A stretch of 64,000 nt of DNA from Paraspadella gotoi (taxonomy: Eukaryota > Animalia > Chaetognatha), in contig CM119265.1 in the NCBI GenBank assembly GCA_051294375.1, positions 11,031,918 through 11,095,917 of the forward strand. The letters run 5' to 3'. Position numbers and translations under genes: made by a program. Numbering within the stretch: the first letter of the stretch is position 1; the number at the start of each line of letters is the position of its first letter. The notes under the pieces are model-generated. The model saw only the letters and a program-made list of their open reading frames with translations, had not been told where the DNA came from and did not search any database. Positions 1 to 64,000 of the stretch are shown here, one piece after another.

Positions 1-973
1 AAAATTCAAATATCTAAATTGTTTAATCTCGTTTTCTCCGACTACTATCGAAACGACGCAAAATCGTTCGCCTGCGAAAAAAAAAACAAAAAAAACGAGG
101 TTGAAAGAGAAAAAGGCAATATTAATTTTAATCTTTTTAACGAACCGTGGCTCGTCGCATAATTATTTTTTTAAATTTTTTTTCTGAAAAGAAAACAGAG
201 CAAACAAATAATTGCGGGAATGGTTGCAATAAACGAGAACAAAAAAGAGGAAGATAAAAGGGAAAATAAAAGAAGAGATCGGGAGACAAAGTCAAGCAAC
301 TCCGTCCACATGAGACGGCAACTCAATCACGGGACTTCGGGAAGCGAGCAGGTCCCCATTCTCGCGCTGAAGGCAGACAGAAAGTCTCTCAAAAAAGTGC
401 TTAGACGTTTTGCCGATATCTAAGCCTGCATTCGTTGCTTGGAGTTTGGCGAAATCTTTTAAGTTTGAGAAAGCATCCAGGTCCCATGCCCCGAAGGTAG
501 TAACAACCAGAGGGATGAAGCCAACATCGGCCGGCAGTTTGCCTTCATACTAAGCATGTTTGGCCTGGCGAGCTCGTTCCAGGGCATATGTGGGGTTGAG
601 GATGGTATGACCAAAACAGTCCTGGCGAAGGGGAGTGGCAGTTGCTGTGTCGTCAGTCGTCCAGGTGGAAGGGATTCCTTGACAGACGATGGGCTTCATC
701 TGAACCAAGGAAACCCCGTCCAACTCAATCGTGCTCGATTCTGGAACGCCCTCTTTGGGATCCTGTATAGAGATTAGAGAATTGATCGTGAACTTTGCTA
801 AAAAAAAAAGGACGAAAAGAGAAGTCCTAATCGAACACCGCTTCATCTCCCAGAGAAAAAGAAAGAGAGAAAAAGAAGTATTGTAGGTCAAAGTTAGTAA
901 TGATTTGCTGAAAAATAAGTTAGAATGAGGTTTATGACCATTCAATGAAAAGAGGATTAAACTACTTCTCTTT

Positions 974-1159
974 TGAAGGGACAGTAATAATGGTTATGAG
1001 TTAGTGACAGAACCATTCAATATAAGCAGTCCCTGAGCTTCGGATAAGGCTGTAACACCATGTTACAGGCGGGTTAAGCGCTCCGTCCCTCTTAACTGAT
1101 AGGCGACCACCGGGCTAAAACCCCAGACCTTTGGGATGGCAGGCGAATGACTTGCCTCC
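974..1159 (-). mobile_element. 5'-truncated, diverged LTR of the same family (duplicate copy at 5696-5882)
   Basis: The reverse complement aligns to the LTR from the tRNA-like D-arm region through the twister-like domain to the terminal ...TGTCCCTTCA. Confidence 0.85.
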
Positions 1160-4100
1160 TCTAACAGTATCAGTATAAACAGTATTTTTTCCTGCTACGC
1201 AAGTTAAAACTTTCGTGGAAACATACGCATTGGTCCCTGCAGTCCCGCAGCCATAACATGATATTTTTAATATATATATTATATATACATATTATGGTGA
1301 AATCTAATCCAGTTACAATTCAAAGCAGCCATAATAACCAATTCATCAGCTTACTAACTCAATGGTGCTACAGCTTAATTTAGAGCGAAAAAACTACTGT
1401 AGTATGAACGTTTGTACAGTAATTTTATTGTTATGTGGAAGACCACGACATAGAGAGTAGGGAGACATTTATGCATTGTTATTATGTATGAGGTAAAAAT
1501 TGAAGAGACATAACATAGTGAATATGTTGAAACATAGGCAATAACATGTGTACAGTTCGAAGGTTGAAACGGTTGTGTCTCTCGTGGCGACGGCCACGCG
1601 GAAGAAACCCCTTGAAGCCCGGGACGACGAGACCAATGACCGGAGTTCTGAGGTCATGTGGTCGTTGAGGGAAAAGAGAGAGAGAGTCGAGGTAACTCGG
1701 CCTCATCCCCCCCTCAAGTCGCGTCTCCGGAAAGAGGCGCGGCTGACCACACTGGCGTCGAATCCATGGTGGTTTGCTAAAGGTGTTCTTGCTCCAAAGA
1801 GTCGATGCTGACATACGAAATTATTTAAGTCCAAATCCATGAGCCTTGGAAATCACAGGAGGGTGGTAGCCTCTACAGTTTTTGGCGCGCCTGCGGCGTT
1901 TGCCGCCGCGTCGTCGCATCACGCCGTGCAGTCCCACATTGCGCTGGCCTTTCAGCGGGTGTATCGTAGATTTCCCGGGTATTTCCTCGTACAATTCCAA
2001 AGCCTTTCGTCGTGTAAATCGCTGGTTAAAGACGATGTTTTGTTTTGTTGGTTTTGGTGTAGAAGTGGGCGTCAGAAAAAGGTGAAGCGAGATAAGAAAA
2101 GAGGAGTAAGAAAATGGGAAAAGAAAAGAAAATTTTGAAAAAAGAATTATTAAAATATAAGGAAATAAAAGAGGGAGGATAAAAAATATAAAAGTAAGGA
2201 AAAAGGAGTAAAGTGGCAGAGTCAGTTTCACTAAGTTTATTCCTAATGGGTGAAGACAAATTGGGCGGTGTTAAAAAGGGTTTGCTCCGTGAGAGAAAAA
2301 GCCACGGGCGTTGTGATACGCAAATTGATGAAGGCGCCGGCGATAGCTTTGGTAGAGATAAGTTTTTTCTCGCGTCTCCGTGTTCCATTCGTCAACGGCG
2401 TCGTAGTAAACGTCGGGAAAAGAAAACGCTGAGGACGACTAAACAAGTGTTGGAGTTTTTGCAGAGGGATTGGTGACCGCGACACCGGAGATAGGGACTA
2501 AATTGGAGGTGTGAAAAAGGAGTCTTTTTAGGAGGGGACATGGATACGAGACGCCGAATCACTCTTGCGAATGTAGAGCTGATGGGTGAGTCCTCGCTTT
2601 CACAAAGAATATATTTTTTACCGAAAGCGGAAGATTCAAACAAGTTCCAATTCATCCATTTTTCTTGTTCAGGTTGGGAGGTAGGATACTTAGTTGGGAG
2701 GTTGGTTGGCAATATTGTGAACATTTTCAGAGGTTTTTTTATTTTTTAAAAGACAGGAAGGTTTTTGAAGGCTTTTTTTTATATAGCGTTTTTCACAGAA
2801 GGATTTTTGGGCGTGTTCTCGTCGGGCTCACCAATGTGGAAGACCACGACATAGATAGTAGGGAGACATTTATTATGTATGAGGTAAAACATTGAAGAGA
2901 CATAACATAGTGAATATTAGAGCGTTCAAATATAACAAAATATAAGATATTAAATTCTATTCATAATTATTTTACTGTAATAAGGTCTGAAGAATTCGAT
3001 GGTTATTACCATTTTTTTGTATAATTTCATCTTTCTTGTCGGAAATGACGATTTTTAATGTATAGTANNNNNNNNNNNNNNNNNNNNNNNNNAAAGAGAG
3101 AGATTAGATTTCTCCGACTACCAGACAGGCGTAGGTGGCAGTTGATTTCTATCGGAGGATTTACCAAAAAAACCACTTTTATCTTCCATATTGTTAGAAT
3201 ATTACCAAAAAAATGATTAAATTTTAAACTCTACAAACAAAGTTGGCTAGAGCTACGGATAATTGAAATCCTTGCATCATTTTCTAAATTAATAATCAAG
3301 TATCCTGTTTTGCGTGATCTTTAAATGAAAAATTATGTTCCATATAGTTTGTCGCATTTTTTACTTTGTCTTGAGATTTGGAATCCTAGATCATTGTGAT
3401 GAAAAATTTTTTTACTCCGAGCTTTTCGGGTCCTTCTTAATTTTCTTTTACCTCGTGAGTTTGGTGTCATTTGTGTTAATGCATACTATTGTTCTTGCCT
3501 ATGAATTAATTTTTAAATTGACGTAGTCAAACATACTTTTTACATTTTTTAATTAAATTTGTATTAAACGAAAAATATATGTGAAATAGTCCACAATTCT
3601 AATCAAATATTACCTATTGTTGGTGCTTTGGTACCTAAAAATTAGGGGCAAAATATTTAATACTTAGCTGGAAAAAATTTTTAAGCTACTTATTAATTTG
3701 TGAGGGAATTTGTGAGACGTGCGTTTATTTGAACTAAACTCGGTTTTTGACTATTTTATAGTTTTAATAGCACTAAGAAAAATACTAAAGTTGACGAATT
3801 AACAAAACACCGGCCTCTTTTATTGAAAGGATGAAGCGTCAGCAAATTTTAATTCTCTCAATCGAAGGGTTTTTGCGGAAAAAATTTCCGCAAAAATCTG
3901 TCGATTTTTTTAAATCTGCTTGGAACCAAATTCCGTAAAATCATTCACTACCTAGAGATTTTTTTTCTTAACATTACATTTTAAAAGATATTTTTATAAC
4001 ATCCAGTATGTTATTGAATGCAGAAAATAAGTGAGATGAGAAAAGATGAGAGAAGAGAGAGATGGGCTGAAAAAAGATTGACGGAGAGGAAAGAGTGGAA

Positions 4101-5896
4101 AAATTAATAGTATGGGGAGAGGGGGGAACAGAACAATTGAGAGAAAGAAAAAGATAAGAAACAGGGAGAAAGGAGAAATCAGCAGAGGGAGAGAAAAGAC
4201 ATCTGAGAGGAAGGGAAAATAAGGTTAGGAAGAAAAGAAGGGATGACCAGAAAAAAATATGAGGACAGAAAAGTATGAGAAAGGGAGAGAAAGACGAGAG
4301 AAAGAGAGAAAAAGAGACGAGACAGAGAGAAAGGTTCAAATAGGAGAAAAAAATAGGTGGAAAAAAAAAAGAAAAAAAGTTTTAAAATTAACGGCCGTTG
4401 TTTTGGCCTAAGAGTAAGTATCTCTAAAAAAGCGCGATAGGTCTGACCAGAGCAATTTATCTTTAAAAGTTTCCCCGCTTAGCAATGAACAATCGTTTTA
4501 GTTTCACTAATTATGGCAGATCCGTAATGAGAATGGATGTCAGTAAAAAAAATAATGCTTCTTACCGTATTTTGAAAGGAATAGAAGATTTCACCCAGTG
4601 AGTTCGATGTGTTAGTAAGGAGAAAATAACTATGCCAACCAGTTTTTTAGATAAAGAGTGTTTTCATATTTATCAGTAGAAAAAAAGAAATAATAGTATT
4701 AGTTCAATTTCATTGTTGAAAATATCGCGCAAATCAAAATCACTGCAGTACGCCGTAAGAAAAACTATCGAAACGACGCAAAACGTTCGCCTGCGAAAAA
4801 AAAAACAAAAAAAACGAGGTTGAAAGAGAAAAAGGCAATATTAATTTTAATCTTTTTAACGAACCGTGGCTCGTCGCATAATTATTTTTTTAAATTTTTT
4901 TCTGAAAAGAAAACAGAGCAAACAAATAATTGCGGGAATGGTCTTTGTCAACAATAAACGAGAACAAAAAAGAGGAAGATAAAAGGGAAAATAAAAGAAG
5001 AGATCGGGAGACAAAGTCAAGCAACTCCGTCCACATGAGACGGCAACTCAATCACGGGACTTCGGGAAGCGAGCAGGTCCCCGTTCTCGCGCTGAAGGCA
5101 GACAAAGTCTCTCAAAAAAGTGCTTAGACGTTTTGCCGATATCTAAGCCTGCATTCGTTGCTTGGAGTTTGGCGAAATCTTTTAAGTTTGAGAAAGCATC
5201 CAGGTCCCATGCCCGAAGGTAGTAACAACCAGAGGGATGAAGCCAACATCGGCCGGCAGTTTGCCTTCATACTAAGCATGTTTGGCCTGGCGAGCTCGTT
5301 CCAGGGCATATGTGGGGTTGAGGATGGTATGACCAAAACAGTCCTGGCGAAGGGGAGTGGCAGTTGCTGTGTCGTCAGTCGTCCAGGTGGAAGGGATTCC
5401 TTGACAGACGATGGGCTTCATCTGAACCAAGGAAACCCCGTCCAACTCAATCGTGCTTGATTCTGGAACGCCCTCTTTGGGATCCTGTATAGAAGATTAG
5501 AGAATTGATCGTGAACTTTGCTAAAAAAAAAGGACGAAAAGAGAAGTCCTAATCGAACACCGCTTCATCTCCCAGAGAAAAAGAAAGAGAGAAAAAGAAG
5601 TATTGTAGGTCAAAGTTAGTAATGATTTGCTGAAAAATAAGTTAGAATGAGGTTTATGACCATTCAATGAAAAGAGGATTAAACTACTTCTCTTTTGAAG
5701 GGACAGTAATAATGGTTATGAGTTAGTGACAGAACCATTCAATATAAGGCAGTCCCTGAGCTTCGGATAAGGCTGTAACAACCATGTTACAGGCGGGTTA
5801 AGCGCTCCGTCCCTCTTAACTGATAGGCGACACCGGGCTAAAACCCCAGACCTTTGGGATGGCAGGCGAATGACTTGCCTCCTCTAACAGTATCAG

Positions 5897-6485
5897 TAGA
5901 AATCTACTATGAATTAATATAATAGGGGCGGGGTTCAAAACTTATCTGTGAGTCTACTTTTGGTTAAAAAAGAATTTTTTAAAAAAGTTCGATTTTAATG
6001 ATTTATTGTTGCTAAATTAAAATTAACAATATTACGATATAATCTAAAAATTTTATTTAAAGTCATCTAATAACTTTTTTTTGATGGATGCTGAAGAGCA
6101 CTAAAAAGGTTAAAAAAACAATTTAACTACAAACTTTCAAAATATTTATGTTTTCTTGGTCAAAATAAGAAAAGTAATAAATTATTGAAATGATTAGATG
6201 ATGAATGATTAAAATAGATTTCATATTTTCACATACTTAAGTGATCAAATAGTCAAAAAAGAATATACTTTGTGTAGACAACTTTTTGCAACTACCTGAA
6301 TCTGAATCTAAAAATCGGAAAATCAAAAAATTTTAGCCTTCCTAATTTAAAAAAATATTAAAAAATCTAATATATGGAGTATGGAGTAATAAAAAAAAAT
6401 TTGTCTATTCAATTTTTTTAAAATGTCTAAATTCTTTGAGGAGGTGCTTAATTCAATTTCTAACCCACTTAGTGATGTCCCCCTA
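5897..6485. mobile_element. 589-bp non-autonomous element, TAG...CTA ends, 7-bp TSD
   Basis: GTATCAG flanks both ends, and the element is absent from the duplicate copy at ~1165-1175. Confidence 0.85.
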
Positions 6486-8212
6486 GTATCAGTATAAACA
6501 GTATTTTTTCCTGCTACGCAAGTTAAAACTTCGTGAACATACGCATTGGTCCCTGCAGTCCCGCAGCCATAACATGATATTTTTATATATTATTATATAT
6601 ACATATTATGGTGAAATCTAATCCAGTTACAATTCAAAGCAGCCATAATAACCAATTCATCAGCTTACTAACTCAATGGTGCTACAGCTTAATTTAGAGC
6701 GAAAAAACTATGTAGTATGAACGTTGTACAGTAATTTTTATGTTATGTGGAAACCACGACATAGAGAGTAGGGAGACATTTATTATGTATGAGGTAAAAT
6801 TGAAGAGACATAAATAGTGATATTGTGAAACATAGGCATATACATGTGTACAGTTCGAAGGTTGAAACGGTTGTGTCTCTCGTGGCGACGGCCACGACGG
6901 AAGAAACCCCTTGAAGCCCGGGACGACGAGACCAATGACCGGAGTTCTGAGGTCATGTGGTCGTTGAGGGCAAGAGAGAGAGAGTCGAGGTAACTCGGCC
7001 TCATCCCCCCTCAAGTCGCGTCTCCGGAAAAAGGCGCGGCTGACCACACTGGCGTCGAATCCATGGTGGTTTGCTAAAAGGTGTTCTTGCTCCAAAGAGT
7101 CGATGCTGACATACGAAATTATTTAAGTCCAAATCCATGAGCCTTGGAATCACAGGAGGGTGGTAGCCTCTACAGTTTTGGGCGCGCCTGCGGCGTTTGC
7201 CGCCGCGTCGTCGCCGCCGTGCAGTCCAATTGCGCTGGCCTTTCAGCGGGTGTATCGTTAGATTTCCGGGTATTTCCTCGTACACATTCCAAAGCCTTTT
7301 TCGTCGTGTAAATCGCTGGTTAAAGACGATGTTTGTGTTTGTTGGTTTTGGTGTAGAGGTGGGCGTCAGAAAAAGGTGAAGCGAGATAAGAAAAGAGGAG
7401 TAAGAAAATGGGAAAAGAAAAGAAAATTTTGAAAAAAGAATTATTAAAATATAAGGAAATAAAAGGAGGGGGATAAAAAATATAAAAGTAAGGAAAAAAG
7501 GAGTAAAAGTGGCAGAGTCAGTTTCACTAAGTTTATTCCTAATGGGTGAAGACAAATTGGGCGGTGTTAAAAGGGTTTGCTCCGTGAGAGACAGCCACGG
7601 GCGTTGTGGATACGCAAATTGATGAAGGCGCCGGCGATAGCTTTGTAGAGATAAGTTTTTTCTCGCGTCTCCGTGTTCCATTCGTCAACGGCGTCGTAGT
7701 AAACGTCGGGAAAAGAAAAACGCTGAGGACGACTAAACAAGTGTTGGAGTTTTTGGCAGAGGGATTGGTGACCGCGACACCGGAGATAGGGACTTAAATT
7801 GGAGGTGTGAAAAAGGAGTCTTTTTAGGAGGGGACATGGATACGAGACGCCGAATCACTCTTGCGAATGTAGAGCTGATGGGTGAGTCCTCGCTTTCACA
7901 AAGAAATATTTTTTTACCGAAAGCGAAGATTCAAACAAGTTCCAATTCATCCATTTTTCTTGTTCACGTTGGGAGGTAGGATACTTAGTTGGGAGGTTGG
8001 TTGGCAATATTGTGAACATTTTCAGAGGTTTTTTTATTTTTTAAAGACAGGAAGGTTTTTAGAAGGCTTTTTTTTTATATAGCGTTTTTTCACAGAAGGA
8101 TTTTTGGGCGTGTTCTCGTCGGCTCACCAATGTGGAAGACCACGACATAGAAGTAGGGAGACATTTATTATGTATGAGGTAAAACATTGAAGAGACATAA
8201 CATAGTGAATAT

Positions 8213-9538
8213 TAGAGCGTTCAAATATAACAAAATATAAGATATTAAATTCTATTCATAATTATTTTACTTTCATCTAAGAATCATAGTAACATTTTTT
8301 TGTTAATTCAGTTTTTTCTAAAATTTTTGTGTAATTGTAATTATGATATCTGTGTTCTTTTTTTTTCTCTTTTTTCCAATTTAAAATTTGTTCTCTTTTA
8401 TTTATGTTAATTGCACTATCTTTAATTTTTTGGAAATTTTTTTTTTTCTCTCCTTTCAAATAGATTAAAAAATTTTTTATTAATTCATTTGCTATAAACT
8501 GTAATAAAAACAAACATGTACATTAAAAATAAAAAAGTATACAGAATTTTTGTTTCATCTCTAAATATTTTAAATAGAAAAAATCAAAATATAAATTCTA
8601 TTCATAATTATTTTACTGTAATAAGGTCTGAAGAATTCGATGGTGATACCATTTTTTTGTATAATTTCATCTTCTTGTCGGAAATGAATTTTTAATGTAT
8701 ATAAAATGTTAATAAAATATGGCAAATATTATAAGTTATGATAAATCAAATTATTAATTTTTTTTAAATTTACATGAGCTTTTAAAATATAAAAATAAAG
8801 ACCTATAAAAATATTTTGATAAATTAATTTCTCAATTTTATGTTTTATTAAAAGTAAGTTAGCTATATTTATTAATAATTATAAATAAAAAATTAGGCCA
8901 AAGTTAAAAAATAATAATTTAAAATTTTTTATCCCAGAATCGCATTCCTTCAAAAAGTTGATATAAGAAAATATAATTTTTATTAAAAAATTATGCAATT
9001 AAGTAGTCAAAATTTTAAAAAAATATAATTTTAAACCAAAAATGTTTAAATTAAACAAAAATCATAGTTTTTAACATTTTTAACCAAATTAATGAAAGAA
9101 TTTGTTAAAATAGATTTTACTTTCTTATATCAACTTTTTGCAAGGAATTCAAATCTGGTTTTAAAATTTCAAAATATTTATTTTTTCACTTTAGCCTATT
9201 TTTAACTACTAATTATTAATAAATATAGCTAACAAGCTGTAAATAAAATATAAAATTTATAAATAAGCTTACTGAAATATTTTCATGGGTCTTTATTTTG
9301 ATATTTATAAGCTAAATATGAATTTTATAAAATTTTAATAATTTTAGTTTTTCATACTTTACAATGGTTGCGCCATTTTAATAGCACCTTATATGCTTCA
9401 AAAATCGCCATTGGCGACAAGGAAGATGAAACTATACCAAAAAATGGTTATCATCATCAAATTCTTCAGACCTTATTACATTAAAACAATAATGAATGAA
9501 ATTAAATATCTTATATTTTGTTATCTTTGAACGCTCTA
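8213..9538. mobile_element. hAT-like non-autonomous element with long imperfect TIRs
   Basis: Ends are TAGAGCGTTCAAATATAACAAAATATAAGATAT and its inverse, with 8-bp TSD GTGAATAT/GTGGATAT. A left-end copy at 2918 runs into a gap. Confidence 0.85.
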
Positions 9539-9554
9539 GTGGATATGTTGAAAC

Positions 9555-10768
9555 TAGTGTTCCGATAACCGTTAACTGTTAACGGTTATTAACGGTTAAA
9601 AATCATTTTAACTTAACCGTTAATATATTTATTTTTAACGGTTAAATTCGGTTAATTCTCAAATGGATTTTTTTCATTTTTTGGTATGAAATCTTTAAAT
9701 TTAAAAAAAAAACCTATTTTTTTTCTGTTCTCTCTTATTCTCCCTATCCCCTTCTCACCATATTTTACCCCTCTCTCTCTTCTCCACTTTTCCCCTGCTT
9801 TGTTATTTTCTTCTTTTTTTCTATCCCCATCTCTCTCTTATTTTTTCTTCCCCTTTATTTATCTCCTCCTGTTCCTTTCTTTTTTTTTCTTTCTTTTCTT
9901 TTTCTTTCTTTTTCTTTCCCCTTTCTTTTTTCTCCTTTTTTCGCCCTTTGCTTTTACCTTTTTCCTTTTTTTTTGCCCTTTCATGCAATAATATATATTC
10001 AATTTAGCTAAAAATAAATAATCCCTCTTATTTTACTTTTCTCTCTTTTTTCTTTCCCTATTTAAAATTAACAAAGAAGCAAATGAAATAAACCGAATGA
10101 ATGAAAAAAATGAATAAAAAACTAAATAAAATGTTTTTTTTAATTTAAAAATTAATAATAGAAGGAACCAATCTTAAAAAAGACATATAAAAAAGAATAA
10201 TGATGATATACTTTTAATTAAACTGAAAAAATATTTATTAATCAATAAATATTTTGATCAATTGATAAATCAACCAGTCTATCAATAAATTAAAATTTAT
10301 ATTTATTCGTCAATGACCATTGTGTCATAGTTTATGAAAGACTAACAACAGAAAACAAGCGTTTAAGAAACTAACAACTACAAAAATAATGAGGAAGAGA
10401 GAAGTAGAGAAAGAAAAAGAGAAAGCAAAAGAGAGAAAGAGAAAACAAAATATAGAATTAGAATTTGATGATATCCTTTCGTTTCGTTGTGTTATGAGAT
10501 TAGCAAAAATATTTGTTTTGTTACAACAACAATTTTATTTGACATAAAAAACAGACATGTTTCGACTCTGTTTCAAGTCTTTATCAGCGCATTCAAGAGC
10601 CAGAGTTAAAGAGAAAATACCAATAAATACTTTAGTTTGTTTTAAATCTAAATATTTTAAATTTAAAGTTAAATTATAAAATTAACCGATCTTAACGGTT
10701 AACCGTTAAAAATGTTAGTTTTAACGGTTAAGCGAATTTCCTAAAAAATTAACGGTTATCGAACTCTA
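9555..10768. mobile_element. hAT-like MITE with subterminal AACCGTT repeats
   Basis: TIRs TAGTGTTCCGATAACCGTTAA / TTAACGGTTATCGAACTCTA, with 8-bp TSD GTTGAAAC. Confidence 0.88.
10551..10590 (-). ncRNA. Minimal type I hammerhead-like motif (CUGAUAA variant) in a Penelope-like pLTR fragment
   Basis: GCG-CUGAUAA-AGACU..AGUC-GAAAC-AU-GUC-UGU, followed by an AATAAA signal. Confidence 0.6.
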
Positions 10769-12869
10769 GTTGAAACATAGGTAATAACATGTGTACAGTT
10801 CGAAGGTTGAAACGGTTGTGTCTCTCGTGGCTACGGCCACGACGGAAGAAACCCGTTGAAGCCCGGGACGACGAGACCAATGACCGGAGTTCTGAGGTCA
10901 TGTGGTCCTTGAGAGAAAAGAGAGAGAGAGTCGAGGTAACTCGGCCTCAGTTATATAATATGTATTTTAGTATATATTACATGTACAGTGTGTCCCAATG
11001 GTACTGTCAGTTAAGAAAAGCTTACTGCCCTTAAACCAGATCGAAAAACTTTAATTCATTATCATGAATATGCGCACGAGTATGGACCATTTTATATTAT
11101 ACTTAAATTTTAAAAAATTAACAGAGCAAACTCCTGTAGTCATAACACAAAGCAATTGGTAAAAAAAAAAAAGTGATTTTTTTAAAAATGCAGTAATCCT
11201 TATTTTTAAAATTATAAACTTACCTTGTTCAATGTTCATTTTACATTTTTAATTGATTTAATAATAATTTATTGAATAAATAGCAACCATTTTGTTCTGG
11301 CTTAATGCATCACGCATAAAACGGGGTAAAACCGAAAAGGAATGGTTTTAACGTTTACCGCGTTGGAATTCGCGATTTAAATGTTCTTTTCTTCGTTTTA
11401 TTAATTTTCCCTGAACAAATTTTTCGTTCGCATACGGCGAATTCAAGAGGATGAAAAGACCTTTCAACTGGTTACTGAAATTCATAGATATTCATAGATA
11501 GGTATGGCCCGCACGAAATGAGAACAGTCAGTCTTCTTGAAAATTCTTTAGAAAGAATTGAACTGTTTTTACTTTTAATCATAAATTTTAGATTCTCCGT
11601 ATATTCTGATGACTGGTTTGACGGCGGCAACTATACCTGCAAAGAGTGCTCACTCTGCTGAGAGTCTCTCGTGGCAGCATCAACACGCGACCTCTCTCAA
11701 AAATTCGTCTCTTCAATAACTACAACACTCTCCTTTCAGGACTAAGCTCTGACGAAAAAAGTCAGAGGTTTTTTTAATATATTCTTTGACCGGCCAATGT
11801 AGATTGATGGCAATATTGCTATTGTTAAGTTTCAAAAAAATCCGACCATAAATATAGAAAATATTAACCAAAATCTTTTAATTTCTTTTTAATTAAAAAT
11901 ATCGTGATTCAAACCGGACTATTTCATTTAAACCTGATCATTTTATGTCAAAATCATTATAAAATGAAAAAATAAAAATAGGACAAGCTCTTCAGACACA
12001 AAGCTATCAGAATCGCGAAATTCGAAGTTGCTCATGTAACAGGAACATATAGCAATCCCGTTTGCAATTTTAAGTTTGTAAACTTTCCCTTTCATTTCTA
12101 TAGTAAAAATGAGGTTTGAAAATTCTTTGAAGATGAGGAGTGCATTTTCCCTGGCTGGTTTGATATCAAATCCTTCATCAAATGTGATAAAACGAATAGG
12201 ACAAGCTCTTCAGATGTAACTCTATCGGAATCCTGCGTTTTTACAACTGATTTCTACCCAAATTTCTAGCAATCGCGTTTGCAATTTGGGAAGTCAGATT
12301 TGAACGGAACTCTCTATTAAAAAAATGTTGAATCTTTTTTAAATCGAGATTCTCGTCTACACGCTTTCCTACCACCACACACAAAATTTCATTCAAATCC
12401 ATCTGTCAAATCACGAGTAGTTGGTGTTTTTTGCTAAGGTGGGACGGACAAACAGACGGACATTTTATTTGCATAATTTATCATAAATCGATGTTCTGAC
12501 ATGATATAAGCAAATTCCCAACAAGATTGGGGGGGCGGACCGACAAAGTGAATTATAGAGCCGGAATCTGCTGTAAGTGTCCAATATAAATTGAATGGAT
12601 AATTTCTTATTCACATACATAAATAAATAGTATTGGCCAATTACATAAATAGCTAACATAATTGGATTTATGCACGGAAGTGGGACAGAAAGACCGATAC
12701 TGAAGTGATATATATATGGAGTTACTCCGCAATTATATACAATTATACATAATAAAATCTTTAAAAAAAAAAGGATCGTCGTAATTGCATAAGAAAAATC
12801 TGGATTAACGACAAATTTTGATACTAAAAAAATCCAATTTGAGAAAATAAAATTAATTTATAAACAGAA

Positions 12870-13280
12870 AGAAAAAGAAGAAAAGAATAAATATAAAGAA
12901 AGAATAGAAAGGAAAGAAAGAATAAAAAGGAAAAGAGAAAATAAGAAAGGAAAGAGAGATAGAAAGGAAAGAAAAATAGAAAGAAAGAAAAAATAGAAAG
13001 GAAAGAAAGAATAGAAGGAAAGAAAGAAAAAAAGGAAAGAAAAGAATAGAAGGAAAGAAAGAATAAAAAGGAAAGAAAAATAGAAAGGAAAGAAAGAATA
13101 GAAAGGAAAGAAAGAATAGAAAGGAAAAAAGAATAGAAAGGAAAAAAAGAATAGAAAGGAAAGAAAGAATAGAAAGTAAAAGAGAAAGAAAAAAGAATAG
13201 AAGGGAAAGAAAGAATAGAAAGGAAAGAAAGAAAAAATAAAAATAAAGAGAAAGTGACGAGAAGAAAGAAAGAAATAAAA
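12870..13280. repeat. Purine-rich ~18-bp tandem repeat (AGAAAGGAAAGAAAGAAT)n
   Basis: Read directly from the sequence. It is the source of spurious F/S/L-rich ORFs. Confidence 0.9.
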
Positions 13281-15064
13281 ACCCGATGTTGTAATAGCAA
13301 AATGATAACATGTACGAATGCGATGCCTAATTTTACGAGATCAATCCTAATTCAAGTTTGTTTTTAGCAGATCCCGACTCTAAAATTCACTTTGTTGGTC
13401 CGTCGGTCCGCCCCCTCAATATTGTCAGGCAATCACTTACATCCATGTCAGAACATCGAATTATGATAAATTATACAAAAAAACTCATGTCCGTCCGTCC
13501 ATCTGTCCGTCCCACCTTAGCAAAAAACTCCAATAACTCGTGATTGGGTGGTTGGATTGTCATGAAATTTTGTGTGGGTAGGAAAGTGTGTGACGAAGCT
13601 TGATATAAAGTTTCGGTGGAAACGTGCAAGTGGAAATGAGTTTAAATGAAAAAAATATGAGTCACATTTACTTGAATCTTTTTACTTATTTTAACCAATA
13701 ATTAATCAGAATTGAATAAATAGATTGAGATGAAATTTTGTGTGCAGGTAGGAAAGTGTGTGAAGAAGCTAGATATAAAGTTTTGACGGAATTGTGCCAG
13801 TGGAAATGAGTTTAAATGGAAAAAACATAAGTCACATTGTATTTATTCTCTTTAGATATTTATTTATCCTGAATAAATGTGTGTTAATATAATTAATTAA
13901 TTTAAAAGAATGATGCAATTACAAAAAAAAATGACTGCAAGTTAAAAGAAGAAGATGCAAGTTAAAAAGATGATATCAAGTTGAAAAAAATCTTGAAAAG
14001 GATCAAGATCGAGGCCGCTTTCGGGCAGTGTAACCAAATATTGATGCGATGTAACCCTAATATGATGCTCGATGAGTAATCAAATGATTGAAGCATGTCG
14101 ATCGTACAAGTAATATTTGATGCCGACGATAGACAAATATGACTGACTTGTGATGAATAATAATGAATTGATGCAGATGAGTAGTCATTCATTGATATGA
14201 TGATAAATCATCTTCATTGTAACGTGATAGATGCATTCATGAGCCGAGGATAGTATTCATCTGACGCGAGGAATCACTTATCCGTAAATAAACAAACAGA
14301 ATGGCGTGTAGAGTCTGAAAAGAGAGAGAGAGAGAAGAATGAGAGAGAGAGAGCAGAGAGAGAGAGAGGGAGCGAGAGAAAAGAGAATGAGGAGAGAGAG
14401 AGGCTGGACAGTTTTCCACGCCAAAACCCGAACGGCAGTATTAGGTCTCTCTGTTTGATAATAAAGAATAATCAGAATTTTTTACGGAAAAAAATCCACG
14501 AAAAATCTCGGAATGTAAAATTTGGGATTGTGTATTGAGAAAAGAAGCGCGGATATAAATGGCGATAATAAAAGTTTTTAGAGGAAAAAACGTGCATGAG
14601 AGAGGATTGAGATGAGGACAGATGTGAGGTGGATAGAGAGAAAAAGTATCGATATAAAAGGCAAATTATCCAACCTCTCTCTTATACAAAAATATACTTA
14701 GTGAAATATACTCAGTTAACGATGATTCTTTATGTACTTATGTTCTTCTGATTCAAATAATAATAATATATCCCGTCATGTTATCGCGTTAATGTAGTCA
14801 TGTTCCTTGACAATTGTTTTACTCGTTGCCTACGAACGGCCTACGAATATCCAGGTAAGAGAAAAAAGCGGAATACAGTTGGCTGTGGATAATGAAAATG
14901 TTTAAAAGGAAAAAATCATAATCAGATAGAGAGAGAGAGAGGTAGAGAGAAAATTTAAAAGAACACCTTTACTATGCCCTCTCTGCTTCCTCCTCTATAT
15001 CACTTTCATCGTTATCCGGATTGTCTCGCAACGGTCTTGGTCGTGATCTCTGGTGCAAGTTATT

Positions 15065-17626
15065 CTAAGTTGTAGTTCATTCGAGAATAGCGATGTGTCG
15101 CCGGCGTATTCAACGCACGAGTCTGCAGCATGTCGGTCTCTTAGATTGGTTGGCGAGTTCGCCCATGCGATGTCGCCAGGGCTTTGGCGCATGTCGCCAG
15201 TCCCCTCCACTGGCGACTCGCCTAGAGTGATAAAAAGTACGCAAATTAATGAGAAACGCAGCGAACTCGAGGGTATATGAGCATCACCTTCAGGCTCCTT
15301 TTCCCAACCCTAACCCTAAACAAACCTCCCGTTCAACTCTGTGCCTTCTCCCTAACCCCACCGCTGCCTGGGCTCGCTCTCGTAGCTATCTCTGCATGCT
15401 CTCAACCCTTAACCCTAACCGCCTTTGATGCTCAACCACGGGCCCCTCCCCCAACTGTAACCCCTAAACCAATGTCGTTCCCATTCAACTCTGTCTGCTC
15501 TCTCCCCATAAACCTAAACCCAGGCTCAGCCTCCCCGTAGACATCTCCGTGCCTCAACCTCTAGACCCTTAACTCGCCTTTCGATGCATCTAACACGGGC
15601 CCCTCCCGCCAACCCTAACCCTAAAGCTATAGCCTTCCCGTTTCAACCTTCATGCTTCTTCCTAACTAACTCAGGCCCAGCTCCCGTACATTCTCCGTGG
15701 CCTCAACCCTAACCCTAACCGCCTTGATGCATCAACCATGGTCCCTCGCGGCAACCATAACCTAAACAAGCTCCCGTTCTCAAGATCATGCCTCTTCCCA
15801 TAACCCTTAACAGGCCCGGACTCCTCTTACATCTTCCGTACCTCAACCCTAACTCTAATGCCTCTCGATATATAACCCACGGCATCTCTCCCAAACCCTT
15901 AACCCCTAATACGGGCCAGCCTCCGTACATCTCCGCTACCTCACACCCTAACCCTAATTGCCCTCACTTCTCGACATATAACCCAGGGCCTCGTCTCCGC
16001 AACCCCATAACCTAGACCGGGCCCAGCCCCTCCTCGTACATCTCTGTCCTCAAACCCTAACCCTCAACCGGGCCCTCTGGTCATCAGACAGACACCCTCC
16101 CTACCCCTATCCCTAAAGATTGACATTAATAATAAGCCTTAAAATAAACATTAATTAACTCAACCCTTAACCCTAAATATCTCAACCCTTAACCCTAAAC
16201 TACTCAACCCTAACCTAAAACTACTCAACCCTACCCTAACTCTACCTAGCTCAACGCTAACCCTAAACTCAACTCACCCTAAGCCCTGAAATTGAGTTTA
16301 TTTGAGGCGAAATCCGCGATAACTAGAACGTAGATGTATCAGTTCAGCAAGTAGCGAAATCGCTCAAATCGGACTTAGCCATTGAACGCCCTCCCATTTG
16401 GCGTTTAGCTGTGAATTACATCATAGCGCGTGTTCATCCGGCGATGTTCGCCTAAATATAAGACTCAATATAGGGTTAGAGTTGTGAGCTGGTTTAGGGT
16501 TAGGGTTGGAGTTAAAGTTAGTAGTATTCAGGGTTAATGTGAGTTGAGTGAGTTTAGTTAGGCGTTGAGTTAGTTGGGTAGGGTTAAGGGTTAGGGTTGA
16601 GTTAAGTAAGTTATTTTCTTAGGCTTAATTATATTATGTCAATTTTAGGGATAAGGGGTAGGGAGGTGTTGGTTATGACCAAGAGGCCCGCGGTTAGGGT
16701 TAAGGGTTGAGGCCACGGAGATTACGGGAGGCTGGGCGCCGCGGTTTAGGGGTTAGTTGGGGAGAGAGGCCCGTGTGTGTTACTATATCGAAGGCAATTA
16801 GGGTTAGGGTCTGAGGTACGAAGATTGTACGGGAGGCGCCTGGGCACCAGTTTAGGGATTGGGTTGAGAAGAGGCCCGTGGGTTTATATATCGAAGGCAG
16901 ATGTAGGGTTAGGGTTTGAGGTACGGGAGATGTACTGGGACGGCCGGGCCTGGTTTTAGGGTAGGGGGAGAGGCATGGAGTTGAACGGTGAGGCTTGGTT
17001 TAGGGGTTAGGAGTTGCGCGAGGAGACCATGGTTGATGCATCAAAGGCGGTTAGGGTTACGGGTTGAGGCACGAGATGGTACGGGAGGCTGGCTCTGATG
17101 TTAGTGAGTTGGGGAGAGGCATGGAGTTGAAACGGGAGGCTTAGTTAGGGTTAGGGTTGGGGGAGTGGGCCCGTGGTTGATGCAATCGACAGGCTGGTCT
17201 AGGGTTAGGTGAGAGCAACCGGAGATGTATATGGGAGGCTGAGCCTGGGTTAGGGTTAGGGGAGAGGCACCGAGTTTGAATGAAGGCTTAGGTTTAGGTT
17301 AGGTTTGGAGGGCAGGGGCCCGTGGTTGATGCATCAGAAGACAGTTAGGGTTAGGGTTGAGGCATGGAAGTGTACCGGAGAGGCCAGGCGCGGGTTAAGG
17401 GTTAGGAGAGGCACGAGGTTGCAACGGCGAGGTTTGGTTTAGGTTAGGGTTGGAAAGGAGCCTGTAGGTGATGCTCATCCCCGTGTTAGCTGCGCTTTTC
17501 ATGTCATATTTCGCATTATCTCTGATTTTATTCATGCGTTAGTGTCGCCGGAAGTGGGGGAGCTGCGGACATTCGCCAAGGATGGCGACATGCGCCAATG
17601 GAAGGTCGCCAACCAACTAGAACTAG
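15065..17626. mobile_element. Foldback-type element: ~1.2-kb inverted arms built of ~120-bp units rich in CCCTAA (left) / TTAGGG (right)
   Basis: The arms are reverse complements (e.g. 15280-15304 vs 17452-17477). Termini are CTAAGTTGTAGTT / AACTAGAACTAG. The flanks rejoin into a repeat seen uninterrupted at ~56660-56710. Confidence 0.7.
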
Positions 17627-20600
17627 TTATATCCACGTAACGTTTCCCATTGTCATCAAAGCCGCGTTTTTAGGTCTGTTACCTTGAACATTGTTACGTT
17701 GCCACTGCCACGGCCACGAAATCACGGTCAAGTAAGTTATTCTTCAATTTCTCAAAAAAATTCCACAAGAAATCTCAGATATTAAATTGTGGGAGATTTG
17801 TATTGAAAAAAAAAGCGCGAATAAATGCCGCGGTGATAAATAAAAGTTGTCTTTAGAAGGAAAAAAAAAAAAATTTTTCAAAAACACGAACGATCACGCA
17901 TAGAGATCGTAAAGAGGAGAAAGAGACAGAAAGAGAGGAGAGAGAGAGAGAGGAAGAGAAAACTGACAGCACGCTGCATAGGCGGAACTCGTTACCTCGT
18001 CGCCAATGACGGTGAAATAAAAAAGGACTAAAAAAAATAATTAGAAAGAATTCAAACAAAAAAAAGAAAGAGATATAATTTAAAGAAATAATAGATGCTG
18101 ACTGAAGACTCTAAAATTATCACTTTTCTCTCTCGTTTTTAAGGACAAAATTTTCCTTTTTCAAAATGAGTTTCATCGAGGACGCCAGAGGTGTATTTCC
18201 GTCGCGCCTAATCGCACGAGGTTTTGTAATAGAAGTTAAATTTCATTCTTAAAAGTTGCTAATAAATCTTTTTTCCAAAATAAAAAGAAAGACAAAAAAA
18301 GTTTACAATTTTACAAATTAAAACATTGTTAAAAATTTTTTCCATTTGAAAGTTGTTGTAAAAGTTATATTTTTATTTGTCAATAATAATATCATCATCA
18401 TCATAGTACTTTAAAATATCACATTGTTCATATTCGATTCAAGTATTTTTAGTGTGAATTTCTAACTTATTATGATTTACTTGTGCATTATGCAAAAATC
18501 TAAATATAGTTTCCACTATCTTATACTAATGTTGATATGCGTATTACTATGATATAATTAGTCATATCTGCAGTAATAATTATAATGAAGTGAAATTCAA
18601 ACAAAAAAATACTTAATCGATATGAATGTTAGGATGATGTTAGAGACGGAGATGAGATGGAGAGAACGTAAAATTTCTGACGTATGAGTTATTCTTCACT
18701 TTTTCATAAAATAAACCGCTCCTCACGAAATCTCTGATGTAAATTTGGGGATAATGGTGATAATAAAAAGTCTCTTTGAAGGAAATAAAAATTTAAAAAC
18801 GAACGATCAACGCAAGAAATCGTAACAGCAGAGAGAGAGAGAGACGAGAGAGACAGGAGAAGCACAGAGAGAGACAGACAGAGAGAACAAAAGCTGGACA
18901 GCTGCGGAGCGGCTGTACATCACTGGCAGAGACTGAATCTCGTTTTTTCTAAAAAAGAAAAAAATATATATATAATTTAAAGCAAATAACAAGAAAGGCA
19001 AAAATATGTTACAATTGTTTATTCAATGATTTCCAATTGTATTCCAATCGCAGCTTGAAAAGATTTTATTGTTTATTTAGTATTAAATAGACTATTAGCT
19101 TCTCATTATAAATATTTTGAGGTGGTTCCCTGGTTTCATTATATTTTTTTAAAAAAATTTTTGAATTTCATCTCAATATGTAGTTATAGCTGCAATAGGT
19201 AAATTAGATTAAAGCATTTTCTATATACTAATTTGGATATTATAAGATCTTTAGTCTATTTGCATATTGCAGTAAATCATTAATGAAGGGAAATTCAAAA
19301 CAAAAATACTTAAAGTCCAAATTAATATTGAAAATTATCACAAGGCTATTTCAAGATGAAAGCCATAGTCTAAATGATTTTAACTTACCTATGAGTCGCT
19401 GGGGTGGCGGGTCACCAACACTTTGTAAAACTTTATCTATAATTCATAATAATTTATATTTCAAAAAAACGGTAAGCTCACAAGCAAACCTATAAATAGC
19501 GTAGTATTTTTTATACAAAAAAGTGTGACGCCGACGCGCGACGAGACGACGTCACAAAGAAGCTGACCCGGCATCAATATCGAGCCTGAACCGGCTTCGC
19601 CGGTCATTGCTCGATAAAAATGACGCGAATTGTAAAAATGATGCAAATTGAAAAAATGATGCGAGTGGAAAAAATGATGCGAGTTAAAAAAAATTTTAAA
19701 AATTGTGATTTATCATCTGATTAGCTGATTACCACTTAATTATCGTAGGCAGATCCGACATTGTTTGCTCAAACTTGTTTTTAATAAAAACGCACTTCCC
19801 ACACACAAAATTTCATTCGAATCCATCCATCCATCCAATCACGGGTAATTGGTGTTTTCTGCTAAGGTGGGACGGACGGACGGAGGGACGGACGGACGGA
19901 TATTTTTTTTTTGCATAATTGATTATAATTTGACGTTCTAACATGATATAAGTGAGTGCCCGACAAGATTGAGGGGGCGGACCGACAAAGTGAATTATAG
20001 AGTCGGGACATGCTGATAAGCAGATCCGACTAAAAAGAGAGAAAAAGAAAGAAAGCCCCTGCAGAGCCCAATGAATCAGCGACTGGGGAAAAGAGAGAGC
20101 TACATATAATTAAAAGAAAAAAGAGAAAGAAAGAGACATAAAAATATAAGTAGAGCAAATTTGTTTGTTTTGATAAAACGTGGACATATCGTATTTAATA
20201 GACGTCCTCACCCAATTTCAAGGACCTCGATGATGATATTCGATGATGAGAAGCTGTATATAAATTTTTAGCTTCATACACCCTAAGTTAATCATCAAAA
20301 AGGCGATCTATAAATTGGAACGCCGACGACGACGCCACTTATGTGCAAAACCACAGCAAAATCGTCGCTAACGCAAAGCGATTGCGACGATAAAAACGTC
20401 ATATGAGCATTAACCTGTAAAAATGTTCATGAGGAAAATAATTTCCCAGGCAGTAAACATAAAGAAGACAACCATCTGAAAACCAAAGAAGTGAAGTGAA
20501 TGAGACAAATTGGGGTTTAAAAATGATTCTAAGAGTCTTTTTCTCTAAAGCTTAATCTAAGTAATAGGATTTCTAAATAGTAAACATACTACATACTAAC

Positions 20601-21321
20601 CATTTCCAAGAGGGATATTTTTCATTTGGATATCTGAAATAAAGCAAAACAGACGGAAGATGACCCAGAACCAACCAGATAAAAAGATCTGGTTCGGCCG
20701 CTTGCCAAGCCGAATGCCCCGCCGATGACGAGAACGATGTTTTTTTGTTTTGTGTTTTCTTTTTTTTTCAGGATCTAGAAATACGTCAACATTTATCACC
20801 ATAGAGACGACAAAATCAAAAACAAAGTCGTGCGCTTGACAAATATTTTTTTTCGATAAATGTAACCGAGTAAGTAAATCAATCAAGTGTCAATTACATT
20901 GCTTGAGTAATCAAAGCCTGATAATTGATAAAATTCCCAGCCAAATGTCAAAAAACGAACGAACAAACAAACAAACAAACAAACGACCGAACGAACGAAC
21001 GTTCGCACGCGCGAAACAAAATTAAAACCTACAGTATGATAGAAAATGAGAATGAAAATGAGAAGGGAAGGGAGAAGAGATCGTCAGAATGGAGACAGAA
21101 TTACGGGGAAAACATCAAAACGGTTTACGTTGCCAAATCTTAGTTTTAATTTCGTCACAAGCCTACTAGACAAAGAAAAGGTCAAAAACCAACTGTTTTG
21201 CCAAGTTTCTGACTGGCCAAAAAGAAAGAAAAACTAGTTAAAAGTTGAAAGGCGACGACGATGAAATTCGGTTTGAAGAAAAGAAAAAGAGGAAAAAAAA
21301 ACAAAACACCCAGAGTATTTA

Positions 21322-22777
21322 TCACGCGTTGGTGGGTGATTTTTCCCTGACTCTCGAACCGGCGGCGCCGGCGGAGGCGGCGCGTGATTCCGCGGCGTCA
21401 AGGAACATCGAAGGGATCTTCTCTCCGAAGAAGATCTTATTGTTGGAGGCGATGGCCTCGAGGCGTTTGAGTTCGAGATACTCTGCCGTCAGCAGGAGTT
21501 TGTTCGACTCCGCCTGCTTCTCGATGGCGTAGAAGTCGGCATCGGCGCGCGCGCGCATGCGTGCTGAAAGGATAAGAGAGATGAAAAGTGAAGACAAGAT
21601 TTGAAAAAATTATTTAATTAAAAAAAATAGACTGCCTCAAGAATATAAAAAAAATGTACACTGCTTCGAACTTGTTTCCGACTTGATTGAGTTAGAATTT
21701 TAACATAGCAGTCTTTTTTTCTTCCCACCTTCACCAAACACGTCCATCACGAAAAGACTTACCCAAGTGAGTCTCGTCCTCGATGAGCGACATCTTCTGC
21801 ATAGATTCTTTTTCGACGATCTTTGCGTCGTATTGAATTCGATTCACTTGCGCCGCCTTCTCCGCCTCGATCACCGCCTTCTTCCGCTCCGTCTCCGCCT
21901 CCTTCTCCACCACCTTGTCAAGTTAAGATTCAAGGGCGTTTGTCAACCGATTGTTTAAAATACAAACAACCCCCTCCGTCTCACTTTCTGCTTTTGTTGT
22001 GCGATCAAAAGCTTCGACTTCTCCGCCTCCATAAGTTCGAAGTTTTTCCTAATGGACTCGGGGATTTTTGGTTTGGTGACGCGAACCGCTTGCACTTGGA
22101 GACCCGGCGCCATTTTCGTCAGGTCTTCTTGCAGAGCCTGCTTCAAATTTTCGTCGATTTTGTCGAATAAATCGATGTAGACTTCTTGCAAACTATCGAG
22201 GAAAAGGGAGAAAAATAATGTTCCTTTTATTAGAAATCTACTATGTAATTAAATTCAATAGGGGCGGGGGTTCAATTAATGCTTTTATTTTTGCATTCAA
22301 AATTACATTATTACTATATATTATGAAATTGGTACAACCAATATAAAAATTATCCATTCATTTAATAAATAAGCTATTTGCCCCTTACTTTGGACAGGCT
22401 TTGGTGGTTTAAGGCCTCCATCACTCTTACAAGATAATGACATAGCAGGTCCCTGCAAGCTTTCAATCAGACTCTCTCACAGTCTCGTTTATTCACTCCC
22501 AGAGTACCAGGCATAATATTTCAAAGAATGTTTTAATAGTTGATGATATAATGATAAAAAAAAATTTTTAATCAATCTTAACTTTTTTTGATGGATTCTG
22601 ATAGAGCACAAAAAGTTAAATGAACAAGTTTGAGCAAACAATGTCGATCTGCCCACGATAATTAAGCGGTAATCAGCTCAATAAATAAAAAATAAATAAA
22701 TAAATACTGTCGTAGAAATAATTACAAATAAAATAAAAATAATTTTCTTCAACTATTATTATTATTATTTTTTCAAC

Positions 22778-22835
<58 letters not shown>

Positions 22836-25800
22836 TTTTCAACTATTATTATTATTATTATTATTATTTTTTCAACTATTATTATTATTATTATTATTAT
22901 TTTTTTTTCAACTATTATTATTATTATTATTTTTTAAACTATTATTATTATTATTATTATTATTTTTTAAACTATTATTATTATTATTATTTTTTTTTTT
23001 TCAACTTGCATCTTTTTTACAACTTGCATCTTTTCAACTTGCATCTTTTTTCAACTTGCATCATTCTTTCAACTTGCATCATTCTTCACCTGCATCATTC
23101 TTTCAACTTGCATCATTCTTTCAACTTGCATCATTCTTTCAACTTGCATCATTCTTTCAACTTGCATCATTCTTTCAACTTGCATCATTCTTTCAACTTG
23201 CATCATTCTTTCAACTTGCCATCATTCTTATCAACTTGCATCATTCTTTTCAACTTGCATCATTCTTTTCAACTTGCATCATTCTTTCAACTTGCATCAT
23301 TCTTTCAACTTGCATCATTCTTTCAACTTGCATCATTCTTTCACGCATCATTTTCATGCATCATTCTTTCAACTTGCATCATTCTTTCAACTTGCATCAT
23401 TCTTTCAACTTGCATCATTCTTTCAACTTGCATCATTCTTTCAACTTGCATCATTCTTTCAACTTGCATCATTCTTTCAACTTGCATCATTCTTTCAACT
23501 TGCATCATTCTTTCAACTTGCATCATTCTTTCAACTTGCATCATTCTTTCAACTTGCATCATTCTTCAAACTTGCATCATTCTTTCAACTTGCATCATTC
23601 TTTCAACTTGCATCATTTCATTGCCTCATCTCAACTTGCATCATTCTTTCAACTTGCATCATTCTTTCAACTTGCATCATTCTTTCAACTTGCATCATTC
23701 TTTCAACTTGCATCATTCTTTCAACTTGCAACAAGCTTTAACTTGCATCATTTTTTCAATATGCATAATTTTTTTATCTTACTTATTAATTAATTAAAAC
23801 ATTCATGAGTAGGCATAAATAATTAAAATTTAAGTCACTTAACTTTGGTTTTTTCCATGCAAACTCATCACGATTCCGACGAAACTTTATATCCTGCTCA
23901 ATCATACTTTTATGGTGGACTAAAATCCACCAACCGTTCATCAGCGGCCATTGGTGCCGGAGGCAAGTCATTCGCCTCCCAACCCAAAGGTCCGGGGTTC
24001 TAGCCCGGTGGTCGTCTGGTCAGTTAAGAGGGACGGGGCGCTTAACCCGCCTGTAACATGGTGCTTACAGCCTGATCCGAAGCTCAGGGACTGCTTACAT
24101 TGAAAGGCTCCACGTACGATCGATGTCCTTTTAGACAACGAAATCTAAACTTTGATAATTACCATCTTTCTTGATCTCATTAGTTAGTATGAAACTTACT
24201 TCATTTAAAAAAACGGTAGTCTCAAGTTATCTCCTTCTTATCACTTAGAACTTCCCAGGTAAATTTCTATGAGTTAAAAACACGGTAAGACATGATTTCT
24301 TCAATGATTGTTTATCTAATCTCATTAACTGCGTAGTTTTAGATATAAGTATGTTCGAATTTTTATGGTATACGATAATTTTTAAAAGAGTCGAATTCCT
24401 CATAAGAATCTTCACGTCTTTTACTTACATAACAGATTTTAGGTAAGACGCCACATTATCTGATACAATTTTTTTTCTTCATAATGCTTTCCCTGATTCT
24501 TTTTCTTCACTTCTTTTCTTCTCTTTCTTTATAATTTCCTCTTCCTCCTTTCCTCCCTTACTGCTCAATCTGTCACTTACCATTTTTCGGCCCCTACCTT
24601 TTTCTGCCACTCATGCACTTTCCTTACCTTTTTTCTCTCCTTCTCTCTTTCCCTTTCTTTCCCCTCTTTTTCTTTCCAATTTTCCCCTCATTTCCTACCT
24701 TTTATTTGTCTCACTATTTTTCCCCCCATTTGTCTATTTTTTTTGCCTTTGGCCCCCTCTTTCATTTTCTTACCTTCTCCTTTTCTTGTTTTCTCTTTCC
24801 TCTCCCTCTCACAACGTTTACATGAGCCATATCAAAGAAAATCTTTAATATTCATTATAAGAAAGGATATTAACGGTAATGGAGGTTTTTAATTCAATTT
24901 TGTTGCCTAGCAAATTAGTAAATCGACAGATTTTGCGGAAAATTTTCCGCAAATCTGTCGATTCTGAGAAAAAACAAGTCCTGAGGCTTTCCATTGGGTT
25001 AAAGGATGCGGTTTTTTTTGTTTTATCAACGTCAGTAAGTACCCCATCTTTTAAAACTAATAAATGAGTTGAAAATATTTTCTTTATCATAAATAAATGC
25101 AAGTCACAAAAGTCACAAATTAAAAGTTGTCTTTAAAAATTATTTGTGGCTAAACGAATAGAGTTTTTTTGATAATTTTGTAGGTGTTAAAAGCTTATTC
25201 TGTGGACTATATTTTCTGTTAGTTTAAGCCAATTTAAAACTATTTTTGTTTAATAAATTATAATAAAAACTAAAACTGCGACTTTTTGACTTGTCAACTT
25301 TAAAATTAATTCATAAGTGAACAATGAATGATATAAGGAAAATATTTTACTCAGGGTGAAGAAGATGAGGAAGAAAGGAATTCCAAAATAAAAAAAATTT
25401 CTCAACTTTCCTTTGGCATTCAAATTTGAAGACGAAAGTGAAAATGGACAAAAATGGACATGATTTTTTTTCCTAAAGTTGCAAAAATGTTACTCTTATA
25501 TGATTAGAAATAGCTGGAGATGGTTTTTAACCATCCGTATTTTGGCCTAATTTATATTATGGTGCAAATTAAATTAATTTTGTTAATAGTAACTGAACAA
25601 TACTGAAAAAAGTAGTTTTTTCTCTGAATGCGAGGATCGTAAGCAGAGGCTGAACGGTTCTGTCATTAACACTTATCAATAATTACTGTCTCTTCATTGG
25701 TGAGCCCGACTTCGAACACAACAGCAACAACACTTTCAGGCGACATGCCTCAACCTGGCGATGCACTTCCGCCATCAACACATCAGGCGACATGCCTCAA

Positions 25801-28800
25801 CTTGGTGATGCACTTTCCACCAACAACAACAATACACTGAAGAGACGCAACAGACTTCTCCCTACGGGAGGGGGGGATGTATGGTGGACTAAAATCCACC
25901 AACCGTTCATCAGCGGCCATTGGTGCCGGAGGCAAGTCATTCGCCTCCCAACCCAAAGGTCCGGGTTCTAGCCCGGTGGTCGTCTGGCAGTTAAGAGGGA
26001 CGGGGCGCTTAAACCCGCCTGTAACATGGTGTTACAGCCTGATCCGAAGCTCAGGGACTGCTTACATTGAACGGTTCTGTCATTAACACTTATCAATAAT
26101 TACTGTCTCTTCACTTTCTTTCCACACACAAAATTTCATCCCATTCTATCCTTCCAATTATGAATAAAATCGATTAATGATGGATTAAATTAATAAATAG
26201 ATTCAAATAAAGTGACTTATGTTTTTTCCATTTCAACTCATTTCCACTTGTACGATTCCATCTAAATTTTATATCCAGCTTTATCACACACTTTCCTACT
26301 CCGACACAAAATTTAATCTCAATCTATCTATCCAATTATGAGTAATATGAGTTAAGATTAGTAAAAAGATTTAAGCTATTGTGACTTATGTTTTTTCCAT
26401 ATAAACTTATTTCCACTCGCACGATTCCATTGAAACTTTATATCCAGCTCAATCACACACTTTCCTACCCACACACAAAATTTTATAACAATCCAACCAT
26501 CCAATCACGAGTAATTGGAGTTTTTTTTGCTAAGGGGGGACGGATGGACGGACTTTTTTTGGCTTAATTTATGATAATATGATGTTCTGATGTGATAAAA
26601 TGATTTACCGACAAGATTTAGGGTGAATTATAGACTCGGAATCTGCTGATAAGCAGATCCGACTAAAAATATAACTAAAACTTTCAAAAAAGTATCAGGA
26701 TCTCGCCAGACGTTACTATCAAAAATCGAAAAAAAAGAATGATTGATGCGATAACAAATTATTGATTTAATAAAAATTGATTGATGAAATAGTAATTAAT
26801 TGATTGATTGATGTAATAGTAATTGATTGATAGATATAATAGTAATTGATTGATAGATGTAATAGTAATTGATTAATTAAACATAATTGTAATTGATTAA
26901 TATAATTAATAATGATTGATGATGTAATAGTAATTGTTTGATATAATAGTAATTGATTGATTGATATAATAGTAATTGATTGATTGATGCGATGATAACC
27001 AAAGGATTGATGCGATTATAACCAAATGATTGATGTATGGTGGACTAAAATCCACCAACCGTTCATCAGCGGCCATTGGTGCCGGAGGCAAGTCATTCGC
27101 CTCCCAACCAAAGGTCCGGGGTTCTAGCCCGGTGGTCGTCTGGCAGTTAAGAGGGACGGGGCGCTTAAACCCGCCTGTAACATGGTGTTACAGCCTGATC
27201 CGAAGCTCAGGGACTGCTTATGTTGAGCGGTTCTGTCACTAACTCATAACAATAATTACTGTCTCTTCATTGTGAGCCCGACTTCCGAACACAACAGCAA
27301 CAACAACACTTTCAGGCGACATGCCTCAACCTGGCGATGCACTTTCCGCCACAACACATCAGGCGACATGCCTCAACTTGGTGACGCACTTTCCACCAAC
27401 AACAACAATACACTGAAGAGACGCAACAGACTTCTCCCTACGGGAGGGGGATGTATGGTGGACTAAATCCACCAACCGTTCATCAGCGGCCATTGGTGCG
27501 GAGGCAAGTCATTCGCCTCCCAACCCAAAGGTCCGGGGTTCTAGCCCGGTGGTCGTCTGGCAGTTAAGAGGACGGGGCGCTAACCCGCCTGTAACATGGT
27601 GTTACAGCCTGATCCGAAGCTCAGGGACTGCTTATGTTGAGCGGTTCTGTCACTAACTCATAACAATAATTACTGTCTCTTCAGATGCAATGATAACCAA
27701 AGGATTGATGCAATGATAACCAAATGATGGATGCGATGATAACCAAATGATGGATGCGATGATAACCAAATGATGGATGCGATGATAACCAAATGATGGA
27801 TATGATAATTGGGACCAACTCTGAGATAATTAAAATTTCGACTATTAGCAAAGTATCTTTAGTTGTCTTAACTAAATATTTAAGCAATCATTTTCAAAAA
27901 AATTTACATTATACGTCTTGATTAATACATTAAAAATTACATGTCTTTCTAAATTATAAAATTTTTTTTTGAAATCTTCAAAATTTTTTTATGGATTCTG
28001 ATAGAGCATAAAAAGTTTAACAAGAAATATAATTACAGCTTTTTAAAAATTCTTACATTTTCTATGTGAAAATATAAAAAAACTGATAAATCATTGAAAG
28101 AGATGATGATTTTTTACGGTTTTTCTTATTTTTGACTTGCTTATCATAAAAATATTTAAAACAAGTTTGAGCAAACAATGTCGGATCTGCCTACGATAAT
28201 TAATTAATTAATCGATTAATTAATTAATTAATAAATTTTAATATGTAATAATTAATTTTAAATTTATATTCAACTATCATCATCGATGTCCATAAAAATT
28301 GGGTTAGGACAGTTATTAAATATGTTTTTGTTTACATTTTATCCTCTATTTTATTTTATGTCTCCTTCTCTCTCTCTCTCTCACTCTCTCTCTTTTTATG
28401 CAATTGCGACGATTTTTAAATTTTTTAACTTGCATCATTTTTCACATTAATTAATTAATTAATTAAACATTTATTAGTAATCATTAATATTAAAGATTCA
28501 AGTAAAATGTGACATATGTTTTTCCATCTAAACTCATTTCCACTGGCACAATTCCCTCAAAACTTTGAAACTTTTGAAATTATGCGAGTTGATTTAATTA
28601 TGCAAATTGATTAAATTATGAAAGTTTACCAAATATGAAAGTTTACCAAATTATGAAAGTTTACCAAATTATTAAAGTTTACCAAATTATAAAAGTTTAG
28701 CCAATTATGAAGGTTAACCAAATTAAGCAAGTTAACTAAATTATAAAAAATTACCAAATTATGAAAGTTTACCAAATTATAAAGTTTACCAAATTTAAAA

Positions 28801-30351
28801 GTTGATTAAATTATATCAGTTGACCAATTTATGTCAGTTGACCAAATTATGTCAATTGACTAAATTATGCAAGGTGACCAATTATGCAAGTTGGTATTGG
28901 TGCAGCTATTGGTTCATTGATTGATTAATTGAAGTGAAAAATATTATTTTTTATTTTTATATTTTATTGTAATGAAAGATGAAAATAGAAAATAGATAGA
29001 GAAAGACGAGAGAGAGAGAGAGGGAGAGAGAAAGAGAGAGTAGAGGGAGAGAGAGATAGGAGGGAGAGAGAGCCGTTCCAAGGGGCAGGAAAATCCATCC
29101 CCCTGGGGGTAGCCCCAGGGGCAAGGTTTTTCTAGCCCCTGGGAGATTCCCCCTGGAGTGGCCCCTTGGGGCTCCAAAAAAGAGGCTACAGGGGGGCCGC
29201 CCCTAGGCGGTAAGGATTGCCTGCCCTCGGGGCCGCCCCAGCACCGCCCCCGGGGAAGCGATTCTGAAGGATGACATACTTGTGTTTATGCCGACACCAT
29301 CACACTCTAACCAGCGTGACCGTGAGGGAAACCCGGAACTCACGGTTGGTGAACAAGTACTTAACTGAGTTTCACCAGCTATATGGGAAGCGAATTTAGG
29401 ATTAGCCACAGTACATCATTTTATAATATGAAGCCTTCTGTATAAAAATGTATAAAACAAACGAGTGAGTGTAGGAATATGAAACATACAATTTAAAAGA
29501 CCTCAATGATGAGAAGCCATATCTAAATTTTCAGCTTTCTGTGGTTACACACAGAGTTTCGTTAACCGTTAATTTTTCAGAAAATTTGCTTAACCGTTAA
29601 ATCTAACATTTTTAACGGTTAACCGTTAAAATTTTCTATTTAAGCTTCTCGTTCTCTCTTTCTCTTTCTCTCTTTTGCTTTCTTTTTTCTTTCTCTATTT
29701 CTCTTCCTCATTATTTTTCTAGTTGTAAGTCTTTCATAAACCATGACCATAATTATAAATATAAAATATTAGTTTATTAGTTTAGTTATTAGTTTATTAG
29801 TTAGTTTAGTTATTAGTTTATTGATTGAGCTATGATCAAAGATTTATTGATTAATAAATTTTTTTTCCATTTTATTAAAATGTATATCATCATTGAGGAT
29901 ATTTTAGTTAGCCTTAATGTCTTTTTTAAAGATTTCTTCCTTCTATTATTAATTCTTTTTTATAATAATTTTTATTAATTTTTTTCATTCATTCGGAAGA
30001 AAAAGAGAAAAAAAAAGAATTATTCATTTTTTTAATAACAAAATAGAATAATAAGTTTTTCATGTAAGAATTAAATTTGTAAGAAAATGTATGCATTTGC
30101 ATAAATATTATATTTCAAAATATTCTTTGATGTAAATGAATTGTGTTATGTAATCCTTTCTTTCGTTGTGATTAGAGATTAAAGACAGTTTGAAAATAAT
30201 TGGCAACAACAATTTATTTTCAAGATGAAAACGTACATGTTTCGGCTTTTTTACAAGCCTTCTTCAGCGTCAATTTAGTTTGCGAAATTATTAAACAGAT
30301 TTTGTGTAAAAGATGGTGAGAGAGAGAGAGAAAAGGGAAACTTTGCCCTCC

Positions 30352-30409
<58 letters not shown>

Positions 30410-30940
30410 CTTTTTCTACACAAAATCTGTCTAATATTTTCACTAACTAAATTGACGCTGAAAAAGGCTTGTAAAAAAGCCGAAACATCTACGTTTTCAT
30501 CTTGAAAATAAATGTTATGCCAATTATTTGGAGAAAGTAAAATAAAATACTGAAGGGCAGAAAAAAAGGAGAGAAAAGAAAGGGGGAAGAAGGAGGGGAA
30601 AAGAAAGAAATAAAAAGAAAGGAACATAAGGGTATAAAGTTAGGATAAGAAAGAATAAGAGAGATTAGGATAGCAAAAGATTGGGTTGATAATAAAAAAG
30701 AAAAAAATTCATTGAAAAACTGGAGAAGAGAAAGAGGGAGGAAAACTTGGTGAAAAAGGGAGAGGAGAATAAGAGAGGATAGGAAGAAAAAATACTTTTC
30801 TTTTAAAAATCTAGAACAAAGTTTTGAAGAGAGATTTAACAACGATTTTTATTTCATAGTGAAACGGACATGTTTCGACTCACATACGAGTCTTCTTCAG
30901 CGCCAATTCAATTTGTGAATTTGAAGAGAATTTTGTGCAT

Positions 30941-30985
<45 letters not shown>

Positions 30986-31324
30986 AGAGCAAAGTTTCTA
31001 ACACAGAGTTTGAGAGAAAGGATAGTGTTCAGTTTTTTTATTAGGGACAGGTGAAGGTGAGGACAGAGATAGTTTGTGAAAAGAAATTGAAATGGAGAGA
31101 GAGAGAGAGAGAGAGACACAGTGCTGAAAATATAATACATTATGAAATGTACAACAAAGTTAAAATTTTGGTAAACTTTAGTAATAAATAATATCACAAT
31201 TAACTACTGTAATGAAAGTGAAGTGAAATAGAAGTTCAGAAATGTGAAATATTAAAATACTAAAGTTTACCAAATTTTTTAACTTTGTTGTACATTTCAT
31301 AATGTATTATATTTTCAAGCACTG

Positions 31325-31355
<31 letters not shown>

Positions 31356-34300
31356 ATTTCAATTTCTTTTCACAAACTATCTCTGTCCTCACTTTCACCT
31401 GTCCCTAATATAAAACTGAACACTATCCTTTCTCTCAAACTCTGTGTTGGAAACTTTGCTCTCTCTCTCTCTTGCTCTCTTCTTTATGCACAAAATTCTC
31501 TTCAAATTCACAAATTGAATTGGCGCTGAAGAAGACTCGTATGTGAGTCGAAACATGTCGTTCACTATGAAATAAAAATCGTTGTTAAATCTCTCTTCAA
31601 AACTTTGTTCTAAATCAAATCACAACGAAACAGAAAGGAAAAAACACAATGTTTNNNNNNNNNNNNNNNNNNNNNNNNNTCATTCTTTCAACTTGCATCA
31701 TTCTTTCAACTTGCAACAAGCTTTAACTTGCATTATTTTTTCAATATGCATAATTTTTTTATCTTACTTATTAATTAATTAAAACATTCATGAGTAGGCA
31801 TAAATAATTAAAATTTAAGTCAACTTAACTTTGGTTTTTTCCATGCAAACTCATCACGATTCCGACGAAACTTTATATCCTGCTCAATCATACTTTCTTT
31901 CCCACACACAAAATTTCATCCCATTCTATCCTTCCAATTATGAATAAATCGATTAATTATGGATTAAAATTAATAAATAGATTCAAATAAAAGTGACTTA
32001 TGTTTTTTCCATTTCAACTCACTTCCACTTGTACGATTCCATCTAAATTTTATATCCAGCTTTATCACACACTTTCCTACTCCGACACAAAATTTAATCT
32101 CAATCTATCTATCCAATTATGAGTAATTATGAGTTAAGATTAGTAAAAAGATTTAAGCTATTGTGACTTATGTTTTTTCCATATAAACTTATTTCCACTC
32201 GCACGATTCCATTGAAACTTTATATCCAGCTCAATCACACACTTTCCTACCCACACACAAAATTTTATAACAATCCAACCATCCAATCACGAGTAATTGG
32301 AGTTTTTTTTGCTAAGGGGGGACGGATGGACGGACTTTTTTTTTGGCTTAATTTATGATAATATGATGTTCTGATGTGATAAAAATGATTTACCGACAAG
32401 ATTTAGGGGTGAATTATAGACTCGGAATCTGCTGATAAGCAGATCCGACTAAAAATATAACTAAAACTTTCAAAAAAGTATAAGGATCTCGCCAGACGTT
32501 ACTATCAAAAATCCGAAAAAAAAAGAATGATTGATGCGATAACAAATTATTGATGTAATAAAAATTGATTGATGAAATAGTAATTGATTGATTGATGTAA
32601 TAGTAATTGATTGATAGATATAATAGTAATTGATTGATAGATGTAATAGTAATTGATTAATTAACATAATTGTAATTGATTAATATAATAATAATTGATT
32701 GATTGATGTAATAGTAATTGTTTGATGTAATAGTAATTGATTGATTGATATAATAGTAATTGATTGATTGATGCGATGATAACCAAAGGATTGATGCGAT
32801 GATAACCAAATGATTGATGCAATGATAACCAAAGGATTGATGCAATGATAACCAAATGACGGATGCGATGATAACCAAATGACGGATGCGATGATAACCA
32901 AATGATGGATGTGATGATAACCAAATGATGGATATGATAATTGGGACCAACTCCTGAGATAATATAAAATTTCGACTATTAGCAAAGTATCTTTAGTTGT
33001 CTTAACTAAATATTTAAGCAATCATTTTCAAAAAATTAATACATTAAAAATTACTTGTCTTTTTTAAATTATAAAATTTTATTTTTGAAATCTCAAAATT
33101 TTTTTATGGATTCTGATAGAGCATAAAAAGTTTAACAAGAAATATAATTACAGCTTTTAAAAATTCTTACATTTTCTATGTGAAAATATAAAAAAACTGA
33201 TAAAATCATTGAAAGATGATGATGATTTTTTACGGTTTTTCTTATTTTTGACTTGCTTATCATAAAAATATTTAAACAAGTTTGAGCAAACGATAATTAA
33301 TTAATTAATCGATTAATTAATTAATTAAGAATTAAGTCGATTGAATTAATGTATGTGAAGTAGAATTTTAAGTATGTAATAGTTAATTTTAAATGTTTAA
33401 TATTAGCTATTCGATCATCGATGTCCATAAAATTGGTTAAGGACAGTTTATTAAATATGTTTTGTTTACATTTTAATCCTCTATTTTATTTTATGTCTCC
33501 TTCTCTCTCTCTCTCTCACTCTCTCTCTTTTTATGAAATTGGCGACGATTTTTAAATTTTTAACTTTGCATCATTTTTTCAACATTAATTAATTAATTAA
33601 AAAACATTTATTAGTAATCATTAATATTAAAGATTCAGAGTAAATGTGACTATTTTTTTTCCATCTAAACTCATTTCCACTGCGCACAGGATGTCGCGTT
33701 CAAAGAACTTTAATATAGATTTTATATATTATGAAATATTTAGAAAGCTTGTAAGTGAACAACCCAATGACTAATACCAAAAAGTTACATTGAATAGTCG
33801 ATTTGGTAGTAAAGGGAAAAAAAGAAATTATTTAAGAGAGACTAGAAGTTGTTAAAAACGTGTTCAAGTTTTGGCCCGGCCTTACTAGATAATCTAGCGG
33901 ACCGGACAGGTTGAAAACTAGAAAGTTCGTCGCTCAATAAATGAATGGGTGGAAGTAGCGAGGCTATAAATATATAAAATGAAAACAATTTAAGTAGCTA
34001 TTGAGATATGTGCTTAAATTTCTTACATTTTTTTCATAAGATTCTAGATTAGAGGCTTTAAAAGGTTAGATAAAGGTTATTATATAATATAATATATATT
34101 ATATAACTTTTTAAAATTTTGTAGGTTTTATTAAATGAAAAATTTTAAAAAAAATAGAAATTCAGGACCAATAATGATGGATGATGTATTTTAGAGGAGT
34201 TTTTTCTATATTTTTAAGCGCAATTTATTGTCAAAATTTGAAACTTTTTTAAGCTCTACAAGAACCCGTTCTTAAAAAAAAACAATTTTTTCAAATTTTT

Positions 34301-37300
34301 TTGTCATTTGTTATATATTAATAAATATTTAAAAGCTTCAGTGCAACAACCCAATGAACTAATTCAAAAAGTTACATTGAAAATCGATTTAGTAGTAGAA
34401 GGAAAAAAAAATTTTTTTGAGAGAACTAGAAGTTATAAAAAGTGTTCAATTTTGGCCCGCCTTACTAGATATATTGCATGTGATTAAACAAGGTTATCGG
34501 AATAATAATTTTATCAATTTTATGTATTTTGTAAGTATTTTAAGTATTTTTATTAAGTGAGTAAAATAACTTTTTTATTCGCTAATTTTTATCTCAGACT
34601 CTCTTTCTCTCTCTCTTTGCATTTGCAACGATCCTTATGCTCATTGATGAGAGATTCTTTTTCTCATTCACCCAGATCTTTTCTTTTTTTTTCTCTCTCT
34701 CTGTTTTCCTCTCTCTATAGATCGTTTTTTTTTTTCTCTCTCTTTCAAGACTTGTTTTATTTTTACATGAATTAAATATAGCATATTTTTCAAATTATTG
34801 TTAACTTCATTTATTTCATATTTTATCTAAAATTATAATATTTGTATTTTTTATTAACTCCAATTATTTTTATTTCAGTTAAAAGATATAGAAACAAGTT
34901 TAGCAAACAATGTAAGACGTAGCCACCAAGCAAAATTTTAGTGGTAAAGAGCTAATCAGTCATTTGTCTTCCTTTTTTTTTGTCTTATTTATCTTTTTTT
35001 TTTTAATTTTTTTCCTTTTTTTTTTTTTGTTGATGGACAATACGTGATAGACTGATAGAGAGACATAATTTTTTAACAAAATATTATAATTTGATGTTTA
35101 AAAAAAGAAATTAAATAAATCAACCAACAAATAATGGGCAGTGACTGACAGACCTACTTAGTGAATTATGGAGCCCCTAAAAAAACAATAAAAACTATTC
35201 ATCAACATAAACGAGTTGCTAACATCGTAAAATAAATTTTAATTTTAAGATTTGTAATTAATATCGTCAGTTTGTAGATTGCTTAAGATGAACTCAACGT
35301 TGTTAAGTAGAGGCTGACGATTTGAAGAGAGAGAGTGAGCAAAACTTATATCTAGCTCAATCACAATACTTTTCTACCCACACACAAATTTTATTCCATC
35401 CATCTATTTAATACCGAATAATTGGAGTTTAATGCTAATATGGGATGGACTTAAAGACTGATATTAATTATTAATCATTAATATTTTTTTAATTATTATT
35501 TTATAAGTGAATTAAAAAATTAAAACCATCCCTACTCTTATTCTATAAAATTATTAAGATAAAATTTTGGTCCGTGTGGGTAGAAAAATGAAAGGGAGTT
35601 TTAATGGACAAAACAAAAGTTACTTTAACTTGAAACATTATTAAAAATTTTTTTGCACTCTATTTCCTCTCTTCTTTTTTTTATTTCTATCCGGAACAAA
35701 ATTATTAATTAGCTAATTGTTAAGTTTGATTGTTGACAAATTAATTAATTTGACCAAATTATATCACAAGTTGTCCAATTATCTAAGTTGACGCAAATTA
35801 TGCAAGTTGACAAAATTATGACTTGACTAAATTAAGCAAATTAACCAAATTATACCAGTTGACCAATTTATGCCAATTGACAAATCTATGAATTGACCAA
35901 ATTATGCAAGTTGACCAAATTATGCGAGTTGATTTAATCTATGGCAAATTGATTAAATTATGAAGTTTACCAATATGAAAGTTTCACGCAAATTTAATGA
36001 AAGTTTAACCAAATTATTAAAGTTTACCAAAATTATACAAGTTTAGCCAATTATGAATAGTTAACCAAATTAAGCAAGTTAACTAATATATAAAAAAAAT
36101 AACCGAAATTATGAAAGTTTACCAATTATAAAAGTTACCAAATTATAAAACCAATTTAAAAGTTGATTAAATTATATCAGTTGACCATTTTTATGTCAGT
36201 GACCAAATTATGTCAATTGACTAAATTATGCAAGGTGACCAAAACTTATGCAAGGTGACCAAATTATACAAGTTGGTATTGGTGGCAGCTATTGGTTCAA
36301 TTGAATTGAGTAATTGAAGTGAAAAATATTATTTTTATTTTTATATTTTATTGTAATGAAAGATGAAAAATAGATAGAAGAAAGAGAGAGAGGGGAGAGA
36401 AAGAAGAGAGAGAGGGAATAGAGAGAGAGACTAGGAGGAGAAGAGAAGGCCGTTTCCAGAGGGGCCAGGAAAATCCAATCCCCCTGGNNNNNNNNNNNNN
36501 NNNNNNNNNNNNNNNNNNNNNNNNNNNNNNNNNNNNNNNNNNNNNNNNNNNNNNNNNNNNNNNNNNNNNNNNNNNNNNNNNNNNNNNNNNNNNNNNNNNN
36601 NNNNNNNNNNNNNNNNNNNNNNNNNNNNNNNNNNNNNNNNNNNNNNNNNNNNNNNNNNNNNNNNNNNNNNNNNNNNNNNNNNNNNNNNNNNNNNNNNNNN
36701 NNNNNNNNNNNNNNNNNNNNNNNNNNNNNNNNNNNNNNNNNNNNNNNNNNNNNNNNNNNNNNNNNNNNNNNNNNNNNNNNNNNNNNNNNNNNNNNNNNNN
36801 NNNNNNNNNNNNNNNNNNNNNNNNNNNNNNNNNNNNNNNNNNNNNNNNNNNNNNNNNNNNNNNNNNNNNNNNNNNNNNNNNNNNNNNNNNNNNNNNNNNN
36901 NNNNNNNNNNNNNNNNNNNNNNNNNNNNNNNNNNNNNNNNNNNNNNNNNNNNNNNNNNNNNNNNNNNNNNNNNNNNNNNNNNNNNNNNNNNNNNNNNNNN
37001 NNNNNNNNNNNNNNNNNNNNNNNNNNNNNNNNNNNNNNNNNNNNNNNNNNNNNNNNNNNNNNNNNNNNNNNNNNNNNNNNNNNNNNNNNNNNNNNNNNNN
37101 NNNNNNNNNNNNNNNNNNNNNNNNNNNNNNNNNNNNNNNNNNNNNNNNNNNNNNNNNNNNNNNNNNNNNNNNNNNNNNNNNNNNNNNNNNNNNNNNNNNN
37201 NNNNNNNNNNNNNNNNNNNNNNNNNNNNNNNNNNNNNNNNNNNNNNNNNNNNNNNNNNNNNNNNNNNNNNNNNNNNNNNNNNNNNNNNNNNNNNNNNNNN

Positions 37301-39386
37301 NNNNNNNNNNNNNNNNNNNNNNNNNNNNNNNNNNNNNNNNNNNNNNNNNNNNNNNNNNNNNNNNNNNNNNNNNNNNNNNNNNNNNNGGTAGCCCCAGGGG
37401 GCAAGGTTTTTCTAGCCCCTGGGGGACACCCCCTGGAGTGGCCCCTTGGGGCTCCAAAAAAGAGGCTACAGGGGGCCGCCCCTAGGCGGTAAGGATTTGC
37501 CTGCCCCTCGGGGCCGCCCTCAGCACCGCCCCCGGGGGAAGCGATTCTGAAGGATGACATACTTGTGTTTATGCCGACACCATCACACTCTAACCAGCGT
37601 GACCGTGAGGGAAACCCGGAACTCACGGTTGGTGAACAAGTACTTAACTGAGTTTCACCAAGCTATATGGGAAGCGAATTTAGGATTAGCCACAGTACAT
37701 CATTTTATAATATGAAGCCTTCTGTATAAAAATTGTATAAAACAAACGAGTGAGTGTAGGAATATGAAACATACAATTTAAAAGACCTCAATGATGAGAA
37801 GCCATATCTAAATTTTCAGCTTTCTGTGGTTACACACAGAGTTTCGTTAACCGTTAATTTTTCAGAAAATTTGCTTAACCGTTAAATCTAACATTTTTAA
37901 CGGTTAACCGTTAAAATTTTCTATTAAGCTTTCTCGTTCTCTCTTTCTCTTTCTCTCTTTTGCTTTCTTTTTTTCTTTCTCTATTTCTCTTCCTCATTAT
38001 TTTTCTAGTTGTAAGTCTTTCATAAACCATGACCATAATTATAAATATAAAATATTAGTTTATTAGTTTAGTTATTAGTTTATTAGTTAGTTTAGTTATT
38101 AGTTTAATGATTGAGCTATTGATCAAAAGATTTATTGATTAATAAATTTTTTTTCCGTTTTATTAAAATGTATATCATCATTGGAGGATATTTTTAGTTA
38201 GCCTTAATTAGGAAGTCTACGTCGTCTTTAGAGATCGAGGAAAGACTTTTCCAATTGGAATTTTCCAGTTCAAATCTGACTACCAAACAATATAAACGCT
38301 CCTGGTAAAAATTCTGGTAAACTATCGATGTAAAAAAACACTTGATTCCGATCCTGTTGCATGCTGAAGGGCTCGCATTTTTTTTTTCTCTTGTCAAATC
38401 ATCATCATCTTGATATCAAACAAGCCAGAAACAAATAGACTGCTTCTCGATGGAAAAATTTTCCATCTCTGATTATAATTAAGAATGAAGGGATTTTTTC
38501 CTTGAAAACGATATAAACGTGACTGAGGTATTTTCCTGTTTAACAAAATGAGGTCTAATTTTGGAATCCTTTGGCAAGTGTCTGAAGGGCCTCTCAAAAT
38601 TTTTCTTTTACATTTTATTTGGTTATTTTATATGATAACGATCATGGTAAAGTGGATTAGTCCATTTTGGTGAAATTTTTATTTAAAGTAAAAGTAAAAG
38701 AGGAGCTAACGATCGGAAATTTCTAGAGAGTTTTCAACCGGGAGTCAGATTCGGGAAAAATCTTCTATGGCGAAAATCTTCCAAAGAAGGGGTGGATTTT
38801 CCAAAGATTTTTGGTTAATATTTTCTATATCTTGTGGTTGGATTTTTTTGAATACTTAATATTAACAATATTGCCATCATCTCTACCTTGGCTGGTATAA
38901 GAATATATAAAAAACTCTCGGGCTTTGTTCGTCAGAGCTTAGTCCCTACGCCTTAATGTCTTTTTAAAGATTTCTTCCTTCTATATTAATTCTTTTTTAA
39001 TAATAATTTTTTTATTAATTTTTTTTCATTCATCTCGAAGAAAAAGAGAGAAAAAAAAGAATTATTCATTTTTTTATAACAAAATAGAATAATAAGTTTT
39101 TCATGTAAGAATTAAATTTGTAAGAAAATGTATGTATTTGCATAAATATTATATTTCAAAATATTCTTTGATGTAAATGAATTGTGTTATGTAATCCTTT
39201 CTTTCGTTGTGATTAGAGATTAAAGACAGTTTGAAATAATTGGCAACAACAATTTATTTTCAAGATGAAAACGTACATGTTTCGGCTTTTTTACAAGCCT
39301 TCTTCAGCGTCAATTTAATTTGCGAAATTATTAAACAGATTTTGTGTAAAAGATGGTGAGAGAGAGAGAGAAACGGGGAAACTTTG

Positions 39387-39428
<42 letters not shown>

Positions 39429-42400
39429 AGAGAGATGCTTTCTGTGGTTACACAAGAGTTTCGTTAAACCGTTAATTTTTCAGAAAATTTGCTTACCGTT
39501 AAATCTAACATATTATTAAAACGTTAACCGTTAAAATTTTCACTATTAAAGCTTTCTCGTTCTCCATCTTTCTCTTTCGCCTCGTTTTTGCTTTCTTTTT
39601 TTTCTTTCTCTAATTCTCTTCCTCATTATTATTTCTAGTGTAAAACAAGTCTATTCATAAACCATGACCATAATTATAAATATAAAAAATATTAGTTTAA
39701 ATTTTAGTTTAGTTATATAGTTTATTAGTTAGTTTATGTTATTAGTTTATTGATTGAGCTATTGATCAAAAGAATTTATGATTAATAAAATTTTTTTCCA
39801 TTTTAATTAAATGTAATATCACATTGGAGGATATTTTTAGTTAGGCCTTAAATGTCTTTTTAAAGATTTCTCCTATTCTACTATTAACTTCTTATTTTTA
39901 TAATAATTTTTTATTAATTTTTTCCTTCCATCTTCGGAAAGAAAAAAGAAAAAACAAGAATTATTCATTGTTTTTTATAACAAAAAGAAAATAAGTTTTT
40001 CATTGTCAAGAAATTAAATTTGTGTAAGAAAATGTATTATCATTGCTATAAATATTAGTCATTTCGAAAATATCTCTGATGTAAATGTAAGTTGTGTTAT
40101 GTAATCCTTTCTTTCGTAATAGCTGATTAAGAGATTAACAACAGTTTGAAATAATTGGCAACAACAATTTGATTTCTCAATATGAAAACGTACCAGTTTT
40201 CGGGCTTTTTTACAAGCCTATCTTCAGCGTCAATTTATTGCGCAAATATTAACAGATATTTGTGTAAAAGATGTCGTGAGAGAGAGAGAGAAACGGCGAA
40301 ACTTTGCCCTCACCCTCTCTCTCTCTCCTCTCTCATCTCATCTCTCTCTCTCGTCTCTCTCTCCCTTTTTCTAACACAAAATCTGCTCTAATATTTCATA
40401 ACTAAATTGACGCTTAGAAAAGCTTGTTAAAAACGANNNNNNNNNNNNNNNNNNNNNNNNNAAAAAGCCGAAACATCTACGTTTTCATCTTGAAAATAAA
40501 TCGTTATGCCAATTATTTGGAGAAAGTAAAATAAAATACTGGAAGGGCAGAAAAAAAGGAGAGAAAAGAAAGGGGGGAAAGAAGGAGGGAGAAGGAGGGG
40601 AAAAGAAAGAAATAAAAAGAAAGGAACATAAGGGTATAAAGTTAGGATAAGAAAGAATAAGAGAGATTAGGATAGCAAAAAGATTGGGGTTGATAATAAA
40701 AAAGGAAAAAAATTCATTGAAAAACTGGAGAAGAGAAAGAGGGAGGAAAACTTGGTGAAAAAGGGAGAGGAGAATAAGAGAGGATAGGAAGAAAAAAATA
40801 CTTTTCTTTTAAAAAATCTAGAACAAAGTTTTGAAGAGAGATTTAACAACGATTTTTATTTCATAGTGAAACGGACATGTTTCGACTCACATACGAGTCT
40901 TCTTCAGCGCCAATTCAATTTGTGAATTTGAAGAGAATTTTGTGCATAAAGAAAGAGAGAGAGAGAGAGAGAGACAGAGCAAAGTTTCTAACACAGAGTT
41001 TGAGAGAAAAGATAGTGTTCAGTTTTTTATTAGGGACAGGTGAAGGTGAGGACAGAGATAGTTTGTGAAAAGAAATTGAAATGGAGAGAGAGAGAGAGAG
41101 ACACAGTGCTTGAAAATATAATACATTATGAAATGTACAACAAAGTTAAAATTTTGGTAAACTTTAGTAATGAATAATATCAACAATTAACTACTGTAAT
41201 GAAAGTGAAGTAAAATAGAAGTTCAGAAATGTGAAATATTAAAATACTAAAGTTTACCAAAATTTTAACTTTGCTCTCTCTCTCTCTCTCTTTTCTTTAT
41301 GCACAAAATTCTCTTCAAATTCCAAAATTGAATTGGCGCTGAAGAAGACTCGTTTATGTAGTCGAAACATGTCGTTTCACTATGAAATAAAAATCGTTGT
41401 TAATTTCTCTTCAAAACTTTGTTCTAAATCAACATCACAACGAAACAGAAAGGAAAAAACACAATGTTTTAAAAAATCAAAGATTTCCCTTAACAAATAA
41501 TAACAAAAATTGTATTTGAAAAATTAACCGAAATAACCGTTAAATAAATATATTAACGGTTAAGTTAAAATTATAATTAACCGTTTAATAACCGTTAACT
41601 TTAAAGGTGTATCGCAACTCTAGTTACACACTTAAGCTATTTTCAATGTTAAAAGCAGTGACGACACGATGACTACGTCAAAAGAAGCAAACGAATTAAC
41701 ATCTCGCCAAGTCGCATTCGCCGTCTGGCAAGATAATTATCGAAATATGAGGCTGATGATGATATTAATAATTTCTTTTTAATTATCACCCACTTACAAT
41801 TCAAAATATAGAAAAAAGAAATTATACTTTTGTGTAGACAACTTTTTTAAGCTTCCCGAATGTGATCTTAAAATAAACATCTTTAAAAAATTTAGCCATT
41901 CCTATTATTTTTATTAAATATTTAAAAATTTAATATATGGGTATAATAATATTAAAAAATATTTGTTTATTCAATTTTTTTGAGATGAAACGAAAAATTC
42001 GTTGTAATAGCAATTTTTATTTTTGTACATGTTTTCGACTCTGAGTGTTACCAGTCTTCATCAGCAAATGAATTCAATAGACCAAATTTTTAAACATTAG
42101 TTTGAGAGAGAGAGAGAAAGAGAGAAAATTTCCAACAAAGAATTGAGCAAGGATAGTGGTCAGATTGAGGACAAGGTGAAAGTAGGGAAGAGAGAGAGCA
42201 AATGATTTTTGAAAATTGGTGAAAAAAGAAAGAGAGAGAGAGAGAGCAGGAGAGAGAGAGAGAGAGAGAGAGACACAGGGATCAATACATTAGGCAATGT
42301 ACAACAGTGAAAAATTTTAGAAAAACTAAATATAACAAAAGTAATAATAAATTAATTGTTAGCTGATGATTTATAAAGAAAATGAAATAGAAGAATAAGT

Positions 42401-43158
42401 GATGAGGGATAGATAAGTTAAAGATAAGTGAAATAGTAAGGTAAGAAAAGAGAAAAAGAAAGTAAGAAAAAATGTCTAAATTTTCGTTTGAGCAGGTGTT
42501 AATTCAAATTTCTTAACCACCTTACTGAGTTAGATAACCCCTACTTTTATCATTATATTAAAATCTCATGAAAATAAATTTCACCAACTCATACTCAACC
42601 TGTTAAACTGTTGATGAGATAGAGAAACTCCACCTAATTTTAAAAGAACCAAAAGTTACTCTGCGACACCTGTGCTGGGAGCAGAACTGATTGAGTTCGT
42701 GATGAATCTTGTTGAAGATGAGGACTTTATCGTAGTCAGGGCTGTAGCTCTTGACGATCTCATGGACGACGTCCATTCGGAGGATGTTGACGACCTCGAC
42801 GCGATCGAAGAAGATCATGACGCCGCCGGAGGTGCCGCACGGAACGTTCTTCACCTCGTCCGTCTGCAGCGTCGTCTGCATCGATCGGTAGGTAGTGATG
42901 AAGGGGATCATGAGGTGGTAGCCTGGGGGGTTGGTATGGGAGGGGGGGCGAAGAAGAAAGGGAGGAGTCGACTCTCGATTTGTATTTCGAATAATTAAAA
43001 ATATTTTTCTCTTCACCAGGAGATGTGATGGAACTGAGAAGGGCGCCGCCGCGAAAGTAGACGCCCACATGACCCTCTTCGATCTTGTGGATGGAAAAGT
43101 TAAAGAGGATGGCGACCGCAGCGACGGCGACAATGATGACTGAGGCCGGGGCCGCCAT
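21322..43158 (-). CDS. ERLIN: Erlin (ER lipid raft-associated, SPFH/band-7 family), 5 exons: 43158-43017, 42922-42670, 22192-21985, 21913-21763, 21563-21322; 996 nt, 331 aa
   Basis: The spliced translation [41 protein letters not shown]...[12 protein letters not shown]...[23 protein letters not shown]...[33 protein letters not shown]...[23 protein letters not shown]...[25 protein letters not shown] matches the erlin-1/2 family as I recall it. All four introns are GT-AG with compatible phases, and the exon lengths sum to 996. Confidence 0.96.
23001..23730. repeat. 18-bp minisatellite (TCAACTTGCATCATTCTT)n, ~40 copies, preceded by (TAT)n at ~22752-22990
   Basis: Read directly from the sequence. 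It explains the periodic ORFs at 23006-23797. Confidence 0.95.
23911..26113 (+). mobile_element. Second copy of the same miniature LTR element; 5' LTR (23911-24104 plus 25655-25696) interrupted by a 1.5-kb insertion; 3' LTR 25880-26113
   Basis: TSD CTTT (23907-10 and 26114-17), PBS TGGTGAGCCCGAC at 25698, PPT at ~25866-25876. The empty site atcataCTTTctttccc is at ~31888-31903. Confidence 0.9.
24105..25650. mobile_element. Non-autonomous DNA element nested in the 5' LTR; diverged relative in opposite orientation at ~3150-4760
   Basis: TGAA is duplicated on both sides. It has imperfect ~16-bp TIRs (ggctccacgtacgatc / gatcgtaagcagaggc), an internal palindrome at 24921-24963 and a CT-rich core; similar features occur at ~3860-3910 and 4020-4380. 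Confidence 0.65.
27070..27138 (+). promoter_or_regulatory. tRNA-Gly-derived head with Pol III A/B boxes inside the LTR (in every LTR copy; 5'-truncated in the solo copies)
   Basis: Acceptor-like stem CGGCCAT/GTGGTCG, A-box-like TGGTGCCGGAGG, anticodon-loop-like TCGCCTCCCA (TCGCCTGCCA in the 1-kb copy; Gly CCC/GCC), and T-arm CCGGG-GTTCTAG-CCCGG (B box). Confidence 0.7.
27142..27218 (+). ncRNA. Predicted twister ribozyme, circularly permuted type P5 (5' LTR); equivalents at 27559-27632, 25986-26062, 24018-24095 and, on the minus strand, ~1025-1098 and ~5747-5822
   Basis: Element order: P5 GGCAGUU, AA, P2' GAGG, GA, T1' CGGG, GCGC, U^AA, P2 CCC, GC, P3 CUGUAAC/GUUACAG, P4 CCUGA/UCAGG with loop UCCGAAGC, P5' GACUGCU. 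The loop matches the twister L4 pattern (4-nt T1, AA, GC for T2). The CGGA variant in the 1-kb copy keeps T1 pairing. Confidence 0.75.
30230..30271 (-). ncRNA. Minimal type I hammerhead ribozyme motif (duplicate 39270-39311; degenerate inverted partner 30454-30495 on +)
   Basis: GACG-CUGAAGA-AGGCUU.GUAAA.AAGCC-GAAAC-AU-GUA-CGUU, with palindromic ACAUGU as stem III. Confidence 0.75.
30863..30904 (-). ncRNA. Minimal type I hammerhead ribozyme motif (duplicate 40870-40911)
   Basis: GGCG-CUGAAGA-AGACUC.GUAUGU.GAGUC-GAAAC-AU-GUC-CGUU. Confidence 0.78.
31522..31562 (+). ncRNA. Minimal type I hammerhead motif, inverted partner of 30863-30904 (duplicate 41335-41376)
   Basis: GGCG-CUGAAGA-AGACUC..GAGUC-GAAAC-AU-GUC-GUU, followed by AATAAA. 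Confidence 0.72.
37837..41622. mobile_element. Relative of the AACCGTT hAT-like MITE, with nested Penelope-like and hAT insertions (left-end duplicate at 29552)
   Basis: CAGAG...CTCTA ends, 8-bp TSD GTTACACA, and AACCGTT subterminal repeats at both ends. Confidence 0.75.
38209..38949. mobile_element. hAT-like non-autonomous insertion (related end at ~11737)
   Basis: TAGG...CCTA(C) ends with 8-bp TSD GCCTTAAT. The empty site is at ~29911 in the duplicate. Confidence 0.8.
42022..42068 (-). ncRNA. Minimal type I hammerhead motif in a ~490-bp Penelope-like insertion (~41981-42470)
   Basis: UUUG-CUGAUGA-AGACU..AGUC-GAAAAC-AU-GUA-CAAA. The insertion interrupts sequence that is contiguous at ~6410-6430. 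Confidence 0.7.
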
Positions 43159-43188
43159 GGTGATTGATGGAGGTAAAGGCAACGAACG

Positions 43189-43270
<82 letters not shown>

Positions 43271-43451
43271 TATAATATTTCGCGCGCGTGGGCGCGTTTT
43301 AAGTCCAATTCTTTGAGTTACTCAGTATTTTTTCTAAAGAGCATGATAAAGATTTGTAGACTAGAGAGATCCAACTAAAAACCAAACTAAAACGAGTCTA
43401 TAACTAATAACTGGGTTTTGAGTTTCAACAACGATCTGTCATTTCGTCATC

Positions 43452-46102
43452 TCAACCCCCGATCCTGTTCTGGGTCAAGGGGATCACGATCCTGTCAGCC
43501 CAAAAGGATCTTCTAGGAGCGTCGCTTCCCGGGGGCAGCGTCGCCAGAAAGACGGCAACGTCGTCGCCCACGTCGGGATGCCGCGTTTCTTGAAGGAGTC
43601 GGAAGGGCCATTTTGTTTACATTAAAACTTAGTATTTTCAGTAGTCTGGTGGTCTCGCATGCCTGGTAATATCCGTATCGCAAAATCCAGACAACAGGCG
43701 CTGAAGATATCATCATTGTTTGGATGCTGAGGGGTTGAAGAAAAGAAAAAGAATCGAGATCATTAAGGATTTCGATTTTTAATTTGAATTCTCTTCGTCG
43801 CACACCTGGACGTCGTACTCGCGCTGGTGAACGGGTGCGAGAACAGTCATACCCAACTTGGAAACATCGTAGGCACAATCGTGCCAGGGTTCGTCGCCCA
43901 CCTTGGTCGACTCCACGAATTCCAACATCGAACGTTAATTCGGGAGAGTTGAACCGATGCTGAAAAAGAAATAAGAAATATTCATCTCTGCTTCTCTATC
44001 GTTCAGTTTCCTTATTTCTTTTTTATCTCGCCAAGGAATCTCTCTTTTAATAATATGTCATGCTCTCTCTCTCTTTTTCTCCGACGCTGCTGCTTCTGAT
44101 TCCAGCGGCTGTCAGGCTTCTCTCTATCTCTCTTTTAATTATATGTCGCTCTCTCTTTCTCTCTTTTTTCTTCTGAATAGGGGTTGCCCCTCTCAATGGG
44201 GTGAATCAAAAATTTAGTATGGGAACATGCTCAAACGAAAATTTATGCATTTTTAAGTATACTTTCAATGTATAAAAAATTTCTTATATGGCTCTATGCC
44301 CAAATATTTATTTTTTAATATTTATTTATAGAAAGGAAAAGAGTTTGGCCCTCCTTAGATTCGTCGAAAAACGAGTTCAGCTCTGCAGCGGTAGTCCAGC
44401 TTCTCTCTATCTTCTCTCTCTGCTGCTTCTCTCTGATTATTAGTCGGTTCTGCTTATCAGCAGATCCCGACTCTATAATTCACTTTGTCAGTCCATCGGT
44501 CGTATCGGTCCGCCCCCTCAATATTGTCGGGAACTAACTTATATCATGTCAGAACATCGAATTATGATAAAATTATGCAAAAAAAATGATGTCCGTGCCG
44601 TCCGATTCGTCCCACTTTAGCAAAAAAACCAAATTACTCGTGATTGGATGGATGGATTTGAATGAAATTTGTGTGTGTGGGTAGGGAAGTGTGTGATTGA
44701 GCTGGATATAAAGTTTCGATGGAATCGTCCAAGTGGAAAATGAGTTATTAATAAATGGAAAAATGGAAACAAAAAACCTGATTTCACTACTAATTGATTA
44801 TGATTTTTTTCCCTTTTAATTAAATGTATATGCAGGATGTATTTAATAAATCAAATAATTAATCAGTTAATTAATCAATTAATACAATAATTAATTAATC
44901 AATCAATCAATGTCTCAATCCGTCCCACCTTAAGCAAAAAAGCCCAATAACTCGTGATTGGCTGGTTGGATCGGAATGAAATTTTGTGTAGATGTGTGAT
45001 GAAGCTGGATATAAAGTTTCGACGGAATCGTGTGAGTGGATATGAGTTTTAAATGGAAAAAACATAAGTTGCATTTACTAAAAATCTTTTTACTTTTTTA
45101 ACCAATAAATACTCTAATTAATCATAATTGGATGGATAGATTGAGTTCAAATTTTTGTGTGTGGGTAGGAAAATGTGTGACGAAGCTTGATAATAGAATT
45201 TCGGTACTAGTGGAAAAGAGTTTAAATGAAAAAAATATGAGTCACATTTACTTGACTCTTTTTACTTATTTTAACCCATAATAGATTGAGATTAAATTTT
45301 GTGAGCGGGAAGGAAAGTTTGTGAAGAAGCTAGATATAAAGTTTTTGACGGAATTGTGCCAGTGGAAATGAGTTAAATGGAAAAAATATAAGTCACATTT
45401 ACTTTATTTTAAGGACATCGATGATGATAAGCTTATAATTAATTTATAATTATTATAAATTAATAATTAATTAATCGATAATTAATTAATTAATTTTCGT
45501 AGGCAGAATCGACATCGTTTGCTCAAACTTGTTTTTTCTTCTGAATAGGGGTAGCACAGTGATCAAACAAATCGGACTAAATTTCTGGATAAACCTCTCG
45601 TTTTTAGCAAAAGCAACTTTTTCTCGTATGCTGATTATCATCGCATCAATGAATGACTATCATCGTATCAATGAATGATTATCATCACATTAATGAATGA
45701 CTATCATCGCATCAATCATTTGGTTATCATCACATCAATCATTTTGTTATCATCATATTAATCATTTGGTTATCATCGCATCAATAATCAACTACTTGCA
45801 GGCTCGATCCTTATGCTTTAAAGATTTTTTTGTTCGAATTTCCACTTCATTATATAATGCATATTGCAAATTAGATTATAGTACTTTTTCATTAATTTTT
45901 CATTAATTTTTTTGATACTATACCATCGAAGGAACGGAATCGAAATCAAATCGGAATCAAATCGGAATCGAATCGGATCAGCGACTCGAGTGATTTCAAC
46001 CAAGGACTCGATGATTGGATGAATCACCATCGGAATCTGACCAATGAGAAGAGGGGCTTCATGCCATCGGGAAAAAGAGCCCACGTCGTTGATCCGGTTG
46101 CC
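43452..46102 (-). CDS. 3' exons of an unidentified multi-exon gene (46102-46001, 43959-43806, 43726-43663, 43588-43452), with one apparent +1 frameshift; may be a pseudogene
   Basis: GC-rich exon islands with polypyrimidine-AG acceptors give phase-compatible splicing (one GC donor at 43662) and the peptide GNRINDVGSFSRWHEAPLLIGQIPMVIHPIIESL/HRFNSPEL(fs)RSMLEFVESTKVGDEPWHDCAYDVSKLGMTVLAPVHQREYDVQ/HPNNDDIFSACCLDFAIRILP/ETRHPDVGDDVAVFLATLPPGSDAPRRSFWADRIVIPLTQNRIGG*. A more disrupted second copy lies at ~48597-51431. Confidence 0.6.
44441..45410 (+). mobile_element. Representative of the dominant interspersed family (Helentron-associated/DINE-like); other copies at ~12360-12575, 13365-13860, 19790-20030, 26118-26720, 46243, 47570, 49582, 51691, 52144
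   Basis: Shared terminal palindrome TAGTCGGATCTGCTTATCAGCAGATCCCGACT, a (GTCC)n microsatellite and tandem ~120-bp core units. The class is inferred from these hallmarks only. Confidence 0.6.
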
Positions 46103-49100
46103 CTGTATAAATAGGAAACGTTTTTGCATTGAATTCATTCTGTCTCACACCGTTCTTCGCTTGTTATATTTCTCATTTTTTCATCCTTTCTATTTTTTAT
46201 CTTTCTTTCTTTCAATTTTTCTATCTTTCTTTCTTCAATTTTTAGTCGGATCTGCTTATCAGCAGATTCCGACTCTATAATTCATTTTGTCGGTGCGGTA
46301 AATCATTTTTATCACATCAGAACATCATATTATGATAAGTTAAGCAAATTGAAATTTTTGGTTCCAAATGGAACCGGGATTCTTCATGGCTCCTCTCCAC
46401 CACGCAGATGCTCTTTTGTTCCAGATGTCGTGTGTCCACAAGAAATACAAAAGAGAAAAGCAGGAGTAGAGACGCAATGCAAGCTAAAAGCTGAAAGAGA
46501 GTTCCACCGAGGCGAAAAAAAATATTATTGATTTCAGCCCATCTGAATATTTTTTTTATTCCCTGAATCTTTACAGAAGTTATCCTAAAAAATCTATGCA
46601 AAATTGTTACAGGCTATCGAGATACAGTAAAATACAGTGAATAATTTAAAAATCCATTACCCTTAAATATTATTGGAACTAAACTTTGCCATTGCGTAAA
46701 AAAACATTTCAATCAATTTTTGTCAATTTCTGAATTTCTGGCTGGGATTCTGTTTTCACATCTATTTTTTTTTCACTTTGACAAAGTACTTTTTTTTCAT
46801 ATTCATTAAAAAAAAAAAAAAAAAAGTAAGTCTTTCTTAATAACCTTTTGAATCATAATAACCACATATAGTTATAAGCGTTTTAAACCTGAAAGAAAAA
46901 TTATATATTATGTATATTTTTTTAAAAGATTATTTCTTTTTACTGCAATATGCAAATGAGCTTATTGCATTTTTTGCTTTTTATAACAGAGCATTTGGAA
47001 AACTTTTAAGAAATCTAACGCATGATCTTTAATGGAATAAAAAATATATTTGAAAACTTTTAGGGTAACAAATAGATGAATTTAAACTTATGAATATTAA
47101 AAAAATAATTCATCATTGAGTATCCATCAATCCATAAAAAGTTAATTATTAGTAAAGCTTTTAAAAAAAAAAAAAGAAAAACAAGAAAGAGACTCAGAAG
47201 GTCACACATTTGGATGTCACTGTGTAAAGGTTGAAATTAATTAAAAGAAAAGGAGAGAGAGAAAGAGATTGAATGATAGAAAGAATCTTTGGCAGAAATA
47301 CAAGTAATGAACATAATTAAATCTAATAAAAAAAGATGGAAAATCAAAGCCAAAGAATGAATCGTCTCATAATCCAATTAGGAAAAATTCTGTACTAATT
47401 TAAGAGCTTTCAGCATAACCAATCAATCAATCAATCAATTAAAAATTATTCAATCAATCTCTCTCTCTCTCTCTCTCTCCCTCTCTCTCTTTTTGTTTGT
47501 GTCTTTTTATTATCTCTCTCTCTTTCTTGTAGATACACATTTATAATGTTCATCTTATTAACAATTATTAGTCAGATCAGCTTTCAGCAGATCCCGACTC
47601 TATAATTGACTTTGTCAGTCCGTCGGTCCGTCCCCTCAATATTGTCGGGCACTCACTTATATCATGTCAGAACATCGAATTATGATAAAGGCCAGAGAGA
47701 TATTAGAGTGGCCTTGGGTTTGTTTCCTCAGGGAACAATACCTGAGCCAGCTAACACGAGATCAATCCTATTATCTTCCCAACCTATGATACGCCAATGA
47801 CCCGGCACAGTCAGCAATGCCTTTCCTTCACGAGACCGTCCCAACTGAGCAAAAAACTCCAATTACTCGTGATTGGATGGATGGGAATGGTATGAAATTT
47901 TGTGTGTGAGTAGGAAACAGTGTGATTGAGATGGATATGAGTTTCGATGGAATCGTGCAAGGGGAAATTGGTTTAAATGGAAAAAACAAAAAAATATATT
48001 TCACTATTTGAACACCAATTGCTCATGAGTGGATAGGGCAATTGACTTGAAATTTTGTATGATGGTAGGAAAGTGTGTGATTGAGCTGGATATATAGTTT
48101 CGATAGAATCGTGCGAGTGGAAATGAGTTAAAATGGAAAAAACAAAAGTCATATTTACTTGAAGTATTTTTACATAAATTTACTCATAATTATTATGTTT
48201 ATTAAAAATTGGATAGATAAATTGAAATGGAATTTTGTGTGTGGGTAGGAAAGTATGTGATAAAGCTGGATATAAATTTTTTGATGGAATCGTAGGAGTG
48301 GAAAAGAGTTCAAATTAGAAAACCAAAAGACACAATTTATTTGATTTTTTTAAAGTTCTCTCTCTCTATCTCTGATTGATTGATTGATTGACCAAATTAG
48401 CCAATTGACAAAAAATATGCCAGTTGACCAAATTATGCCAGTTGACCAAATTATGCCAGTTGACCAAATTATGCCAGTTGACGCAAATTATGTCAGTTGG
48501 AGACCAGAAACATCGTNNNNNNNNNNNNNNNNNNNNNNNNNTATAACTAATAACTGGGTTTTGAGTTTCAAACAACGATCTGTCATTTCGTTCATTCTCA
48601 ACCCCCGATCCTGTTCTGGTCAAGGGATCACGATCCTGTCAGCCCAAAGATCTTCTAGGAGCGTCGCTTCCCGGGGGCAGCGTCGCCAGAAAGACGAGCA
48701 ACGTCGTCGCCCACGTCGGGATGCGCGTTTCTTGAAGAGTCGGAAGGCCATTTTGTTTACATTAAAACTTAGTATTTTCAGTAGTCTGTGGTCTCGCATG
48801 CCTAGTAATATCCGTATCGCAAAATCCAGACAACAGGCGCTGAAGATATCATCATTGTTTGATGCTGAGGGTTGAAGAAAAGAAAAAGATCGAGATCATT
48901 AAGGATTTCGATTTTTAATTTGAATTCTCTTCGTCGCACACCTGGACGTCGTACTCGCGCGGTGAACAGGTGCGAGGACAGTCACACCCAACTTGGAAAC
49001 ATCGTAGGCACAATCGTCGCCCACCTTGGTCGACTCCACGAATTCCAACATCGAACGTTAATTCGGGAGAGTTGAACCGATGCTGAAAAAGAAATAAGAA

Positions 49101-52100
49101 ATATTCAATTATTCATCTCTGCTTCTCTAATATCTCTATCGTTCAGTTTCCTTATTTCTTTTTTATCTCGCCAAGGAATCTCTCTTTTAATAATATGTCA
49201 TGCTCTCTCTCTCTTTTTCTCCGCACGCTGCTGCCTTCTGATTCCAGCGGCTGTCAGGCTTCTCTCTATCTCTCTTTTAATTTATAGTCGCTCTCTCTTT
49301 CTCTCTTTTTCTTCTGAATAGGGGTTGCCCCTCTTCAATGGGGTGAATCAAAAATTTAGTATGGGAACATGCTCAAACGAAAAATTTATGCATTTTTAAG
49401 TATACTTTCAATGTATAAAAAATTTCTTATATGGCTTCTATGCCCAAAATATTTATTTTTTAATATTTATTTATAGAAAGGAAAGAGTTTGGCCCTCCTT
49501 AGATTCGTCGAAAAACGAGTTCAGCTCTGCAGCGGTAGTCCAGCTTCTCTCTTCATCTTCCTCTCTCTCTCTCTCTGATTATTAGTCGTTCTGCTTATCA
49601 GCAGATCCCGACTCTATAATTCACTTTGTCAGTCCATCGGTCCATCGGTCCGCCCCCTCAATATTGTCGGGAACTAACTTATATCATGTCAGAACATCGA
49701 ATTATGATAAAATTATGCAAAAAAAATGATGTCCGTCCGTCCATTCGTCCACTTTTAGCAAAAAACACCAAATTACTCGTGATTGGATGGATGGATTTGA
49801 ATGAAATTTGGGTGGGTTAGGGAAGTGTGTGATTGAGCTGGATATAAAGTTTCGATGGAATCGTCCAAGTGAAAATGAGTTTAAATGGAAAAAAACAAAA
49901 AAAATATAATTACTATTTGAACACCAATGCTCATGAGTGGATGGGGCGATTGACCTGGAATTTTGTATCGAGTAGAAAGGTGTGTGGAAACAAGAAACCA
50001 AGTTTCGATGGAATCGTTTGAGTGGAAATGAGTTTAAATGGAAAAAACCAAAAAAACCTGTTTCACTAATTGATTATGATTTTTTTTCCCTTTTATATTA
50101 AATGTATATGCAGGATGTATTAATAATCAAATAATTAATCAGTTAATTAATCAATTAGTCAATTAATTAATCATTAATTAATCAATCAGTCAATCAATCC
50201 GTCCCACCTTAAGCAAAAAAGCCCAATAACTCGTGATTGGCTGGTTGGATCGGAATGAAATTTTGTGATGTGTGATGAAGCTGGATATAAAGTTTCGACG
50301 GAATCGTGTGAGTGGATATGAGTTTTAAATGGAAAAACATAAGTTGCATTTACTAAAATCTTTTTACTTATTTTAACCAATAAATACTCTAATTAATCAT
50401 AATTGGATGGATAGAATTGAGTTCAAATTTTGTGTGTGGGTAGGAAAATGTGTGACGCAAGCTTGATATAAAGTTTCGTACTAGTGGAAAAGAGTTTAAA
50501 TGAAAAAAATATGAGTCACATTTACTTGAACTCTTTTTACTTATTTTAACCCATAATAGATTTGAGATTAAATTTTGTGAGCGGGAAGGAAAGTTTGTGA
50601 AGAAGCTAGATATAAAGTTTTGACGGAATTGTGCCAGTGGAAATGAGTTTAAATGGAAAAAATATAAGTCACATTTACTTTATTTTTAAGGACATCGATG
50701 ATGATAAGCTATATATAAATTTATAATTATTAAAATTAATAATTAATTAATCGATTAATTAATTAATTAATTTTCGTAGGGCAGATCGACATCGTTTGCT
50801 CAAACTTGTTTTTTCTTCTGAATAGGGGTAGCACAGTGATCCAAATGGACTAAATTTCTGGATAAACCTCTCGTTTTTAGCAAAAACAACTTTTTTCTCG
50901 TATGCTCCTTATCATCGCATCAATGGAATGACTATCATCGTATCAATGAATGCATTATCATCACATTAATGAATGACTATCATCGGCATCAATCATTTGG
51001 TTATCATCACATCAATTCATTTTGTATCATCATATTAATCATTTGTTATCATCGCATCATTATTGGTTATCATCGCTCAATATTTGGTATCATCGCATCA
51101 ATAATTGGTACCATCGCATCAATAATCAACTACTTGGCAGGGCTCGCATCCTTATGCTTTAAAGATTTTTTTGTTCGAATTTTCCCACTTCATTATATAA
51201 TGCATATTGCAAATTAGATTATAGTACTTTTTCATTAATTTTTTTGATACTATACCATCGAAGGAACGGAATCGAAATCAAATCAGAATCAAATTGGAAT
51301 CGAATCGGATCAGCGACTCGAGTGATTTCCACCAAGGACTCGATGATTGAATCACCATCGGAATCTGACCAATGAGAAGAGGGGCTTCATGCCATCGGGA
51401 AAAGGAGCCAAGTCGTTGATCCCGGTTGCCCTGTATAAATAGGAACGTTTTTGTATTGAATTCATTCTGTCTCACACCGTTCTTCGCTTGTTATATTTCT
51501 CAGAATAAATCACTTTTGTTTCATGTTGAATCTCTGTCTACTTACTTAAATGATACCTTGGCGAGATCCTTATACTTTTAAGATTTTTTTTTATATTTTT
51601 ATTTCCTTATCATTTTTTCCTTTCTTATTTCATCCTTTCTATTTTTTATCTTTCTTTCTTTCAATTTTTCTACTTTCTTTCTTTAAATTTTAGTCGGATC
51701 TGCTTATCAGCAGATTCCGACTCTATAATTCATTTTGTCGGTGCATAAAACATTTTATCACATCAGAACATTCATATTATGATAGTTAAGCAAAAAAAAA
51801 AAAAAAATGTCCGTCCGTCCCCCTTTGCAAAAAAACTCCAATTACTCGTAATTGGATGGATGGATTGGATTGAAATTTTGTGTGTGGTTAGGAAAGTGTA
51901 TGATTGAGCTGGATATAAAGTTTCGATGGAATCGTGCGAGTGGAAATGAGTTTAAATGGGAAAAACATAAGTCACTTTATTTGAATCTTTCGATAGATTC
52001 TAATTACAATTTATCGACGTGGACCAATAAATCTGTCTAGTCTTGCACTTTTAGTTCTTTAGATATCTCGAAATCTTTAGTTTTAAGAAACTATTTGGTA

Positions 52101-52827
52101 ATTGCTGGAATGGTGGACTTTTCTGTGAGAGAAGCAACTTTTCAGTCGGATCTGCTTATCTGCTTATCTAATTCACTTTGTCGGTCCGTCGGTCCACCCA
52201 AAATATTGTCAGTAAATCATTATTATCATATCAGAACCTCGAATTATGATAAATTATGCAAAAAAAATTATGTCCGTCCGTCTCCCCTTAGCAAAAAACT
52301 CAAATTACTCGTGATTGGATGGATGGATTGGTATGAAATTTTGTGTGTGAGTAGGAACAGTGTGATTGAGATGGATATGAAGTTTCGATGGAATCGTGCG
52401 AGCGGAAATTGGTTTAAATGGAAAAAACAAAAAAATATATTTCACTATTTGAACACCATTGCTCATGAGTGGATAGGGCAATTGACTTGAAATTTTGTAT
52501 GATGGTAGGAAAGTGTGTGATTGAGCTGGATATATAGTTTCGATAGAATCGTGCGAGTGGAAATGAGTTAAAATGGAAAAAACAAAAGTCATATTTACTT
52601 GAAGTATTTTTACATAAATTTACTCATAATTATTATGTTTATTAAAAATTGGATAGATAAATTGAAATGGAATTTTGTGTGTGGGTAGGAAAGTATGTGA
52701 TAAAGCTGGATATAAATTTTTTGATGGAATCGTAGGAGTGGAAAAGAGTTCAAATTAGAAAACCAAAAGACACATTTATTTGATTTTTTAAAGTTTCTCT
52801 CTCTCTATCTCTGATTGATTGATTGAT

Positions 52828-53049
52828 TGACCAAATTATGCCAATTGACAAAATATGCCAGTTGACCAAATTATGCCAGTTGACCAAATTATGCCAGTTG
52901 ACAAATTATGTCAGTTGACCAAATTATGTCAGTTGACCAAATTATGTCAGTTGACCAAATTTTGTCAGTTGACCAATTTTGTCAGTTGACCAAATTATGC
53001 CAGTTGACCAAATTATGTTAATTGACCAAATTATGTCAGTTGAACAAAT
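52828..53049. repeat. 18-bp minisatellite (GTTGACCAAATTATGYCA)n; relatives at ~28580-28890, 35740-36270, 48388-48500
   Basis: Read directly from the sequence. Confidence 0.9.
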
Positions 53050-53051
53050 TA

Positions 53052-53961
53052 CAGAAGGCTTCATATTATAAAATGAGGTACCCCTTTTTTGTGACCAGAA
53101 CTCGTTCCGAGAAAACTACTGAACCAAATTTATTGAAATTTGGAATGAACGATCTCTATGTGAATTCTAATAAAACTATCAAGGCGAATTTCAATATTTG
53201 ACCGCTGAGCCGAGATATGGGCCCCCGGGGGGTCACCCATGGGGGCAAAAAATGGTCAAATTTTTCTATTATTTTTGCTTTGAACAGTTTCACAAACGTT
53301 TACTCTTCCACAAAAACTTATTTATTACCTCAAAAATATTCATTTACCATAATTTTTAGCTTCATGAACATCATCAGATTTGGAATAATTTGGGAAAATT
53401 GGAAGTAAAACGATGAACCATGCATCTTCAACCATGCTTAATTATTGCAAATTTATCAATATTAGTTCTAAAATGTTTTTTTTTTATGTTTAAAACGTCA
53501 ATGCACCTGATGCTACTAAAGAATTTTGGCCCCCCAGGGGTCCACCCCAAGGGCCCTGTATCTCTTGTCAGGGGTTGAATATCAAAATTCGCCTCGATAG
53601 TTCCATTTATATAGTCATTAGCACTCTAAATGTAAAATTTCATTAAATTTGATCGGGTAGTTTGGTGGGAACATATTCTGGTCACAAAAAAGGGGTACTG
53701 TGGCGGTATATTCACACCGCCTCATGTCCACCATCCTTCAGCCAAATCCATTGGGTCAGAGGGTGAACACACCATCCCAGGCGTAGTGTTCCCTCTGTGT
53801 TGGCAAAGCGAGACCGTCCTATGGTAACCGCGCCAGTGACTGGATGCGTCACTGAGGGTCGGAAACCCCCAAAGCTAACAGTGAGATGCCCCATCCCAAT
53901 GGGCATCACAGGCAACCCGGCTATTGCCATAGTACCTCATTTTATAATATGAAGCCTTCTG
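53052..53961. mobile_element. TA-flanked CAG...CTG non-autonomous DNA element (Tc1/mariner-like ends); further TIR copies at 29405-29440, ~37690-37724 and 60323
   Basis: TIR CAGAAGGCTTCATATTATAAAATGAGGTACTRTGGC at both ends, with TA on each side. Confidence 0.8.
53081..53695. mobile_element. MITE with TIR CCCCTTTTTTGTGACCAGAA inserted in the TIR of the preceding element; second copy starts at 60352
   Basis: 20-bp TIRs with a TA duplication. Removing it restores the outer TIR. Confidence 0.85.
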
Positions 53962-54184
53962 TAGTTATATTCTAACTTTTAAGGCAATGGTGGCCCATTC
54001 GGACTACCTATTGTCTTTCTTAGTTTATCCATTTGTATTGACAATGAAAGTGCATGTACAAGACGAGAATAAAAATAATCTAAATGTTGAGATGGGCCGA
54101 GCAGATAAAAGAAAAATTTTAAAATTTTTAGTAAAATAAATTCACCAAACTAGTTTGCTAAAGAATTGTATAAATCTTATCACT

Positions 54185-54868
54185 ACTGCACTAGTGCACT
54201 GGTAAAGACGAAGAAAGTACGGCGTATGCAACATGGCCAACTTCAGAGCTGACGTAAACCACTCTGAGATTTGACAATTACATATTTATTCTCGAAAGTT
54301 TTTGCCAAATCTCGAGCTTGATTATTAAATAAAAATAACTCGTTCAAATCCTATAAATCTCTTAACTACAGGCATGACTACATGTCTAGTACATCGCTTA
54401 TTTACAAAAACAACCACCTTTCTCCATCGCGCAGAATCGGTGCCAACTCATCCACGACTCGTTTGGTCCCGAAATAGTTGACTTCAGAAAGGTTTTTTAG
54501 AACGATTTATTTTTATTTATTCAATAAGTTTAGTTTAGTCGAAAAGAAAAGCAATTCCACTGAAAATTGGCTCGGCGGCATAACAATCGAACAATAAAAC
54601 CAGTCCTTGAGACTCCTTTAATTTACGTACTTACAATATTAAATATTCTGACTCGAAGCCCAAAAAAGGAGAGGAAAAAAAATCAAGATCTTCAAGGCGA
54701 CCAAAAACCTGTTCTTTCAATTCCTGAAAGGCTGCTCTGCCTCTATCGGCGTTGCGTGACGAAAGGACGATGTCGTCAGCTTTTCCAATTTTTTTCTGCG
54801 CAGAAAAGTTTTGCTATGAAAAAACCGATGCCTTTGTTGGCGCCGGTTACTAAAAACACTTGAGACAA
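54185..54868 (-). pseudogene. Carbonyl reductase (CBR)-like short-chain dehydrogenase/reductase, N-terminal half, disrupted
   Basis: Minus-strand peptides appear in SDR order: SQVFLVTGANKGIGFFIAKLFC (TGxxxGIG motif), DIVLSSRNADRGRAAFQELKEQ, GIAF, EVNYFGTKRVVDELAPILRDGER, VVYVSSEVG. There is a frameshift/stop after NWK, and no YxxxK exon was found. Confidence 0.75.
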
Positions 54869-56119
54869 TAGTGATAGGTAATAGGTACTCCTGGTAGACT
54901 TTCTGGTTAAACAAAAAAGCAGGAACTTAGGTTAGCAGGAACTAGGAAATGTCCTCCGACCAAAAGGCAAAATTTAAATTCAAATAGCGAGAATCTGTAC
55001 ATTAATAATAATGATAACAATTTAAATATTTCCAGTTTTCGATTTTTGAATTTATGTTGTCGTTTTGGTTTTTATTTGCAATAAAATGTGTCTTTTTGGG
55101 CTGTAGCTCAAGACTCAGAATCTAAATAACATCGTATTAACTCCGGTTCATCTTTCTCAGATGACAATTTGGATGAGAGTGCGAAGACAATTTCGCCTGA
55201 CGAATTTTGACGTTCTCCATGCGGGTAGTCAGAAAGCGACAGACAGTGTTTCGTAATCAATCTTCCCTATTCTGTTTCTTCATTTCTCAGAATTTCCTCT
55301 CATTTAACGCTATAACTTTTCGGTCCATTCTATTTTTTTCGCCGTCGGCAAAGAGCACGAAAAGCGACGAATAGACGCGAAATGCTTAACGATGTCGTTT
55401 ATGACCGAAGGGAACAATCGGTTCAGGCGCTAACAGGTGTAGAACCGCTTTTGAGAGATCCGCGATCCATCGGGTAAAATCCGGAAATTCAAATTATATG
55501 ACAAAATACGTGGAGGACTTTCACGTGGGTTCCTCGTTGGCTTCTGAAGATGACTGATCCTTGTAGCAGTGCTGAAAAGGGTTATATTCTAAAAGTAAAA
55601 ACCCAAACTATTTATATATGCAAATTTTATCAGAATCGACCTTGATATGCTTCAGCAATCATTGCAATGATAGCAGGAAGATGGATTTGAAAATTGTCTC
55701 TTATTTTTAAACTCACTTTTTTAGATTTAATTTTTTCTCTTACTTTCAGTAAGTTTTTGAAAGAAATTTGAAATAAAATAATATTAATATTAGTCAAATC
55801 TAAAGAGAATGATGTACTTACGAATACCGTAGTATAAATTTAACTGGCCAGCTTTAATTTAATTAGGATACTCAAAAACGAGACATCTTTTTAAAAATCA
55901 ATAGCTGGAGAGTAAATTTATGATTTTTATCAATTAGTGATTGGCTATCTTAAATCTCTTTTTTCTCGGCTCTTTCATGATACTTATATAAATAATAAAT
56001 TTATATAATAATGTTNNNNNNNNNNNNNNNNNNNNNNNNNNNNNNNNNNNNNNNNNNNNNNNNNNNNNNNNNNNNNNNNNNNNNNNNNNNNNNNNNNNNN
56101 NNNNNNNNNNNNNNNTTTT

Positions 56120-56402
56120 TTTCCTTTTTTCTAAAATGAATCCACGAAAATCTCGGATGTAAATTTGGGATTTTGTATAGAGAAAAAAAAAAATAAATGG
56201 CGATAATAAAAGTTTTTAGAAGGAAAAAAATAATAAGAATTTTTCAAAAAACCAACGATCGTACATAGAGAGAGAGACAGAGAGACAGAGAGAGAGAGAG
56301 AAAAGAAGCTGAACAGAGCCGGAACTCGTTTACTCGTTTACTCGTCGCCTGGTGAAAAAAAAAGTGACTAAAATTTTTTTTTTTTTGTAAAAAAAAAAAA
56401 AA

Positions 56403-56460
<58 letters not shown>

Positions 56461-56551
56461 GGAACTCGTTTAATCGTTTACTCATCGCGCAGTGACTAAA
56501 AATTATTTTTGTAAAAAAAAAAGAGATAGAAAGAGAGAAAGAGACAGATAG

Positions 56552-56611
<60 letters not shown>

Positions 56612-57866
56612 TTTTCCCGCCAACGATACGCAATATTAGGTCACTCTTGTTTATATCGGCGTGATCTCGGTCAAGTTGATTTTTTTTTTTATACACGTAA
56701 CGTTTCCGTTGCCATCAAAACGCGTTATTAGGTCATGTTCCTCGACATTGTTTACTCGTTGCCCCGCAACGGCCACGAAATCCAGGTCAAGTAAGTTATT
56801 CTTCACATTTTCTCCAAAAAATCCACGAAAATCTCAGATGTAAATTTGGGATTTTGTATTGAGAAAGAAGCGCGGAATAAATGGCGATAATAAAAGTTTT
56901 TAGAAGGAAAGAAAAATAAGAATTTTTCAAAAAACGGTGATAAAAAAAAGTGAATAATTTTTTTTTTGTAAAAAAAAAAGAGAGAGAGAGAGAGAGAGAG
57001 GGAGGGAGACGGAGGGAGAGAGAGAGAGAGAGCCTGAACTCGTTTTTTTTAAACGATTCAGAAAAGGCAGCCCCTGATCAAATATATATGTTTTTTAGAA
57101 AGAAAAAAATAATCAGAATTTTTCAAAAAACGAACGATCACGCAAGAGATCGTACAGAGAGAGACAGACGCACACAAAGAGAGACAGAGAGAGACTGAAC
57201 TCGTTTTTAAACGATTCAGAAAAGGCAGCGCCTGAAAAAAATATATATATAATTAAAAAATAAATAAAAGAAAGGCAAAAAATGTTACTAATGGTTTACA
57301 ATTGGAAATTTTTCAAATTTTTTCCAATCGCAGCTTGTAAAAGATTTTATTTTTATTTGTATTAAAATTAAGATATAGCTTCTCATTAAAAAAATCCTTT
57401 GAGTTCCCATTTTTATTAGAAATTTAAAAAAATTTTTTTGAATTTCATCTTAATATTATATACTGCAATATGTAAATTAGCTTAAAGCATTTCTATATAC
57501 TAATTTGGATATTATAATGAGTACTATAATCTCATTTGCATATTGCAGTAAATCATAATGAAGTGGAAATTCAAAAAAAAAATACTTAAATCCAAATGTA
57601 ATGAGAAAATATCAAAGCTATTTCAAGTTGAGAAGCCATATCTAATTTTTTAACTTACTATGATCGCACACTTTTGTAAAACTTTATAATAATTCATAAT
57701 AATTTTTATTTAAAAAAAAACGGTAAGTCACAGCCAAACCTATAAAAGCGTAGTAGTTTTTATATAAAAAACAGCGTGACGGACGACGACGCCGACGACG
57801 ACGTCACAAAGAAGCAACCCTAAAACATTCTAGAGCCTGACCCGGCTTCGCCGGTCAAGGCTCGAT
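56120..57866 (+). mobile_element. Helitron/Helentron-like non-autonomous repeat with 3' GC hairpin; homologous copy ~17627-19616
   Basis: The two long homologous regions end in GAGCCTGA(C/A)CCGGCTTCGCCGGTCA..GCTCGATAAAAA. Confidence 0.55.
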
Positions 57867-58012
57867 AAAAATACTAAAATACTTTGAAGAAACTGCGTAA
57901 ATTTAGAAACATAAAACCCTACCTCATGTTAATCGCATAACTTTCTCCTTTCTCTTCACTCTTTGTCAACCAAAACTTTCAATTTTCAAAATCTAAACAT
58001 CGAACTTTGAAC

Positions 58013-59360
58013 CTGGCGACTAAAAACAAGATCGAGCTTCGACACTTTCTTTCTCTCTTTCTCTCCCTCCTTGGAGACTGAAAATGGCGAAAGTTGAGAT
58101 TAGACCTCTTAAAAAGAAAAAGAAAACATTAGCCCCCTTGGAAGAAAAAAAAAAAAAATAAATAAAATAACTGCCGCGATAAACCTTAAAGATCAAACCA
58201 ATTCGGACAACCTCAAAGGAGAATATATTGGCATCTTGGAAAACCTGATGAATTTTTCTAAAAGATTGCATCCTAATAATGCAAACCCACAAATTCTGGA
58301 TAAGAATATAATGGATCTACTTGCTTTGGTGCAGAATACACACGTCCCCTCTGCCTTTAAAAACCCAAACTGTCTCCACCTCAACTCAAACCTATTTCAC
58401 CCAAGCCAATGCTTCAACCCAGACCACAAAAACCAAGGCCAGTTGCAATCAATCTTCTCAGACAAAATTTTCTCACTCAACCTCCTCTTCCCAAACTACC
58501 CAAACCGCCATCATTTCTGATTCAGTTTCAACTCAAACCAATGTTGCCAAGACTGATTCTCAAGAGCAGACCAACTTACCAACTGTCAAAGACAAAGCTA
58601 AAGATGTAAAAACTCAAGCAGGAGATACTTCAGCTGGAAAAATCCAAGGAGAAACTTCATTTGCAAGAATCAACTTAAACAAGAATCAACACAAAAATCA
58701 AGCCTGCTCTTATCAGTCTCCGGTCAATAAATGGGAAACAAAATCAAGAAATGAAAGAACTGGAACCTGGAAAGAATACATGATCCCTCAAACCTGCGCT
58801 GAAAAAATCTATATCCCCCCTCATCGACATGTTCCTCAAGACCAAAGAAGGCAACCAGCGTTTGAAAAACCCAAAAATACTTACCCTAAACTGATTGAAA
58901 TAGACTTACAACCATGGTTGCGCCAGAAGTTTGCTGCATTTTTAGCTCAGACTTTGATGAGACTGTGACATAAATTAAAAATAAACTTTTAATCATTTAA
59001 AAAGCTTTTGATAGAAATCCAACAGTTTTAGTTTGTGACTTCTCTCACTTTTTTAGTTCTCTGTCTTTGTTTTTTTAGTCAAGAGGGAAGCATGACGATG
59101 TAATGTCACGCCATTGGGGGCCTAGACATGACATTTTGGTCAAGAAGGGGGACGCAGAGGAGGATTTAGCCTGCCGTCCAATTCTCCTCCTCTTCCTTCC
59201 TCCTCCTCCTGCCCCTCAGTATATTTTGTCTAGCGATACATTCTCTCGTTTCTACTCTTCTCGAAATATACAATTATTTTCCCCTCTATTTCTTGACGCC
59301 TTCAATACCACTCAAGTTTACATATTAATAAAAACTTATTTTTTTTGTGATTACTGATCA
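58013..59360 (+). mobile_element. Possible decayed LTR-retrotransposon fragment with S/T/Q-rich ORF 58321-58968
   Basis: TGGCGAC (PBS-like) at 58014, an A/C-rich ORF region, a purine tract AAGAGGGAAG at 59081, then an LTR-like stretch with AATAAA. No matching 5' LTR was found. Confidence 0.35.
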
Positions 59361-60488
59361 CTATAATGTATTTCTCGATGTATTAGCTCTAATACATCAA
59401 TGATTATGCATTGTTATGGTGAATGACCTTTCCTCTTAAGAGATTTGGCATTAATTTTTATACATAACATTCACGGATGAGAAACAATAAAAAATGAAAA
59501 AATCAATGATTTTTTTTTAAAACTGCATATTCTACGAGACTGTACATTAGGGTGGAGTGATAAAAAGATTGAGGGATGGAACAATGTTTTTTTGCTGCCT
59601 TTGTATATGTAATAAAAAATAATTAAGCCCTTTTTCAAAAAAAATTTGAATAACAGTATCATTAATTATAGTAATATCCTTATAAAATCATAAAATTTCA
59701 AAATCATATTTTTTTAATTCTAAGAACAATTTCGGATTCGCCGGAAAAAACTGAAAAACTTTTGTAAAATATGTTATATATTTTTAGGTTAAAGCTTCGA
59801 AAAATGACCAAAACGTCTCATCATATAATGGTTTCTACTACAAATCGTAAAAAAGTGGAGAATTTAAATTTTTTTTCCATTTTTGACGCTGAAGACATTG
59901 AAATTTTTAATAACATATTTAATATTTTTGATCTAACTTTTTATGAAGAATAAGAATCTTTAATAAAAATTTAAAAAAAAATATTTTAAAAATTTTTGAT
60001 TTTATAAGGATATTACTATAAATATATTGTAATTAATGATACTGTTCCCCAAACAATATAAGCAAAATATTTTTTGTACTCCTTAATCATACTATCTCAC
60101 ATCTAAATATCCTTGTTTGTTCACTCAAATAAAATTCATGTTGCCCAGTGCTCCACTCTACTGTACATCGCAAGTAAAAGATAAATATAGCCAACCGTTT
60201 TTATAACTGAAGAATATCCTATATTTATCAGCGAGATGAAAATAAATGACAATTATTCCACTTTCAAAATCATTGTCTAAAATATCCGAAGCGGGAGTAG
60301 AGCCTTGAGAAAAAAATGATTACAGAAAGCTTCATATTATAAAATGAGGTACCCCTTTTTTGTGACCAGAATCTGTTCCCACCAAACTACCGTATCAAAT
60401 TTTATGAAATTTTACACAGAAAGTCCTAATGATAATATAAATGGAATTTTTAATTCCTTTATGGAATATTAATTCTATATCGGTTGTT

Positions 60489-62110
60489 GTGTACTCGGTA
60501 GGAGGGTAACGGAAGTGGTAGGATTTTTCCGTGGTCGGATGTGAAACTGATGGTCTGTGTACTCGGTAGGAAGGGTAACTGAGATGGTAGAATTTTTCCG
60601 TGGTCGGATGTGAAACTGATGGTCTGTGTACTCGGTAGGAAGGGTAACGGAGATGGTAGGAATTTTCCGTGTCGGATGTGAAACTGATGGTCTGTTGTAC
60701 TCGGTAGGGAAGGGTAAGGGAGATGGTAGGGAATTTTTCCGTGGTCGGATGTGAAACTGATGGTCTGTGTACTCGGTAGGAAGGTAACGGAGATGGTAGG
60801 AATTTCCGTGGTCGGATGTGAAACTGATGGTCTGTGTCTCGGTAGGAAGGGTAACGGAGATGGTAGGAATTTTTCCCGTGGTCGATTGAAACTGATGGTC
60901 GTTGTACTCGGTAGGAGGGTACGGAGATGGTAGGATTTTTCGTGTCGGATTGTGAAACTGATGGTCTGTGTACTCGGTAGGAGGGTAACGGAGTGTAGGA
61001 ATTTTTCCGTGGTCGGATGTGAAATGATGGTCCTGTGACTCGGTAGGCAGGGTAACGGAGGATGGTAGGAATTTTCCGTGGTCGGATGTGAAACTGATGG
61101 TCTGTGTACTCGTAGGAAGGGTAACGGAGATGGTTGGAATTTTTCCGTGGTCGGATGTGAAACTGATGGCTGTGTACTCGGTAGGAAGGGTAACGGAGAT
61201 GGTAGGAATTTTTCCGTGGTCGGATGTGAAACTGATGGTCTGTGTACTCTGGTAGGAAGGGTAACGAGATGTAGGAATTTTTCCGTGGTCGGATGTGAAA
61301 CTGATTGGTCTGTGTACTCGGTAGGAAGGTAACGGAGATGTAGGAATTTTTCCGTGGTCCGGATGTGAAACTGATGGTCTGTGTACTCGGTAGGAAGGGT
61401 AACGAGATGGTAGGAATTTTTTTCCGTGGTCGGGATGTTGAAACTGATGGTCTGTGTTACTCGGTAGGAAGGGTAACGGAGATGGTAGGAATTTTCCGTG
61501 TTCGATGTGAAACTGATGTCTGTGTACTCCGGTAGGAAGGGTAACGGAGATGGTAGGAATTTTCCGTGGTCGGATGTGAAACTGATGGTCTGTGTACTCG
61601 GTAGGAAGGGTAACGGAGATGGTAGGAATTTTTCCGTGGTCGATGTGAACTGATGTCTGTGTACTCGGTAGGAAGGGTAACGGAGATGGTAGGAATTTTT
61701 CCGTGGTCGGATGTGAAACTGATGGTCTGTGTACTCGGTAGGAAGGGTAACTGGAGATGGTAGGAATTTTTCCGTGGTCGGATGTGAAACTGATGGTCTG
61801 TGTACTCGGTAGGAAGGGTAACGGAGATGGTAGGAATTTTTCCGTGTCGGATGTGAAACTGATGGTCTGTGTACTCGGTAGGAAGGGTAACGGAGATGGT
61901 AGGAATTTTTCCGTGGTCGGATGTGAAACTGATGGTCTGTGTACTCGGTAGCGAGGGTAACGGAGATGGTAGGAATTTTTCCGTGGGTCGGATGTGAAAC
62001 TGATGGTCTGTGTACTGCGTAGGAAGGGTAACGGAGATGGTAGGGAATTTTTCCGTGGTCGGATGTGAAACTGATGGTCTGTGTACTCGGTAGGAAGGGT
62101 AACGGAGATG
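60489..62110. repeat. 70-bp tandem repeat, ~23 copies
   Basis: Unit GGTCGGATGTGAAACTGATGGTCTGTGTACTCGGTAGGAAGGGTAACGGAGATGGTAGGAATTTTTCCGT, with no spacers. Confidence 0.95.
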
Positions 62111-63556
62111 TGGATCCGATGGTCGGATCGTGCCAAACGATGGCGGCGGCGTGAGCGGTCGCGCCGAAATCCTGCATCGAGCGCGAATTAGAACGAAGAG
62201 AAGCCGCGTTCGTTCCCTTGGAAAACGCTGCCTCAAACTGAGCGGAAAGGCACGAATCCGGCGTCGGAGCGAAGAACTCGGGCGGAGACGCCGCGTCGAC
62301 CCAGTGGCGGCTCTGCTGGCCGCCTGACGAGTTAACGAAGACCAGTTGGCCGTGAGAGCGTCGTCGTTTCCAACGCAGCGGAGGACCGCCACATGTTGCG
62401 GACCCATTGAGACGGGGCCGGCGCCGAACGGGCGGCCGGTAAGAAGTCGTCTAAGCCGCCGGCGTCCTCGTCCGAAGATGAAACTTCTCCGTCTTCCGCC
62501 GAATTGGAGGAATACTGGGCATCCGGGTCCGGCACTGTGTGGGACCGATGACGCTTGGGTGGAGGCGAGACCGTACGACGGTCCGAGGCAGACGCCCGAT
62601 CTGAGAGGGGCCGCCCACTGGAGTCAGAACAGCATGGAAGGAATTCGAAACGAGTCAAAGCGGTGAAGCGTAGTGGAGAGAAACCGGACCGACATGGAAT
62701 CGTCACATGTAAAAAAACGTAAGCGGTAAACAAAAATTAGCGCGAGAGAAGAAACGAAAAACTCCCGAACCCCCCCCCTCCCTCTCTTCCCCTTCCCGAC
62801 GCCCGCTACGCCACGTAAAAAACGGTAGGTGACAAAAATGGGGAGGACGGTGGGATCGTGGCGAGGCGGACCGATATAGAATTAATATTCCAAGGAATTA
62901 AAAATTCTGATATCGGTCCGCCTCGCCACGAAAAAGCCCCCTGCCAAGAGGCGGAGGGAAAAGCTATTTCTAAAAAAACGAAAATTCACAAAAAAATTTT
63001 CAATTAAAACGAAAATTAGAAAGAAAGAAATAAAAGGAGAAACAAAAAGAGGGAGGCGAGGCGTTATAAAAACGAGCTAAAAACCACTACGCCCCCTAGC
63101 GGGAAAAGAACTCACCGCTCCAAGGCGTCCAAACGCTGCCGAGACTCGCGTCGAAGGTCGTCGAAATCCTTCCGGAAGCTGTTCAAGGACGACACCATCG
63201 TCGTGAGGACAGACTCCAGTCCTCGGGCCTCGTCGCCCGGCCTTGGGGGGCGAAAAGACCGGCCGCCACCTTGCCCGACAGCGGTGTGAGCAGCTGATGC
63301 GGGAGAAGCCCCACCGCCCGGCCCGACAGTGGTGGGTCGACTGAGGCGGACCGAGCCCCCAAAACCGATGGAATCGGGCTGCCGAAAACCGCGGTAGAGG
63401 GGGAGAAGGCGGCGGTGGTGGGGAGGTGGCGGCGGGGGCGAGACCGCTCGATCTCTTTTGGATCTCTCGAGCCCCCGAGGGGTCTCCAAACCCTCTCTAC
63501 GATTCTGAGACTTGTCCGAAGTTGAGACTTCTTGTCTCGTCTCTGACTGAAGACAT
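62110..63556 (-). pseudogene. Gag-like ORF1 remnant of the DIRS-like element, with predicted intron 63115-62618
   Basis: Low-complexity R/S/P-rich ORFs with a coiled-coil-like stretch (LNSFRKDFDDLRRESRQRLDALER) and an acidic patch (SAEDGEVSSSDED). Donor CG|GTGAGT and acceptor CTCCAG|T join the two ORFs in frame. Several frameshifts are present. Confidence 0.5.
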
Positions 63557-64000
63557 CGTACGAGCGGATTTCGATCGTAGAAATACGAGAAAATCGTGAA
63601 AAAGGTAAGAAAAACGCGAAATCTAAAGTGAGATAACCGAACTAGATGAGCGCGAAAAAAGAATTGAGGATCTCAGTCACCCGGATGAGGGAGGAAGCCG
63701 GCTTCGGTGGATGCCGGCTCCCATTGGTCGGGGCCGGTCACGTGACGGCTTCCCTCTGGATTTTCTTTTTTTCATTTTTCGATGTTATTTTGTTCGTTTT
63801 TCTGACTCTGATAAACGCGCGATCTATCGACTAGCGCGAACAAAAGGGCTTTTCGTGCGAGGCGGACCGATATCAGAACTATTGATATTCAACTCATGAC
63901 AAGAGATACAGGTTCCTGGGGCTGAACCCCGGCCCTGGGGGGCCAAAAAAGGCTAAAAATATTTTTTTCATATTTTAATATTTTTAGTAGTATCAGGTGC

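Follow-up and report, generated by a model that had tools for sequence, protein, structure and literature searches.

In each LTR of a short non-coding element we observed a tRNA-like head followed by a type-P5 twister-like motif, and we conclude that this element is most likely a Pol III-driven animal LTR retrozyme. The element, referred to as element A, covers 648 bp (27036-27683) of the window, by which we mean the whole 64-kb stretch of DNA analysed, and the window sequence gives it two LTRs, a PBS and a PPT. Element A belongs to a many-copy family in an animal, with many insertion sites. It joins two separately described kinds of element, TRIMp3 and retrozymes, and the twister-like motif is the new part.

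Structure and insertion of element A

The boundaries and internal signals of element A are as follows.

27032-27035, plus strand: left TSD GATG, repeated at 27684-27687 and single at the empty site
27036-27269, plus strand: 5' LTR, 234 bp, termini TA...CA, from LTR alignment; contigs of sequencing runs end at both termini
27270-27282, plus strand: PBS of tRNA-Trp type, one G missing as assembled; copy B (below) and many run contigs have that G
27301-27404, plus strand: non-coding 47-bp tandem repeat, 2.2 copies, in the internal region
27442-27453, plus strand: PPT ending in ATG, from sequence inspection
27454-27683, plus strand: 3' LTR, 230 bp, containing a head (27486-27556), a twister-like motif (27560-27631) and a predicted cut (27581/27582)
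27684-27687, plus strand: right TSD GATG, matching the left TSD
32816-32819, plus strand: empty site of element A in a paralogous repeat, with a single GATG

The initial annotation had claimed two LTRs of about 230 bp and a 4-bp TSD. Both were recovered, the LTRs at 234 and 230 bp with 0 substitutions between them and the TSD as GATG on both sides, backed by the empty-site paralogue at 32816-32819. The alignment of the 5' and 3' LTRs has six gap columns, all in base runs. Since substitutions are absent and the gaps are confined to base runs, the data fit a recent insertion, with noise from a long-read assembly. Element A has no protein-coding gene. The stop-to-stop frames of at least 70 aa at 27030-27239, 27227-27463 and 27417-27653 gave no Pfam match, nor did a minus-strand frame at 26909-27187 that lies partly over the 5' LTR; the earlier call of no ORF agrees with the frames scanned across the element, and the PPT named with it is present at 27442-27453.

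A PBS one mismatch away from the tRNA-Trp complement had also been proposed, and this holds when the G present in copy B and many run contigs is counted. With this G restored, the PBS matches at 12 of 13 positions the complement of A. mellifera tRNA-Trp (Fig S2, PMC10886601; this and the other papers are cited from the portions available) as well as the tRNA-Trp-type PBS of Gypsy-32_NVi and Helenus-2_SyJa. On the minus strand, at ~2834, an identical PBS lies behind an unrelated LTR; it shares the "mismatched" base, and the PPT of that family ends almost identically. Because this base recurs in an unrelated LTR family in the window, it may match the host's own tRNA.

A second non-coding LTR-type element was observed at 2918-1434 on the minus strand (duplicate at ~8213-6745), with a truncated 5' LTR and a 3' LTR of ~270 bp ending in CA. 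It has a Trp-type PBS, the PPT end and a 10-nt LTR motif in common with element A, and the two elements possibly depend on the same gypsy partner. In the internal region of element A, 27415-27424 is the reverse complement of the LTR 3' end (27258-27269), and a helix between the two, spanning the PBS, is predicted for the unit RNA.

Copies in the window and in sequencing runs

Further copies lie elsewhere in the window.

23911-26113, plus strand: second full copy (B), TSD CTTT, 3' LTR at 25880-26113, empty site at 31893-31896
974-1159, minus strand: 5'-truncated LTR copy C, ~90% identical, with a P1 hexamer variant that has an A-U outer pair and with one P4 mismatch
5696-5882, minus strand: 5'-truncated LTR copy D, ~90% identical, a segmental duplicate of C with the same P4 mismatch

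In copy B, ~1.55 kb of inserted sequence (24104-25650) divides the 5' LTR; this insert is flanked by a 4-bp duplication and is without obvious terminal repeats.

A search of public sequencing runs listed 13 runs, none of them on record as RNA. Nine of the 13, from one organism and three studies, contain 36-71% of the element's words. Contigs that end exactly at 27036 and 27269 and continue into unrelated flanks were observed in three runs of that organism; in run X5, at least 128 contigs break at 27036 and at least 127 at 27269, and run X2 has 12,592 contigs on one LTR. LTR depth in the run contigs is several-fold above internal depth, which fits solo LTRs, depth being no copy number. Runs X10 (two contigs), X11 (one), X12 and X13 (none) are uninformative on distribution.

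Over 27036-27269, variants in X2 and X5 are mostly C>T or G>A, many of them at CpG, which suggests methylation decay. Rare head-to-tail LTR-LTR joints occur over the same interval (7 contigs in X2, 2 in X5); in run contigs, a circle and two LTRs look alike. Run X9 was rejected as evidence of expression, its RNA status being a guess and flank junctions being present as in the DNA runs. Contig joints ending at 27168 were considered as cleavage footprints and are taken to be alignment breaks at the A run. A metagenome locus (L001), the sole return of a single scan, shows no similarity to the element by BLAST and resembles a prokaryotic gene region; it was taken as a chance match.

No RT or integrase was found in the 73 of 100 high-complexity frames scanned within the 64-kb window. 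An erlin / Band 7 gene is present in two minus-strand pieces (42603-43295 and 21958-22248) that lie ~20 kb apart. Named animal erlins among the top matches share 75-81% identity with the erlin exon, which places the host among animals, and the closest database proteins to the two pieces (93-95%) come from short environmental contigs. A 69-bp satellite and telomere-like repeats were located at 60488-62110 (23 copies) and 16850-17453 (degenerate, 146-bp units), respectively.

A tRNA-like head in the LTR

27069-27139, plus strand: tRNA-like head, fold z -2.9
27069-75/27133-39, plus strand: acceptor stem
27077-27088, plus strand: A-box-like sequence
27116-27132, plus strand: T arm
27120-27130, plus strand: B-box-like sequence

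The head had been annotated as a tRNA cloverleaf, of which a part stood. Its acceptor stem has 7 bp, its T arm is perfect, and it contains a box-B core as well as a box A with one or two departures; the D and anticodon arms are non-canonical, and neither ARAGORN nor Rfam called a tRNA in it. In run contigs, common variants at 27136 and 27139 convert both acceptor-stem G-U pairs to G-C, and the common variant 27083 C>A brings back the box-A adenine. The tRNA-Gly identity given to the head is putative.

A type-P5 twister-like motif behind the head

27143-27217, plus strand: type-P5 twister-like motif, from parse, descriptor and a weak CM match
27143-47/27213-17, plus strand: P5
27151-54/27170-72, plus strand: P2
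27155, plus strand: general-base G
27157-59, plus strand: T1'
27160-65, plus strand: palindromic P1 hexamer
27166/27167, plus strand: predicted cut
27173-74 with 27205-06, plus strand: T2
27175-82/27186-93, plus strand: P3
27194-98/27207-11, plus strand: P4
27199-27206, plus strand: L4

All twister elements had been claimed to be present in permuted order, and we found every part, with U^A at 27166/7 and 27581/2. All six LTR copies parse in type-P5 order, with A+1, A+2, the general-base G, T1, T2 and the L4 consensus. The A run at the predicted cut has two A instead of three in 58-72% of contig depth in four runs. The T1/L4 variant of the element was also found in Rfam-confirmed phage twisters.

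The motif was searched for with a descriptor that, in its final version, requires the catalytic residues, both pseudoknots, P4 and three P2 pairs, with P3 and P5 not used. It matched 5 of the 6 LTR copies and 27 of 32 Rfam-confirmed phage type-P5 controls, and it gave 0 and 3 matches in two 50-Mb sets of Markov nulls; copy A3 fails it because one G is absent from a run. This final version is looser than two earlier ones and was written with the element already in view; the null was rerun on it. The two stricter versions had matched 1 of 6 copies, as their P2 requirement was too rigid and the run of three A was not handled correctly. The phage control loci were fetched by pattern; an Rfam twister is present in 18 of 20 loci of the first set and in 16 of 20 of the second, where 15 were called as Twister-P5, 14 of them at the gathering score. 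Phage type-P5 twisters with a 3-nt P2 strand were seen at L094 (57-111) and in L097, the latter as three copies within 860 bases.

The Rfam covariance-model check that the initial annotation had proposed came out negative, which corresponds to one half of the first refuting condition set there, the other half being a lack of cleavage. Rfam returned no twister or tRNA match in 26500-28300, the whole window, one LTR or a half-motif, with the twister searches run at E up to 10 in three cases and at the gathering score in the fourth. A covariance model of one T1 class (R1) gave no match on the element, and one of phage twisters alone (R2) gave 13-14 bits (E 0.09-0.13) on the LTR motifs; both models disregard pseudoknots and expect a long P1. 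R2 ranks four LTR motifs top in the 64-kb window and aligned copy B5 in the predicted register.

Departures from known twisters and competing folds

With regard to completeness, both pseudoknots and the catalytic residues are indeed in place, but P1 is only a 6-nt linker and P2 has 3 bp with a bulge, both of which had been overlooked. The 6-nt P1 linker compares with 14-26 nt in 60 controls (64 parsed), which were picked by models favouring a long P1. The bulged base in P2 is an A, and a 3-nt P2 strand occurs in 2 of the 60 controls. G-C closure of P4 in 60 of 60 controls was forced by the search patterns and was disregarded. Natural twisters of type P1, of which 1,948 were scored in assays, tolerate defects in P1, P2 and P4 but not in the pseudoknots and catalytic bases (PMC11662667). 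By analogy, the defects of the motif, in P1 and P2, would fall in tolerant parts, the tolerance data being for type P1 only.

We also assessed the predicted folding of the motif. The open fold, with catalytic and pseudoknot bases free, lies 6.6-7.8 kcal/mol above the minimum, compared to a control median of 3.2, and a gap of 6.6 kcal/mol is reached by 3 of 46 controls. Because the blocking fold lies below the open fold by more than in 43 of 46 controls, cleavage is likely to be slow under this model.

Among the 40 variants listed, of 63 in run X2, the frequent ones within the motif at 27183 (52%) and 27182 (12%) lie in or beside loop L3. The variant 27142 G>A (52% in X2) changes a G-U pair to A-U beside P5 and strengthens P5; 27202 G>A breaks T1 and reaches 13% in X2 and 2-4% in three other runs. 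Copies C and D retain the P1 palindrome. With respect to the helices, the common substitutions mostly respect them, and the numbers are too small for covariation; no diverged homologue was found that could show any. The 5' part of the LTR beside the motif is as uniform among copies as the motif itself, so conservation alone is no sign of selection. That no T run follows the head is, taken by itself, not significant (P 0.53). By eye, P3 of the motif resembles P3 of the S. mansoni Perere-3 twisters (PMC8501958 Table 1).

Predicted unit RNA and a double-twister option

27167-27581, plus strand: putative unit-length RNA of 415 nt in the present assembly, its two ends joined by P5 according to the fold prediction

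Cuts at 27166/7 and 27581/2 with ~415-nt spacing had been put forward, and the motif parse places both, giving a 415-nt unit. In the unit RNA, P5 pairs are predicted with p ~0.68, and the circular fold has a z of -3.8 against 60 shuffles. The predicted fold of the whole transcript forms P5 locally in the 3' LTR and lacks it in the 5' LTR.

Both variants of the P1 hexamer can pair with themselves (-8.3 kcal/mol). When two copies were modelled with catalytic and pseudoknot bases held free, they formed a double twister with a shared 6-bp P1 that is 12 kcal/mol better than the monomers; the blocked state gains 11 kcal/mol on dimerisation, through P3. These modelled energies point weakly to a double-twister option via the palindromic P1, in parallel to dimeric hammerheads.

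Comparison with known elements

Helenus/TRIMp3 elements resemble element A in being short and non-coding, with two LTRs, a tRNA-like LTR sequence, a PBS, a PPT and a 4-bp TSD in animals (PMC10886601). Their PBS is of gypsy type, with the Trp type in Helenus-2_SyJa and -2_SyUm, and LTRs of some wasp families start with TA. Unlike element A, they have no ribozyme reported in the available portion of that paper, where most LTRs examined end soon after the head; in the same portion, "twister" occurs zero times and "ribozyme" solely in a reference. Helenus is held to be polyphyletic there, and its transcription by Pol III is proposed, not shown. A motif search of the Helenus consensus file, in which line breaks can hide motifs, found no twister loop motifs, and a motif search without alignment gave no relevant match for six 8-9-nt motifs of the element. 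The combination of LTR, tRNA promoter and twister had been presented as new. Because Helenus/TRIMp3 already unites LTR and tRNA promoter, only the ribozyme is left as the new component.

In Helenus-2_SyJa-LTR and Helenus-2_SyUm-LTR of Synergus gall wasps, we recognised by eye a complete type III hammerhead directly behind the head (supplement of PMC10886601, available portion), whose loops I and II are complementary over ~12 nt and which the author left unannotated. Most other wasp Helenus LTRs examined in that material have a T run at the hammerhead position. Like element A, the two Synergus families have a tRNA head followed by an apparent ribozyme in the LTR, a Trp PBS and no T run behind the head; unlike it, their apparent ribozyme is a type III hammerhead and their internal part is longer, with T runs. 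We regard both as candidate insect LTR retrozymes.

Plant LTR retrozymes share with element A a ribozyme in each LTR, a non-coding centre, a PBS and PPT of Ty3/gypsy type, a 4-bp TSD, solo LTRs and a unit RNA without an R repeat (PMC4918200). They differ in their type III hammerhead, tRNA-Met PBS, units of ~600-1000 nt and lack of a tRNA-derived head, and their circles are shown, whereas those of element A are predicted only. Rfam found no hammerhead in the element, which departs in this from the original definition of LTR retrozymes. The type-P5 twister (RF02684) and the motif agree in part order, catalytic G and A, both pseudoknots and L4; the motif differs in its palindromic 6-nt P1, bulged 3-bp P2, A-U closing P4, long P3 and closed P5.

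Among elements of other kinds, schistosome SINE-like repeats combine a Pol III promoter with a hammerhead, but are non-LTR and without PBS or PPT (PMC6765202). The RTE element Perere-3 has a twister with a similar P3, but it too is non-LTR and lacks PBS and PPT, and its twister is of type P1 and lies at the 5' end (PMC8501958). Dimeric hammerheads of Penelope-like elements and amphibian retrozymes also have a helix shrunk to a short palindrome and two ribozymes per transcript (PMC6765202; PMC7229834). The helix in question there is stem III, not P1, and dimer cleavage is shown there and modelled here. In open full text of PubMed Central and bioRxiv (subscription papers and Repbase lying outside), we found no LTR-element twister, Helenus ribozyme or animal LTR retrozyme, and no natural twister needing a partner via a palindromic P1; the original twister paper (PMC3867598) or the supplement of PMC11662667, likewise outside, may list eukaryotic P5-type or LTR-borne twisters.

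Discussion

Our preferred interpretation, to which we assign a probability just short of even, is that of a Helenus/TRIMp3-type miniature LTR element with a permuted twister, whose unit of ~415-420 nt would be circularised and copied by a Ty3/gypsy partner. This retrozyme reading is the best single mechanism, and in it we infer cleavage, Pol III transcription and circularisation alike. Pol III would read through from the tRNA-like head across the element, and the predicted twisters would cut the transcript in both LTRs to give a unit of ~415-420 nt. P5 pairing would hold the ends of this unit together, and an RtcB-type enzyme could ligate it into a circle; in vitro, animal retrozyme RNA that a ribozyme has cut is circularised by RtcB (PMC7229834). 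The Ty3/gypsy partner would then copy the circle with tRNA-Trp as primer, as modelled for plant retrozymes (PMC4918200).

The motif might instead be a slow, active twister that mainly cuts 3' ends and replaces the oligo-T terminator of other Helenus elements, a scenario that we find quite improbable. The template would then be a linear RNA that starts at the 5' head and stops at the 3' cut; its R repeat would measure ~98 nt, copying would proceed by ordinary LTR strand transfer, and circles would be by-products or absent. The motif indeed occupies the position of the T-rich run in most wasp and many bivalve Helenus LTRs examined in the available material, the competing fold predicts partial cleavage, and P5 is predicted to form locally in the 3' LTR and not in the 5' LTR. 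However, the motifs of both LTRs are transcribed in identical local surroundings, the fold predicted for the unit cut at both sites brings its ends together, and plant LTR retrozymes of the same layout make circles (PMC4918200). It is somewhat unlikely, in our estimate, that the motif is an inactive remnant of a captured twister, whose donor might be a LINE or SINE of RTE type, and rides as a passenger in the LTR of a Helenus-type TRIM. Such decay would agree with the missing Rfam match, the degenerate P1 and P2, the blocking fold, the T1-breaking 27202 G>A at 13% in one run and the likeness of P3 to an RTE-clade twister; the adjoining LTR part is equally uniform, so that selection is not evident from conservation alone. 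Against this, the sensitive elements are all intact and damage is limited to tolerant ones, a permuted order is not obtainable by simple capture of a type-P1 ribozyme, and another ribozyme class, seen by eye, occupies the same place in wasp Helenus. Chance likeness to a twister in a structured LTR is very improbable: the covariance-model scores are non-significant and the descriptor was loosened after the element had been seen, but even the loosened descriptor yields 0 and 3 matches per 50 Mb of null sequence, and P3 and P5, which lie outside it, are present as well.

A broader extension of the retrozyme reading, unlikely as it stands, holds that animals have Pol III-driven LTR retrozymes and that tRNA-headed TRIMs acquired different ribozymes at one and the same LTR position in separate events, a twister here and a hammerhead in Synergus, to produce circular RNA templates, the twister acting as a double ribozyme via its palindromic P1. 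As part of this joint reading, only two-LTR transcripts would be cut and the finished circle would be spared.

If the motif cleaves, LTR retrozymes would no longer be confined to plants and hammerheads but would include animals and twisters. A genomic twister would thereby gain a concrete job, and TRIMp3 and retrozymes would be linked. Judging by the apparent hammerhead in wasp Helenus, one ribozyme class can probably stand in for another, and repeat libraries probably contain further families of this sort that have gone unnoticed because they escape the Rfam models. Circular RNA can be expressed with an engineered twister-plus-RtcB system, and a natural twister that requires a partner would be the counterpart of this engineered expression.

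Follow-up and report, generated by a model that had tools for sequence, protein, structure and literature searches.

The window, a stretch of 64,000 nucleotides, contains at 60444-63878 a single insertion, which was recognised by comparison with an empty paralogue of its host repeat. The element carries an internal complementary region (ICR); the following features were distinguished in it and at its target site.

60444..63878, minus strand: whole element, one copy from a family of DIRS1-like type, broken internally and identified by an empty paralogue with one GAA and an ICR complementary to both ends
53524..53698, minus strand: empty target site, where a paralogue of the host repeat runs on without interruption; GAA at 53601-53603
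63846..63878, minus strand: left (5′) terminus, the part whose mirror image, by alignment, is the left ICR half; starts TTC (GTT in an alternative register)
63686..63878, minus strand: probable left inverted terminal repeat (ITR) and promoter region, from sequence and the highest summed contig depth in runs X1 and X2; its inner boundary is approximate
63116..63556, minus strand: predicted coding exon 1, Pro/Ser/Gly-rich and ending in a helical, coiled-coil-like stretch; GC 0.64; position of the start codon uncertain
62618..63115, minus strand: predicted 498-nt GT-AG intron, from donor, base composition, frame and stops
62856..62939, minus strand: ICR, with a left half at 62905-62939 (35 nt) and a right half at 62856-62907 (52 nt) that overlap on the 3-nt circle junction 62905-62907
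62620..62761, minus strand: AG-free, pyrimidine-rich zone of 142 nt before the acceptor (P 0.005-0.046 by shuffling, depending on the stretch shuffled)
62147..62617, minus strand: predicted coding exon 2, Ser/Asp/Glu-rich, then helical-looking; relatives extend past 62147
62111..62146, no strand: 36-nt join resembling a degenerate array unit when aligned to it; uncovered in all four public runs searched, with zero depth at 62122-62144
60488..62110, no strand: 69-bp tandem array of 23.4 copies, occupying the expected place of reverse transcriptase (RT)/RNase H, recombinase, the remainder of ORF1 and the bulk of the right ITR
60444..60484, minus strand: right (3′) terminus, a 12-nt ITR remnant (60473-60484) and a 29-nt right extension (60444-60472); terminates TTC (ATT in the alternative register)

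The host repeat flanking the element on both sides was colinear with the paralogue at 53524-53698, which had one GAA at the insertion point. A separate 12-nt gap in this alignment lay 4 nt from that point. Recombination between a circle and its target predicts the trinucleotide once in the ICR and once in the empty site. Both were seen, with GAA once in the empty paralogue and once at the ICR junction; the first-pass annotation had named integration without a true target site duplication as a trait of DIRS elements. In X1 and X2, contigs running from the junction into the flank (63857-63985) showed 0 differing letters. The ends read GTT..ATT on the minus strand, with AAT as the junction. Within the left terminal region we found the palindrome GTCACGTGAC at 63737-63746, which we take to be an E-box, and CCAAT on the minus strand at 63723-63727, presumably a CCAAT-box; we infer a promoter role for 63686-63878. 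At the right end the inverted repeat of the window copy was limited to the 12-nt remnant, and the 29-nt extension was complementary to the ICR only. The right half of the ICR extended 14 nt beyond this remnant; short joints from runs X1, X2 and X5 suggest that right ITRs are longer in other copies.

When the two ends were joined across their common GAA (63840-63878 and 60447-60484), they aligned to the reverse complement of an internal stretch with a local score of 119; 300 Markov shuffles reached at most 30, and the remaining window at most 31. The match was 38/41 nt between 62870-62907 and the right terminus, and 33 of 35 alignment columns between 62905-62939 and the left terminus. The ICR had previously been placed at 62857-62930; the match was reproduced with a 3-nt gap (TAT) in the window ICR, and its extent is now 62856-62939, a perfect 22-nt inverted pair (62856-62877 and 62910-62931) carrying it out to 62856. 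This region folds into a long hairpin (z = -10). Measured on the minus strand, 939 nt separate it from the inferred 5′ end (0.94 kb, against about 1 kb as first reported) and 2412 nt separate it from the 3′ end. A head-to-tail dimer junction was considered as a source of the ICR and ruled out, since the match ends at 62856 and 62939 and does not continue as ITR. The ICR sits between two GC-rich stretches whose frames join once 498 nt are removed.

That a 498-bp GT-AG interval separates two ORFs fused in frame by its removal had also been proposed, and was confirmed on the minus strand: excision of 63115..62618 joins ORF 63112-63672 to ORF 62332-62736. The donor, GTGAGT after CG, ranked first of 92 GTs under a matrix of approximate frequencies, and the unspliced frame stops at the TGA within it. 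Only one of 12 acceptors tested, that at 62618, preserved the open frame; other good acceptors lay upstream of the ICR at 62970 and 62941. The interval had a GC content of 0.46, below that of the exons, a T content of 0.39 and stops in all three frames. The AG-free zone before the acceptor contained branch-point-like motifs (TTGAC at 62658 and CTGAC at 62627), the second of them variable in most of the relatives' depth, and none of the 11 variants listed there makes an AG. Relatives had no variants at 62617-62625; variants were present at 62616, 62626, 62644, 62649, 62659 and 62664. The sequence thus offers a consensus GT donor, an AG acceptor, a pyrimidine tract, an AG-free zone and a restored frame, as in U2-type introns, and from these signals the 498-nt interval is well supported as a predicted intron. 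Copies without the intron were absent among the 7 public-run joints listed, which is equally expected without any splicing. In run X9, which is RNA by guess, the host repeat, intron and array were covered as in the DNA runs and no splice joint was seen; this is neutral evidence. None of the runs carrying the sequence is recorded as RNA. Indel density was set aside as evidence for the intron, because 34 rows of the table lay outside the listing.

Coding capacity was assessed from variants among relatives. In exon 1, 5/6 variants at 63424-63490 were synonymous in the ORF frame. Over both exons 9/16 were synonymous and 0 created a stop when read in the proposed frames, against a null mean of 5.0 (P=0.03). 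The set was drawn from the rows listed, after removal of 5 variants in 63397-63414, a stretch without a known frame, and of 3 that are fixed differences from the window. The excess is modest, and one plus-strand frame scored 8/16 with one stop gain. In exon 2 the first in-frame ATG is at 62394, and the window showed one-base gaps at 62308 and 62382 relative to all four runs. In X5 and X9, ~27-30% of the depth carries a one-base insertion at 62606, inside this exon; the subfamily concerned would thereby lose its spliced frame. By eye, the loose end of a diverged subfamily at 62510 continues the same acidic frame.

No usable homologue of either exon was found by Pfam, profile, word-index, viral-contig or atlas searches. 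One profile match (P0001) was rejected because it was a six-fold tandem-repeat protein inflating a 26-residue match. The earlier description of the ORFs as gag-like has no homology support, although a coding signal is present. In the proposed model the full ORF1 product is probably Gag. Neither the element nor 124 other window frames scanned (of 150 listed) contained RT, RNase H, methyltransferase (MT) or recombinase. The absence of RT, RNase H and recombinase from the window copy is explained by the 69-bp array, which replaces its 3′ two-thirds.

This array makes up about half of the element. Its unit was abundant in all four runs, with head-to-tail joints, and this ruled out an invention of the assembly. 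In X9 the depth ratio of array unit to exon-2 contig was 23.7, near the 23.4 copies in the window. In the runs the unit also occurs next to several other flanking sequences, and none of the contigs ties it to the element. The join at 62111-62146 marks either a real deletion or an assembly mis-join.

Relatives of the element were recovered as contigs shorter than 1 kb, too short to show RT or tyrosine recombinase (YR), and no single molecule spans the whole arrangement. Those of X1 covered 62147-62721, 62911-63062 and 63036-63332 (depth 1228, 1132 and 1007), and those of X2 covered 62147-62529, 62910-63065 and 63036-63395 (depth 597, 598 and 713). The junction of the window insertion with its own flank had depths of 186 (X1) and 122 (X2), so the first two contigs of each of these runs stand at ~5-7x the depth of that junction. 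In several runs, contigs showing no or few differences bridge each of the links between exon 2 and intron, ICR and intron, and intron and exon 1, and more diverged copies likewise cover the intron to either side of the ICR. The ICR position, which the first-pass annotation had proposed to check in full-length relatives, was the same in these contigs. Because overlapping contigs from several runs repeat this arrangement at ~5-7x the insertion depth, the 5′-proximal ICR in its predicted intron is a subfamily trait. An 18-nt terminal motif was also found at 28 loci in metagenome contigs; none matched beyond 27 nt, and these were dismissed as chance. Rfam gave 6 weak matches, all under the gathering score.

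The element shares with DIRS1-like elements its non-identical inverted termini, a two-part ICR whose halves overlap on the 3-nt circle junction, and a trinucleotide common to target and circle junction. Its right extension of 29 nt compares with 9-75 in published DIRS1-like elements; together with the 3-nt overlap and the ICR halves of 35 and 52 nt, it agrees with the right-extension type (PMC3266345, Table 3), for example TnDIRS1a (36-57, rE 27). Ends of the form NTT occur in 23/28 published elements, most often ATT; the minus-strand ends reported above are of this form. Unlike DIRS1-like elements, whose inverted terminal repeats measure 66-316 bp, the window copy has lost most of its right ITR and lacks RT/RNase H/MT/YR; it also has a predicted intron around its ICR and the 69-bp array. 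The main difference is the ICR position. In 28 of 28 published DIRS elements checked (Piednoel et al. 2011, PMC3266345) the distance between ICR and 3′ end is 141-616 nt, with the ICR downstream of the listed YR motif, whereas here it lies at the inferred 5′ side, within ORF1. Given this unusual position, we describe the anatomy of the element as DIRS1-like and do not count it as a proven member. Ngaro, PAT and VIPER elements have split direct repeats (A1..B1-A2-B2), whereas here the internal copy and the ends are in opposite orientation; apart from the 69-bp array, the element had no long direct repeats.

Of the original reading, a DIRS element with its ICR inside an intron, the DIRS-type termini, the 5′-proximal ICR and the intron-like 498 nt stood up to sequence tests and to comparison with multi-copy relatives in four public runs. 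We give about even chances to a DIRS1-like variant in which an essential ICR lies in an intron, the intron is locked in and the spliced mRNA is dead for replication. The wider proposal is somewhat more tentative: that a DIRS lineage moved its end-joining signal into a gag intron, so that splicing acts as a switch between protein and genome RNA and the intron is proof against retro-deletion. By analogy with DIRS-1, minus-strand transcription would begin within the left ITR, and RT would copy the unspliced RNA. The ICR of the cDNA would then pair with both cDNA ends, rebuilding and joining them, and a tyrosine recombinase would insert the circle at a matching trinucleotide, leaving GAA on both sides. 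In the unspliced RNA, ORF1 would end at the donor and the molecule would serve as genome; the spliced RNA would yield the full ORF1. RT/RNase H and recombinase may have been encoded in the part replaced by the array, or may be supplied in trans. If the ICR is essential, as we infer, cDNA from spliced RNA could not be completed, intron-less copies would never integrate and the intron would be retained automatically.

A signal removed by splicing has a precedent in retroviruses, in which the packaging signal, essential for replication, lies in an intron downstream of the major splice donor and spliced RNAs are kept out of replication. The retroviral signal gates packaging, whereas an intronic ICR would gate end repair and circularisation of cDNA. 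The LTR retrotransposon BARE1 resembles the proposed model in having separate RNAs for translation and replication, one of them spliced; it differs in that it has an integrase and its splicing yields a Gag-only RNA, with no end-joining signal removed (PMC3735527). Retrotransposons normally lose introns on copying, and the ICR is essential in DIRS-1 of Dictyostelium, in which a tagged element loses a non-ICR marker intron on retrotransposition (PMC7192593). From that essentiality the division between mRNA and replicating RNA would follow on two conditions only: a real intron, and the minus strand as the replicated sense.

Should the intron not be real, the 498 nt could be a relic intron, or a spacer that separates two distinct ORFs and is not spliced, in a DIRS1-like element with a 5′-proximal ICR and no switch. 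The absence of spliced reads and the frameshifting variant at 62606 in one subfamily would fit this, as would the description of DIRS elements with separate or overlapping ORFs and the absence of the word "intron" from PMC3266345, PMC9210276, PMC3783388, PMC6681497 and PMC2685390. We consider it unlikely, given that the best donor falls exactly on the stop of ORF 1, that in-frame fusion occurs only at 62618 beside the 142-nt AG-free zone, and that the downstream frame lacks an ATG until 62394, yet shows synonymous variation upstream of that point. If the plus strand were the replicated sense, the ICR would be on the usual 3′ side, the 29 nt would be a left extension and the spliced ORF would be antisense from the right ITR, so that its intron would never leave the replicated RNA. 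DIRS-1's right LTR does promote antisense RNAs, one of 900 nt (PMC3950715); left extensions exist and PAT-type elements can have inverted coding regions (PMC3266345). Against this orientation, which is a little less probable than the spacer, the ends would be GAA and not NTT, 939 nt from the end exceeds the published 141-616 nt, and left extensions are found only in fungi and amoebozoa, whereas the host looks animal, judging from an erlin-like gene.

A DNA-only YR element of Crypton type, or another non-retro element mobilised via folded or circular DNA, would have an ordinary intron in no need of protection. Cryptons share the tyrosine-recombinase logic, leave short microhomology direct repeats at their ends and often have introns, and no RT was found in the window element. 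However, they have no terminal inverted repeats and no RNA step, and encode a recombinase of their own (PMC13465315). No recombinase was seen in the window element, whose ORF has no match to one. In size, the ITR remnant, the extension and the two-part ICR agree with DIRS1-like elements, the short joints suggest longer right ITRs in other copies, and we rate this origin as improbable as the plus-strand orientation. Slightly more doubtful again is that the odd place of the ICR reflects a rearranged, non-autonomous subfamily or an assembly product, with an autonomous partner carrying a normal 3′ ICR. The window is error-prone at the element (its one-base gaps against all four runs), the 62111-62146 join appears in no run, only ~5-7 copies are tied to the exact arrangement, and no autonomous partner was seen; yet contigs bridge all three links around the intron in several runs, diverged copies cover it on both sides of the ICR, and the exons show signs of coding constraint.

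Our preferred reading is a DIRS1-like element with its ICR in a predicted intron that would be retained. A literature search covering listings and text passages found no 5′ or intronic ICR. Some fungal YR retrotransposons are reported to contain introns, and an intron by itself may therefore not be a novelty. If true, the arrangement would provide a simple rule for intron persistence and for the division of one DIRS transcript between translation and replication. It would also mean that an ICR can function far from the right ITR, and a working ICR at such a distance would bear on whether its role is end-joining only or also the start of reverse transcription.

The termini at 60444 and 63878 proposed in the first-pass annotation are right, since a host repeat is split by the element, one part on each side, and a paralogue of this repeat runs through without a break and carries GAA once at the corresponding insertion point. 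GAA was common to both ends of the element, and GC content rose across it. The positions concerned were the following.

60444-63878, minus strand: element, inferred 5′ (left) end at 63878, 3′ (right) end at 60444
63115..62618, minus strand: predicted intron, 498 nt, GT..AG
62147-62617, minus strand: predicted exon 2 of the putative ORF1 (predicted exon 1 lies upstream of the intron)
62856-62939: internal complementary region (ICR)
60488-62110: 69-bp tandem array, 23.4 copies, running up to the element's terminal 41 nt
53524-53698: uninterrupted paralogue of the host repeat
60330-60443, 63879-64000, 53059-53300, 53932-53954, 29411-29433, 37695-37717: further copies of the host repeat

A 23-nt stretch was common to several copies of this repeat, which we presume may be a non-autonomous Helitron/Helentron-type element. 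The window was repeat-rich eukaryotic DNA. An Erlin-like gene whose introns are both short and long, together with TTAGGG-like repeats, points to a probable animal host. The window also contained these features.

42645-43157 and 21958-22248 (approximate), minus strand: Erlin-like (SPFH/Band 7) gene with a strong match to Erlin-2/1 PDB chains; first intron short, next exon about 20 kb on
15249-17502: imperfect palindrome (74% self-complementary) made up of TTAGGG-like units together with 146/293-bp repeats, similar to a fold-back element that carries telomere-like repeats
8589-9507: imperfect palindrome (77%)
44-2976 vs 4764-8271, and 26113-27035 vs 31892-32819: local duplications, 96-98% identical, beside N gaps; these may reflect duplicated haplotypes or redundancy in the assembly
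58113-58968, plus strand: two open frames (135 and 218 codons) that overlap and for which Pfam gave no convincing match; they may be a decayed mobile-element ORF

The internal reverse complement of the joined ends, also reported at first pass, was recovered at 62856-62939 (score 119; the highest values otherwise were 30 across 300 shuffles and 31 elsewhere in the window). Of its two halves, 62905-62939 mirrored the 33 nt from 63878 inward, and 62870-62907 mirrored the terminal 41 nt beside 60444 when one 3-nt gap was allowed. The halves overlapped on TTC, a perfect 22-nt inverted pair lengthened the structure to 62856, and the region was predicted to fold as one hairpin (z -10). The element is a real feature, and its end anatomy resembles that of DIRS-1 of Dictyostelium.

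The stretch was contained in 9 of the 11 listed runs (three studies, one organism), none recorded as RNA; contigs of four (X1, X2, X5 and X9) were aligned, and the best-matching DNA run may itself be the source of the assembly. X1 contigs spanned the acceptor (62147-62721, depth 1228), ran from an ICR half into the intron (62911-63062, depth 1132) and spanned the donor (63036-63332, depth 1007). Comparable X2 contigs covered 62147-62529 (depth 597), 62910-63065 (598) and 63036-63395 (713). Depth at the insertion/flank junction was 186 in X1 and 122 in X2, a contig-to-junction ratio of about 5-7. Far deeper, more diverged contigs also covered both ICR sides. The order exon-intron(ICR)-exon, pieced together from separate contigs rather than from a single molecule, is thus a trait of several copies. 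In X5 and X9, contigs of about 980 nt spanned the acceptor and continued some 400 nt beyond 62147 into sequence absent from the window; the 30 letters shown kept the frame open when read by eye. Against all four runs the window had one-base gaps at 62308, 62382 and 63419, as would be expected of long-read errors. At 62855-62934, the left-terminus and right-terminus halves were joined directly in X1 and X2 contigs, separated by 13-35 letters, which suggests very short hairpin-shaped remnants consisting of the two ends only.

Between 62111 and 63878 the minus strand had one GTRAG, the donor GTGAGT, which also scored highest of 92 GTs under a matrix of approximate frequencies; the upstream frame's stop codon sat within this donor. 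GC was 0.46 in the predicted intron and 0.64 in each of the two exons. Ahead of the acceptor, 142 nt formed the longest AG-free run on either strand (P 0.005-0.046), and none of the 11 variants listed there created an AG. Among 12 acceptors tested (the interval has 17 AGs), 62618 alone left the frame open to 62383. The downstream frame had no ATG before 62394, yet showed synonymous variation upstream of 62394. Nine of 16 polymorphic exon sites, taken from the variants listed and omitting five in 63397-63414 (frame uncertain) and three fixed against the window, were synonymous, against 5.0 expected on average under the null (P 0.03), and no site introduced a stop codon; the other minus frames gave 5 and 3, and the plus frames 2, 8 and 4. 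Counting against the intron were an extra base at 62606, present in about 27-30% of the X5 and X9 depth, a branch-like CTGAC that varied among relatives, two other acceptors, 62970 and 62941, whose use would leave the ICR in the RNA, and the lack of a clear start codon, the ATG at 63556 being out of frame in the window. Judged on these signals, the 498-nt interval is probably spliced; that it is an unspliced spacer is unlikely. A weaker GT..AG in the T-rich 5′ region (63547-63680, minus strand; donor 63680, acceptors 63642, 63623 or 63547) might, from its sequence, be a second intron and could supply the missing start codon.

The minus-strand ends were GTT..ATT with junction AAT and an extension at the 3′ end, the ICR halves measured 35 and 52 nt, and the coding signal lay on the minus strand, matching the orientation given by the ends. 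In Piednoel et al. (PMC3266345), 23 of 28 DIRS1-like elements show NTT ends, the extension in animal elements is on the right only, and ICR half sizes such as 36-57 are typical. The minus-strand orientation and the family trait are, jointly, very probable. A plus-strand element, with the spliced gene running antisense from the right inverted terminal repeat (ITR) on the model of the DIRS-1 antisense RNAs (PMC3950715), is unlikely. In 28 of 28 elements in PMC3266345, the ICR lay downstream of the listed tyrosine recombinase (YR) motif and stopped 141-616 nt short of the 3′ end, with a median near 250 nt, whereas here it lies 939 nt from the inferred 5′ end, close to the 1 kb first estimated.

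Searches of the element's own frames, and of 124 out of 150 frames listed elsewhere in the window, found no reverse transcriptase (RT), RNase H or recombinase. Membership of DIRS is unproven, because no RT or YR was seen in this copy or in the short contigs of its relatives and the ICR is away from its typical 3′ position; we nevertheless regard a DIRS-type retroelement as highly likely, and a Crypton-type recombinase element that moves only as DNA (PMC13465315) as unlikely. The right inverted repeat retained only 12 nt in the window copy, although the right half of the ICR extended 14 nt further; the right ITR is therefore truncated. Positions 62122-62144 had zero cover in all four runs and resembled a degenerate array unit, so that the 3′ part was lost either through a deletion specific to this copy or through a mis-join in the assembly. 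Some short contig joints placed left-ITR-like letters ahead of right-terminus sequence, which suggests that other copies have longer right ITRs. A rearranged non-autonomous subfamily, or an assembly product, is likewise unlikely. In all four runs the 69-bp unit was plentiful and occurred beside several distinct flanks, and its minus strand lacked stops over long stretches in all three frames; it may be a member of the element family or an independent minisatellite.

In retroviral packaging, a replication signal is located inside an intron. Split RNA pools are known from BARE1 (PMC3735527). No 5′ or intronic ICR was found in the literature searched, including passages of PMC9210276, PMC3783388, PMC6681497, PMC2685390, PMC5718144 and PMC9004415, though a prior description may exist. 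According to Malicki et al. (PMC7192593), DIRS-1 without its ICR makes cDNA but is unable to complete retrotransposition, its RT acts in trans, and new copies lack a marker intron that had been placed away from the ICR. In the present element, ORF1 would terminate at the donor in unspliced RNA, which would be the sole template giving cDNA with an ICR; spliced RNA would encode the full ORF1 and be replication-dead, and the intron therefore could not be lost. An intron-less joint was seen in none of the seven joints listed, which is consistent with an unlosable intron and equally with no splicing. We give about an even chance to the whole model, in which an intronic ICR would separate protein-coding from replicating RNA.
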